In this document: piece by piece, positions 1 to 64,000 of the stretch
Numbering within the stretch: position 1 is the stretch's first letter
Layout of the letters: each line of letters begins with the position of its first letter
Source of the DNA: Psammoneis japonica
Taxonomy: Eukaryota
Assembly (NCBI GenBank): GCA_008632985.1
Contig: QPGO01000022.1
Span: forward strand, 372,001 to 436,000
Direction: 5' to 3'
DNA: 64,000 bases
The notes under the pieces: generated by a model
What the model saw: only the letters and a program-made list of their open reading frames with translations
Told to the model about the DNA's origin: nothing
Databases searched by the model: none
Program-made: the position numbers and the translations under genes

Positions 1-376
1 AGCTGTTGTCTACATCACCGGTACTACGATCTCCTGCGACGTTCGATGATATTCTCTGACGGAAAGAAACCAATCACATGATAGCACGTCGTCATCATGT
101 CCGTCCTGTACATACTGTAGGGCCATACGCACGGTCAGGGCTCCCACAGATGGTACCATACTCGCACGTAGTCAAAGGCTATCAACCTCTATGATAGGGC
201 CTATTGTAGCGAGACTGATTGGCTCAAGATGCCACAAATGGTCAACTCCGAGCTATGAGTCATCCTCTGAAACAACCGGGATCGGTTGACTCAAGAAACG
301 CCACAGATCCTTGAAGTCATACTTAGCAAGATCACTGAGTCGACTGCAAGTACGCAATGGCGACGAAAAGCCAGAT

Positions 377-1672
377 TCAGGAAGCTAGGCTAGGTCTGAC
401 ATTGGGAGGCTGTTGTAACTCTGTATCTTCGATCCCATTCGCAGTGATGGCAAAGGTTGCCGTAAGGTTTTTGGTATTGTCATGGCACCGCTTTGTAGGA
501 TGATTTTCTAGGTTTGCGCGGATCGTCCGCTGAGAAGATATTTCCAAGCTTGGCACTTTCTCTTGACCAGCCCAAGCATCATCACTCAGAGTTTCGAACC
601 ATAAGTTTACGTCCGCCACTCTCCAATATTGGCCCATTGCTGGCTTGAATGAGTTGCCATCCTTAGATGAAACCGTGCTGTTTGTCACCAAGACCGCTGC
701 ATCGTACTGTCGACTGATTCTTTTGAGCTCATCGGCTACCTGCCGAACCAAGGATATACTAGCTCCACGATCTCCAGAGGAATACAAGCGTTCTGACAAG
801 CAACCAGACACAGAGTCCAGAATAATGAGTATTGGTGTTCGAGTTGACACGTCGCCGTCCATCGCTGACTCCAAGCATGAGCTTTCGATTTCTGACAAGG
901 ATGTCAATACGTCGTGTGCATTAGAAACCATAGTAAACGTGACGCCTTGACACACCTGATTGATGAGTGAATCGTCCTTGCAAGTTTCCTTGCAAATGTA
1001 CTTCAATCGAAATGCGAGCGGAAGGAGTGCTCCACTCCCTAAATAGAAAACACTCGTTCCTACATACTTTGTCGCATGCCTAGCAGCAGCGGCAAGAGCC
1101 ATCTGCGTCTTGCCACTGGCCGGTGGACCCGTTACCTGTGTCACGTACCCGAAAGGAATACCGCCGCTTTCGATATAATCTCCTACAGAACTGTTTCGCT
1201 CCGCATGCAGCAGCGAAAATCTGGAGTACTCTTGTGGAAAGCCCAACAACTGGTCCAGTTGATGGCTGCCAGTGGAAAGACTATGCTGGCCGACACCTCC
1301 GAGGGATTCAAAGCAACACAACTCCCGTGCCGTGACAGATCCTGGAATAAAAGCGGAATTATGATTTGCTTCTCGGACTTCAGCTTGCTCGTTGGAGTCC
1401 ATTGGATCATTTGATAATTCGTCTTTGTTTCCAAGGCCCCCGAGGGATCCGTGAATACGAAGCGCTCTCTTTCCGTTTTCACCGTTTGCAATGACGGCGT
1501 CTGCGACGTCTTTGCGTAGCCTCAATAGTTCATCAATCGGAACGGCCATACTTTGCGCCAAATTCGATGGATCTCTCGATAGCAAGGCCTGGGGTGTTTC
1601 AATGGGAGGCTCGAGCAGGGAAAGTTTGTCTCGAATCAACTGGTGGACGGCGATAGACGATAGGGTTGGCAT
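377..1672 (-). CDS. RAD51D: RAD51 paralog (RAD51D-like) RecA-family ATPase
   Basis: 431-aa ORF with 'LSTGSHQLDQLLG', Walker A GPPASGKTQ, Walker B IILDS, 'AVLVTN' and 'KPAMGQYW' (cf. RAD51D KPALGRSW). Confidence 0.75.
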   Translation of the reverse strand: MPTLSSIAVHQLIRDKLSLLEPPIETPQALLSRDPSNLAQSMAVPIDELLRLRKDVADAVIANGENGKRALRIHGSLGGLGNKDELSNDPMDSNEQAEVREANHNSAFIPGSVTARELCCFESLGGVGQHSLSTGSHQLDQLLGFPQEYSRFSLLHAERNSSVGDYIESGGIPFGYVTQVTGPPASGKTQMALAAAARHATKYVGTSVFYLGSGALLPLAFRLKYICKETCKDDSLINQVCQGVTFTMVSNAHDVLTSLSEIESSCLESAMDGDVSTRTPILIILDSVSGCLSERLYSSGDRGASISLVRQVADELKRISRQYDAAVLVTNSTVSSKDGNSFKPAMGQYWRVADVNLWFETLSDDAWAGQEKVPSLEISSQRTIRANLENHPTKRCHDNTKNLTATFAITANGIEDTELQQPPNVRPSLAS

Positions 1673-1899
1673 GATGATGTGATCGATCCTTTCGCGTTGT
1701 CATTGCTGGCTGCTGGCTTTTATTATTTCCGATGCACGCATGCCATGGTGCGTGCGTGCGTGCGTGCGTGCGTGAATGTGAGAGATTGCCGTCTGTCGTC
1801 TGTCTACAGCATCTCCGACCTTGGCGCGAGAAGCTCAAAGCTCAACAGTACTATGGTAGGTAGATAACATACCTTACCGGCATGCCTCTCTCCTTGCTC

Positions 1900-2105
1900 T
1901 CTCTAGAGCCACTGTAGAGTAGCTCTCTCTCTCTCTCTCTCGAGAGTAGAGTAGAGTGAGTAGTAGCTACTCTACTAGAGAGTAGGCTCTACTCTAGCTC
2001 TGTAGTAGTAGTAGTAGTGGCTACTATGTAGAGCTAGTAGACTCTACTCTCTAGGCCCTACTACTCTAGAGAGGCCTTCTCTACCTCTAGAGAGAGGGCT
2101 ACTGT
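1900..2105. repeat. CTAG/CTAC/GAGTA-rich low-complexity intergenic tract
   Basis: 'ctctagag...gagtagagtagag...ctactctactagagagtagg...ctaggccctactactctagagagg'. Confidence 0.8.
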
Positions 2106-2186
2106 ATAAAATACAAATTTTTGTAGATTGAAGATACAGTACCGGCGGTGGCCTTTCAATCGTTGCTTAGATAATATTTGTGAAAC

Positions 2187-3850
2187 CTACTTCTTTGTCG
2201 ACTTGCTTTGCTGACGAGCTATACACTTGACGTCTAGGGCGAGTTTGTTGCACAGTCGCTCGAGAACGAATTCTTGGTCAGTAGTTATAAGTGACAACAC
2301 CATACCTCGGCGACCGAGTCTACCAGCACGACCCCCTCGATGTACATACGTGTCACCATCATGAGGTAGATCGAAGTGAATAACATGTGACACGTCCACC
2401 ACGTCCAATCCTCTTGCGGCCAGGTCGGTCGAGAACATTATTCGCATGCATCATTTTTGGTTGACGACTCATCGGAATTGACAGTGTCGTCCAGTATTCG
2501 ACGACCCTCGACGGCCCCCCCGCCTACACCCTGAAATCCCATCATTGCAGAGGCTCGCTTGGAGAGACTATCTTCGTATCGTAGCACGCTCACCACAGCT
2601 TTACCAGAACGCTCCTCTTCAGCACCATACCCCTCCTTCCAATAGACTCCATCAAAATCATTTGCCAGCACCATCGCCATTTCTTCAAAAGGTCTATGAG
2701 GCTCACCAAAAATTAGCACCTTTGTAACTCCCTTGAGCTTCTTCAGCACCCGTCTGAGCGCTGCCAGCTTTACTTCTTGAGATGCGCACACCACATAAGT
2801 ATGTTGCAAGGTGGGAGGTATGAGCTCACCAGGACTAGCGCAAACATGAATTGGCTCTTTTAACGTCCATTGATTCTGGACACACTGCTTTAGAAAATAT
2901 CTGTGCTGAGGTATTGTTGCAGAACAAAACACTGTCTGTCGATTCTGAGCAATAGGCCGGGTAGACGTGCTAACATCCATCAGCTTTGCGAGGGGAGTAT
3001 CGTCGAGAGCCCCATCGGCGACGTCAAAGGTTGGACTCAAATGTCGGGAGAGTAGTTCGTGCAGCGGACCACTAGAGGCCAAATTACCAGTGAATGACCC
3101 AGCGTTGTTGAGGAGACAGGCGTCTACTTCATCAATGACGACATAACTGACAGAATTGTATTTGATTCCACCAAATCGGACCATGTTGGTGAGCTCTTCA
3201 GGAGTCCCAATCACAACGTGCGGCGGCTCAGCCCACGCCCACGCACGCTGTCGCTTATGTTTACTCCCTTGCAAAATACTCATTATCATCACTTTCCCGC
3301 CAGCTTCTGTTTGCACGCCACTGCCAGCGGCTAGTCGCTTGGCAACACGAGCTACTTGCAATCCCAACTCCCGTGTGGGTACAACGACCAAAGCCTGGAT
3401 AGCTGCACGTGAGGCATCAATTCTAGCCAAGAGTGGGAGAAGATACGACAAAGTCTTTCCACTACCTGTTTGAGCTTGAATGACGGCGTCACTTCCTTCA
3501 AGAATGACGTCAAGGGATCTCTGCTGAACTAGAGTGGGGTGTGTCCAACCGCACTCGGCGCAGCGATGCGTTAACCACCGAGGTAAAAGTTGCTTGGAGG
3601 AGGCGTCGACCGAGCGGCAATATAATTCCTCAAATGTCTCATCGGATAATGCACCATCGCCGAACGTCTCATAGTTTGATAGCGAAGATCGTGATGCTGC
3701 AACCTTCGCACCGGGTTCTCTCGTGGCCCATAGCAAATGCGGCTTTTTTATTGCTCTCGACTGTGACCTGCAGGTTTGAAGCGCTCCTACTTCCACGTTT
3801 CTGACAAACACGAGCGACAGAAATATCGTCCCTAGAACCAATCTTATCAT
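2187..3850 (-). CDS. DEAD-box RNA helicase with N-terminal signal/transit-like peptide; apparent 1-nt frameshift near 2440-2450
   Basis: Motifs AQTGSGKT, PTREL, GTP, DEVD and SAT lie in ORF 2438..3862 (first ATG 3850). TDLAARGLD and YVHRGGRAGR lie in the overlapping ORF 2187..2447. Confidence 0.85.
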
Positions 3851-4167
3851 TCTGGTTCTCAAAGCACCATGTTCTGTGATGAGTATGATTAAATGTTATT
3901 ACCGGTGGCTGTGTGGGATGGTCGAATCAATAAAATGAAAAATGCGATGAATGAATTGCGATATTGGCGATTGGCGCCGCCGCCTGGCCGTCTGTGTCTG
4001 TCCCTTCCAGTTGATGGTTGATGTTGTCGCGGGCGACACAAGGAGTCGTTGAGACATAAAGTGAGAACAACAGGTTTGCAAGTGTGCGTGATACTCCCCA
4101 TTTCAAAAACATTAGACTATGGTCTACTGAGTTATAGAAGAGGCGGCTGGCACGCGTTCCTCTCGCT

Positions 4168-4730
4168 CTAATAGTACCTTCGGGACTGTCGCCCGCGAGG
4201 GTTTCTTATCCAACCATAAACAACCATGACCGCCACCGAGGCAAGAGAAGAAGCGACATACCGAACGATCAGTTCATGGTGAAAATGTGGGTGGTCTTGA
4301 TCCCACTGCCAAAGGTCAGTCCGAATATCAGCTTCTCTCGAAGCTTTATCTGCTGACCGCTCAATAGTCCGCCAAGACTTCATCAACCAATTCCTTTCCC
4401 CCACCCCACGACCTGGGACCACGCTTTCCACCACAAATTCGATACATTTATCAACAATGAGCGCTGGTTGAACCGTTTGCCAGGTGTACAAAAATGCTAG
4501 CTGGCCCAAGAGCCAACCCTCCGCTGCCGCCATTCTCTCCCGATTCTTTCCTGTTGCGTTGCAAATAGTGTAAAATGATAAAATAAAATGAATGTTGTGC
4601 GTCGTGCGTCTGTCTCGCAGCGCGAATCCGCCACAGCCGCGGAGCGCTTGACTAGTAGTGCGACCCACACGACTATAATAGAGCTAATAGCCACGAGCAC
4701 TTTCAATTTTGAATTTGGATTTGCCGCCAT
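4168..4730 (-). CDS. Hypothetical small membrane protein split over two overlapping frames
   Basis: ORF 4497..4730 (ATG, hydrophobic segment) overlaps ORF 4168..4668 (hydrophobic segments). A frameshift or short intron near 4570-4600 is probable. Confidence 0.4.
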
Positions 4731-4942
4731 TTATGCTTTGCTATTAAATCGATCGATAGCGGGATAGCCCATCAGAGTGGCATCGTGCTGTAGCGAAAGC
4801 CAAGTTGAACGTCAAACAAGAACCAGATGCCATTCCCTACGCTAATCAATGTCATCCCTCTCAACCATCCCGACCACAAAGTGCAGTTGGCCCCAACGCA
4901 ATAATCGACTATTGCTTGCTTTCCCTGCCTAAGGAGAAGTTA

Positions 4943-5323
4943 TCAAGTGTAACTGCGAGCAATGTCAATTTTCAATACATCGAACTGGTAGATCGTGTCT
5001 TGCAGGTATGGCGGTGGAGTGCTCATGGTCAGAGCAGCTCGGACAAAAGGAACGCACTCATCAGAGCATCTGATTATGAATTGACGCCCGTTAGAGTCTA
5101 CAACCTCGTAACCATAAGAGTGGCACTCCCCAAAAAGATGTCGCAAGGAGCACGTGATAATTGTGATAAGCTCTCTTTGATCCGAAACTGAAGGTTTAAC
5201 ACGCACCGAAAGAGAGGCCCACAGAGGAAGGCTTGGACTGGCCATGTCATCTTTTCGAGGCTCCTTCTCGTCCTCACCGCCCGTCTTCGTTTCATCGGAA
5301 GCTTCTGGCTTCCCATTTTGCAT
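4943..5323 (-). CDS. Possible RNase P/MRP subunit (Pop8/Rpp14/Pop5-like fold)
   Basis: 'IITCSLRHLFGE...YEVVD...FIIRC...VRAALTM' resembles the Rpp14/Pop5/Pop8 pattern. First ATG is at 5323. Confidence 0.45.
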   Translation of the reverse strand: MQNGKPEASDETKTGGEDEKEPRKDDMASPSLPLWASLSVRVKPSVSDQRELITIITCSLRHLFGECHSYGYEVVDSNGRQFIIRCSDECVPFVRAALTMSTPPPYLQDTIYQFDVLKIDIARSYT

Positions 5324-6042
5324 TATATTGATGCTGCTCGTTTCTTTGACTTGGCACCGTCTTTTCCGATATCTAGAACTTGCAGTGTTCACGTTCGGTC
5401 ACGTTCGGTCACGTTTTCCGCCACCTGACTCCCGACCATGTAAATCTATGGCCCTGTGTATGTGAATTTATGTGAAGCGAAGATTAGACGTTCGCTTCTT
5501 GCTAACATCGCTGATTTCTCAAATTGCTGCACCAACGAACCAGAATAACAAGCTATCGGTACTTTGCGGTCTTCGCTCTGTCCGCACATCAGACATACGG
5601 TATCACGAAAGCACACTGATAAAATGTGCATGCACTTCTTATGACGCTCTTCTTTCACGCACATGCATACAGACCGTGCCAACGATGCATTAGACAACCT
5701 CCTTCTACTCTAGAGTTTAGGGCCTTACGGTATTCAACCGGCACATCTCCATAGGGCTGGGCAAACGCTTGCTGGTGACAGGAAACGCTAGCTAGAGACG
5801 ATGTCAAATAAAACAGGCTGAATGAGCTGAATGCAAGATCAATCAAGAGCATTCACTATCGCGCCAAGTACACCGAAAGATGAAATTTCGAATGCTAGGA
5901 CTATAATTAATTACGTTTCGTTACGTCGACACCAAATCGAAATCGAAAGGCCCTTGAATCGTTTAGACTTGTGGCAAAGGACATGCATTTTGCACTAACA
6001 TGGCCGTTTGCTCATGTCAAATAGCCAGTCTCGTCGAAGGAC

Positions 6043-6480
6043 TTATTTCTTCTTTCCTCCACCCGAAAGCTGTTTGAAAGTGGTTTCAAAGGTCTTCTCG
6101 GGTTTCTTGTCATGCTTGGCTTTGTAATAATCATCAATTTTCTGGTCCATCCCTTCCATCAAGTTGTCAATCTTGCGTGCCCGTGCTTCTCGTGTTCGCT
6201 CTCGTTTGGTTCCCTTTGGTGGCCGAAGCTGCATTGTTCCCGTCCTACCTACCGTATCCCAGCTTGGATCCCATCCTTTTCCAGTACCTGGATCAAAAGA
6301 ACCAAAAGTTCCTTCGATCACCGCCTGCTTTCGAATCCTTGCTGCCACGCGTTTGGAGACTGCAGGCCTCCGCCACTTGCTGTTGACCAATTGAGGCTTG
6401 AGAGCTTCGCCTCCGTGCTGGCATAATGCGCGCAGGGGTGATGTCATTTTCGATATTGTGACCGTCGCTGATGAAGCCAT
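6043..6480 (-). CDS. Mitochondrial ribosomal protein mL59 (MRPL25-like)
   Basis: Basic 145-aa protein with 'KWRRPAVSKRVAARIRKQA' and 'PKGTKRER...R.RKI...M..MDQKI', typical of the mL59/MRP-L25 family. Confidence 0.7.
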   Translation of the reverse strand: MASSATVTISKMTSPLRALCQHGGEALKPQLVNSKWRRPAVSKRVAARIRKQAVIEGTFGSFDPGTGKGWDPSWDTVGRTGTMQLRPPKGTKRERTREARARKIDNLMEGMDQKIDDYYKAKHDKKPEKTFETTFKQLSGGGKKK

Positions 6481-6937
6481 GTTGCAGTACAGTACATCAA
6501 GTGTTCCGTTCGTTTGTCTTTGCTCTGGTTATTCTTGTTGTTTGGGGTGATGCGGCGGCACTCGAAAGTACTTCACCATCGCCACCGTTTTGGGTTTGAT
6601 GATGATTTTCAAGTTGCTTTCGGATGGCTGACGGACGGTTGCTCTTTGGCGAAATAAACAGGTTATGATGACTTTAGCTGCCGACGACGCTGGTCTACGA
6701 GCACCACTCAAAAAAGTACTCCGAGTAGTAATCAATTCTCTCGCGAAGAAACAATACAAGCATCAAAAACACCGCTACCTGTAGGTCTACTCTTGTAGCT
6801 GCTGCGTTCTTTTTGTCGTTTTGCTTTGGAATTTTTGGAGACTCAACCCTATAACCCAGCCACCGCATATCCTGTTTTCTTCCATCAAACCTTCAAACCT
6901 TTCAATCGTTGAAGTCTTTGTTCCCCATTACAAAAAA

Positions 6938-8035
6938 ATGTCTCGCCCGGAGTTGACAGGGCATGCTTCCCTCTTCTATAACGCCAAGGAGGCTCGGAAG
7001 TACGATTCTTCGAGTCGAATGATTGGCGTCCAGAGGGAGATCACTGAGCGAGCTATCGAGTTGTTGAGGCTACCGCTAGACAAGCCGTCGTTTATTCTCG
7101 ACGTGGGGTGTGGATCCGGTCTGAGTGGAAAAGTTCTGGAAGAAAAGGGACATGTTTGGGTTGGATGTGACGTCTCCAGAGATATGTTGGAGGTTGCAAA
7201 CGAGCGTATGGACAGAAAACGAGAGCAAAAAATGCAACGTGAATCATCGATGCTCGATGACAACGACAGCGACGACGAAGGCGGTCCGAAAATTGCTTCG
7301 ACAGGAGATCTCATGCATCATGTGAGTTTTTCTTCTATTGAAAGTAAGCGATATTTTCTGTTGATTGACTTGCTCTCACGTAGTTTCCACTTTTCCCACC
7401 TTGCAAGGATATGGGTTCTGGTCTACCCTTTCGACCAGCTACATTTGATGCGTGCATCTCTATTTCTGCTTGCAGTGGCTGTGTTATTCGAACTCGAAAA
7501 ATCAAGTTCCGAGGCGGCGCCTGATGAGGTTCTTTTCTTCCTTGTATCAGGTGCTCAGAAGAGGGGGCAGAGCAGTAAGTGTCAACGAATACTCTATCAT
7601 CCCGTTTGTTTGGCTTAATCTCTAACGGTAGAGTTGTAGGTGCTCCAATTTTATCCAGAAACAGCGGAGCAAGCGATTCTAATATCCGAGTGCGCCGCCA
7701 AAGTGGGGTTTGCTGGTGGAATAGTTTGTGACTACCCAAATAGCGCAAAGGCCAAGAAGCATTATTTGGTTCTCTCATTTGATCGCGCATACAAGGCACC
7801 AGCTGGTTTAGCAGATGGTGCCTTGTTGGCTGGACATGAGAAGAAGAATGCGGTACGAGTTGATTCCTCCCCACAACCAAATAAGGGGAAAAAGAAGCGC
7901 CCGCCGAAAAAGAAGAAGGGCGGGGTGAAAACAAAGGAATGGATCTTGCACAAAAAGGAGGTTCAGCGCAAGAAGGGCAAGGACGTCCGGCCGGATACGA
8001 AGTACACGGCAAGGCGTCGACCAACAAAGTTCTAA
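6938..8035 (+). CDS. BUD23: 18S rRNA guanine-N7 methyltransferase BUD23/WBSCR22; introns 7322..7407 and 7575..7639; apparent 1-nt deletion near 7470
   Basis: MSRPE start, SAM motif LDVGCGSGLSG, 'DMGSGLPFRP', 'LQFYPE...GFAGG...DYPNSAKAKK' and C-terminal 'DTKYTARRR'. GT-AG introns are visible. Confidence 0.92.
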
Positions 8036-8087
8036 TTCAAAAGCAGGCTGGAAACGTTTTAATAGAACGTGTTACAATAAAAATCGG

Positions 8088-9233
8088 TCACCGACGAGGC
8101 ATTCTTTGCAAACGAACAATTCTTTCTCGCCGCTCAGCATACGTCTCCCCTCTCGAGCATCTAAGCATCTCGAAGTGTCCGTCAGCTTCCATTCTTTCCG
8201 CAAATCTCATTCCAGTTTCTTTGATATTCCATATGCTCTCCTTCGAAACAACTTTGACAAACTCAAATGCCTTTTTCGCCATTATAGGGTCTTTCGTCCA
8301 ATCTAAAACGATGGAGTTCTGTTGCTCTTGCTGGTGGTAATCAGTTGCTCTCGCTAGGAAGCTTCCATCAATGTGAGGCGCCCCACGAAAGTTTGCGGTT
8401 AATCTGTTATCAAGGAACCAAGGCTGTCATTGCGAATAGAAAAAAAATAATTGCATTGCGTGAGACGAAACAAGTCCAGAATGCAAAACCACAATAATTG
8501 CGCGTTATTCAGAGAAATTTGAAAAACTCACTAGATGAACACTTGCCATGTTACATTGTATCAGATCTTGTCTATCATGGAAATCACGTATGGTCGACTT
8601 TCCAAAAGACGGCACCGGTGTTACTAACAAAGAGAGCTGCCGAGCAAGAGACAGAGGATGTGCAAGTCAGGCATTGGTGGTGGCGTGGGCAACGTTGAAG
8701 AGTCTCTAGCTTACCCGTCCATCAACCAAATCCACAGCATCATCCGGAAGGAGCTCTTCCAACCACTCTTGAATCATTGCCCCCCAGATTCCTTGTAGCC
8801 CCCCACTTCTGTCCCATACTCCGGCTTCCTCTGCCAAGTCAAGCGCCAACTTGGTAGCTCTTTCAAAATCCACGCCCGTCGCAGTAAGCGTCGCCGCCAG
8901 AGCCCCCGCTGAAGCACCTGAAAAAGAGCTCCCAGAAAGATCATATCCTTGTTCCCGAAGGTATGTTACTGCTCCTGCTTGCCAGTAAAAGAAAATGCCT
9001 CCACCAGGAAATACAAGTTGGGTGTCACCCCGCGACGATCGGTCTGTCTCGGGTACTTCGTCGTCAGGGACCACTCCTAATTTCATAGCTCTTGGAGTCA
9101 TGCGCTGTACGTAATGGGCTTTGCCATCTTTTCGACGTAAGTTCCCAGTGCACGTAGTGGCTACATCCACCGGTAGTGTGAAAGCACTGCATTCGGTGGC
9201 AAGCAGAATAGACACAAAAATACTGGCAAACAT
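8088..9233 (-). CDS. Patatin-like phospholipase, probably plastid-targeted; introns 8637..8714 and 8424..8531
   Basis: GGG oxyanion motif (FPGGGIFFYWQAG), nucleophile GASAG, 'ASVHLPWF' and 'IDGSF' after splicing. N-terminus has a signal peptide followed by 'CSAF'. Confidence 0.85.
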
Positions 9234-10020
9234 TCCCCTTCCTCAACTCCAATGCACTTGACTTCTTAGAATAGAAACACCTGTCTCGCTGACATTCAGT
9301 TACAAAGCGGTTTTTCGGTTCTGGCTTTGTCTGGTTTTGGTTTGAAGTTTTTGAAGTTCAGCTTGCCGCCACGCCATGTTGGATCAACGCACCTTGCGCT
9401 TGAAATGAATGAAACTGGCGTCGTCCGTCGTCCGTCAGTCTTGGGTCTTGCTCGCGAGTGCGCACTGTCGATCGACGGACGCGCGGGAATTCGAAGCCAG
9501 CCGCGCCGCGCCGCCGCTGCTGAAGACCTTTACAAGCCTTCATGATCACATACTGATATGAATCATTCAACGCATTTCAACTACTGTACCGGTACGTCTA
9601 TGCTTATTGTAAATAATTTTAAGAAACACAATAGATGTCAAAAATATATATAAACGGCGACTGAAGGGTTGATTAAAGCTTTCTCCTATTGCCCTAAACT
9701 TTTGAATTCAAAACTGCGACATCGCTGGCCGCTGTCAACACCATGCCGCTCATTTTCAAAACTCCAAAGTCAAAAGTCAAACTTTTTGCAGGTACGCCCC
9801 TATCAATATTACTTGGAAACTCCGACCGATGCGATGTGATGGCTGCAGCGAAACAACTTTGAGCGACAATCCATAATATTAGATAGGTACAGTTCTGTGT
9901 TTCTGTTCGAGAGAACAGAGAACGGTCCTGGAAAGAAGTGTAACACTGCTGACTTTGTACCAACAGTTCTAACTTCTGTTGGAACCCGCTCATCTACTGT
10001 ACCAGGTTACCAGGGTAGCG

Positions 10021-11715
10021 ATGGAGCCGTTGTCGCATTCCTTCTCCCTGTGTCCTGTAAACGGCCTTTCCCTGGACGACGTCAAGGAAAACAATTTCAA
10101 CAGCAACGTGAGCAGCGAGTTCAATCCGATTCAAAACGAAACAAACAGTTTGGCATGGGGATTGGATCCTGACGCCCCACTCGCATTTCGGGCTTCACCA
10201 TTCGAGCCGATGGTGCACGAACGAAACCTACCAAAGTCGGGCACTATTTCGCCGCTTGATACCGCGGAATATCGAGCGTGGAAAAGCCGAGCTGAAAATA
10301 ATCAAGGTGTCGCCGACGCTTCAAGAGCGCTCTTGCACGACCCACAAGAAGAGAGCATCGTTGGAAGCTTAATTGAAACACGGCGATTACCTGATCCATG
10401 GCAGGTGAAGGATATATCCAGCTTCGACGAGACGGATCAAGGAAGATGGATGGATCGATTTCTAAAGTCAGAGGTTTCTAGAACTGAGCTACGCATGGAT
10501 CTGTTGAAACAGATGGAACAGAATCGCAAGCTTCGAGTTGATAAACTTGCCCTTCAACGAGAAATAAACAGCTTGAGAAGCGCAGAGCGTACATCAACAC
10601 AACTTCAAGAAGAGAACACCGCGGAAGAAAATGCACATGAATCAGATTTGGTTGTCGCCTCCAATACCAAGTCACGTAGAGATCAGACTGGTCAAGTTCT
10701 ACCACTTAGCAAGTCCAACGATAGCCTTTCAGAGCCTTCTAATAGTACTGTGCAAGTCGAGACGCATCATCCATCGCTTCCGGCTGCGAAACCAAGCGTC
10801 ACTGACGACTGCAAAGAAGAAATTCGGCTGCAGTCTTCCGAAGTGAGTGGTTTCGTCAATTGTCGACGGGGTGGGAGCTCCTTCGTATCCGTCGGGAAAA
10901 GTTCAAGCCATGATACCAATAGCCGAAAGACCACGACCCTAGCTTGTAGCGAAGTCGTCCACAAAAATGTGGCGTTCGTGGAAAATCGAGAATCTTCTCC
11001 AAGCGACTTTTCTACTGGTCCTCCGAGCGCCACAAGAAGTTGTGTACTTCTACTAGGAGATGACGACCCACCCATATCATCTGTCTCACAAGAAACGGCA
11101 GTCAAATCTATGCCCAGAATAGTGACAAGGAAACGCGCAAAGAAATTGGAGGAGGCTCGTGCGGCTGGCTCTTCTCGTTGTGTTGACCCCGATCCCGGTA
11201 GATGCAGTGTTGAATCCAACGCACCCGCAGAAGAAAGGGGAGAGCGACAAGCAAGTAATGTCGATCCTCGCAGTGAAGAAACAGAGGGAGAAGTTCCTGT
11301 CGTTTCAAAACCTACATTCCGAGGAGATGACGACCCATCGATATCGCCTGCCTCACAAGAAATGGCAATCAAAGCCATGCCGAGAAGAGTGACAAGGAAA
11401 CGCGCAAAGGATTTGGAGGAGGCTCGTGCGGCTGCCGCTTCTCTTCATGCTGGCTCCGGCACCGGTAAATGCAATATTGAATCCAACGCACCGGCTGAAG
11501 AAGGGAAAGGGCGACAAGCATGTAATGTCGATTCTCACAAGGAAGAACGAACAGAGAGAGAAGTTCCTGTCGTTGCAGAACCTGCATTCCGAGGAGGTGA
11601 CGACCCATCCACATCGACTGCCTCACAAGAAATGGCACTCAAATCCATGCCGAGAAGAGTGACAAGGAAACGCGCAAAGGAAGTGGAGGAGGCTGTGGGT
11701 TGCCACTTCTCTTAA
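10021..11715 (+). CDS. Hypothetical protein with coiled coil and three ~89-aa internal repeats
   Basis: Long ORF (ATG 10021) containing the repeat 'GDDDP.IS..SQEMA.K.MPRRVTRKRAK.LEEA' three times. Confidence 0.65.
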   Translation: MEPLSHSFSLCPVNGLSLDDVKENNFNSNVSSEFNPIQNETNSLAWGLDPDAPLAFRASPFEPMVHERNLPKSGTISPLDTAEYRAWKSRAENNQGVADASRALLHDPQEESIVGSLIETRRLPDPWQVKDISSFDETDQGRWMDRFLKSEVSRTELRMDLLKQMEQNRKLRVDKLALQREINSLRSAERTSTQLQEENTAEENAHESDLVVASNTKSRRDQTGQVLPLSKSNDSLSEPSNSTVQVETHHPSLPAAKPSVTDDCKEEIRLQSSEVSGFVNCRRGGSSFVSVGKSSSHDTNSRKTTTLACSEVVHKNVAFVENRESSPSDFSTGPPSATRSCVLLLGDDDPPISSVSQETAVKSMPRIVTRKRAKKLEEARAAGSSRCVDPDPGRCSVESNAPAEERGERQASNVDPRSEETEGEVPVVSKPTFRGDDDPSISPASQEMAIKAMPRRVTRKRAKDLEEARAAAASLHAGSGTGKCNIESNAPAEEGKGRQACNVDSHKEERTEREVPVVAEPAFRGGDDPSTSTASQEMALKSMPRRVTRKRAKEVEEAVGCHFS

Positions 11716-11800
11716 TGTTGACTCCGACACCGGTAGATGCATCGATTCTCACAAGGAAGAACGCACAGAGAGAGAAGTTCCTGTCATTTCAAAACCTACC
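11058..11800 (+). repeat. Coding tandem repeat, unit ~267-270 bp, ~2.7 copies
   Basis: 'gacgaccca...cacaagaaa.ggca.tcaaa.c.atgcc.agaa.agtgacaaggaaacgcgcaaag' recurs near 11060, 11327 and 11597. Confidence 0.9.
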
Positions 11801-12033
11801 CATGATGTCAGCGATAGAGCCGAAAAACGATCGGCCGATGAGAAACCAAAGACAAAGAAAGGCAAACGAAAGCGCTTGCCCACCTCGTTTAAAGCGCCTA
11901 CACTGAAAAATAAGAGGAGAGATAGGTAAGCTCAGAGAATACTGGCGCTCCTGAGTCGGCGGTCTTCTAGCTACTAGAGAATTGTAGACTTTATTTGTTG
12001 CGAGACTTTTGACTCTATCTGCTGGTTGTGGCA

Positions 12034-12918
12034 TTACTGAGTATCAACACTACCTTTTAGAAACGCGTCTATGTCAGCTTCGTCCAATCTCCTTATACAT
12101 ATTTCAGTAGCGCCCTCACACTCTCCCACAGTGTCAAGCACCTTCGTCGCGTGCAGAGAAACAACCTGCCGATCATCGGCATACAGCAATTTGTTAAGTG
12201 AATCCAGCACAAACTTTGCCAAATTGTCGACATCAGTTCGTGACGGAGATAAATGTCGAGGAGCAGTTGGACGCAACCTACCGGGACCCGCTTTTGATCC
12301 TACAAAGTGTTTCCTTGGTCTCTTGAGTCGGAATACGATTGACACGGCAATGAAAGTTTCTTCGTCAAACAAAGGTTCTGTCGTCAACGTACCGCTTTCT
12401 CTTAATAAGTCTTGAACAACCTCCCGAAAGACCAGCTGTGCATTTGCGGACGGATTGTACATGAAGCCTCTTGAGGTACGGTGCCGTCGAAGAGGGACTG
12501 GTTTTCCTCGAACGGTAAATCGAATCGATCTGCAAGGGGTAAGGCTTTTGTTGGCCAGTGCACCACCATGGATCTGACAATCAAATTCATCCGAATCGTC
12601 ACTCCAGTACAATGGGAAGTTCTTCGACGAACGAATGCTCGTTGATCTGGGAGAGCTCTTTGTCGATTTTTTCTTCACGCCTTTCGGATGCTTCTTGTCG
12701 GATGGAGGTGTTGATGCGCCGTCGGACAGCCCCGTGTTGACAGACAACGAGCAAGCGAAGTCCCTATCCGAACTTCTACAGTGCCCCCACCAAAGTTTTT
12801 CTGTGTTTTTTCCAATACAGCTCCGTTTTCTTGTCAGTGAAGCTTTGGGGCGTACGCTGAAAGGCGCTACGCATTCCACAAACAGCAGCAGAATTCCGAC
12901 GGTCGTATGGATCGGCAT
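12034..12918 (-). CDS. RusA-family Holliday junction resolvase with N-terminal targeting peptide
   Basis: 'FTVRGKPVPLRRHR' and the catalytic region 'RTDVDNLAKFVLDSLNKLLYADDRQVVSL' match the RusA DxDN..K...D.L.....DD.QV signature. The N-terminus is hydrophobic. Confidence 0.8.
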   Translation of the reverse strand: MPIHTTVGILLLFVECVAPFSVRPKASLTRKRSCIGKNTEKLWWGHCRSSDRDFACSLSVNTGLSDGASTPPSDKKHPKGVKKKSTKSSPRSTSIRSSKNFPLYWSDDSDEFDCQIHGGALANKSLTPCRSIRFTVRGKPVPLRRHRTSRGFMYNPSANAQLVFREVVQDLLRESGTLTTEPLFDEETFIAVSIVFRLKRPRKHFVGSKAGPGRLRPTAPRHLSPSRTDVDNLAKFVLDSLNKLLYADDRQVVSLHATKVLDTVGECEGATEICIRRLDEADIDAFLKGSVDTQ

Positions 12919-14314
12919 GAATGGCAAGCGTTTCTTTCGGACGTGAACCGCTACTTTTCATCAATACAGTTAGCATGGCCCCACCATTTTGGAAAGTATG
13001 GGAAAAAGATCGCGACACGACCGAGAGCCATGCTCTCAGCTCCAATTGGCGCGAAAAAGATCGCGACACGACGACGGAGAGACCTTCACGTCATCAGAGA
13101 TCGCTCGCATCGCTCGCTCGATGGGGTCTTCCTTCTCACCGACCCGTGAGATGAGGAGTCAGTCTCTGCCGCATGCACAGGCTCACGGTGGAGAGTGACA
13201 GCGGGCACCCATGATGACAACAAAAGTTGTCGTTGCTCAAACTGCCCAGCCATCCCCGTTCTTGGTTGGCACATCTTGAGAAGTTGTCCCGGTGAACCAT
13301 GTGTTTTCTGGCACACTGGCTGGAATCCCAAAGAACTTTCTTCTCCCCCCAAAGCCATCCAGCTCTGTGCTTGGCATTTTGGAGAAGGTGATTGTGTTGC
13401 AGAAGTTTGCTGCCATCATCAATGATGAAATCACTGCATTGCAAAGGGGGGAGCCAGCAGCCGTGGACACAAAAGAGAGAGATGACACACAACAACAGCA
13501 CGAGAGGAAGCAGGCTCGCACATTCTGGGGCACGCTGCTGGGTGTGATCTGGCACATCATGACTTGCAGTCAGAGGCAAAGAAATGATCGTGGCCCTGGT
13601 CAACTCCCAAGGGTTTTGACCACAGTTTGCATGTTTGTGGGGCAGCATTTTTTGCGTGTCAGTCATGGCGAGAAACGACAAGAGACTGCGCTGAATCACA
13701 TGATTTGGTCAACTGCGTGAGCCACTGCAGATGTCTCTTGTTGCTTTTGTTTCATGCCTGGGAGTGTCATTTTTGTCAGAGGTGCTCCAGCCATGCAGGT
13801 GACATCAAAGTGGGAGACATGATGTTGACAAGTTGCAGTGAGCTGCCATCACACTGCAAGTTCGCTGTCTGTGACTCAACAGAAAGCTGCCTTGTCTGAC
13901 TGGCAGTTGCACCCACGAAAAAAGTTTGGTGTTGTGAGACTTTGCACAATGACTTCTGTGAATCTTTGCAGCATTTGCCTGGTGGTTTTGATGGCCCAAC
14001 CATGTGCAAAAGAAGCAAAAATGTCAGTTGAAGAAAGTCAATGTGTGTGGAGAACAGCACAGCAGGGTTCCCCAGCAATGTTGGTTGTGAGCACACTGAG
14101 AAAACATTCAACAGGGTCCTTGGCAGCAGTGCTTTGCCCCTTGGCCACATTCCTCATCATCTTGGCAATGGGCAAGCTTTTGCTTGGGCCCTGCAATTTT
14201 GTGTTGAAGAAGGCACTCCATTTCAGGGTTGCAGTGACACAAGCTCACTCCAGTGTGAGCAGAGGTGGCACATGACATGCTTTCATGCATTTGTGCTTTT
14301 GCAGGTTGTCCAAA

Positions 14315-14315
<1 letters not shown>

Positions 14316-14375
<60 letters not shown>
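14316..14375. repeat. (CA)n microsatellite next to an N; ~75-bp duplicated flank
   Basis: About 30 CA units. 'ccagtgtgagcagaggtggcaca...caaaccacac' occurs at ~14250 and ~14378 on either side of the N at 14376. Confidence 0.9.
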
Positions 14376-14459
14376 NGCCAGTGTGAGCAGAGGTGGCACA
14401 TGACATGCTTTCATGCATTTGTGCTTTTGCAGGTTGTCCAAACCACACACACACACTTC

Positions 14460-17400
14460 TTGCAGTGATGAAGCTTGTGGTGACCATGAAGAGCATGTCA
14501 CCACAGACCTTGAGAACCTCCCCGGGCAAGCCATCCTCAACTTCATGCCAGCTGCAGTGAGGGTTGCATCATTGTTGAAGTCCAAATGAATGATTTGAGA
14601 ATCCTTGGTGTCAAAGACAAAAAGTGGTCTTGTTGCCTGGTCTTCAGCAACACTCTGGGAGCAAACCAAGGTGACATGGCAGCAGTGTGGTTGAAACAAT
14701 GATGGGTGCCCAAAACAACAGCTCAAGCCTGCAACATGACATCCAGCTGGTGTGGCTGATCCCAGATGCCTTCTGTGCCAACAGGAGGCAATGACAACAC
14801 AGCTCACATAACATCAATGGAAGCTCACAACCAAAAGTGAAGGAGGGCAATTGGCAGAGCACATCTCATGCTCCAAGTGCAGCAAGAAAGGGCACCATGC
14901 CTCAGACTGCCCTGAGAACAGTGCAACACCAAATGAGTTGACCCAAAGAAGCAGGAACATGTGTGAACAACATGATGGTCAGCAAGAACATTGGGCTCCA
15001 ATCTTGCATGCTTGCAGAGGGGACCAAGAAACAAGAGACAGCCAACTGCAGGCACACATCCAGCACAAGCAATCCAATGGCACAGCAGACCTGAACTGGG
15101 TGCTGCTGGACAACTGGTCAACATGTGTGTGTTTGTCAATGTAGACATGCTTGACAATGTTTGTGAGTCAGAAAAATGGCTGGACCTTCATGCTGCCACC
15201 CCAGTCACTGGCACCAACCTTTGAGGAACTTAGCTTGGATGTGAGAAAGTCTGGCACCCACCCAGATGGAACAACAAACATCTCTTCACTGGCCAAGGTC
15301 AAAGAAAAACACCACATGACTTTTGACAGCCAGCAGCGCAACACATTCATTGTGCACAAGCAAAAGGGCAACACCCAGAGGAATTCAAGAAGCAGCAGCC
15401 AAGAGGGCTGCACTTCTGCAAATCCAGGATGGGCTCCTGCAAATCAGGCCCAGCAGTTGTGCTGGTGAGCATGGTTGCAGAGAACAAGACCAAGCACTTG
15501 GCATGGGACATCAGCATGCACAGCTTGCAAGGACAGCTCAGAAGATGATTGGCAGGCCCAGTGTGTCAGGCAATTCATGGGTGTTGTCCACAACAAGAAA
15601 GTCACAAATTGTCTGGTGAAAAACATGTGGCTGCTGTAGAGAGCATGAGATTTCAGCCCAGATCAACCAAAGAAAAAACTGTCAACAAACAACACCCTCC
15701 CCTTGAGTTGTGCAACAGCTGTGCTGATGTCTTCCAACATGATGACAAAGACCAACAGACAACACCATTCATGATGTCAACACAGCCATGCTGCACATCA
15801 AGTTTTCAGCAGCACAGTCAAGTGTGCATTTGGCCAGAAGATCAAAACACCACTGGAGAGCATTGCCCAGGTGCAAAAGGCATTCAAAATGCCATGTGTG
15901 GATTTGTCATCACCACAGCCCATGTGGAAAGCCAATTTGAGCTGGTGTGAGCAGGGCTGGCAGAAATGAGGCATCAACATCAATGCTGCATCAACAGAGG
16001 AACATGTGGCAGAAATCAAGTGTGCTGCAATTGCATTGTCAAGGACCATGGTCATGTGCTTGGAACACAGTGCACCGCCCCAGCGCCAAGCACTTTTTCT
16101 GTGCTGGATGATCTTTGAGATGGCATGCTGGGTTGTCTTCTGGCTGAACTGCATTGTGGCAAAAGGGTGGCGTGTCTGATTGATGCAGTCCATGAGTGAT
16201 TGTTGCCAGCCTTGAGGAGGTTGGTTGCAGCAAACATGGCCAGCTGGAGTTCAGGCAAGGTGCAAAGACACATGGATGAGGACCATGACAACAGCATGGC
16301 CAGCCACATGATCAGCATCATTGCCTTGCACCCAAATGACAACACCCAAGTTGGGCACTTCTTCACATGAGCCTTGAGAGTTGACAGGATGATGCATCAG
16401 CCAAAAGCCCAAGGATTGGCAGTTTCTCTGTCCCTGTGCCTGCTGAGGTTGTGACTTGCTGGGCCTGCCACACTGCAAGGTGCAGCAAGGCACAAAAAGG
16501 CATCAGCTTTCAAGACTGAGTTGGGGGCCCATTCTTGAGGATGAACAAGAGTTTCTGAGAATTCTCAAAAAGTGATTGGGAGGGTTTGAACTCCAAACCT
16601 CCACCCAATTGTGGCAGTGATGACAGTGACTGCAACCCTGACAAAGACCCCAATGTTGAAGATGGTGCTTCTGTTTGTGGACCAGACAGTGATGACAAGA
16701 GACAGCCACACAGAGAACAGCTTCAACAGGGTGCTGAAACCCTGGACAACCCAACCATCACCTCACAAAATGGTCTCAATGCAGGAGCGGTTGATTGTGC
16801 CACAGCTGACAAGGACCCTTGAACTGCAAGAGTGGACCAAAAACTGCCAGCAACTGCGTGAGTGGACCACAACACTGCCACAAGCACAGAGGGGTGTGGT
16901 GGGGTGCTGCAGTTGCACAGGACCAAATCATGGATGATGCAAGGGGCCAGGAAACAGCAGATGCTGAGATGAGCCAAAACAACAAACCAGATGAGAAGAG
17001 CCAAGCTGACAATGCTGACATCCAGAAGGACATGCAGAAACACAGGGAATGTGCACCAGGGCATGCAACCTGCACCAAAGGAGGTCACAAGAGCTTGTGA
17101 CTGCCTGCACCTCAACCTGCTCAATGTGGACTGCATCCCACATCCCATGAAAAAGGGCTTGAGACATTTGGACAAAAAAGGGGGAAGTGGCCATCATGAA
17201 GGACAGACAGAGCAACTGGAGGCAGTGGAGGTGTCAAAAGCACCCACAAGCACTGGTGGCATGGCCACAACTGCAAAAAAAAAGAGGGTGCTGCAGCACC
17301 TCATGTTCTTGAGACAGAAGCAGTGCAGCCCAGCCAAGGGACATGGACATGTTGGTGGACACCCACAGAACACACAGACATTCAACCAAGGAGGAGGATG

Positions 17401-18720
17401 CACCTGTCCCTGCTGCACATGTTGAGTTGGCTCTGCTGCCCTGCATCATGTTGATGTGCATGAGGTTGGAAGACATGTGATGACAGTGGACTTGCCAGGA
17501 TCCAGGAAGGTGATGTGTTCCTTTTTTTGCTGGAAGGAGTCATGGTCAATGCACTCCTTTTCAGCTCAATCATGACAACAAGAAGCACACAAAATGTGTG
17601 GTGCATGAATCCATGGAAAGAAAGTGTCACATGTGAAACTCAACAAGGCACTGCATGGCATGGCACAACTGCCAGGGGCACCACTGGCACACTTTGGCAG
17701 CTCATGAAAATTCTCAAGAGCTGGGGCTTCAAGCAAAACCCGCGCAATCTGTGTGTGGCAAGTGAGGTGATCAGTGGGCAGCAATGCACCACCTGGTGGC
17801 ATGGATGACCTGAAGCCATTGCATGTGGGTGCCAATGAGGTGGTTCCAAGTGACACTGATTCAAAAACTTGAACAGGAACATGAAGGGCATTGGTTTGCA
17901 CTTGCCATCATGAGGGGAGACCTCTGTGAGTGCCTTGGCATGACAGCTGACTGCAGTCATGTGAGGAAGGGAAAGTCAAAAACTGATCATTTCTGGCACA
18001 GCATCAATGAGCTCATCATTGACTCACCACCAGCATGATGACTGGAGATGGGGAGAGCCCTGCTCCAGCAGCAAGTTGTTTTTGTTCAACATTGAAAAGA
18101 AGAACCTGGAATGCTCAACATGGCCAAGCAAAAACTTTTGACTTGATCATGGGTTTCACAAAAGACCAGGCCTGACACTTGCAGGTTGCAAAGTCATTCT
18201 TGTGATCCCAAATTTGTGACTCTGGGGCTGACAATTCAAGAAACTTGCACAAAAGTTGCAAGTCATCTGCAACCCATGAAAGGTCTGGGTGCTGCTTCTC
18301 CAAACAGAAGCTGAGCATGTGCAGCAGCCAATGGAGAACAGAGAGCAAGCCAGCCGAAAGAGTGCACAATGGCATGCCAACTTTGCTGTAAACCAGGAAC
18401 TTTGTGGAGAGTCAAGAAGGATTCAAAATGTGGGAGAAAGTGCTCCATCAAGAAAATGAGAGCACTGTCTCATTGGAAAGAAATGTGCAGATGTCCAGCA
18501 CAAAGAGAGCCAAGCACATCAATGTGCAACATTCTGGCAGCACTCTGAAGGGTGATTTGACAATGAATGTGGCCCAACGACCAAAACCATGCTTGCCAAC
18601 CATTTCATGAAGCCACTTCAGGGACTGCTGTTTGTCAAAATCTGGAAACTCCTGATCATCAACATGTGGACAACAACCTCCTGTTGACAATGTAGCCATT
18701 GCAGGTGGGAGTGTGCTGGG
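14460..18720 (+). mobile_element. Degenerate Ty1/Copia (CoDi-like) LTR retrotransposon internal region
   Basis: Domains in Copia order: zinc knuckle CSKCSKKGHHASDC (~14870), protease WVLLDNWST (~15100), integrase 'EEHVAEI' (~16000), RT 'LQHLMFLRQKQC', 'KALHG' and 'ECLGMTADCS' (17280-17960), RNase H 'STKRAKHINVQH' (~18500), then 'ggagtgtgctgg' as the likely PPT/LTR start. Confidence 0.85.
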
Positions 18721-20167
18721 AGCAAAAAAGAGCATGTGCACCTGGAAGCTGCAAAAACTGCAGTGGCAGGCGGCAGATCTGCCAGCTGGGAATCCACAAC
18801 CCAGGAAGCTGGTGAGGCAGATTTGCCAGCAGGAGAAAATGGCTCTGAAGACATGGTGCAATGAACAAAGCTGCACTTGAAAACAAGAACAACAGAAATG
18901 AGAGTGTTCTCAATGTCTCAGGCAAAACAACAAGACTGCAAGAGCAGAAAGAAAGAATGGAGCCAGCTCATTCTAAAACAATTGTCGACTCTGCAACACC
19001 CCCCATCAGAGTGCACAGCATCTTTTCTGGGAGAGTTGTGGGTGATTTTACAAATGATCTGAGTCCAGGAGTGGAAGTGGAGACAGTTGTTCCAACAGCC
19101 AGCACTGATGGTGTGCACACATGCATCACCCTCTCACCTCCAAGTTGTTGCCATGATGATCGCACAGCAAGGCGTCAATGTCTTGGAGTGCAGATGGTCA
19201 GTCAGAGCTGGATGGACCCAACACTGGATTGTCAGGCATCATTGCCTCAACAAAACTGGCAACAAGCTTGCAGTTTGTCATCTTGGTCATCTTTGCACTC
19301 ATTTGCTTAGCTCATCAGCACATGTTGGTGCTCCTCCACTTTCAACTTGGCTCATCCAACAATGTCAACATGGCCATGGTGATGACTGGGTTTTCTTTGC
19401 ACAAATCTTCCGTCTTCATTTTCCATTTCATATGAGACATTCACATTGTTGAGCAGCATGACTGTGGTCCTTGTGCTGTGTCGGTCACTGTGCATTGGTC
19501 TTTGCCATTGTCTCTCTCACAGTTGTGAATGAAAGACTTTTGAGAGTGCGGCAACAAGTTGAATCTCAAATCTCCATGGCAAAAGAGAGAGGAGAGGTTT
19601 CTGAAAAAGGTTCCCGGTCCGTTTCAAACCTTCAAGGAAAATCTCGTTAAGGTGGCTTCATGCCAACGAAAGCTCACGATCGTCAGCTTGAAGCTGACAA
19701 AGGTCACTCCTCAAAAAGCGAGTCGCAGGGACTTCAGAAGACTTTTCTTCGCACGCTGATGCGTTCAGTCATGCCTACATTGACACTTACGATCGTTAGC
19801 GTCACGCAAACGAAGAGGACGATGAACAGATCGGCACTGCGTGTTTTGAAGAGGACTCCTTCAGCAAATGGGCACTCTCAAGCTCTCGTTAAGTGGACAT
19901 GATGTCCTTGGCGGCTGCTGTGATCATTCAATAATTCAACAAGGTCTCTTCTTGAAGCCTTATGTTATTTGTGCTTCAGGTGGACCTTTCATTTCGAGTT
20001 TATTGTTCTGTCGATGCAATAATGACCACGAGTTTGAAGTTGTACAGCACTGCCAGTACTGCCCTGCTTCTATCATTGCATCGATAGTACCCGTGTAGTC
20101 GTACACTACACATTAGAGTAATGAATATGGCCACAGACAAGTCGAAAACATCCGCAAGAATCTTTCT

Positions 20168-21316
20168 CTAGTTTTCCCTACCAAGAGACCGATACTGCGG
20201 GATCTCATCCGTATATCCAGTCGCCAACAACATTTCTTGTCCCATCATCATGATTTCGATTGAATCATTGAATTCCATCATTGCGTGTGTGACAGCATCA
20301 TGCATACCAGAAGCAAGTGCTATTTCCCGTATCTTTAAAACTTCTTTTGGTTTGTCGCTCTCTATACGCAAAACATCAAACAATGTGGCAATCGCATGCC
20401 TTGCCACCTCTTTCGAGGACGGTACGTTCTTCATTGCTTGACACAGAATTTGAACGCCCCCAAGCCGCACAAGCTCAGCTTTGTTCCCATGATGGTCATA
20501 ACACAAGATAAAAATCGCCCACGTCGCCCAGTTCGCAATTTCTTCGTGAAAGCGGTACCAATCCAGCACATCAATAACATGCTCGAGTCCCCCCTCATCT
20601 ACAATTTTGGTTGCCATATTCGTATCGCCATCGGCAAGAGCACCGAGAAAGAGGCATCCCTTCCTCTGGACTTCTGCGGAACGACGTTCCGTGGCTTCCT
20701 CTGGCTCGTTGATGTCTTTCGCTCGTTCCAATGATCCCTGAAGTGCTTCAATCGGCTCATTCAATCCGTAACGGTTTGCTTCATGAAGGTGTCGTTCACG
20801 TACTTTCGAATCTGATGCCACCAGAGGAAAAAGACTAAATACGGACAGAAGGAGCTCATCATCAAGCTGCGTGCGCCATTGTTGCAGAGCCCAGTAAAGA
20901 GCCTCTTGACAAAGCAGTTCCAATTCATGAATTTCGTACAAACAAAATCTTCCGTTTTCGGTCTGATTCCTTTTTCTTACTTTTTGCTCTCTGAGACACT
21001 GTTTCAAAAGCGCTCCAAAGCCTGCCGCGGTTTCGAGTCGGATAGTAGCCCTATTCTCTGTCTTTGTGGTGCCCAGTGATTTTATCGTATCCACTATTTC
21101 GAACGCCAGCATGTGCTCATATTTCTCATCTATTCTCGCACCATCATCCTTCTGTTCCTCCACTGCTGTAAACAATGCCACCACGAGACCAACGACAATT
21201 AGAATTATTCCAACCAACCAGTAACCCGTTGCGATGGCCGGAGCTGCGACCAAGAGAAGACAGGACGGTAGCTTCAAGGAACCATCCAGATGTACAAAAA
21301 GACTTGCGCCACTCAT
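20168..21316 (-). CDS. Armadillo-repeat-like protein with N-terminal transmembrane segment
   Basis: 'VQRKGCLFLGALA...KIVDEGGLEHVI...WATWAIFIL...NKAELVRLGGVQIL' are ARM-like repeats. The N-terminus is hydrophobic. Confidence 0.65.
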   Translation of the reverse strand: MSGASLFVHLDGSLKLPSCLLLVAAPAIATGYWLVGIILIVVGLVVALFTAVEEQKDDGARIDEKYEHMLAFEIVDTIKSLGTTKTENRATIRLETAAGFGALLKQCLREQKVRKRNQTENGRFCLYEIHELELLCQEALYWALQQWRTQLDDELLLSVFSLFPLVASDSKVRERHLHEANRYGLNEPIEALQGSLERAKDINEPEEATERRSAEVQRKGCLFLGALADGDTNMATKIVDEGGLEHVIDVLDWYRFHEEIANWATWAIFILCYDHHGNKAELVRLGGVQILCQAMKNVPSSKEVARHAIATLFDVLRIESDKPKEVLKIREIALASGMHDAVTHAMMEFNDSIEIMMMGQEMLLATGYTDEIPQYRSLGREN

Positions 21317-21651
21317 TTGGCTTGAGATCAATATGAACTTCTGACTTTCGCTCTTCTTCGTGGGTACGTAGCCCTAGTCCCTACTCTAATCTAGGGCCCT
21401 AACTCTAAGTTCTATGCCGGCGATGAACAATAATCATCCATCCATACCATTCCACCATTCATTGCGTCTGGCGTCTGGCTCGTCAGTCTCGTCCGTCCGT
21501 CCAGGTAGGAGGATATGGTGCGCGAGTAGAGCGTACGCGTCGTTTGATGTTTTTGATGTCTGATGTCTGGGTTCGTCTTATTTTTGTTGATTGTGTTATT
21601 GCTGTTGGTCGTTGCAATCCATAAAACGCTTTGCTAGGCTATATTTACTCT

Positions 21652-22279
21652 ATGACTCTTCCAGCTTACGATCTTTCGATTGACGAGTTGAGCGTCGCTC
21701 TCTCTTATGTAGCCTTGCTTGGTGGACTCCAACAAACGAAGGGTAGCGATGACAGGCCTCAAAGAAGAAAAAGAAGGAGAAGGAGGTGCGTTGTTTTATC
21801 CGGAGTGCTGAAATGAGAGTGCACTAGGGACTGTTAACGCATTCTATCATATCGCCTTTTCATAGGAAGATGAAAATGATTTTGACGTATTCGGTGATGA
21901 CTTAGATGTCGACGAGGAAAAAGAAGAAGCTCCCAAAGAATCTCGCGCGGAAATGCTTGCCCGCCTCAAGAAAGAAGCCGAAGAGCGCACCGCAAAGAAG
22001 GAAGCAAAGCAGAGGACGTTGGTGGGTATCGAAATCAAGCCTTGGAGTACCGAACAAGACCTTATGGAACTATGGAGAAAAATTACCACCACTGTTACTC
22101 AAGACGGGCTTAAGTGGGGTGAGTCTTGTACGCTGGCAGAGGTTGCCTTTGGTATCAAGAAGATTCAGACAACTTTTGTAATGGGAGTGAACAATTCTTC
22201 TGATGATGTGCAAGAAGCCATCGAGGCTTTTGAAGATGAGGTACAGAGTGTGGAAATCACTTCAATGAATGTGCTCTAA
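21652..22279 (+). CDS. EEF1B: Translation elongation factor 1-beta; intron 21786..21865; apparent 1-nt deletion in exon 1
   Basis: Acidic 'DFDVFGDD' and GEF domain 'IEIKPW...DGLKWGES....VAFGIKKIQ...EDEVQSVEI'. Confidence 0.9.
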
Positions 22280-22407
22280 AATAGTCCAGCCTCAGCAAGG
22301 CAAGTTGACTCTCGAGATGTTCATAGACCTTAACGGATGTGTTCGACCAAGTCTCATATATATTGCACAAGAAGTACTCATGCCACATACAATGGTATGG
22401 AGCTGTG

Positions 22408-22683
22408 TCACTTGCTTCCACGGCGCATGTTGCCCCACATGCTACCGGCCGACGACGACTTCTCGTCCGGGTTCTTCGCTTCACCATGTTTCTGTTGTTT
22501 CATTAGTTTCTCCATTTCCTGTCTGGCTCCTTCGGGCATGTCTTCCTCCTCAAAAAGCCCACGTAATTTATCACGGTCGGCTACAAATGGAAGATAAATC
22601 TGACCAACCCCAACAGCTGCTACAATCGCCATACCCGCAGCGGCGACGAGCTTTCTGCCATCAGTCCGTGGTGCTGGTGGCAT
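22408..22683 (-). CDS. Small hypothetical single-pass membrane protein (91 aa)
   Basis: ATG at 22683; 'LVAAAGMAIVAAVGVGQIYLPF' transmembrane segment followed by a charged tail. Confidence 0.55.
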   Translation of the reverse strand: MPPAPRTDGRKLVAAAGMAIVAAVGVGQIYLPFVADRDKLRGLFEEEDMPEGARQEMEKLMKQQKHGEAKNPDEKSSSAGSMWGNMRRGSK

Positions 22684-23401
22684 TGTTCTTCCGTATATCG
22701 TCTTCCCGCCTGAAAGCGAAGAAGTTGTAGCTGGGAAATCTTCCGTCGAGGTGTTCAGAGCAAGAAATGGAATTTGATTCCAGCAGTAGAGATGAATTTC
22801 GCGCACCGGAAACAGCAAAAGGAAGCGGAGAACGGAGACGTCGTTTGCGCGAGACCAAGCCAATACTGGTACCCGCAAGCCGCAAGCCCTTCAAAAATAG
22901 TTCGGAATTACTCACTGCGGCAGATGCAGCAGTCTGACTGGAAGTTTCTAGCTATTGTGCTGTTGGCGGACAGCATGACGAATGATGACTGCGTGAGCGA
23001 GGTTCCATTCAACCACGAACTAACAAAAATCAAAATCGAAATTTGATATTTTGGATGTGGCTGGCTCGGAAAACAAACTACAATTTGCATAATAATATTT
23101 GATTATTTTTAAAATATATTCCTCTGTGCTTGAAATACCAAAATTCAACATCCAGCCGCGCGCTACGGGTACGTACGGTATGTACGAGTAGTTAGTACTT
23201 CTACCTCATCTCAGCGCATTTATTCAAGAGCCTGTGGCATCGCCGCCATCGCATGCAGGTCGCAGGTTAATGCCTGATCCATGATGCTGTAACTGATAAC
23301 CGCATATTCATAGTAGGTACCGTACGAGTAGGAGGCAGGCGACCATCGACCAAGTGTAGCTAGAGGCTACAAAACCCCACGGCGAGAAATCCAACTAAAT
23401 T

Positions 23402-24091
23402 ATGAACAGTGTATCTATGGGGTCGGAGGCTCGCGATTCTAGCAAAGACGACGTTCCAGGAGCTGCAGCAAAAGGTCCCGAAAAGGAAGGAATCAACAGC
23501 GAATCGAAATCGGCACCAACCGAGCTTGAAAAGACCGGCAACTTGGCACAGACAACATCGTCAAATTCTTTAAAGGAGAAGAGGGAAGTCAAAGAGGATT
23601 CAGAATCACCTGGTGTGGTACTCGAAAATGCTGCCGGGCCTGCAGCTTCGTTCGCTTCCCAAGAGCATGCAAAGATGCTTGAAAGGCTGAGGGACGAGTT
23701 GGTGACTCTTCGGAAAACAAATAACCAGTTGAACGAAGACAATCTTAACCTCAAAGAAAGCAACAGGAAGTTGATGGAGGCTCACAAGTCCGCTGGAAAT
23801 ACCTTTGCGGGGTTTGTTGAACACTCGAAGAAGCTAAACGAGGTGAATGAGAAATTAACGGCTGAAAATGAAGAGCTCTCCAAGCAAATATCAAATCTCA
23901 AGCTAGCCCAAGAAGAATTGAAAGAAGAAGTCAAAATGAAGAACGCGACGTACGTAGCAGAAGTGCACTCTCGGATTGAGCTTCAGGAAACCTTATTAGA
24001 GGTCGTGGATGCAATTCGCAGTCGTTGTCGAGATAAAGGTCTAGTTGGAGATATTCTTGAAATGACTGGGACAGATGACCTGCAAGAGTGA
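23402..24091 (+). CDS. Coiled-coil hypothetical protein
   Basis: 229-aa ORF with heptad-rich E/K/L composition. Confidence 0.7.
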   Translation: MNSVSMGSEARDSSKDDVPGAAAKGPEKEGINSESKSAPTELEKTGNLAQTTSSNSLKEKREVKEDSESPGVVLENAAGPAASFASQEHAKMLERLRDELVTLRKTNNQLNEDNLNLKESNRKLMEAHKSAGNTFAGFVEHSKKLNEVNEKLTAENEELSKQISNLKLAQEELKEEVKMKNATYVAEVHSRIELQETLLEVVDAIRSRCRDKGLVGDILEMTGTDDLQE

Positions 24092-24192
24092 TGTACAAAA
24101 AACTGGGCGGCGGAAAAATGGGGCACCGCCGTTCAAATTATGATGATACCGGGCAAAAAAGCGACTTTTTGGTACGCTAATCTGTAATCAAA

Positions 24193-25356
24193 TCATTTTT
24201 CGGGTATGGAAGCAACCAAAGCTCCAGGGGGACTGACTTGAATCGGGCGAACTATGTCGACCTTACTTAGAGGCACCTGGATTGCAGGTGTGACCCAAGA
24301 TCCACACGAGCATTGCGTCCCTGCCCATTTCCAGCTACCAAGCTTACTTTTGCACTTTGGGCATGCAAATTTCCCTTCCGCTGCACTCATTTCACCCATC
24401 CACGCAACGCCGATGCTGAGAAATAAACTCCCACACTCGCCACTGTCTACTTGTCCTTTCCGCCTGGAGAATCCGTGTGTTGCCCGAGCATGCGGCGGGT
24501 TTTCCAAGTCGTCTTCCCCAAAAAGTATAGTTCTACACATGCGACAGGCAAACCTTTTTCTATTTGCATCAATGTCCTGCAACGTTGGAACCTCCCCAAC
24601 CACGACCTCCTCAAAACTTGATGAATTCGATTTTGTAATAGACGTCTCATCGACAGTATCCGCACCTTCGATGTAAGAAGCTTTGGGCAAGTTTTGAATG
24701 TTATCCAATTTGCCCTCATTTGAAGTCTGATTTGCTTCAGGATAGGCGGCATGTACTACCTTGGTTGCTAGTGACGTAACGAAATGAGCCATTTTCCCGG
24801 GTCCAATCGTACCGAGGCGAATAGCTTCTGCCTTGGCGTCGGCATCCATAGCCTTGTAAGCATCGTTTTCTTCTTTCATAGACAAGTAGTTTGAATTGTG
24901 AGTGACGGTTTCGATCAAAATTGGTCTTGTGTCGGGTTCTGGTTGCTTCGCTGCAGAAATGCTATTTATGAATGTTTGTATCGCAATCACATCCTGTTCA
25001 CATTCAATTCCACAGCCAATGGCAACTGCAGACACGCCCGAAAACCGGCATGTTTCTTCATCTTGTGCATCAAAGAACGGTGCCAAACTAGATCCCCGTG
25101 GTCGTTTCCCATCCAATCCATGATATTGCACGCCGGAAAGATAACGAACGGGATCTCCGTTTTCGTTCTCATATGAGCCAAAGGTTGCCACGCATGGGAG
25201 ATATTCAATTAGGATATCGGTGAAGTCAGACTCGTCTCTGCCCACAGCGACAGGTATCACTTTCTTGTCGTCAGAGATAAGCGACACCACTTTTGCAACT
25301 CGAGCTCGCTGTGCTCCGATGATTAACACTCGGCACTTATCGCGGATTTCTTCCAT
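24193..25356 (-). CDS. Protein with C-terminal YVH1/DUSP12-type zinc-binding domain; no phosphatase motif
   Basis: 'FACRMCRTILF...H...CGSLF...GKFACPKCKSKLGSWKWAGTQCSCGSWVTPAIQVPLSKVD'. No HCxxGxSR motif is present. Confidence 0.75.
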   Translation of the reverse strand: MEEIRDKCRVLIIGAQRARVAKVVSLISDDKKVIPVAVGRDESDFTDILIEYLPCVATFGSYENENGDPVRYLSGVQYHGLDGKRPRGSSLAPFFDAQDEETCRFSGVSAVAIGCGIECEQDVIAIQTFINSISAAKQPEPDTRPILIETVTHNSNYLSMKEENDAYKAMDADAKAEAIRLGTIGPGKMAHFVTSLATKVVHAAYPEANQTSNEGKLDNIQNLPKASYIEGADTVDETSITKSNSSSFEEVVVGEVPTLQDIDANRKRFACRMCRTILFGEDDLENPPHARATHGFSRRKGQVDSGECGSLFLSIGVAWMGEMSAAEGKFACPKCKSKLGSWKWAGTQCSCGSWVTPAIQVPLSKVDIVRPIQVSPPGALVASIPEK

Positions 25357-25610
25357 GCGTCTTATTGACAGGGCAATAATGGCACCGACTCTCGATGCGT
25401 GCGCTGCCTACCGGTACTGTATCTCCAATCTATGCCGTTCATCATTGTCACGGCAGCGCATCGTGCATCATCGCAACGTGAGCGCGCGACACAGGTGCGC
25501 GTTTTGCCGCAGGATGCAGGCAGGATTGAGGATTGAGGCATGAAGATGGGCATGAGGCACGAAGATGGAAATGGATTACGTAGTCCTATAGATAGCAGAT
25601 ATAACCGAAG

Positions 25611-26955
25611 ATGATGAACCCTAGTAATGGGAGGGGCCACTCTGTGGCAATGCAGCAAAAAATTGGAGATCATGCAAGAATTACCCACGCTGAATTGGCA
25701 GCCGCAGGGGAGCCTCAGGACCCTGCGGCTGAATCGTCTCGCCCCGTTATATATTCTGGGGAACGCAACGCCTTAGTCACAGTGATATCAAATGCTGACG
25801 AAGCAAATAATGACCCTCAGCGTCAGGAACGTGTGTTTATAGTAAGGTCGGATGTACAACTTCCGGATAGAGCATACCGCCTGGTAAAAGGGAAGAGAAG
25901 CCTAGGTCGGGATTGGGGGAGACTGGTTTTTGCATTGATACTTCACCGGGTGGGAAACACTGCAAGATTTCGCGAACCTCAGAGAGACGAGGCTGAATAT
26001 GTGGCAATCAAAGAAATTGATAAGAGAAAAGTCAACGATTATCTTCGACGAGGTGGACGAGAAAATCCCTACCGAGATATTCAACGTATGCAGGAGATTG
26101 GAGACAACCTCCATGTCATAAAATGCATTGAAGCGCTTGAAGATGAAAATAATCTCTATACAATCATGCCAAGATGTGAAGAAAGTCTCACGGATGCCAT
26201 ACCTTGGTCCACTTCAGATGAATGCAACAACGGGTGGTTGTCAGAATCGGACACTGCCTCTTTGTTCTGCCAGATTCTTCAGAACCTACACTATTTGCAG
26301 TCTAAAGGCGTTTGTCACCATGACCTCTCTCCTGAGAACATGATGCTTTACAAAGGAAGAATCGTATTCATTGACTTTGCCATGTCGCTCAAAGTCCCGA
26401 TTCGTGTTGGATCGGGAATGAGACTGCTCACCAAAGCACAAGGAGTTTTTGGTTAGTGTTGCTGTCCTTTGCTCGTCGTTTGGCCTTTTTGCAGCTATAT
26501 TCGTGTCGCTCTCGTTGCACCATACATTCTCGTACTCATGGATTGATTTCTCTCTTAAAATATGTACAACAGGGAAGCAGCCGTACATGGCACCAGAGGT
26601 TGTTGCCAATGCTGCATTTGACGGGTTCGCTGTTGATTTGTGGTCAGCTTGTGTATCCTTGTACAATGTTTTGGTCGCCGACTTTCTGTTCCACGTAGCC
26701 CATCCTGTCGATGTGATGTTCAAGTACTTTATTATGGCAGGAGCTCTATCCAATCAGCCGCTGAATGAACGGGTTGTGGAAATTCTAATGGAATCGGATG
26801 CTAGACAACGCGAAAAACTGAAAACGCGAGTCATGTCACACATGAATTTAAGCCATGATGTAGTGGACCTTCTTCATAACGCGTTGCAATTGAGTCCTTT
26901 CAACCGCTTTACGCTGGCGCAATGTATCGAGGCGAGGTGGTTGAGACAGCATTAA
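25611..26955 (+). CDS. Ser/Thr protein kinase; intron 26452..26572
   Basis: VAIK, HHDLSPEN, IDFAM, then 'GKQPYMAPE' and 'DLWS' after splicing. Confidence 0.9.
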
Positions 26956-27052
26956 ACGTGTTTTAAACGGCAGAATAGAAACATTAAAAGTCACGGTTTT
27001 GTCAGCGACGCTCAATAGATTACGTTGCAATTCTTTTTGGCGAGACTGCTGG

Positions 27053-28416
27053 TCATTTCGCATCTTCGTCGACGGAGCCTTCGTCGTTGGTGGCGACAAG
27101 GTAAACTCCCAATCCAATCAAAGCGCCGCCTGCAACACCCGCAGTCCCAAGCGTCTCTCCGAGCAAGAGCCATGCGAAAAGTGCGGTAAAGATAGGTTGC
27201 GTGGTGTAGATTAGGTTCGCGTCTGATGGAGCGATGAATTTCTGCCCATAGCTTTGAGCTGTGATTGTGTAGGCTATTGTTACACAACCCGTCCAACAAA
27301 TGGCTCCAATCACTGGTAGGACGGCGGACATGGACATGGAACCCGTGGAAAATCCCTCGGCTATCCCTGTGGAAAAGGCAATGATTTCATTTCTCGCTTC
27401 GGCGGCACCTTGAATGTGATCCTGGTTCCCAGCTATCATGATACCAACTATGACGGCAACACTCAAGATCGTTTCGGTTGCAGCTTTACATGATGCTAAT
27501 TTGATTGCCATTGTTTCCTTCGCGTATCGACTGAGTCGGATACAATGAAAGGAATAAGACAAAGCAGCCAACACAATAAGTAGATCGCCTTGCGATATCC
27601 CACTCGCACAGTTTCTGATATCGACAATATCCGTGCCTTCAAAACTCATCACTGCCACTCCAACCAGCGCTACAGCACATGCCACCCATGTTCTTTTCGT
27701 GATGGCGTTCAATTTTCCGGCGAGAGGTGCCTGCAACAGTGGGACCATGATCTATGCAAGAAGTGAGCCCTACATATGGAGAAGGAACCAAAACTCTTCA
27801 TGTGTTCTCCACCTACCGTGGTGAGCTGCAAAAGAAATGCAGCCCTATCAGCATTGACAGTCTTCAGCCCAAGTACCTGTAGTCCGTTGCCCAAAAAGAG
27901 ATATGAACCCAACTCAATCCCACCTCGAATAGTTTTGTCGTCTTGCCCATCTTTCTCCTTTGTATCATAACCGAGTGAAGGCAGCGCTAGTGACAACAAT
28001 GATATAGAAGCCACTGAGTAGTACGCCACAGTAAATAGCGAACTTGGAATCGCGGGCTCTATTGCATACACGTATCGAACTGCGGGCTCAAAAGTTCCCC
28101 AGGCTGCAGGCACAGTTAATAAGACTAGAAATCCGAGATTACGTTGGAGTTCAATGTTCTCCAGCTCGTTTCCGTCGTTTGAAGGCAAATCCCACAAATA
28201 TGAGTATGAGGCCTTTTGGCTTCTTCTACTCATGCAGAACGAACAGCGGCCCGGTCGATGCCGGCATGAATTGTGGTTATGATCTGAACAGCTACACAGA
28301 AATAGTTGGTGTGAACTGAATGACGTGGTAGAGAAATATGTAGTTAGCAACAGGTGGCAAGCCAGATGAAACATAAGCTTGGGTGAAGCTGATCGGCGAC
28401 GAGATTGTTTTATCAT
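27053..28416 (-). CDS. EamA/DMT-family transporter; intron 27752..27816
   Basis: Multiple transmembrane helices; 'GGIELGSYLFLGNGLQVLGL', 'RAAFLLQLTT', 'AQSYGQ...ANLIYTTQPIFTALFAW..LGE'. Confidence 0.88.
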
Positions 28417-29310
28417 TGAGCTTCAAGGTATGGGATCAATGATATTTCTGTTCGAGTTACTCTCGAAGTAGTACGACTACGAGGTACAGAAAAAAACGCT
28501 GTCAGGAAGGTCCGTGTCGAATGAAACCTCCGGCACTCTGCAACGACTCACAAGCTTACGGTACAACTTCGCAAATTGAAAAAAAGCATAATGCATATAA
28601 TGCAAGGAGTAGCAACAGGTAGCCCTTCCCGAGTTACCGTGCGTACTAGAGGGCCTACTCTATTTGCATCGGTGACAAGAATGAAGTCTCATGATCGATC
28701 ATGACGCATCAAACCCAAAACGTGGAAAGAAGCAAAGACTGACGTATGACGGACGGACTGTGACACCCAGAAAGACCTACGGTGCCGGTAACCTCATCAC
28801 GCAGCCGCCATGACATTCTGGCCAATTCGGCGTCGGCGTCCGTGGCCGCATGGACTTTCTCATCCACGCCGTTTGCATGTATGTTGAACACTGCCTCTCC
28901 CCAGATGTGACCCCTGCCAAGGCCATGGTCCTTTTGGACCTCACCAAATTTTCAACGAGGCCTCCCATGTGTGCTGACACCCCCTGGCTGCCGACACACG
29001 CAATCTCTGCCAAGGAACACAGGAAGGAGACAAGATGCAACCACAGAGACAGCCAAACTGTGGTGCTGCTGGTGAGTGATTTGGGTTGATCTGAGGTTGA
29101 CAGTGATGGTTGAGATTTGAATCTGACTGTCTGAGAATCTTCCCAACATTGTGGCAGATCTTTTCTGTGCGTGAGATTGACGAGCACTTGTGCTGCTCCA
29201 CGGGTGTTGCCTTTGGCAATCTGTGGTGATCAGCACAGCCCCCCCCCAAAAAAAAAACATGCTGCCCCCTCCTCCTCTTCTTTGACCTTGCAAGCAAAGA
29301 GCCCAGCATC

Positions 29311-32300
29311 TGCCTCTCATTCTCTTCTGCCTGTGCTCGTGTCATCACAGCTCCAGTGCGTGCCTGGGGAGTCCACCACATGGTTGTCCCCATTTCCCTT
29401 CAGTGCTCTGTCAGGCCATGGCCTTGTGCTGCAATGCTGAGTTCTGGGTCATGCTTTCTGTTTCAATTCATTTGTTTTGTGAGCCGATCAAGCAAGCCTC
29501 ATCTTTTGTTCCCGAAAGGATGTTTTTCTCGCTTTCCCGGCATTCTTCAGGCTCTTTCAAACACACCAGCTTTCTGCATGTGCATGACCAAAAATGATTT
29601 CACCAAATCCAACCATGGCATCTCTCAACCCTTCAAAGGTCACCCCCATGTCTGTCACAGAGATCTGCCATGAACTCCAAGCACATGCCACTCCACCACA
29701 CGTCCACACGCCCCTGCTGAACATGCTGTGTGCAGATGCCACACATGATCTGGATCCGTTCTTTGAAGACCCAGAGCATGCTTGGCCCAAGAAGAACTTT
29801 TTGGACTTGTTCCATGAGTTTCTCATCAATCAAGCAATTTCACCTTGCACGGCAGTCCCACGGACATGCAGTCCACCAAGAAGACAACTCTGGATGAAGC
29901 TCCTTTTCGCATTGCAGACCCCCTGCAAAGCCTCGTGCAAGTCATCTGTCACCCCTGAAAGTCTCTCATCCATGACAAAGTTGACTCTTCAGAAACATGA
30001 GCAATCTCCACACATTCTCATGTCGCTGCAGCATGTCCACATCAGCCCCAATGTGCAGCGGAGTTGTGGAGACTGGAGAGAGTTCTCTCTTGATCCACAC
30101 AAGCCAACAACACCGTCTGCACCCCCATCCTCAATGACTGTGACATCCTCTTCTGTTGGTGTGAATGATCTGGGTGCAGCACTCAACAAGTTTGCATTGA
30201 GCCAAGCTCCATCTTTGACTGCTGCTGGGAAGACTCCAGGAGGTGCTCTTGCTGCATCTGTTGCATCCAAGTGCCTGTTCAATCCCAACACCTTGCCCAA
30301 GGATGTCAGTGAACAATGTGATTGCAAGAAAAACGGCAATGTCACGCATCATGCACATGGATGCCATCACTGTGTCAATGCTTCTGACCACACCATTCTC
30401 AATGATGGTGCTCTTTTCATCATGAGCTTGACTCCCAATCAGAAGATGTTGTTCAGGGAGCCACCTGTGTGTCATGATGGCCCTCTGGCAGGAATTCATG
30501 CATGGCACCAAAATTTTCAATGTCACTCATTTGACTCTGATGCCACGTGCAACCTTCATGGTGCTTCACCAAGACTCATGGCGGTGAGAAAGGATTCACA
30601 ATCAGCAATGGCAATGACAACAACTTGCCACAACACATGTGTGTGCACTGCAAGGAAGCTGAGAGTCCTCTTCACAAGATTCTCTCATGAACAGACATGT
30701 TCCCCAAGAACAGCAAGTGCCATTGCATTGTTGCTTTGTGCTGTGGTGATGGATGCAAGGCCCTCAAGCAGATTCCATGTGAGAATCATCTGGCTTTCTC
30801 AATGATGAAGAGCTGCTAGATTGGCAGACTCCTGTCTTGTGCAAGGAAACCTGTCGTTGGCCAACTGACACATCTTTTTCAAGGACTTTCTGCAGCTGCA
30901 CACTTGTGTTGCCTCTTTGATGTGATGAACTCCACTTTGGATGACCCACGTGAGATGACTGTCTTCATCAAGACCACCAAGCATTCCAAGTCATTGTCTT
31001 GTGCCACATGCAGTCAAGGCAAGTCTCCAGCAATGCTCAAGAAACACATGCTGGATGCTTGCAGATTGTTGAGACACTGTCTGATTTTCTGCACCAACCT
31101 GACAGTCCTGTTGTCTCCAGTCACACCAATGTTTGCACAATCCATGCCACAAATGGGAACACAAATGAGATGACACCCATCAATGTGTCAGTGCTTTGAC
31201 GATTCCAGAGGTGCCCCTCATCAAAGCTGATCCCAAGGATGCACCCAATGATGCCATCAGTGATGACACCTTCAATGTCCCCCATGTGATGAATTGGCTG
31301 GCTGGAGTTGATGTGCAACCCACTGATGAGGGTTGTCTCCTCCATCATGCCTGCTCTGCTCCTGTCTGCAAACTCAAAACTGTCCCACAGGAAGCATCCA
31401 AGAAGCCCTGCTTGGTTTGTTCTGGTTGCCATTTGTTTGATGACTGTCTTGCATTGACTGATGCTCAACACATCAAAGGATTTCAGACTCACTTTTGTCA
31501 GCTCTTGAAGCATGAGACAGCCATGCATGCTGCAACATTCCAAGGAACTCAAGGTTCATTGCTGTCTGCCAAGGAAGTTGTGGATGACCCACCTGATCCC
31601 AGCACCACCAAGTCTCTGGATTTTCAATCGGGTCATTGCAGCCAGTTTTGGATCTGTTGCACAGCCCATTTTCTCCCAACCAAGACAAGACAAATGCAGG
31701 TGGGGTGACTGTGAAAAAGGAACTGCCAGTCTTGTCATTTGCCACTGCTCTGCCTCTTTCTCCAATGACAAAGCAGGGCAGCAAGTGATTCCCAGTGTTG
31801 TCCATGAAACTGGATGTCCATGCCCTGCCAGATGATGATCCAGCTGCAAATTCTTTAGATCAGGGGAGGGAAGAACAACCCTCTGTCAATCCAGAAGAAT
31901 CACTCAACTTTGACCATGACATGGATCATGATGATGGAACAGGAGCAATCAATTTTGTCTGAGCAACTCCAATCACACCCACTGTTGCTTTTGAGTCTAT
32001 GAAGATGGAAACTGACCGTGAATTTTTTTGTGATCAACGCTGTCAACTTTGCTCCGAATGAACATTGTGCTCAATTGGATGCTGGTGCTGACATTGCTTG
32101 TGCTGGTGAATGAGACCTCCTTCACCAACACCAAGGTTTTACACCAGATGACCCATGTCCCCTTGCTGTCAACCCAGCTCTTGGTCACAAAGTGATGCCA
32201 GTTGGCTTTGGTTGTCTGCACATTCCAGCAGAGAAATCTCAAGGCTTTGTCAAGATCCGAGCATGTCATCACCCACAGATTTGCTCTGCTCTGGTTGACG

Positions 32301-35300
32301 AACTGTCATTGCCAGGCAAGAATGGCACATCACTGCCAATCCTGCAATGTTCTTGGCTGCATCCTCAAGTTCCATGACTTGGGCACCTGCAAGTTTGTGG
32401 CATGACATTGGTTGTGCAAGAGTCAGGATGTTGTCACGCATGGACAATTGATCAATGGCAAGTGCTGCACTCACCCCCTTGTGCCTCTGACATCCCATGA
32501 TGCTCTCAATGAGTCAACAGAGCATTTGAAAGCAAGCAACCCATCCTTTGTTGCTGAAAAGTGTGAGGCAGTTGCAGTGCACATGATTTGAACACATTGT
32601 GGGCACCAAAACAACCTGTTGGCTGCACGAGGAGGAATGCAGAGCAATCCCCCGGGTCTGTCAAGACATTCCTTTTGAGAAGCATGCTGAGAAGCACACC
32701 CCAGTTCAGCCCCTCAAGGCCAGCATGGAATGCCTTCTGTGGCATCAATGACTTGGCCATCCCAGTGACCATCATCTGCATCATGCTCTCATGAGCATGT
32801 TGCTGGTGTCCTGAAGTTTGCTCTTGGCACATCTCCCCTGGACACCTGTCAAACATGCATGCAAGCCAAGCAGACCAAGGAACCCACTGGTCCATGTGCT
32901 GCCTTGACCACTGCTCAACCACATCAAGGTCTCATGGCAGACTCATCTTTCTCTGGATTGCTCGCCAAGAACAAGAAATGTGCCACTGATTGTGTTGGTT
33001 TGAATGGCAAGACATGTTGAACAACAACACCTGTGATCACTTTGCAAAACATCTCCATGGTGACACTTGTGCTTCCAAGGCTGCTCCTTTGAATTGGACC
33101 CACCACTTTCTAGAAGAGCACTTGCCAAAATGCCCAGACAAATGTGTTTTTCTGGATCAAGGTGGTGAGTTGTGTGGCAATCCGGTGGTTTGGCGACTTT
33201 TTGAGGATGACTTTCACCATGTAATTTGTCCTGCTTGAAAAGATGCTTCAAATCGGAGTGGCCCAGTGCAACAGAGTCATTTGACCATTGCCAATGCCAT
33301 CCAAGCAATGTTGACAGGTGCAGATTTGCCCACCACATTTTGGCCCTTTGCATCAAGAATGCTGTGCCATCCCAAGGACAAGAAGCTGACCCAATTGCTC
33401 TTGCTGCTCATTGGAAGGATGACTTCACTGCATTTGGAAGGCAAAGTTCAAGACCAAATCTTGCAAGGGGATTTTCTTGGGTTGTCTTTCAGGTGTGATG
33501 GAGAATGTTCTGTGGCATCATCCTGAGACATCTTGGGTCAAGACTGCCAAGCACACAAGTTTTGATGAAGGGATGAATGTCCCAGATCATGATCCCATTC
33601 CTTTGAATGTGGTGCATTTCGAGTGCACTCAGGCAGGTGGCCCCATGCCAGCTGAGACCAAGGAAACTGGGGTGGACTGGCTTCACTTCCTCACTGGTGG
33701 CCCTCTTGTCAAGACCATCATGTGTGCAATGAAGGGTTTGTTCCTGGATTCTAACTTTGAGATGACTTTGACTGCCAATGAATTGCATCAACATGTCCAT
33801 GTCTTGGATGTTGAATGTGGTGCTCCCACTGCTCACCCATTTTCTTCATTGAAGGCAACTCACAACAACATCTTGGGCACATGTGTTGTCTTGCTGGTTG
33901 GTGATCAGCGTGTTTTCACCACTGATGATGCAATCAAATGATTGCAGCAGGCTTGTGATTTGGGCAAGACACACTTCAAGATTGAATTTGCCCTTGAACA
34001 ATGTCTTGCTTCCAAGGCTTTGCAGTGTGCTCTGGTGGAGCACAATGTCTTCACTCCTGCTCCAGATCCCAATGAAGAACACATTCCAGAGCTCATGTGT
34101 GCAACAGCTGCAACACAACATTGTCCTGATGCCAACTTTTTGGTTCTCAATGAAGTTGAAGAACTTCCTCCTTTTTATGTTGATTGTGACAATGGCATCA
34201 TGAACATCCATGCAATTTCGTCTCATGCTGTTGCTCCAGAAGAGCAAGCTCTGGGTGCTTTTGCTCAGAATTGTCTCAAGGAGTTGTCTGCATGGCCAGA
34301 GTGTTGTGCCAGCGAGTTGAAGCATTTGGATCAGTTCCATGAGCTCGGCATGTTTGGTGTGCCAATCAAACACCCCAAGGATGCAATTGTTCTCCACCCC
34401 AATTGGCAGCATGACCTCAAGCACGATGGCACAAGATGATCTTGCAAGTGCGGTCATGGTTCACCTCATGCTGTGCCTGCACTTCACCAGCTGCAATTGA
34501 CACACTCGTTGTGTGTCAAGCAACCAATCTAATGCATGTTCTTCATGCCAGTGGCTGCAATGAACTGTTGCCTTTTTGGCAGTGATGCTCAAGATGCACC
34601 TCTGCAAACTCCCCCAAACCCTCCTGCCCTGGTTGCTGGTTGCAACCAATCCAATTCATGTTCTTCATGCCAGTGGTGGCAATGAGCTGTTGCCTTTTTG
34701 GCAGTGATGCTCAAGATGCACATCTGCAAACTCCCCCAAGCCCTCCCATCCTGGTTGGTGGTTGGTGGTTGCCAGTTGGTGGTTGGTGTTTGGTGGTTGC
34801 CAGTTGCCGGTTGCCGGTTGCCAGTTGGCAGTTGGCAGTTGGCGGTTGCCAGTTGCTGGCAGCCAGTTGGTGGTTGCCGGTTGGTGGTTGGTTGTTGGTG
34901 GTTGGTGGTTGCCTGTTGCAAGTTGCCATTTGCTGGTTGGTGGTTGGTGCTGGTTGCCGGTTGCTGGTTGCAGGTTGGTGGTTGGTGGTTGCTGGTTGCT
35001 GGTTTGTGGTTGGTGGTTGCCGGTTGCCGGTTGCCGGTTGCTAGTTGCCAGCTTCTGGTTGCCAGTTGCTGGTTGGTGGTTGCTGGTTGCCTGTTGGTGG
35101 TTGCCAGTTGCTGGTTGCTGGTTGCCAGTTGCTGGTTGCTGGTTGTCAGTTGCTGTTTGTTGGTTGCTGGTTGCAGGTTGCCAGCTGCTGGTTGCTGGCT
35201 GCTGGTTGTTGCCGGTTGCTGGTTGCCGGTTGCTTGATGCATGTCTCACTTTGGCATCAAGTTGGATGTTGGAGCATGGTTCTGACAGCGCAGCATGCTC

Positions 35301-36885
35301 TCCAAGGACACCCAGAAGCCAGGGTGCTCTGGGAGGACCACATCAACAGCACACTGACTGATGCAACTCTGTTGTTCTGCAATGCTGTGCATGACAAGTG
35401 CATTTGCTCTGCTGCCTTTGAAGGACACAAGATCTTGTTGTTGCTGGTGCTGCAGGTCAATGATTTCTCCATCACGCATCCTGAAAAATCCATTGTGACC
35501 AAGTTCTGTGATGAGATTGGCAAGGCTCTCCAAAATCCCTCACAGAAGCTGCTCCACCTTTCAAGCATCTTGGACTCATTGAAGAATTCAACAGTGTTGA
35601 CATTTGCCAGCATGATGATTTGACTGGCGTTGCCATTCACAGCCATGTCAAGAGAGTGTGCATGTTGCACAGATGGGCAAAACCAACTGCAGATGAACCT
35701 GCAGCTGATTGCAAGGCAACCCTGATCCTGGTTGATTGCATTCAGGAATTGCACACTGCTGTTGGCCCTGCTGAAGGTGTGCCAGAGCATGCTGTGCTTG
35801 AAGAGGCAGCTGGATTTATGTTGTGCACCACTTGGTGAATTGTTGCACGTGCATGTTGGGTGCAGATTGGAAATTGGACATGCTGTTGCCACCTTTTCTC
35901 AAGTTCTCTACATGCCCTGCAATGGTGCATTGTGGTGCTTTGAAAGAGGTGTTGCCAAGTGTCTCTGATGGACCAAGTGTTGGGAACTTATCTGCAAGAA
36001 ACCCACGCAAGATCCAACCCTGCCTTTGCACCCTTTTGAGCCCTTGATTCACAAACCCACTCTTCCATCATTTCCTGCTGCCAAGTTTGCCCAGCAGTTG
36101 CTTGCTTTTTTGGATGCTGCTTGCAGAAATGACCTTCACAACACTGCAAGTCAATGACGGGATGCAGTTGCATGTTGGCCAGTGCAGCTGTCCTCTCTTT
36201 CTGGTGCAAGACTCAGTCGGTGACTGCTGCAAGGTCCAAGGAAGCAGAGTTCCATGCTGCCAGCACCACCGCCAAGCATGTCTTCCCTTGTTTGTTGACA
36301 ATGAATTGGCAATCAAGATTGTCAACCATTCCATTCCCACTGAGTGCTTGTGACACATTGATGTCCAATTTTTGGCAATCCAAGATTGAAGGGAGGTGGA
36401 AAAGATTGTCACACGGCACATGTCCCTGGCATCACCAATCCCAGTGATGACCTTGCCAAGGCTCTGGGATGGGTGCTTCATGCCCACCATGCTTGACGCA
36501 TGATGGGAGACACTGCCATTGACATTTTTTCCATGGTGGCCTCCCTGCTGCAGATTGCCCCCTTGTTTGTTGCATTTTGGGCTTGGATGCTTTGTTTTGT
36601 CCTGTGGTCTGTTCTCCTGCATCATCCCTGTTCTTTGGATTAACCTGTGTTGTCTCCTGCATTTGGACATTTTGCAGATCAGGGGAGGCTCTCAGCCCAA
36701 CTGTCATGCGATGGACAGAGATTGCACATGGATGATGACCCAGACCATTTCTGCAGATGAGCACACAGATCTCTCTGAGATTTGCCTCTCATTCTCTTCT
36801 GCCAGTGCTCATGTTGTCACAGACCTGGTGCTCGGGGAGTCTGCCACATTGTCATCCCCGCTGGTGCCCTTTGGCATTCTGTCAG
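29311..36885 (+). mobile_element. Degenerate Ty1/Copia LTR retrotransposon with both LTR remnants
   Basis: Direct repeats at 29311..29414 and 36783..36885. PPT 'aggggagg' at 36681. Integrase 'LDQGGELCGNP' (33152), RT 'QHALQGHPE...LWEDHIN...HDKCIC...LQVNDF' (35290-35470), RNase H 'EAEFHAA' (36241). Confidence 0.85.
34752..35233. repeat. Degenerate 7-bp minisatellite (GGTTGCT/GGTTGCC/GGTTGGT/AGTTGCC) inside the Copia RT region
   Basis: About 480 bp of period-7 repeat, preceded by a ~110-bp tandem duplication (34520..34630 and 34642..34751). Confidence 0.9.
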
Positions 36886-38418
36886 CACTGGCAGCCCTTT
36901 TTTCTGCAGCCTGGGGTTTTTGCCCAAGATTGCCCACTCGGCCCCACTTTCTCCAGTCTCATCATCCCAGCTCTCTTGTCCTCCCTCCACTCAACCAAGA
37001 TGCCTTGACAATGCCCACATGCTTCCTCACCTTGCTCTGTCATCCCCTGGCTCTTGCATGATTGACCATCTGCCCTCCCCCCCTCCCATTTGGCAACACA
37101 CTTGGTCACTCCAAGACCCAGGGCCTCTCACCTCCACTGGCACCACACTCACTTCCTCTTGGCCAACCCATCAGATCCTGCAAGTTTGCTTCAGCCTTTT
37201 CATCTGACAGAGATGCCCCCTTTGTCAAGCCCCCCCCCCCCCCCCCCCAGCTTGCTGCTTGCCTTGCTGACAAACAAACCCAAAGCAAGCTTTTCTGTTG
37301 ATGCTCAGCCCACCACCCACCACCCACCTCCTCTCTGCCAACATCTGGCTGCTGCAACTGCTCATCTTTTCAAGATCCACCAGACCTCTTCCATGGGACC
37401 TCGTCTTTTGCCAATGCCTCACAGACCACACCCTTCACTTGCATCTCCCAGCTTGTTGCTGCATGATCCCTCCCTCTCCCAATCACCACTGCCCAACTCA
37501 CCTCCTTGTCTCCCAGCTTCTCTTGGCAATGTGGGCTGTGGAGACATGTCTGTGTCACTTTTCCATTCCTTCCCTCCTCTGTGTCTCCCTCACTTGCTCA
37601 TTGTGCCTGGCCAAGCACCGCAACACATCCTCAGCCAGTGACCGGCAGCACTTCTTCCTCCTGGCTGGTCACTCCACTTCTCTCTCCTCTTGGTCCACCC
37701 CAAACTCCTGCCTCCTCTCTCTGTCTCTTTGTGCCATCTTCTGGCACCTTGCCCCTTCCCTTTTTTAGCTTGACTCTTCTGCCCGTGAATCTTTTTTCTC
37801 TGCTTTTGCTGACCACATGCTGGTCTGGCTCAATGCACCCACCTCTGTCACCACACATGCAATGCTCCACCTTTCCTCCACAGCCACTCCAACCTTCAGC
37901 AAACCCCTTGCCTCTCTTGCCATTTCCAACCCTTTCCAGCCTTTGCCTTCATTGTTCCCTCTCTCGTGCCCACCTGGCCAACCAGCTTTCCTTCCTTCTC
38001 CTGCCAAAGCTGGGCTTGCCCCCCCCCCTGGATGTGTTTGTTGCTCTGCTTGTCCATGTGGTTGCCACGCCCTTGATCCCTTTGAAGATCACACTTTTTC
38101 ATGCACCAAAATGCACAAAAGCCCTCCATCCAAGCATGCAAGAAACCCCCTCTGCACCGTCATCATTGCCGCTCTCTTGCCCCCACTGTGCTGGCCTCTG
38201 CTGCCCTCAACAGAACATCTTGCTTGAGCCAATTGGCCCCTTCCTTGTTGCCCCTTGGGGCATCTTGCTGACATTGGCGCACAGCAGCTCACGGACCCCC
38301 CCCCTCCCCCACGTGCCTTCTGCTTGAAATTTTCTTGCTGTTGACACCACAGCACCTCCAGTTCCTCCCCCCCCCACCCTGCACCACTGTATTTTTGGTG
38401 CAAATCAATGTGTCAGTG

Positions 38419-38449
<31 letters not shown>

Positions 38450-38955
38450 CCCCGTCATCCTCTCTGGTTTCCATGTTGCTGCTGCTGTCCGACTCGTTTC
38501 TTTGTTCTTCCCCTTGTCACCTGCTGCATCAGACCACTGTGTCTGATTAATCCAACATGACACCGGTGGGACAGCAGCAATGAGCACAGCACCAGTGATG
38601 AAAGAAAGTGAGCGGAGGATCTCAGAGAGGTCCAACCGCCATCTACACGCACTGATGTCTACGTCTAGCTACTGCCACTGCTGCTAGCTAGAGTAAAGCA
38701 GTCTATCTATCTGTGTCACTGGGTGTGCACAGCACACACGACTCAATCGGAAAGCTGTCATCATGTGTCTCATTGCTGTGCTGTTGTCACAATGGCTACT
38801 CAATACTTCTATGAAGTGAACGAGAGTGATGGCATCAAACACGGTTAGGCCTACAGAGACAATCTCCTTCTTGCGCAACGTATGGTTTCTTTCTATTTGC
38901 ATGCGCTGGGATGATGTGGCCAACAAGAACTCCTTCGACAAAACCCATCGCATTA

Positions 38956-40332
38956 TTAGAGGTGGTCACTTTTCATCTTAACTTCTTCATTGGCAGAACC
39001 GTCCGGAGCGCTTGCAACCAAATAAACAGCGGACGCTATGAGAGCCCCTCCGCTACAACCTGCTGGACCCAAAGTTTCACCAAGCAACGCCCACGCAAAA
39101 AGAGCAGTAAAAATCGGCTGCACCGAATAGATCAAGTTGGCCTCCGTCGGCGAGACTCTTTGCTGACCAAAGCTTTGAGCATATATAGTGTATGCGCATG
39201 TTATCAAGCCAGTCCAAATGACGGCCCCAATCAGTGCAGAAGGTGGTAAAGATCCTGATGATATATCAGTAGTCATAGATTCGAAGAAGCTCGAAATCTC
39301 GGTGCCCATTTGGGAAACAGCACGCAACCTGTCACTTTCATCAAAATTACCCCGACAGGACACCAAAACTAGTACCAGCAAAACACTAAAAAACGCTTCA
39401 GCTGTTGCTTTCGAGGCTGCCAGTTTCAACGGTGTGGTTTCCTTTGCATATCGTCCAAGGCGGACGACATGCAACGTGTAGACAAAGGCCGCAAGAATGA
39501 TGAGAATGTCACCTTTTGTTGCGTTCATAAGGTAATGCCAAACATTCCCGTCAGTTGCCAATTCATTTCCATCGAGACCCATTACGACAACTCCGCTAAA
39601 CGCAACTGCACACGCGAACCATGTGCGCATTGAAATCACCATCAGGTTGCCAGCGAAGCAAGCTGACACAAGAGGTACCATCACAGTTGTGAGCTGCACG
39701 AGGAAACCAGCTCGATCTGAAGGCACGGTCTTTAATCCAAGCACCTGTAGACCGTTTCCCAGAAACAAATACATTCCAAGTTCGAGTCCACCAAGCGTAG
39801 GAAATCCTCCGTGAGCTATTGCTTCGCTACCCTCCACTTCGCCGGCGGGTAACTCTCGCGACGATGCATTGCTTCTTTTCTGTGCCTCAGCTAGTGTCAT
39901 AAGTGTCACAGAAGCTAGCAAATAATAGGCTGCTGAGAAAACAAAGCCCGGTACTGGCGGTTGAATCTCGTACAGGTACCTTACTACAGGCGTATATGTT
40001 CCCCATGCAAATGGAACAGTAAGAAGTACCGCCCTTCCTTCGATCTTGTCCATCTTCAGTCGATCGGCAACTTCAACATCGTCGTCGACAACAGTCATTC
40101 GAAGAGGGCGCCTTAGCATTAAGGGATATTGATAGGATTCCCAAGAACGTTGAATACGGCGGAAAGGAATAGTTGAAGGTCTCCATAAGCCATTTATGTG
40201 GTTGGGTGTTCTCCCATTGCTGACGAGTGCTTGCACCGCCACGCGGTTCAAAATCGCGACTATCCAAAGTAGCGTCAGATATATCTTGATCACTCCAATT
40301 CCTTTCCCAAAATCGAAATTAATGCGGTGCAT
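38956..40332 (-). CDS. EamA/DMT-family transporter (paralog of 27053..28416)
   Basis: 458-aa intronless ORF with 'GGLELGMYLFLGNGLQVLGL', 'RAGFLVQLTT' and 'AQSFGQQRVSPTEANLIYSVQP'. Confidence 0.9.
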   Translation of the reverse strand: MHRINFDFGKGIGVIKIYLTLLWIVAILNRVAVQALVSNGRTPNHINGLWRPSTIPFRRIQRSWESYQYPLMLRRPLRMTVVDDDVEVADRLKMDKIEGRAVLLTVPFAWGTYTPVVRYLYEIQPPVPGFVFSAAYYLLASVTLMTLAEAQKRSNASSRELPAGEVEGSEAIAHGGFPTLGGLELGMYLFLGNGLQVLGLKTVPSDRAGFLVQLTTVMVPLVSACFAGNLMVISMRTWFACAVAFSGVVVMGLDGNELATDGNVWHYLMNATKGDILIILAAFVYTLHVVRLGRYAKETTPLKLAASKATAEAFFSVLLVLVLVSCRGNFDESDRLRAVSQMGTEISSFFESMTTDISSGSLPPSALIGAVIWTGLITCAYTIYAQSFGQQRVSPTEANLIYSVQPIFTALFAWALLGETLGPAGCSGGALIASAVYLVASAPDGSANEEVKMKSDHL

Positions 40333-40812
40333 GACTTTTGCTTTCTAAGGCTTTGTAGCAGTAGCCTTTACAAAACACAAAATCACCATCAACAGCTACG
40401 ACTTGACGGGAAACACCGAATTGGAATGAAATATAAGTACTGTTGATTTGTAGCCATGCTAGAGTATAACGTTTTTAACGTCAATACTCCTTTTCTCATT
40501 AGACTACGCACGCAGTATGTACATAGGTAATACAGTACTGTATGTTGTGCTTCATTTTTGGGCGTTTTCATTTTTGAAAAAACGATAGTCGTAGAAAGTG
40601 TACCACCGTCCTCTTACCTTGCCTCTTACTACCGGTAGGTTCCTAGGCTACATGTCTAGAGAGAGGGCCCTAGGTACCGGTACGAGCATTATTTTGGAAT
40701 TTTTGTGTAGTGTTTGCACTTTATTTTTAGCTGTCTGTCCTCGTGTTATTCATATTGACTCTATCAAGAGTCTACTTGGAGTAGAAGTACAACACTCTAG
40801 CGTCAGGATACG

Positions 40813-41085
40813 ATGAGTTGGGAGAGCCAAGTTGAAATCTTCTGTGCCTATTCTGTGGGAGGATACGGCTGCTACTTTATGCTGTACTCGGCCGCGATCA
40901 TCTTGCTTTGCATTTACGGATGCACCCTTAGAGTTTTGAGGAACCGACGAATGGCAGCTGAAAGAAACGAAGTTTTGCCGACCCTTCTGGGATGTTCTCA
41001 GGTAACCAGCGTTCCGTTAGCAAGCTCGTCGAATCCTCAAGAGACAGAGCCCCTTCTGATTCCGAGCATTCGCCACCCCATATGA
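40813..41085 (+). CDS. Small hypothetical membrane protein
   Basis: 90-aa ATG ORF with one hydrophobic segment; no recognisable domain. Confidence 0.3.
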   Translation: MSWESQVEIFCAYSVGGYGCYFMLYSAAIILLCIYGCTLRVLRNRRMAAERNEVLPTLLGCSQVTSVPLASSSNPQETEPLLIPSIRHPI

Positions 41086-42145
41086 ATACCTGGCGGTACC
41101 CGGTATCAGTAACTCGGCGGCGAACTCTCATGTTCAAGCGGAATTCGAAACACAAAGTTCTTCCACTGTGTAGGCATGGATGGGGTGTGTACGTACAGCC
41201 TCAATAAGAAAATGACACGGATCCGTCTCCCAGCATACGTTTACAGAAATGGCTGAAAAACAAAGCATTCTCGTAATTAGGAGGCGAGAGGCGACATCAT
41301 GTCGACTCTCTAGCGGCGAATGTACTCGCACTTCAGAACCAAGACAGTTGAATGGGGCGTTTTGAAGAAGTGCAGTAGGTCTGACGATTTTTGACAAACT
41401 TGACATCATCAATGTGATGTCTCGTAGATCTCTCGCATCCCAATCCTTTAGAGCAGGGTAACCGCATCGCTTCAAAAAAAATATTAAGCGGGATGACATA
41501 TTTGAAGTGCGAAGCAATTGGTGGTCATTGTATACGTGATTTACCGGTAGATAAACTGCGAGAGCTTTCCGCCTCTCTTCTCTCGATCGTCGCCCGGAAA
41601 GGTGGGATGAATAGCCTCTTGCGAAGCGGGACAAGTTTTTGCACCCTGTTCGCGCTGCCTCTCCATACCGAATCAACCTCGCCGGTCAGGTGAACGGCTA
41701 AAGAATACCGTTGCAGTTATACCCAAAGTGACTCTCTAAATATGAGATAATTTCTTTGCAGATAGAATCCAAATTCTCGTAATCTCTATACTTTACTTTT
41801 TGAAACACCACAACGAAACATGGACTGAGTAGTACAAGAGAGGAAGCACCTCGACGTAAGCAGGCTTTTCGTCGTTCCGTTGAGACTTATGCAGTGAATA
41901 GACACAAAACCAAAATGCAAGCAAGGTTACCGGATAGTACACGAATAGGTATTAAGAGGATCTAGAAGTCAATTCTTCTGTACCATGCGAAGCAGCAAGC
42001 GGATCCTCGGTGCAATACAATTCTTGTTCGATACGATCAGCGCTTCTCCAACATCGCCGCGCTATCTTCTTTCTTATTGACAGGCTGTCTGGAAGTCGAG
42101 CGCGAGGTCTCCTTTCTTCTCCATCTACAATGCATCATTCCTCGT

Positions 42146-42796
42146 TCATTCACTGTCACGAAGGCTCTTGACTGCTTCAGAGTAGGCAGCAGAGCCTCCG
42201 AGTGTCATCCATGGTGGAGCTCGTTCTCGAATTTGCTCTAATGCTTTGATATTTGCAAAAGGAATACCGCTCTTTGGGTCTGTGTAAATCCCTGCAAGAC
42301 CAGTAACCGGGCAGAACTTCCTCGGAGGGAGTTGCTGAGAGGGAGGGAGACGAGCTTCCGCGTCGAGGAAAGCCTTAGCTACGCTGTCGACTCGACTGGC
42401 TTCCTCGAGAAGGATTGATGCAAATGATCTCGGCCGGAATCTCGGCGGAAGGACACCTGCCGTTTTTGATGCTGTGCCTCTCCGTTTTCTTCGCTTGTTC
42501 TGCTGCAATTCTTCCAGTTCGTTGTACTCTTCCTCCTCTTCTTCAGTCGGACCAGCAGAGGGATCTACGTTTTCCAAGGCATCAAGCCAAACCGCCGATC
42601 GGTACTCTTGTCCTTCAACACCACCAAGGTTTGCCACCTTGCGTGCCCGTTCTCTACGTGCCTGTTTCTTCCTACGACCTGATCTACGGGCGGAGGTCGC
42701 TCCCTGAAGCGACACAGGCAGAGCAGCAGCACCGGCAGCAGACCGCATTGCTTCGTTCCATGCTTTACGCTGAGCATCTTGGCCACTACCTCCCAT
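42146..42796 (-). CDS. SWR1/INO80 chromatin-remodelling subunit (SWC6/Ies6-like, YL1_C-type C-terminus)
   Basis: 'WLDALEN', 'RSFASILLEE' and 'PPRKFCPVTGLAGIYTDPKSGIPFAN'. Confidence 0.7.
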   Translation of the reverse strand: MGGSGQDAQRKAWNEAMRSAAGAAALPVSLQGATSARRSGRRKKQARRERARKVANLGGVEGQEYRSAVWLDALENVDPSAGPTEEEEEEYNELEELQQNKRRKRRGTASKTAGVLPPRFRPRSFASILLEEASRVDSVAKAFLDAEARLPPSQQLPPRKFCPVTGLAGIYTDPKSGIPFANIKALEQIRERAPPWMTLGGSAAYSEAVKSLRDSE

Positions 42797-43334
42797 TTTT
42801 CAAGTTATTAATCGTACCAGCGGGTATTTCAACAGCAACCTTCACTCTTCTTCATTTTGATATTTCATTGAGCAGAGCCTTTTCATTGTGCGTCGACCGT
42901 GTGTGTCGCGTGTCGCGGCCGCTCGCTCTGAGTTCGTTGAAAACGAAGGCTATTGTTCTTCAGATCTGATAGTCATTACCACCTCCGTAAGATTTAACGA
43001 CATGTCATGGTACTCCAAAAAATTGGCGCCAAAGTTTCAATATAATTTTTAACCATACCGTTTGTTTTTACAATATATTACAATATATAAGATAATATGA
43101 AAGCACGAGCGAACTCGTCTATCTCGCACTTGAACTTCCCAATCCCGCCCAACGCTTTCCTCCCAACTCATGCTTGCTGCTCGTCCAACATCAGCGATAG
43201 GTATTGTAATAGCCTACTCTAGGGCCCTAGAGAGTAGAGAATGCTTGCATCAACGAGCCATTCTTACAACTTGGATTTAAAAAAAAAAACAATCTGTGCT
43301 GATCTGGTAAGGCTGTTTTGTCAGTTCTCGTCAA

Positions 43335-44300
43335 ATGCTGTGCTGTCTCTATCCGTCATGGATGGAACACGGTGAAGTGAACATGGGGCAAACATCCGAT
43401 GCGACAAATAGTTTCCCAGGACAAAGACAAAGAGGCTTCGTGAAGACCGGAGGCAACGCTCTCTCCTACAATCCTTCTTTCCAACCAGCCCATACAAAAT
43501 CGGGTGGGAATCTTGTTTCTGTGACTGTTCCACATGGTGTATCGCCTCATCAGACAATCCATGTGTCGGCGCCCGATGGAAGTGGCACAATGGTTTCAGC
43601 GATTGTGCCTCCAGGGATGACACCAGGGTCTACCTTCCTTGTAGAGTTTCCTTCACCAATGGGAGATTCGTCTGAAGTCACACGACAACCATCATACGAG
43701 AATGTAGTGGTTATGCCGCCACCTTCTCCTGATACGACTTCACAGGTGCATGGCGTATCTGTTCTGGCTCCTCCTTCGACATTTTCTGATCCAAGAACAG
43801 CTATTGCCATGCAAAAGTATGACCACGCAGCCTCGACACCATTTGCGGCCGCATTGGGACCCCCGCCAGGCACATCACAGGCAATGCCTGTGTCGACACC
43901 AGAAATCACTCCGGTGCCTCCGCCGCAGCAGTCGTCCGCTAGAAAACACGCAACGATGAAGATCAGAGTACCTGAAGGAGTCTCTCCCGGATCTACCATT
44001 CACGTAAAGGTTCCGGGCGAGAATCGTGTGCTTGCAGCCAAAGTGCCACCCGGAGTCACTGAGTTTCACATGGCCTACGAAACTCACAGCTCGGAAGAAT
44101 CTGATGTGCCCGTAGCTGTTTCTGACCCTGCCCGAACAGAGAAGCTTTTGCTCGTGCGTGTACCTCCAGATATACGAGAGGGAACAACGATACACGTGGA
44201 AATCCCTGGAGAACCGGGAAGGCTTCTTGCTGCCAAGGTGCCACCGGGAAATGTGAGGGAATTTCATGTTTCCTACGCACCTCGCATGGGCCGTCATTGA
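43335..44300 (+). CDS. Proline-rich hypothetical protein with three 'V.VP.G..PG.TIHV..PG' modules
   Basis: 321-aa ORF with a repeated small beta-rich module (VTVPHGVSPHQTIHV, IRVPEGVSPGSTIHV, VRVPPDIREGTTIHV). Confidence 0.7.
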   Translation: MLCCLYPSWMEHGEVNMGQTSDATNSFPGQRQRGFVKTGGNALSYNPSFQPAHTKSGGNLVSVTVPHGVSPHQTIHVSAPDGSGTMVSAIVPPGMTPGSTFLVEFPSPMGDSSEVTRQPSYENVVVMPPPSPDTTSQVHGVSVLAPPSTFSDPRTAIAMQKYDHAASTPFAAALGPPPGTSQAMPVSTPEITPVPPPQQSSARKHATMKIRVPEGVSPGSTIHVKVPGENRVLAAKVPPGVTEFHMAYETHSSEESDVPVAVSDPARTEKLLLVRVPPDIREGTTIHVEIPGEPGRLLAAKVPPGNVREFHVSYAPRMGRH

Positions 44301-45119
44301 GATCAAACTACCGGTAGCTAGTATCATGTCACGCAACTTAAAATTTAGCAATAATTTTCATCATGGCGAATCTCCTTTTACTCTCTTAATAACAAGATAA
44401 GTGTTGAATGACGAGATTTGTTGATGGACCCAGTTGGTATTCAGAATGATGGAATCATCAAGACAGTCGTATGTAGAAGCTTTCCAATCAAATAAAGATA
44501 GCTGCTGCTAGAGAGAGGACTACCAGGTCCTTCGTGTGTAACTCTCGTGTTTCACTTACAATACGGCAAAAATGTAAGAAGGGCTTTCGTTCTTTATTAG
44601 GCTTCTAGTAGAGGGCCCTACTCATACAGTAGAGTCTATTTCATACTCTCTTCTCTAGAGAGGCCCTCTAGAGAGTAGCTAGTAGCTAGCTTAGAGTAGA
44701 GTAGAGAGTAGGGTTCCTACCGGTAAAAGAGTAGGTAGGACGACTCTAGCCCGCATTGCGAATTCAGAATGAATGAATCGATCGGTCCTGCGTCGGCGGG
44801 CATCAAGCCATGAAAGGAAGAATGCGATGGCGCGAGTCCAGGCAGACCTGCGACTTGCGAACTGGATGGAACGAACACCGTAAACCCAAACAGCAAAACA
44901 CTCTGCCGCTGTAACACACACAATGGCATGGAAATTGCGTGTTGCGTCGCAGCAGCAGTCAACAGTCGAACATTGGAAGTCAGCACCAGCCAGCACGCCC
45001 AGTCCCTTTGCCATTAGCTACTAGCAGACGACACCATACGGACACCAAACGTCTGGAATTATAATTGTCACCGTAGTCACATGCGGGGTGCATTATTTGT
45101 GGTGTGTTAAAACGCGAAA

Positions 45120-48100
45120 TGAATGTTAGTAGTAGTGGTGCAACGATGCCAGGTGACCAGGAGTGGGCGCGAAGCCTAGTGGGGAGATCCTGGGAGATCT
45201 TCTGGGACGATCGTTGGGACGATGGCGAAGAAGAACGTAGCAGTACCGCTGACAGTGCTGTAATGGAGGCAGTAGTCGACCCAAGCCAGAGAGGCGCCGA
45301 CGCTTCGGCTCAGCACAGCGAACACAACGTTGAGCGACTCACCGGCGACGCTGGTGACGTGACGATGGTTGAAGATGGAGAAGAAATCGATAGTGGAAGT
45401 GAGAGCGAAGGGGACACGGTAGACTGGTATGAAAGCAAAGTTCTTTCTGCGGAGAAGTGCGACGACAAGGGTTGTTGGTTTAAGGTGCAGTTTGAAGGTG
45501 ACGACACCATTTACGACATGCCCCTCGTTCCTTCGATAGTTCGGCCAAGTGCGAGGGCCTGGATCAAACGAACTTTGGCGATTCTGGAAAAGCCTACACA
45601 TCACGGAAGCACGTACGAAAATGGCATTGCGTCATGGGAAAAGTCTTTACCACACCATACGGCGCTTCTCAGCGATAGCGCACACCTCGAAGACATGCGA
45701 ATTGCGGTTCATTCGGGAGTGTCAGCCGGGGGCGAATCACCTCTTGTAGCACAAGTAGAGCCTGCTCAAAGCAACGGGATATCGGACTTCAAGACAGCAC
45801 GACCACGTGTTGGAGAACTGGAGGATATACGTCATCTGTTGTTCCTAGTTAAGGTGCAGATTTTTCTTCGTTCGAGGTTAGCACCAATGGCAGAGGACCA
45901 GGGAACAGCTAAGATCAGAATTCCGACCAGAATCCACGTAGACTATCTTTTGAAATGCTTACATGAGCTCGAAAAAGCATGCTCCTGGTACTTGGAATGT
46001 TGGCAGCTCCTTGGAAGGGTATTTAATCCTGGAGTTGCAAACGGCTCGGAACGCTCTTTGATTGACCCGGAATTTTTAAGCCGGGATTGTCTAGAATATG
46101 GGAGTGAGATTCTACATAACCTAACTACCCTTGACCTGTCGGAAGAACGAGCAAAAAAGAACAAGCGAGGCAGCGATAGTCAAACAGGGACTAGGAAAAC
46201 CAAACGGCGGAGAACCGACCAAGGGAATGGGCCGGCAATTTTTGATCATGGTAGGTCTGAGAGCGACGACGAAACATCATTCGGACGAATATCGTCCGAG
46301 TCTCTTCAAAGTTTTGCATCTCACTCAAAAGAAAAGGATGATCGGTGGTTTGTAAAAATTATGGCGAGTATGCTGTTGAATGTCTGTTGCTCAGTATACG
46401 AACCTCTGAAAGACTGGCAGGTCTCTATCATACGCATGCTTGGAGATGGCAGAAATCAAGAGGACGAGAAGGAACTTGACAGCGAATCTTGCGAGGAGGA
46501 GAAGGAGAACGAAGATGTGATGCATACGTCAATAGTCGGATCTCATCACCAACGAAATAATGATGATGAACGGATGTACACGTACGACGAAGTAGCTTCA
46601 TTCCTTACGTTGGTGTCAGAAGATCGGTTACTGAAACAGTTTGATCTTTCGACTTGGACAAGAAGAATAGACGAGAAATTGGAAAGGATTTCAGTGTTCG
46701 AAGCAAACGGAAGCAGCTTATTAGCAAGGGTATTGGAGCACTCGGCCCGTGCTTCAAAGACTGGTGACGAGGTGCTGACTGGGTTAAAAGCATTGCGAGA
46801 TATCTCTTCCTCCGAAGGCTCTTTGATGAAAAACGTTGATCCCTTGGCTCGTTCATCGTCGTCGCGCTTAAATCGTCGCGTAATAAACGATGCCATAACC
46901 GTGCGAAGCTGGGTTTTGGACCTTTTGCATACCGAACAAACACGAGAGAGAATTGCGTTCGTGCAGAACACGATATCGCAGGCTTCCAAGCTACCACACA
47001 TCCCAATGGAGCAGCCCTCGTCCCATGTCATCCTTTCAAACCCAAACGAAGGCACGTCGTCGACGATGGGCCAGCTAATGGCACGCACACAAGTGTTATC
47101 ATCTATGTTGTTTTCTCATATCGAGACATTCGCGCAATATGATCACAAGATCAATATAAGGACGTCAAGTTTCGGCCGTACAGAGCAACTGCATGACAGC
47201 TTTTCGGTTCTGCATGCTCTTGACCAACTGGGTGGTACGCCAGTGATTTCTGTAGCAGAAGAGAAGCTAGCAGTGAGATTTGACTTATTGCAGTGGATAC
47301 AGAAAGCCAAATTCTGTTTGATTTCCGAAAACGGAAATCCTTCTTATCAGGATGTTATTGATTTGTCTGACTTTCTGAATAAAGTTCGACATGGGATCTG
47401 CCCACACAGGGTGCGACTTGTGGATGGCCTTGCAAAGAACGAGATGGTAGACAGAGAAGTTTGTGAGTTTGCGACTGCCGACATTGTGGCATTCTGTAGA
47501 GACTTCGCAGTGCAAATAGATCAGTTGCACTCATTGTCCACGGAGTGGATAGGCCGTGCTGATTGCATACTCTCTGCTTTGAGTGCACACGGGAACGCTG
47601 CAGTGGTGGAAAGCTCGGTGAAGACCGGTAAAGTCCCTGCAATGATAGATTTGAAGCGGATCGAAGACTTGCTTGATGATGGCAAAGGTCTTGGGATCGC
47701 AATGCCGAAGTTTTACATGAAAGCACTTTCTGATGCAGTGGATGACGCAAAAAAGTGGTCGATTTCGATTGAAAAGACGCTCCTCAGCGCTTCTGATGCC
47801 TTGGGCTGTCTTTCTCTCTTGCAAGAACGAAGAGAAGATCGACCGAAGGGGATTCTGATGGAACCAGCGAGACATGTGGTTGATTCTTGGATCGATTCTC
47901 TTGATTGGCACAGACGCGTGAAACTCTTCCTTTCGTCTAGAACTGTCCAAGACTCATCGAAATCGTTCGATTGTGACGATTTCTCAGGACTACTAATCGA
48001 AGGCTTCGAATTTGTGCAGCTATTCTGCAGATCTCAATCCACTGAGGAGTTTTTCCAATTCGAAGCCGAACAGATAATGCCGCTGCTTTCAACTTCAGAG

Positions 48101-51100
48101 TCAATTCAAAAGCAAATGAGAACTATGTCGCGCAAAAAGCTCGAGTCGAATTCGCCTGGGAAAAGAATCATTGAACATTTAAGCAGCATCGCCCATGATG
48201 AAAGTCACGGATCACCTATGCTATCGCTTGCCTTCCTCGTTTGGCGCTTGGTTGCATCTGACCTAATCAAGACAACATGTCGAGTACCTGCTTGTAGTAA
48301 TGTGTCTCGACCATCCTTGGTACAAGCGAGGGACCTGAAAGCTCGCCAACCAAAGCTACCAAACGTTCACGTAGCGACCGCTGGTCACGACTGTCGTCAA
48401 AACAACTATTTCCTGGCCGTTACGAAACTCGAGCATTCAACGGTTGGTGCCTTAGAGAAAATGGTTCAAACCGGCGATGAAACGGAGCGATCGGGGAGAA
48501 TAGCGTTGCAATCATTGAAAGACTTGTATCGCGGCTCTTACGAGAAACGCAACGAATTGTCTGATACGCTCAAGGACTTGTCGTCAATTCTCGCACTCTT
48601 CAAATCGCCATCGTCGCTTGCTTTGAGTCAGGAGTTAGAGGATATGCTCAACAAACAGGTACGCGATCTAGCCTGGCTGGCCAAGACCTGCACCTACCGC
48701 ACTCTGCACACTGATGATACGTCGGCTTTGGAAGGCAATGACGAAGACGCTAACAAGGGCAGGGCCATGGGCAGTAGTAAGGTACCGTGGGACGTGCTCG
48801 TTAGCTTATTTGAACGTATGCCAGTTCTTCCTGATCAAGGCGAAAGGAACTCAGGAGACCTGGCGCGCGTAGCCCTTCGTGTGAGAGAACTTCATGATGC
48901 AGCACGCGCATGGCAAGAAGAAGTATCAAGCCTTTTGTCCCTCTCATTTCGAGGCGTGAAAAAAAGGGTGCACTCTTCACCAGAGAGGCAACAGACAAGT
49001 ACTACCGGCAGTGATCACGGATCCCAGCAAAAAGTCGACTTTCGATCTCTGGAGACACTTGCGAGAGATCCCATCCTTGCGAGGGTAGCGATGCCTAGAG
49101 AGGAAGCTGTTCTAGTCGTTGTAGAGAAAGCAGCGGAGTTCGAAAAACAGCTCTGGCATCTCCTCGAAAGAGACTATGAAGGAGTGGGGCCAGATCGGGC
49201 TCGGCTTCCGAAAGGGAGGTCTTTGGTTGGTAAGCGCGGAGAATTCCTATTGTATAGACTAACCGGAAGTGGATTATACGTTGTGCTTCAGGAGTCGTTG
49301 TCATCCCTCGCTGCCACCGGGAGCGAAGTTCTCGCTGAAACACCTGGAAAGTCAACATTTGACTGGATTATGCAAGCCTTTCCTGGATTGAATCCCTCCG
49401 CAAGTCTGTGACAGGCGTCTCACCGTTCGGTAGGACTGTTTCTGGCAAGCTTACAGTCCCGTCCGGTGATGCAAGAAGGCTTCTAGAAGAGGGGAGAGGC
49501 CTCTTTCTCAACGTTCGTGACGACGTTCGAAAAACCCTCTCTATGCATAAAATATCCCTCTCCAGGAACCGGCAGACGGGGAAGTTGAGCGTAATCGTCT
49601 CAAAAAGCGGTGCGCATCATAGCGTTGGCGGCACATTTCTTCGTTGGTGTCCTCTCCTTCTCGAGTGCGTACAAGCAGATATTGAAAAATTGAGAGATTG
49701 GGAAACACGTGTAACTATGGTGTCAAAAGAAGTGAAGAAACTGGTCTCCAACTCGGCTGTTGACGGTGGCGTGTTATATCGAGTATGCCGGCTGCGTGAG
49801 CAGCTAGACTCGATGGCTGCGGAAGGTCGAAGTTCACTTGTTGTTTCCCCAGAGCCGACGTTTGTGAAACTTATGATGCAAGACAGAGACGAAATAGACA
49901 GCTGGCTCGCGAGAGCGTGTTCTAACGAGAGCGAATCAGTTGGCATTGATTCTTTCCTTTCAAAAGTCTTTGAAGATGGCGAAGCAGTTGTGGAGGATAG
50001 ATATCTTTTGCTTAATTCCTTGTTGGGGCGCCATAAACAAAAGAAATGCTCCAACTTGGTCTCTATGTCGACGAGTATTGCTAGACTCGACAACGCGAGT
50101 TTTCGAGACAAAACAAGAGCATTGTTCGAAAGATCGTTTCTCGATGGGATGGAAATGATGGGAATAGGTGAGCAGCCTTATGCCACCTTTTGCGCCTTGA
50201 AGGCACAAGAGCTTGAGCGTGCTGTCCATTGTAGGTTGCAAGGGAATTCAGGTCAGACAGTGATGACAAACGCGTATCGAGAAAAGATTCGCGATCTGCA
50301 TTACAGCCTAGAAGATATCGAAAACCCCATGTTATGTGCTCGCGTTCTAATCGGTGATATCACTGTTGAAAAGCTGGTAGATATGTCGCTGGACCAACTG
50401 CTCACTAAGGATGTTCCCGTCTCTCGGATTTCCAATGTGTCAAAGGCAGCTGTCGGTCTTAAAGACCCTACTGAATCTTCAAAAGGACGACACTTAGAGT
50501 TAGTACCACCCAAACGAGCAAAATCTTCCTCACCGAATCCAAGGGTAGAGCTTGTTGAAGCTCCAAATCCCGTCAACACTGCTCAGGACCGTCTGTCACC
50601 TCTTAATCAGCAGAACAACCAACAGAAAAAGAAATCTTTCAACAAGGCGCAATCGCCTAAAGCAAAACCGACGCCTCTATTTTCATCCCCTTCTCTGAGC
50701 AAGCTGCTTCAGACAGTCTCGTCATCTCCGGCTCCGGCTTCCGATGGACTTGCATCCCCTCCGCGGGCACTCCCACCACCACCCCTAATGACTCAAGTAT
50801 TATCCCCATCGGGTGCATCAAGTCCAAGAGCACCGAGTCCTCCTCCAAGCCCACATTCCAATCCGCATGCTGCCCTCGGTCCAGATTCTTTATTGCTTAA
50901 CTCTGATGGTGGTGATCGCTTCATATTCACCTTCAAAGATGTCAAGTTGACATTTATGGCTGGATTGCACATGGAGGATTTTAGGCATGTCCGTTTGCAC
51001 GGCGTCATTCCGGAGGAACTTACGTCGAAAGGAAGACTGAAGATTCCTGAATTCGCTAAGTTCATTTCATTGAAGCTCAGGGGTGGGAAATGGAAAGCCA

Positions 51101-51321
51101 TTGTGTTGCGATTACAGACTTACTCGGGAGATGATGCATTAGAATACAAGTCATTCTACAAGGACTTTGAGGCAAAGCAACGCATTGCCATGTTTGCTGT
51201 TGGAGATAGTAAGCTCTTCCTTGTAACGCCTCGATTCCATCGGAACTCTCGAGACCTTTGTGAGTTGTTCTCCAATGCAGATTCTACATACGCAGTGTTT
51301 TTGACCAAGGGCAAGTACTAA
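45120..51321 (+). CDS. Large nuclear protein with TFIIS-M and SPOC domains (PHF3/DIDO/BYE1-like); apparent 1-nt deletion near 49380
   Basis: ORFs 45104..49411 and 49408..51321 join if one T is restored in 'gcctttcctgg' (AFSWIESLRK). TFIIS-M 'YREKIRDLHYSLED..NP.L..RVL.G.I....LV.MS' and SPOC 'PEELTSKGRL...KLFLV'. Tudor-like N-terminus. Confidence 0.75.
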
Positions 51322-51328
51322 AGAGTTG

Positions 51329-51497
51329 TACAAGGACTTGATGCGAAACAACGCATTGCCGTGTTTGCTGTTGGAGACAGGAAGCTCTTCCTTGTAACGC
51401 CTCGATTCCATCGAAACTCCCGAGACCTTTGTGAGTTGTTCTCCAATGCAGATTCTGCATACGCAGTGTTTATGACCAAGGGCAAGTGCTAAAGAGT
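51329..51497 (+). repeat. Tandem duplicate of the last ~170 bp of the SPOC gene (51157..51326)
   Basis: Near-identical copy with period 172; 11 substitutions and 1 indel by manual alignment. Confidence 0.92.
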
Positions 51498-51669
51498 GAA
51501 TAAGAATGCCATGCCAATGCGTGCTGGTAAAGGATTTTCGATCGAACCCTCGTGTTGCTTGATCACCATTAATCCCGTAAAGTTTAGCTTTTGTTTTAAG
51601 ACTACGGTGCACTGCGATCGCAACAGGCGGTTGGCACTGTCCTCCAGAAGTCGACATCACTGAGACTTA

Positions 51670-53410
51670 CCACCTTTGTGCCACATGCTCAAGTTGAAAG
51701 AGCACCCTGTCAGCCCTCCTTTCTCCCTGTGGATTTTCTTCTAAAAATGCCAAGCATGTGACATCTGTGTCAAGTGTGCTGGCACCAAATGGAGCCAATC
51801 AAGGATCAGGGCAAATGTCTTGGAGTGCTCCATCTAAACGAGGGACACCACCCCACTGCTCATCCTGTTGCCCCCCCCNCCCCCCCCCAGCCAGCCAACC
51901 CAAAAGGTCAAGGACAATCTGCATGTCAGGGAATGTGCACAATGGTGCCAGGGCAGGCTTTCTGGCACTGGAGCTCAGGGCCAATCTTGCTGTGCAACCC
52001 CACAAGCTCTTGCTGAGTGTGCATGTGTTTCAACCACCCGAGCATTGTTGCCCCCCTCCCAGCCAACCAACCAACAACATGGGCAAGAATCTGTGTGTCA
52101 GGGAGCACGGGCTTTCTGTCACTGAAGATCATGGCCAATCTTGCTGTGCAACCCACAAGCTCTCTTGCTGAGCACATCTCCACTGCTGAGCAGGAGCACA
52201 GCACCCCAGCCACTTGGTGGGCTTCTCCAGCCAGCTGCTGGCTGAAAAAAGTCTGCCTGTCAGCACACTTGTGTGTTTTTCCAGGTGGGCACAACTTCTG
52301 CACAAGGCAAAAGATGTTGAGTTTGTCCAGTGTTTGCTGAATCTAGCCAAAACCCCCAAATGCACTGATTGACAGACTCTTTCAGTGCAAACTCTGCACA
52401 AAAGACAACTCCCTTGGGCCAGCCAGCCACCATCACCCAAACTCTCATTTTCCGCCAACAGCTCTTGCTGGCCACTGTGTGTTGGGCACCAAATGTTCAA
52501 AATGTGGAAGCAGCACAATTTTTGCATGTGGCATTTTTGCCATGCCCTTTGACCTGCAGCGTGGGGCCACCCCCCAGGCAGCTGTGCCACCCCCCATGCA
52601 GACAGCACCAATGGTGTGTGCAGTTGCTCAGCACCAACAGTGACCGAGATGTCAGCGGCCAGCCAAAACCCCCAAATGCATTGATTGACAGACTCTTTCA
52701 GTGCAAACTCTGCACAACAGACAATTCTCTTGGGCCAGCCAGCCACCATTGCCCAAACTCTCATTTTCCACCAACAGCTTTTGCTGGGCACCAAATGTGA
52801 AAAATGTGGAAGCAGCACAATTTTTGCATGGCATGTTTGCCGTGCCCTTTGACCTGCAGTGTGGGGCCACCCCAGGCAGCTGTGCCACCCCCCATGCAGA
52901 CAGCGCCAATGGTGTGCAGTTGCTCTGCACCGACAGTGACCAAGATGTCAGTGGCAACAATGTGAAGTGGCGCCGCCAGCAGCAGCAGCAGTGGCAGCAG
53001 CAGCTGACCCCAACCATGCAGCCGCCTTGTCAAACAATGTGCCCCCCACTGCTCAGTGGGCCACTTGCCCTGCACTCTTGTGTGCACCACCTTTGCCTCC
53101 AGCAGCTCCTGGCCCCAACAAGGTGTCGTTTGTGAGGGTGCACTCTGGGTGCTGCGCTGCTGGTGCTGTGTGAGGCCGCCAACCAGTTGGTGGCATGTGC
53201 TCCAACTCCTCTGCAGTTGGCTGACCAGAGTGCTTGCCATGCCACAGCCACCCAACATGGCAATGGTCATCCAGTGCCATGACTTCTGACACCACAAGGT
53301 CAACCACAACCCACCAGACCACAACATGGTCAACCCCAGCAGCTTGCCTCTCCACTGGAGCAGCAACTGGGAACTTCTTGGAAACAGGCTCTCTGTTGGC
53401 TGCTCTCTGC
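51670..53410. mobile_element. TpA/CpG-depleted degenerate repeat block of unknown class with internal tandem duplication
   Basis: Almost no TA. ~316-bp tandem copies start at 52345 and 52661; a shorter repeat occurs at ~51979 and ~52133; N at 51879. Confidence 0.7.
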
Positions 53411-53797
53411 CGCACTCTCTACCGGCAGCTGCTCTCTACTCTCTACTCTCTGCTAGAGTAGAGTAGAGCTACCACTAGCTCTGCGGTGCTCCTGCTCTAG
53501 CTGCTGCTAGTAGCTGGCAGAGTAGAGAGACTCAGCCTGTGTCGAGAGCGCGTGCTGGCGGTGCGGCAAGCGGTGCGTGTGCGCACCGTGCGTAGTTTGG
53601 AAGTTCGTGGTGCAGAACGCAAACACGGAACAACATGGCACATGGCTGCTGGCTGCTCATTGCATTTGCATCTGCTGCGTTGCAGTTGTTGGTACGGTGT
53701 ACGGTAGTTTGAATTTGCGTTGAATGCCTTTTTTAGTCATTGATATAAGTTGTAAGACACGGATATCGAGAATTTCCATTGATTCGCTGCAACAGCA

Positions 53798-55270
53798 ATG
53801 CTCTCTTCAGCTCCACAGCCCCCTGCAAAGGCATGTCCAGGAAACGAGAACGAGAGTCCTTTTCACTTGTTGATGCTTGCTCCCTGCAAACAGGACGTGA
53901 TAAATGATCCAAAGTTTGAGGATGATTATTTGGCGCGAAGGCAGAAAGCCTACAGAAGACGAGAAACACCCCCAACAATCGCCTCTGAAGACAACGAAGC
54001 TGCTCTGTGGTCTGGCGCATCTCCATTCGAACGAGCGATTGTTGAGTGTTGCGAGGTTGAAGGAGGCGGCTTAGCCAAGGGCAGAGAACTTGACTTTTTG
54101 GGTGTCATTGCGCGCCACTGCCATACAACCGCTAGTCAAGCACTTGCTCTAGCCGTGCTGCAAAGAACTGTGGATGGCAATGACAAAGAAGAATATGATT
54201 CTTCGTCTGATGACGGAGAGGATTCTTGCTATGACGAATCGCCAGATGATCAAAGTGAGTCTGGCTCTGCAGCTGAAGAAGGCGTAAATGGAAAGTCGGA
54301 AGATTCGAATGAGAGACCGGTTGATATCGATAGAATAAGTCCATTCTTGGTAGCTGGCGGGTTGCAGCTTTTGAAATCGTGGTTTGTAGACAGTTCGACT
54401 CCGTTAAGCAGGGGGGCAACTTCGGCAGCACCTGCATACGTCAGTGATACCAAATCGAACCCACCAACAGGCCCCATTTTACTCCCCTTATTGGCTCTTC
54501 TAGAAGCGATACCGTTCAACAAGAAACTTATTCGGGAAACGAGGATAAACAAGGATATACGAAACCTAAAGAAGCAACTGGACGAAGCTGTTTCAACCTT
54601 TGGTGCGGAAGGAGTGAAACTGCAGAAATGGAGGGACCCTAGAGCTGGTGGCAATCGTGTCGTCGAGGTTTTAAATGCATTGCAGTCTCTCATGAACAGT
54701 TGGCAAGAAAAGGCCGTAGACAGTTCCCAGATTCCTTTTCCGCAAGATCCATTCGAGTCACTACGTGACGCTATGCGCAAACGAATGGACATTCTTTCTG
54801 ATTATAATGCCAACCATAATACGAAAAAGCCAGAATGGCTTGAACGATTCGAAGAGAAAAAACGTGGGAGAAAAAAGGCACCAAAACTATCCACGCGCCA
54901 GCTGGAAGCCCTTGAGCGACGAAACGAGAGGGAAAGACTACACAATCAGATCAACAAGACTCAAAAAGAAATCAAGGAAGCCGAAGAAAGGAAGCGACAG
55001 GCAGCCGAAAGGCTGAAACAGATTAGGTTGAAGAGTCAAGAAGGCGAAAAACGGAAAGCGACGACTGAGAACAACGAAAGAAAGAAGAGGAAGACTGTGC
55101 AATGGAGCGATGGGCTGAAAGAGGAGGATACTCCAACACAGAAAGACTTGCTAGAAACTGTTCATGAGTACCCGCCAGAAGGTAGAGAAGATGAGGGTGG
55201 ATTTAGTGACAGCGAAATGCCTGAAGATGGAAGTGGGACATGGTATGATGATGCAGTGCCGTTCTTGTAA
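53798..55270 (+). CDS. PNUTS/PPP1R10-like protein (TFIIS N-terminal-like domain plus PP1-binding RVxW motif)
   Basis: 'GGLQLLKSWF...LLALLEAIPFNKKLIRETRINKDIRNLKK...LMNSW' is TFIIS-N-like. 'KKRKTVQW' resembles the PNUTS RKRKSVTW motif. Confidence 0.6.
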   Translation: MLSSAPQPPAKACPGNENESPFHLLMLAPCKQDVINDPKFEDDYLARRQKAYRRRETPPTIASEDNEAALWSGASPFERAIVECCEVEGGGLAKGRELDFLGVIARHCHTTASQALALAVLQRTVDGNDKEEYDSSSDDGEDSCYDESPDDQSESGSAAEEGVNGKSEDSNERPVDIDRISPFLVAGGLQLLKSWFVDSSTPLSRGATSAAPAYVSDTKSNPPTGPILLPLLALLEAIPFNKKLIRETRINKDIRNLKKQLDEAVSTFGAEGVKLQKWRDPRAGGNRVVEVLNALQSLMNSWQEKAVDSSQIPFPQDPFESLRDAMRKRMDILSDYNANHNTKKPEWLERFEEKKRGRKKAPKLSTRQLEALERRNERERLHNQINKTQKEIKEAEERKRQAAERLKQIRLKSQEGEKRKATTENNERKKRKTVQWSDGLKEEDTPTQKDLLETVHEYPPEGREDEGGFSDSEMPEDGSGTWYDDAVPFL

Positions 55271-55729
55271 GCTTTCACGGTTTTGTAAACTGCAGCGTAC
55301 TGTCGGAGTAAGATTCTAATGAGCACCTGCAATTGAAACTGCACCTCTCGTTCTTGTTCGCTACTTTTTTTAGAGCCTCTCTACCTATATGTTTTGTCTA
55401 GCTACTTCTAGCTAGAGAGTAGAAGGTACAAAAAAGTCATGTGCCGTAAAAATGGATACCTCACGGTTGAATCGAGGTCGAGAGAAATTACAAAGAGGAA
55501 GAGTTTGAAAAAACACTGTACAGGACGAGCGCGGAGGAAATTTAGATATTTAAATGCAGTTAAAGCAGCATGCAGTACTAGAGCGAGGAGCGAGCGACGA
55601 GCATCGAAAACCTGGTATTTTACGGTCCTACCGTATTTCTTCACCATTCTACCGGTACGGCAGAGCAATTCAAGAGTGTACACACCCCGACTTGCTAATC
55701 GTTGCACAGTTAAATCGCCATACCTCATC

Positions 55730-58594
55730 ATGAGGTTCGATCTTGATGGACTCGATGTCTTCTTTCCGTATGATCGCATCTATCTTGAGCAGCATCAGTA
55801 CATGAGGTCTCTGAAACAGTCCTTGGATGCAGGAGGTCATTGTCTCTTGGAGATGCCAACAGGCACTGGGAAAACAGTATGTTTGTTGTCACTGATAACT
55901 TCATATCAGTTCGCTAATCCATCTTCCGGAAAACTCGTGTATTGCACTCGCACGGTTCCTGAGATGAACGCCGTCATGGAGGAACTAGGAACTGTTCTGG
56001 CATATCGCGCTGAGCAGCTGCGACTACAAGAAACTCATTCAACGGTGGTCGATGTTGACATGGAAGATGCGAATAACTCTTGCCAGGAACATGGCGAAGA
56101 AACGACCGAGGTACGAGGAAAAGATGGAAACGGGGCTAGGAAGAAAGCTCGCAGAGTATACAGCGGGAAGAAGAAATCCCCGATGGGCCCAATATCAGAT
56201 GGAAAGGGGGCCGGAGGTAGCGGCGTACTCGCGCTGTGCTTGTCGAGTCGAAGAAACATGTGTATCCACGAACGCGTCCTTCACGAAAGCGATCGAGAGG
56301 CAGTGGACGCTGCTTGTCGAAGCATGACGAGCACCTGGGTACTGGAAGAATCGCGAAAGCACCCAGGGTCCATGGAGACTTGCTCCTTCTATGACACGTT
56401 TCAGGCAGCTGGAGAAGAAATTTCAATGCCGTCTGGCGTTTATGATCTTGAAGAGTTGAAAAAGTGGGGAAGATCGAGGGGGTGGTGTCCATACTATCTC
56501 ACGCGGCAGGCCATCAACCACGCAAATATTCTGGTGTTTAACTATCAATACATGCTTGACCCAAAAGTTGCAAAGATGGTATCAAAAGAACTTGAGGCCG
56601 AGTCGATAGTGATTTTTGACGAGGCGCATAATATCGACAGTGTGTGTATTGAAGCATTGTCGGTAGCTATTAATGACCGAGGACTGGAACAGGCGACCCG
56701 ATCATTAGGCCGCCTTTCATCGGAAGTTACTCGAATCAAGGCGTCAGACAGTCAACGCTTGCAAACCGAGTACCAAAACTTGGTAAATGGCTTGGTTGAT
56801 CAGGGACTTCTGGATGCACCCGCTAACGACATTGGTCTTGCAAGTGTGAGTCAATCAACATAGCTCTCCGATTTGCGGGCATCAACCTTCATCTCATCCT
56901 CTCCTTCGACGTTTAATCGCAGAATGTCCTTAGCCCAGATGTCCTGAATGAAGCAGTGCCTGGAAATATTCGCCGTGCGGAACACTTCATCGCGTTTATG
57001 AAAAAAATTGTTGAGCACTTAAAGTCGCGCTTAAAGGCAGTGTCGGGACCAAACGGTGGTGTCCAAAGTGAGACTCCGCTGGCATTCTTGCATCGCATGA
57101 CAAACGGCACATCACTAGAGGCCAAACCACTTCGCTTTGCATACTCGCGACTTTCCTCGTTGTTGAGAACACTGCAGGTTTCGAATCTTGATGATTTTCA
57201 TGCGCTCACCGATGTTGCGGATTTCGCTACTTTGCTAAGCACATATTCGGAGGGAGTGGCCAAATTTGCAATAATAATGGAGCCAAATGGCTCTTCCATT
57301 CCTGGTGCAGTCGATCCAGTGATCCAGCTTGCGTGTCTAGACTCATCCCTTGCGATCGCGCCAGTGTTTAAGCGATTTGGAAGCGTGGTCATCACGTCAG
57401 GCACCTTGTCACCGATTGACCTCTATCCAAAGCTTCTTCAGTTCCAGCCCTGCGTCTCAGAGTCTTTGAGCATGTCAACATTTCGCCCGTGTATCCGGCC
57501 TCTGGTGATCACCCGCGGATCTGATCAATTGGCGGTTTCCACAAAGTTCGACGATCGTGGTGATATGGGTGTTGTTCGAAATTACGGTATGTTCCTCCTT
57601 TCGTGCTTGTATTATAGGTGCATAGGGCAGTGCGGACTTATGCTTTCGGAGTGTTGTATCTTTTGGTCCGCTTTACATACCCACAGGAGCGATGCTGGTA
57701 GAGTTGTGTAGTGTGATACCTGACGGTGTAGTGGCTTTCTTTACGAGTTACGCGTACATGGAGTCTCTGGTGCAAGATTGGGATTCTAGTAAGCACCGCT
57801 GCTTGGGGTCTTGTTTTTCTAAATTATATGAGCGACACTTACAGGCTTCGTTTCGCTACTAGTGGGAATTCTGCGTGAACTTACGAAATCAAAGCTGGTA
57901 TTTATTGAAACCAAAGATGTTGTGGAGACTACGTTAGCACTAGACAATTATCGACGTGCTTGTGACTGTGGTCGTGGTGCAGTGTTTTTGTCAGTAGCCA
58001 GAGGAAAGGTGCGGTACTAACCGTGCATAGTTCTGACGGTTCATCATCTTCGACGATAGCTTATTGTTTCTCTTTTCCATTTAGGTTTCCGAAGGAATTA
58101 ACTTCGATCGACACTATGGTCGTGCTGTGCTCATGTTTGGTGTTCCTTTCCAATACACATTAAGTCACGTGTTGCGGGCGCGATTGGAGTATCTGCAGAC
58201 TCACTACCAGATTCGAGAACAAGACTTTTTAAACTTCGACGCATTGCGTCAAGCTTCTCAGTGTGTCGGCCGTGTGATAAGATCCAAAACGGATTATGGA
58301 CTGATGATCTTTGCGGACAGTCGATACAATCGCCACGACAAAAGGTCAAAGCTCCCGAAGTGGATTCTGCAGTTTCTCAGCGATGCTTACCTGAATCTTA
58401 GCACTGATATGGCCATTCAACATGTGAAGCAGTTCTTACGTCTGATGGGTCAACCTATTGATCAAGTTGCTCTTCAAAGTGTGCTTCTTACACTGGAAGA
58501 AGTTCAACGTATGAATCCTCCCCCTGTTCAAGCAACAACGTCGGCTGGTGAAGGCGGAGCAATGGTTAGCGAATCTAGCGCTTCTGCTCCTTGA
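55730..58594 (+). CDS. ERCC2: TFIIH helicase XPD/RAD3; introns 56846..56922, 57587..57686, 57789..57862, 58009..58084
   Basis: 'VFFPYDRIY', EMPTGTGKT, Fe-S region '[10 protein letters not shown]', DEAH, 'ITSGTLSP', 'SVARGKVSEGINF' and '[14 protein letters not shown]'. Confidence 0.96.
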
Positions 58595-58704
58595 GAAGGT
58601 ATGGTATGGTATGTACCTAGATGGTGTTCAATAAAGTTGCTTATCTTAATAAATATAATTAGAAAAGCCGAACAAATGCTTTCTTTCCGCGTTTTGGTGA
58701 TTGC

Positions 58705-60561
58705 TCAGGTTTTTCTCTTAGCCCATTCTAGTAATGCCGTCGAACACTCCAAAGAATTGTCTTTGAGAGCCTCTCCTAGTTCCTTGTCAACCTCTATTGG
58801 GAAATGTAAACGCATTCGACACAATGCGGCACTATCCATGTCATCGTAAAGGCGCCCAAACTCATACTGCAAGGGTCCACCACCGCTGTGATCAGAAGAA
58901 GATCTCAACAAGCCCGTGGTCAACAAATCGGCAAACGATTTCAGGAGCAAAGTGCGATGGTAGCGATTAGAACTTCCTCGATAGGTTTGGTATTCATTCA
59001 AGATCCGCTCCATGTTAAGTGGTTTGGATACCTCTCCTTGATGTGCCTCACGAGCAAGGATGCGTCGAGCAGAAAAAATAATGGCCAATTGGGGCCCTGC
59101 TAAATCCAGCAACGCCTGTCGGCGGATGTTCGCAGCAGCGACATCATCTGCACTGGGATCAACGGTCACGCCCATGGTGGCAAGTCCCCGCAAAAAGTGT
59201 TCTGCTCCCAGCAACGGACACGCCGGACAAATATTTTTGTACTCCTCCGTGTCCATCTTCCTCAACATTTTAGCACAATCCTCCGCGTACATAGCCAATG
59301 AAACGGAAACGACGCGGCAAAGCCACCGCATATTTTTACCAAGTTTATACTGGCGGTCCAGTGCATCCCGTATTGTCTTATACTTGTCATTGGTGGCGGG
59401 TGTACCATCCATAGGGGGTATGAGAAGATCCAAAATAGTCTTTTTCAATAGCCTGTCCGCCTGCAGTTGAATCGACGTGCTTTCGCCATTCCCATTCCTC
59501 GTGCTAACGCCAAAATCCTCCGCATCGTGGTGTAACTTACTCAAGACGATTTCAACCAGTTTTTGAAATGATGTGTTAGGTTTCAGAGAAATGACCTTGG
59601 ATGTTCCTGCAGCACGACTCATGACGCGCTTTTCGAACGTCCCCACCGCTGCATGGTGCGATGTGATTCCAACGAAACTGAGAAAGGATCCTTGGGTAGC
59701 GACTCGATCGAGCAAATGGTACAGAAGCAACTGTCGATCCGAAGAAGCTGTACTCTCGGAAGCAATCGGAGCATCTGCGGCGGATGCATTTGAACCCACA
59801 AAAGCGTCCATCTCGTCCAGGACAATTAAAATAGGCATAGAGTCGACACACGCGAGCTTGAGCGCTTCGTCCAGCAACGCTAGATTGGAAGTGAAGGACG
59901 ACTTTCTCGATCTCAGAAGCTTTGACACATCCTCCTCTTCCTGACGCGCTCGCTTTCGTTTTCGCTCAAGCGTGTCCGAGTCATTGTCGTCAATATCGCT
60001 TGACTCGGACCGAGTCTCTGAGACAGCCAAGTCTGATAGCTGACGGACCATTTCTTTCACCACGGAACCAACATCCTCACCACGAGTAGCAACTCCGTTG
60101 ATCCGAATCACCCTATCACAGTTCCCGTTAGTCTCTCGTTGAAAGGCCTCCAAGCAGCGTTCCAGCATGAGCGTTTTCCCGCTTCCTCTCAATCCCATCA
60201 AGAGAGCTGATACGTTGCTATTTCGTTGTTTCTCTACCAGACACGGTCTTAGCAAGGAATACAGTTCCTGATATTGCTGCTCCAGTCCAGGTGGGGCGTC
60301 TCGAATGATCGGCATTGTCAAATCCCCAGGTTGCGATGAAGTATCAGCTGATGGTAAGTTCCAGCTCCTGGTTGCATCGAGTTCCGTCTGGACGCGATCG
60401 ATACACTTGATCGTGCACTCAAGCTGCTTCTTTCGGCTGAAGCGTTCCGACTCTGTCATTTCTTCTCGCCATTTCTTCCACTTGTCTGTATCCATCGCCG
60501 AGACCGGTGGGTGCGACTGGTGAGAAGGGGTATGGGGGTGCTGCCGCGGGAACGAAGCCAT
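58705..60561 (-). CDS. ORC4: Origin recognition complex subunit 4
   Basis: AAA+ Walker A GLRGSGKT, Walker B VLDEMDAF, 'RQLLLYHLLD' and 'FEKRVMSR' (ORC4 LEKRVKSR). Confidence 0.88.
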   Translation of the reverse strand: MASFPRQHPHTPSHQSHPPVSAMDTDKWKKWREEMTESERFSRKKQLECTIKCIDRVQTELDATRSWNLPSADTSSQPGDLTMPIIRDAPPGLEQQYQELYSLLRPCLVEKQRNSNVSALLMGLRGSGKTLMLERCLEAFQRETNGNCDRVIRINGVATRGEDVGSVVKEMVRQLSDLAVSETRSESSDIDDNDSDTLERKRKRARQEEEDVSKLLRSRKSSFTSNLALLDEALKLACVDSMPILIVLDEMDAFVGSNASAADAPIASESTASSDRQLLLYHLLDRVATQGSFLSFVGITSHHAAVGTFEKRVMSRAAGTSKVISLKPNTSFQKLVEIVLSKLHHDAEDFGVSTRNGNGESTSIQLQADRLLKKTILDLLIPPMDGTPATNDKYKTIRDALDRQYKLGKNMRWLCRVVSVSLAMYAEDCAKMLRKMDTEEYKNICPACPLLGAEHFLRGLATMGVTVDPSADDVAAANIRRQALLDLAGPQLAIIFSARRILAREAHQGEVSKPLNMERILNEYQTYRGSSNRYHRTLLLKSFADLLTTGLLRSSSDHSGGGPLQYEFGRLYDDMDSAALCRMRLHFPIEVDKELGEALKDNSLECSTALLEWAKRKT

Positions 60562-61449
60562 GGTGTATGGTATGTTCGATGATGTGCTTGTGCTCCGGCC
60601 ACCCCTGTGGTAGGGGAGAATATGGTGATGTCATGGTTACGTGGCAGTTTATATCTTATCCGTTATATTTTTATATGAGTTAGGGGGTAGGGCTAGTTGG
60701 TCGCGCACGTTTGGGTTCGATGCAGCCGTGCAACTAGCCATACCCTGCAGGAAGAGCTGTTGGTGGCGCGCGAGCAGAAGCAACAAAGTACCAAAGAACA
60801 CGGCGTGGGTCAAAACGTTGTAAAATGACGCAACAACAAGCAGCGAGAAGAAACCCAACTTGACCCATGAATACAGCGCATACATATTGTCCAACCACTT
60901 CAATAGTATCTCGTATTCCCAGCTTGTAGATGAGGGGACGGCGTTCGCGTTTCTCGCCATGGTGTTGTTGCGCGTTATCGTGTTGTTTGCGCGCGAAGAA
61001 CACGGGATCTATTTATCCGATAATAACTCTGTTTTGCTAATAGTAGATGTTTTACTATATTCAATCTGTAGATATTTTGAGAAGCGCTTCGGGGAAACCC
61101 TGTTCGGGACGTTAAATAGAAATTTGTTTTATCCAGATTCCAGAGTTCTTTCGGGGTGTTCTGTCAGACTTTTGAATTGGTATATACATATATTAGAGGC
61201 CTTAGCAAAATCAATGATATGTAATAGCCTCAGAGACCGACATAAATTTATCTTCCCTGTAGAGCCTGTAGATTGTGTACCGGCGGAAAATCCACCGCCT
61301 GTCAACTCATCAGTGGTAATTCTACGTATATTCTACTTACACCTCACACACGCACTCACGCCTACACAGTCTAATAACCGCGCACACGTGCGCGAGATAA
61401 ATGTCCTCACATTTATTTATGCATTTGTACACAAATGCTAATAGCAGCA

Positions 61450-63795
61450 GGAAAAATCCTGAACCACATTCTCCCCTAAAACTCCAACCACCAAAAACCG
61501 AGGGGTCGGAAGCGCACTTTTGGGAGCTCTTTTTCTCTGCACAAAAAACACGCGTTTCGTCGACTCGACCACAACGACCTTCCGTTCTTCGTCCCCCACA
61601 CCACCTGACGCATCCCCGCCTGCCACATCTGATGCGGCAGTCCCTCCTGTAATGGCCGGCACCGTTGCACCCGCTGTCGTTACCCAAACACAGCCGATTT
61701 GCCATCCGGAGGATTTGGGCTTCTGTTCGCCGGATCCTGTGCCTGAAACACAAACACAGCGCCGTGATTGGTCTACTCCTGTCATTGCGTCCCCGGAGAA
61801 ACTGGATTCTCGTTCGCATTGCAGTGTGGTGGAAGGCACTGATGAGCCTTCTCTCAAACGGTCTGGGGTGCAGCTCCGAAACCAGGTCAAAAAACAAAAG
61901 CAACAAACCGACGTCAAGGTTCAGTGGGCGTGGCAGAGGAGCATCTGTGACAGGAGGCATGGTGACAACCTTTCTCAGGATGATTGTTCCCAAGCAGAAC
62001 CTTGTCTGTCTGGAGGTGATTGAGACTCACCCAGAGCCCAGCGGAGCCAATCGGAGCCAACAACAAGTGTCAAGATGAACCGCAGCAACATGTGAAGGAG
62101 GACGCAGCTGATGGAATGCGGGCAGAGAAGGTGCCGGCATGCAAAGTGGCAGCATGGCTGTCGACAAGGCACCAGTTTTTAAGGTCTAATGGTGACAAAC
62201 ATGGTGAGCATTTGCCAAAAGCACGTTGCTGCCTGCCTCCATTTTGGCAACATGCAAAAACAGCATGTTGCACATCACATGCAGAACCCAAACGGCGAGA
62301 GTGGCCTCTCATGGAATTGCACACAATGACCCAGTCCTGGAAAATGGAGCAGTGTCCAAGTCACATGCACCATTTGAAACCTTGCCAAGTCACCTGCAAA
62401 CAAATGCCAATTCGCTGACCTCTCCAACTTGAAACTAAAAAACTGTGAAAGCATGCCTGCCATCTGGTTGTCATCAGGTTTCTAATTTGCAGAGAGCTGC
62501 ACAATGTGTCTGCACATTCTAAAGATTGGACTGCACTTGAGAGCCAACCAAGAGGCACCATTCATGTCCATTGATGTGTCGTCCATCAGCAGGCCGTGGT
62601 TGCATGGGTTTCCTGGTCCGCCGTCATCCGTCATCCATTGTGTTCCTTCCAAAGCAAAAACAACAACAGTGTCAACAGCAACTGCAGCAGCAAGGGTGGG
62701 ATTGACAGTGTCGGGCATGCCAGGGGGCCGAAACGCAGGTGCGGCGTTAGAATTCGTGACAGCATCTGTGGGAGGCGGTGGGGCGAGAATGAAAGAAGTG
62801 TGAGTTACAAGCACTTCGTTGTGGACGTCATTGGCAAAAGACAACAACAGTGTCAACAGCACCTGCGGCAGCAAGGGTGGGAGCAACAGCATCGGGCATG
62901 CCAGGGGGCCGAAACGCAGGTGCGGCGTTGGAATTCGTGATGGCATCTGTGGGAGGCGGTGGGGCGAGAATGAAAGAAGTGTGAGTTGTTGGCATTTCAT
63001 TGTGGACGTCATTGGCAAAATGCAATGACAGCATCAACAGCACCTGCGGCAGCAAGGGCAGGAGCAACAGTGTCGGTCATGCTGGGGGGCCGAAACGCAG
63101 GTGCGGCGTTGGAATTCGTGACAGCATCTGTGGGAGGCGGTGGGGCGAGAATGAAAGAAGTGTGAGTTGTTGGCATTTCATTGTGGACGTTGTTGGCAAA
63201 ATGCAGTGACAGTGTCAACAGTGCCTGCGGCAGCAAGGGCAGGAGTGACAGCATCGGGCATGCCAGGGGGCCGAAACGCAGGTGCGGCGTTGGAATTCGT
63301 GACAGCATCTGTGGGAGGCGGTGGGGCGAGAATGAAAGAAGTGTGAGTTGTTGGCATTTCATTGTGGACGTCATTGGCAAAATGCAATGACAGTGTCAAC
63401 AGTGCCTGCGGCAGCAAGGGCAGGAGCAACAGTGTCGGGCATGCCAGGGGGGCGAAACGCAGGCACGGCGTTGGAATTCGTGACAGCATCTGTGGGAGGC
63501 GGTGGAGCGTGCAAACAACAGTGTGAGTTTGCAGCATCTTATTTTGCACGCATCACACCCACGAGAACCGGAATGATGACATCACCTGTTGCATCAGTGT
63601 CATTGGCAACGGTGTCAGCAGGATCGGCGTCCTGGGAAGGCGATGGGGAAGAACCACGAGGCATCATCATGGTCGAGTCGACGAAACGCGTGTTTTTTGT
63701 GCGGAGAAAAAGAGCTCCCGAAAGTGCGCTTCCGACCCCTCGGTTTTTGGTGGTTAGAGTTTTAGGGGAGCTGTGGAACAGGAATTTTTGCTTGT
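61450..63795. repeat. Internal ~125-bp inverted repeat pair (61450..61575 and 63667..63795)
   Basis: 'ctcccctaaaactc.aaccaccaaaaaccgaggggtcggaagcgcacttt.gggagctctttttctc.gcacaaaaaacacgcgtttcgtcgactcgacca' and its reverse complement. Confidence 0.92.
62664..63505. repeat. Tandem array, 181-bp unit, ~4.7 copies
   Basis: Near-identical units with period 181; equivalent ORFs start at 62819, 63000 and 63181. Confidence 0.95.
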
Positions 63796-64000
63796 GGAAC
63801 ACACACACACGTGTGGATGTTGACATTAAAACTCAACGCACGGCGAAGCCGTGTGCGCACAACCACGCACACACACACAGCTCCCCTGCCACAGGGGTGT
63901 GCTCCGGCGGTGAAAAAAGACGAAAAGTTTGGCGGTCCATTTTAATTAGAACTCGCAAATGTTTTTAAAAATAACCCGGATTCTTCGTGCTTCCTCCAGT

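Follow-up and report, generated by a model that had tools for sequence, protein, structure and literature searches.

Conserved tyrosines in what appears to be a decayed Ty1/copia-type retrotransposon read as histidine or cysteine in a 64,000-nt stretch of DNA (the whole of which is hereafter called the window). The first-pass annotation explained these replacements by single transitions within the TA of tyrosine codons, in either direction (T>C or A>G), and gave them the polarity TAY to CAY or TGY. The locus raises the question of whether such a change belongs to the codons of one dead gene or to the DNA in which that gene lies and, if the latter, what kind of process could have written it.

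A fossil gag-pol

A profile of 44 full-length relatives matches positions 14706–18690 of the forward strand colinearly, from profile position 306 to 1635 of 1653, with domain scores of 51.0, 59.4, 20.6 and 37.5 bits; over the RT-containing profile positions 791–1263 the score is 59.4 bits (E = 4e-20). Judged from this similarity the stretch is what remains of a Ty1/copia-type retrotransposon from a clade common in diatoms that we take to be the one labelled CoDi. The named relatives, annotated at source as reverse transcriptase or Ty1-copia-type, belong to Nitzschia inconspicua and Fistulifera solaris. Alignment to the clade profile places a reverse-transcriptase core containing LQHLMFL, KALHG and WHMDDL at 17143–17825, the segment CECLGMTADCS at 17925–17957 and KHINVQH at 18512–18532, all on the forward strand. 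Upstream, at 14869–14910 on the same strand, is a putative gag zinc knuckle: its pattern (C-x2-C-x4-H-x4-C) is intact and it aligns to the knuckle of the relatives (profile columns 366–379), with a Pfam zf-CCHC score of 19.6 bits, slightly below the 20.8 cut-off. Over the 700 residues that separate the knuckle from the RT, where Copia gene order would place an integrase, the element is colinear with the relatives; the Pfam integrase rve is matched neither there nor in three intact relatives.

Pfam searches of the element in three frames returned neither RVT_2 (PF07727) nor an integrase; members of the 44-relative clade score 51–59 bits on RVT_2. A phmmer search of the RT stretch against 1.84 billion representatives gave two matches, the better of them (39.9 bits) to an RVT_2-bearing fragment. 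For P0001, the best single match, the RVT_2 score is 27.6 bits, short of the cut-off of 31.6.

The element is old: a frameshift-aware alignment of 874 codons contains 24 frameshifts and 9 in-frame stops, and with 219 of 427 reliable conserved columns kept, 49% have changed. The N-terminus of gag is missing or disrupted: profile positions 1–305 find no match in the element, and the place expected for it is occupied by a direct duplication with 128-nt spacing (14237–14456, forward strand) around a (CA)30 microsatellite (14316–14375). No direct repeat that could represent LTRs was found flanking the coding region by exact seeds, by blastn or in a purine/pyrimidine alphabet, and a transition-tolerant local alignment of 12950–14000 against 18600–19700 scored 25.0 (shuffles 23.3 ± 2.8). 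The LTRs may have disappeared, been truncated or decayed past recognition.

The fate of tyrosine and arginine

All five motifs on which the first-pass annotation relied lie at the coordinates it gave and could be aligned to profile columns of the 44 relatives, and the proposed polarity holds at four sites where 40 to 44 of the relatives carry tyrosine: the histidines of LQHLMFL (CAC, 17297–17299; tyrosine in 44/44), KALHG (CAT, 17654–17656; 44/44) and KHINVQH (CAT, 18530–18532; 40/44), and the cysteine of CLGM (TGC, 17931–17933; 44/44), all on the forward strand, as are the codons that follow. The accompanying change of arginine to glutamine in KHINVQH is also borne out (CAA, 18527–18529; arginine in 42/44). 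Three readings need tempering. The histidine of the zinc knuckle (CAT, 14896–14898) is present but its column is only moderately conserved, since tyrosine occurs in 20 of 44 relatives (glycine in 11, phenylalanine in 3); the cysteine of DCS (TGC, 17952–17954) replaces one of two native states (phenylalanine 26, tyrosine 18); and a change of arginine to glutamine at 17294, beside the tyrosine of LRYLMFL, is unproven, the column being variable (arginine 13, glutamine 9, glutamate 7, histidine 6). A further cysteine, at 17925–17927, stands where 42 of 44 relatives have histidine, a double CA to TG change. The claim that protein conservation dispenses with an outgroup is true only in a loose sense: the relatives do act as one.

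Over the whole frameshift-aware alignment, none of 26 tyrosine-consensus columns keeps tyrosine: 11 read histidine, 3 cysteine, 5 phenylalanine and 7 some other residue (isoleucine, alanine, glutamate, lysine, arginine, serine and valine). Restriction to tyrosine columns with well-aligned neighbours (n = 19) leaves 9 histidine, 3 cysteine, 3 phenylalanine and 4 other; a plain hmmsearch alignment (n = 19) gives 8, 3, 4 and 4, with none kept. Survival of the other conserved residues ranges from 25 to 85%, histidine itself being retained at 10 of 14 and cysteine at 7 of 10 reliable conserved columns. Both transitions are represented and together account for 14 of 26 columns; the other single-step neighbours of tyrosine hardly occur, with asparagine, aspartate and stop at 0 of 26 and serine at 1 of 26. 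Histidine or cysteine is found at 12 of 19 tyrosine columns, compared with 6 of the 355 remaining conserved columns (Fisher p = 6e-14), and 14 of 26 compares with a background of 5.0% in environmental relatives other than the locus L044 described below (binomial p = 3e-12). That 12 of the 26 columns read neither residue implies that ordinary divergence is large. Undoing one CA/TG step recovers 66 of 208 replaced residues, against 30 of 208 for the mirror rule, although per opportunity this test does not discriminate, because CA plus TG (922) are twice as numerous as AC plus GT (444).

The ratio of histidine to cysteine at the tyrosine columns (11:3) is skewed, to which alignment scoring may contribute.

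Histidine and cysteine are seldom native to these columns in the clade. At the tyrosine columns of the fossil, 79 environmental relatives carry tyrosine in 76% of cases and histidine plus cysteine in 5.7% (3.6% and 2.0%, respectively, of 1868 aligned cells). Among 29 reliable arginine columns of the element 9 are kept and 13 read histidine (5), glutamine (5), TGA (2) or cysteine (1), a loss that is consistent with CpG to CpA or TpG.

A sharply bounded domain almost without TpA

The loss of conserved tyrosine stands as the first-pass annotation described it, but not as a property of codons: an entire 6.4-kb domain around the element (block 1, 12998–19430), non-coding parts included, and three more blocks are without TA. 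Loss of TA and CG is block-wide, sharply bounded and balanced by a gain of CA and TG. Measured against expectations taken from the window's own baseline, block 1 has 9 TA where 248 are expected (Poisson p = 2e-92) and 53 CG where 381 are expected; the 566 missing TA and CG approximate the surplus of 638 CA and TG, and GC content is unchanged in the TpA-depleted DNA. Across six consecutive 1-kb segments (13001–19000) the observed/expected ratio (o/e) of TA is 0.00–0.05 and that of CA and TG 1.6–2.2; the o/e of CG is 0.02–0.08 from 14001 to 19000 and 0.56 between 13001 and 14000. In the flanks of block 1, by comparison, TA is at 0.5–0.9 and CG at about 1, and in the window outside the blocks TA is at 0.62.

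The edges are abrupt. At 12998 TA collapses over a span of a few bases, and it is back at ~19431, so that depletion extends past recognisable gag-pol by ~1.7 kb on the upstream side and 0.7 kb on the downstream side; the block includes TA-free runs of 1811 nt (12998–14808) and 2751 nt (15638–18388). At the left edge TA ends after 12997, while CG is dense to ~13290 and scarce from ~13300/13900. The share of tyrosine in six-frame translation is 0.04% in the four blocks versus 2.31% elsewhere in the window.

All the sequencing runs found derive from one sample, possibly the window's own source. Between the window and contigs from this sample that are 88–99% alike there are 138 transitions and 50 transversions. 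Of 40 such differences listed, 5 are swaps between CA and TG, and 4 are sites at which TG or CA in the window corresponds to CG retained in the contigs.

Further blocks and their repeat units

Block 2 (28881–38389) has 15 TA versus 356 expected and 85 CG versus 576, a deficit of 832 set against a CA plus TG surplus of 846. Block 3 (51836–53419), which contains a tandem duplication of ~316 nt, has 1 TA versus 47 and 15 CG versus 116 (deficit 147, surplus 163). Block 4 (62188–63754), which includes a 181-nt tandem array, is poor in TpA (6 versus 51) and keeps most of its CpG (76 versus 105; deficit 74, surplus 116). The anomaly in composition is limited to these blocks and block 1: the intervening sequence is normal and host genes within it are unaffected. 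Blocks 2–4 gave no significant family match, a gag_pre-integrs match in block 2 being weak (15.4 bits, cut-off 28.4); blocks 3 and 4 are repeats, and mobile DNA is established for block 1 only.

Repeat units, and a relative of the element, reached CA or TG independently. The five units of the block 4 array are 87% alike as DNA and 98% alike in a purine/pyrimidine alphabet, with 10 sites that alternate between CA and TG, 1 TA/TG site and 9 invariant CG. In block 2, the copies of a dispersed 113-nt repeat (29302–29414 and 36774–36885) alternate between CA and TG at 7 sites, compared with 1 and 0 in two controls, repeats that lie outside the blocks.

Loss of TpA and loss of CpG are separable

The DNA of the 79 environmental relatives has a median o/e of 0.66 for TA and 0.82 for CG, with none below 0.23, and a TA-free composition is therefore not native to the clade. 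In the 303,864 nt of their DNA other than L044, TA-free runs reach at most 431 nt.

L044, a metagenome relative recognised among the 79 loci by its footprint of tyrosine to histidine or cysteine, is a second case. It keeps tyrosine at 2 of 16 columns, the other 14 reading histidine (5) or cysteine (9), and is otherwise mildly diverged: 309 of 399 conserved columns are kept (77%), as are 20 of 26 arginines, CpG is normal and a 643-aa frame is open. At columns 1145, 1171, 1239, 1261 and 1553 the window has histidine where L044 has cysteine; opposite outcomes at the same columns require an ancestor with TA. Because L044 has lost tyrosine but kept arginine and CpG, the two losses are separable, and they do occur separately, with CpG loss accompanied by normal TA in three further relatives (L051, L028 and L079).

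A candidate process and its alternatives

Reading from end states, we think it probable that silenced mobile DNA was hypermutated after insertion and at the DNA level, TpA being converted to CpA or TpG, with CpG decay in addition. The retrotransposon would have inserted first, and the whole domain 12998–19430 would then have been mutated with double-stranded DNA as the substrate: TpA would become CpA or TpG through A to G on either strand, and CpG would additionally be lost to TpG or CpA. Such loss of TpA would turn TAY (Tyr) into CAY (His) or TGY (Cys), because tyrosine is the sole amino acid with TA-initial codons, and that of CpG would turn CGN (Arg) into CAN (Gln or His) or TGN (Cys, Trp or stop). 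A change of TA to CA or TG makes no stop from a sense codon, so inactivation would be by missense and long frames would stay open. For the CpG component we infer deamination of 5mC; its description in the first-pass annotation as ordinary methylation decay is plausible. By analogy we also infer that silenced mobile DNA is the target of the process, which would be a form of genome defence, as proposed for the chlorarachniophyte alga Bigelowiella natans (Mettrop et al. 2026, bioRxiv 10.64898/2026.01.13.699255). The chemistry could be deamination of adenine at 5′-TA, the hypothesis of that preprint, or modification of thymine, and the chances of the two seem about equal.

Thymine chemistry rivals the chemical step alone. 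A TET/JBP-like enzyme would generate a base of the 5-hydroxymethyl- or 5-formyl-uracil type that pairs wrongly with G, so that T>C changes would arise on either strand. Because TpA is palindromic, T>C and opposite-strand A>G leave identical end states, and the tyrosine and repeat-unit counts fit both chemistries alike. In dinoflagellates thymine modification prefers TpA. We know of no report of a modified thymine of this type in diatoms. An ADAT2-like adenine deaminase is the hypothesis put forward in the only paper found that deals with this signature (bioRxiv 10.64898/2026.01.13.699255). Taken whole, a targeted TpA process with thymine chemistry is possible but doubtful. Editing could instead have preceded integration, acting on RNA of the element (ADAR-like A-to-I) or, by a deaminase, on its minus-strand cDNA. 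Retroelement precedent is well known, in the form of APOBEC3 in vertebrates (PMC4866542), and ADAR favours U before the edited A (bioRxiv 10.64898/2026.01.13.699255). Yet edited plus RNA would yield only tyrosine to cysteine (A>G) and edited minus cDNA only tyrosine to histidine (T>C), and both outcomes are found (cysteine/histidine 3/11 in the window, 9/5 in L044). The loss of TA is moreover near total (9 of ~248 left) and runs past gag-pol on both sides, the tandem units of block 4 mutated independently, and ADAR is, to our knowledge, restricted to animals. The same signature also arises in integrated DNA viruses of B. natans (bioRxiv 10.64898/2026.01.13.699255). We judge such editing very unlikely.

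The general scarcity of TA throughout the window and the heavy degradation of the element are what would be expected of undirected decay, in which an old pseudogene loses CpG through methylation and TA through genome-wide under-representation and drift. This reading has only a slim chance of being correct: the plunge in TA within a few bases at the block edge, the complete loss of tyrosine where other conserved residues survive in part, and a TA-free run of 2751 nt against a maximum of 431 nt all speak against it, as does L044, mildly diverged and with its frame open yet lacking 14 of 16 tyrosines. An artefact of sequencing, assembly or data might be suspected from the two N letters of the window (14376 in block 1, the other in block 3) and from the presence of the sequence in one sample only; but independently assembled contigs of a public run match block 1 at at least 99% (28 of 70 pieces), normal sequence separates the four anomalous blocks, and the unrelated metagenome contig L044 has the TA part of the pattern. 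A native TA- and CG-free element maintained by selection is contradicted by its frameshifts and stops and by the loss of invariant residues of the catalytic region. We find either version, artefact or selection, scarcely credible.

Implications

Targeted hypermutation at TpA that raises GC has one precedent in the literature found, in one alga, B. natans. The same signature here, as an end state, in a diatom-like genome and in a retrotransposon, suggests a process that is not peculiar to one species. It strikes us as evenly poised whether diatoms possess a TpA-directed defence by hypermutation, an ‘inverse RIP’ changing A:T to G:C that is aimed at transposons along with other silenced DNA, acts independently of cytosine methylation and is shared with B. 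natans by descent or convergence. If they do, such a defence would be widespread among SAR algae and, as it makes no stop codons, would leave long false ORFs for gene predictors to report as orphan genes. TGA is the sole stop left in these domains, with the consequence that spurious ORFs are long and orphan-gene counts inflated; the domains also escape Pfam and repeat annotation, so that mobile-element content is underestimated. Tyrosine to histidine or cysteine with arginine kept offers a simple marker of TpA hypermutation at the protein level. Some diatoms are genetically tractable and methylation mutants exist, which could make knockouts of candidate enzymes and tests of the chemistry feasible.

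Comparison with known systems

Fungal RIP likewise hypermutates repeated or mobile DNA by transitions alone within sharply bounded domains, destroying coding capacity and hiding elements from standard similarity searches, as Pfam fails here. RIP, however, changes CpA to TpA (C>T), so that TpA rises, GC falls and stops are created; here TpA is removed, CpA and TpG are doubled, GC is unchanged and the TpA change cannot create stops. RIP was rejected as a candidate, since it predicts an excess of TpA and a deficit of CpA and TpG and the opposite is seen. In animals APOBEC3 and ADAR also cause context-dependent, deaminase-type transition hypermutation of retroelements, seen as host defence, but their substrates are RNA or single-stranded cDNA and their marks fall on one strand, whereas here both strands are affected, and repeats other than retroelements too.

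Diatom transposons carry 5mC at CpG, with DNMT5a (Hoguin et al. 2023, PMC9998398). The CpG half of block 1 resembles methylation-driven decay, with CpG to TpG or CpA limited to mobile-element domains and arginine CGN changed to CAN or TGN. Such decay accounts for that half only: the CpG and TpA edges differ in block 1, and the losses part company in block 4, L044, L051 and L079. Among diatom Ty1/copia elements the fossil is colinear with its full-length relatives from zinc knuckle to C-terminus and differs from them in being dead.

The closest parallel is B. natans, where integrated viral DNA undergoes TpA hypermutation (bioRxiv 10.64898/2026.01.13.699255). In mutation-accumulation lines of that alga two integrated viral regions received 231 of 302 mutations; with a single exception these were A>G or T>C changes, every one of them at TpA. 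The genome of B. natans contains 124 clusters with little TpA and abundant CpA+TpG (TpA ≤ 0.43 and CpA+TpG ≥ 1.52 over at least three consecutive 1-kb segments), and its low-TpA genes are enriched in reverse-transcriptase domains. The differences are several. B. natans is a rhizarian and the host here diatom-like (a stramenopile, from one host gene and the Copia relatives); the target there is viral and here an LTR retrotransposon; mutation-accumulation lines there contrast with end states alone here; TpA in the hypermutable NCLDV region there is 0.45, compared with the near-total depletion of block 1; and CpG is also lost here, whereas the terms ‘CpG’, ‘Copia’ and ‘retrotransposon’ are absent from the preprint's main text. 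Nonetheless, block 1 lies within the B. natans thresholds over six consecutive segments, and in both systems TpA has given way to TpG and CpA, on both strands, in bounded domains, which are of foreign or mobile DNA in B. natans and hold mobile DNA here in block 1 at least.

Block-wide loss of TpA and CpG

The window contains a domain, block 1 (12998-19430), from which both TpA and CpG have been erased around the decayed remains of a Copia gag-pol (14706-18690, + strand; hereafter the fossil). Block 1 retains 9 TA where 248 are expected and 53 CG where 381 are expected (counts for all blocks use bounds at most a few bases off the listed coordinates), and its combined TA+CG deficit of 566 compares with a CA+TG surplus of 638. 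Three further blocks were recognized: block 2 (28881-38389) has 15 of 356 expected TA and 85 of 576 expected CG, with a deficit of 832 and a surplus of 846; block 3 (51836-53419) has 1 of 47 TA and 15 of 116 CG (deficit 147, surplus 163); and block 4 (62188-63754) has 6 of 51 TA and 76 of 105 CG (deficit 74, surplus 116). Across 13001-19000, 1-kb windows show TA observed/expected (o/e) ratios of 0.00-0.05, CA and TG of 1.6-2.2 and GC of ∼0.5, with CG at 0.02-0.08 from 14001 onward in block 1; outside the blocks TA lies at 0.5-0.9 and CG at about 1. The edge of block 1 is sharp: the last preceding TA is at 12997 and is followed by 1811 nt without TA.

The coding consequences are evident in all six frames. 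Tyrosine codons make up 0.04% of residues within the blocks versus 2.31% outside, and TGA occurs 923 times within the blocks versus 47 for TAA and TAG together. The tyrosine changes noticed in the Copia element by the first-pass annotation are one symptom of this block-wide loss of two dinucleotides.

The few TA surviving in blocks 1-4 are preferentially preceded by a pyrimidine, at 47 of 62 half-sites versus 45% outside the blocks (chi-square p = 2e-5, the half-sites not being independent); in L044, a metagenome locus encoding a relative of the fossil, C is in excess before TA (p = 0.01). The process may favour TA after a purine, or else the TA that remain were formed anew from CA or TG. The TA at 15142 reads CA in another contig. 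Just two N letters occur in the window, at 14376 (block 1, within a (CA)30 array) and at 51879 (block 3).

A Copia fossil within block 1

The three forward frames of 14600-19200 contain many stops and almost no Tyr. Pfam scans, run on translations with X for stop, detected neither reverse transcriptase (RT) nor integrase in three frames of 14600-19401 or in shorter pieces of block 1, and the zinc knuckle scored 19.0 bits in the full frame and 19.6 bits in a shorter piece (cut-off 20.8). The RT stretch (17192-18001, X at stops) returned two matches among 1.84 billion representative proteins (HMMER/phmmer). The better, P0001 (39.9 bits), contains the motif LQYLMFLKQKRCGRIKGRGCADGRKQR and matches RVT_2 in part; the second, P0002, is without family and was set aside. 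A collection seeded with P0001 comprised 580 relatives, the named members of which are Ty1/copia-type reverse transcriptases, from the diatoms Nitzschia inconspicua and Fistulifera solaris.

A clade profile built from the 44 relatives of at least 1500 aa (one enoyl-CoA hydratase fusion excluded) is colinear with 14706-18690 (+) over profile positions 306-1635 of 1653, matching in pieces of 51.0, 59.4, 20.6 and 37.5 bits. Frameshift-aware alignment of the fossil covered 874 codons and required 24 frameshifts and 9 in-frame stops; the element is thus of Copia type and long dead. The intact relatives themselves reach only 51-59 bits on RVT_2 and lack a Pfam match for integrase: the failure of Pfam to recognize the fossil is in part due to the divergence of their clade. 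Long terminal repeats of the fossil were not found by four methods. Counted over the three forward frames, 121 of its 126 stops are TGA, and the alignment places in-frame TGA at two Arg columns and one Trp column.

Fate of the tyrosine columns

The first-pass annotation had claimed that conserved tyrosines read His or Cys at five sites, in the direction TAY to CAY/TGY. All five sites are present as described, and the polarity is supported by Tyr in 40-44 of the 44 relatives at four of them together with the native rarity of His and Cys. Two details required amendment: at the site given as LRY the Tyr held but its Arg lies in a variable column, and the DYS site lies in a column that is Phe in 26 relatives and Tyr in 18, so that Tyr is one of two native states there.

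When the fate of every tyrosine was counted, as had been suggested, none of 26 Tyr-consensus columns was found to keep it: 11 read His, 3 Cys, 5 Phe and 7 other residues. The 19 well-aligned columns give 9 His, 3 Cys, 3 Phe and 4 other, and a plain hmmsearch alignment of 19 gives 8, 3, 4 and 4, respectively. Over all reliable conserved columns, 219 of 427 are kept, including 10 of 14 His and 7 of 10 Cys columns; Arg columns are kept in 9 of 29 cases and otherwise include 5 His, 5 Gln, 2 TGA and 1 Cys. His or Cys occupies 12 of the 19 Tyr columns versus 6 of 355 other conserved columns (Fisher p = 6e-14).

The possibility that relatives natively carry His or Cys at these positions was examined in 79 metagenome loci that code for relatives (together 303,864 nt; median TA o/e 0.66, lowest 0.23; median CG 0.82). 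Over 44 Tyr-consensus profile columns and 1868 aligned cells, 76.0% are Tyr, 8.2% Phe, 3.6% His and 2.0% Cys. Excluding L044 the His/Cys baseline is 5.0%, against which the 14 of 26 in the fossil gives a binomial p = 3e-12; the relatives thus offer no refutation.

Of the 26 Tyr columns, 12 carry residues outside the predictions of the rule TA to CA/TG. Since each CA or TG may come from TA, come from CG or be native, back-mutation to restore open frames, as originally proposed, was replaced by a count of recoverable residues: 66 of 208 replaced residues are recoverable versus 30 and 22 under two control rules, and per available dinucleotide the rule does no better. At 17925-17927 a Cys (TGT) occupies a column that is His (CAY) in 42 of 44 relatives, a CA to TG double change that needs passage through TA or CG.

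TpA loss apart from CpG loss

A single process behind the loss of both dinucleotides was considered and rejected, since each loss occurs without the other. One case is L044, which lies on an unrelated metagenome contig. Of its conserved columns 309 of 399 are kept, as are 20 of 26 Arg columns and an open frame of 643 aa, but Tyr survives at only 2 of 16 columns; of the 14 that lost it, 5 read His and 9 Cys (binomial p = 6e-17). Over L044:1-2256 the TA o/e is 0.23 and that of CG 0.81, a normal value, and there are TA-free runs of 451 and 556 nt. Similarly, block 4 has lost TA and little CG, and at the edge of block 1 the TA-free stretch starts at 12998, with CG still dense as far as about 13290. 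Conversely, three other metagenome loci are CpG-poor with TA normal or high: CpG o/e is 0.27 in L051 and 0.26 in L028, while L079 has mostly 0-4 CG per 200 nt, with Trp (4), stop (3), His (3) and Cys (2) at its Arg columns. TpA loss is thus a process of its own, and not a by-product of CpG methylation decay; L044 looks like an early, TA-only stage. Early stages of this kind can be flagged by Tyr columns turned to His or Cys beside retained Arg.

Within L044, the initial ∼1100 nt have lost TA completely (5 TA, of which three precede position 88), the remainder in part. Two metagenome contigs that look overlapping have flanks on the downstream side of the Copia match, L074:3200-4800 and L067:2900-4200, with 1-3 TA and 39-47 CA+TG per 200 nt; partial hypermutation may have affected these as well.

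Direction of the changes and their substrate

A tandem array of 181-nt units in block 4 bears on direction. Five units are 87% alike as DNA and 98% alike when A/G and C/T are merged; at 10 sites the units carry either CA or TG, 9 CG are invariant, and at one site one unit still has TA. A given site needs two steps to pass between CA and TG, except when both derive from TA or CG; because CG is kept here, the ancestor was TA. Such alternating sites number 7 in a dispersed repeat of block 2, and 1 and 0 in two control repeats outside the blocks. An inverted repeat (61452-61596 / 63645-63788) has a nearly identical core with CG and TA both kept, and is uninformative.

Contigs for comparison came from a public run, probably of the window's source sample (the three runs listed, with no RNA run among them, are of one sample and one study). 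They align to block 1 at 88-99% identity, which suggests that further copies of this Copia family exist, with 138 transitions and 50 transversions relative to the window; among 40 differences shown there are 5 CA/TG swaps, 4 CG kept in the other contig and 1 TA>CA. Two joints are seen in these contigs, 15358 to 17205 and 17124 to 18051.

Both outcomes are found at Tyr codons, T>C giving His and A>G giving Cys, and thus both strands were hit. This rules out editing of plus RNA alone or of minus cDNA alone, and points to changes made on integrated double-stranded DNA. The balance of outcomes (His 11 : Cys 3 in the window versus 5 : 9 in L044) gives no consistent strand picture, and five Tyr columns that read His in the window read Cys in L044.

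Other features in and between the blocks

Six-frame Pfam searches of blocks 2 and 3 found no RT and no integrase. By eye, a second, different Copia-like pol lies in block 2 at 32680-34530 (+), with an integrase-like FLDQGGEL...TTFWPFAS and an RT N-terminus-like WPECCASEL...NWQHDLKHDG, the latter having His where Copia RTs usually have Tyr. Its LWHQ.LGHPS gave the sole Pfam match among block 2 pieces (gag_pre-integrs, 15.4 bits, E 0.016, below cut-off), and the profile of the 44 relatives does not match it. Block 2 also holds ∼68 copies of the 7-nt unit CTGGTTG (34751-35234), adjoining a 122-nt tandem duplication (34520-34764).

Within the blocks, the loss of TAA and TAG leaves TGA as the only possible stop. 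Open reading frames of 405 codons (29588-30805, +) and 286 codons (37467-38327, +) in TA-free block 2 and of 272 codons (52129-52947, −) in TA-free block 3 have no family match in six-frame Pfam searches and are probably chance ORFs, of a kind that a gene caller would report as orphans.

Adjoining the TA-free edge of block 1 is an ORF (12034-12957, −) whose RusA Holliday-junction resolvase domain (46.7 bits) belongs to a family known mainly from bacteria and phages. On either side of block 2, 27053-27924 and 38973-39792 are ∼58-69% alike, and EamA transporter domains occur in the ORF that contains the latter. The two stretches are probably paralogous genes of the host, separated by the mobile DNA. 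The window has long intron-free ORFs. One of its host genes, an XPD helicase ORF (55412-56863), is 74-78% identical to sequences from the diatoms Seminavis robusta and Pseudo-nitzschia multistriata and from an entry with a truncated label starting ‘Atthey’, 64-71% to Chaetoceros and Thalassiosira, and only 44% to an entry with a truncated organism label starting ‘Chlorar’. From this one gene and the Copia relatives we infer that the host is a diatom.

Possible mechanism and precedent

Read from its end states, the process is a bounded, both-strand, transition-only conversion of TpA to CpA/TpG, near completion and independent of CpG loss, on a retrotransposon-bearing domain. It would be directed at silenced mobile DNA. 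The chemistry may be adenine deamination at 5′-TA, as hypothesized in the preprint discussed below; a thymine modification that mispairs with G would leave the same trace, the two being inseparable by sequence because TpA is its own complement. Under the genetic code, TA to CA/TG turns no sense codon into a stop, which fits the frame left open in L044 as well as the long ORFs found within the blocks. Proteins would instead be disabled by missense (Tyr to His/Cys, NTA codons to NCA/NTG), with TAA and TAG stops removed.

Our literature search returned one report of this signature, and no paper describing TpA hypermutation for diatoms. Of 302 new mutations in mutation-accumulation lines of Bigelowiella natans, 231 lay in integrated giant-virus and virophage regions; with a single exception these were A>G or T>C changes, every one at TpA (Mettrop et al., bioRxiv 10.64898/2026.01.13.699255). 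The same preprint describes 124 clusters in the B. natans genome that are poor in TpA and rich in CpA+TpG, an enrichment of reverse transcriptase and DDE domains among low-TpA genes, and a proposed defence by an ADAT2-like adenine deaminase; its main text does not mention CpG, Copia or retrotransposons, and its supplements may bear on CpG co-variation (bioRxiv 10.64898/2026.01.13.699255). The erased domain around the Copia fossil adds a case, in a diatom-like host and on a retrotransposon, to a kind of hypermutation so far described in that 2026 preprint only.
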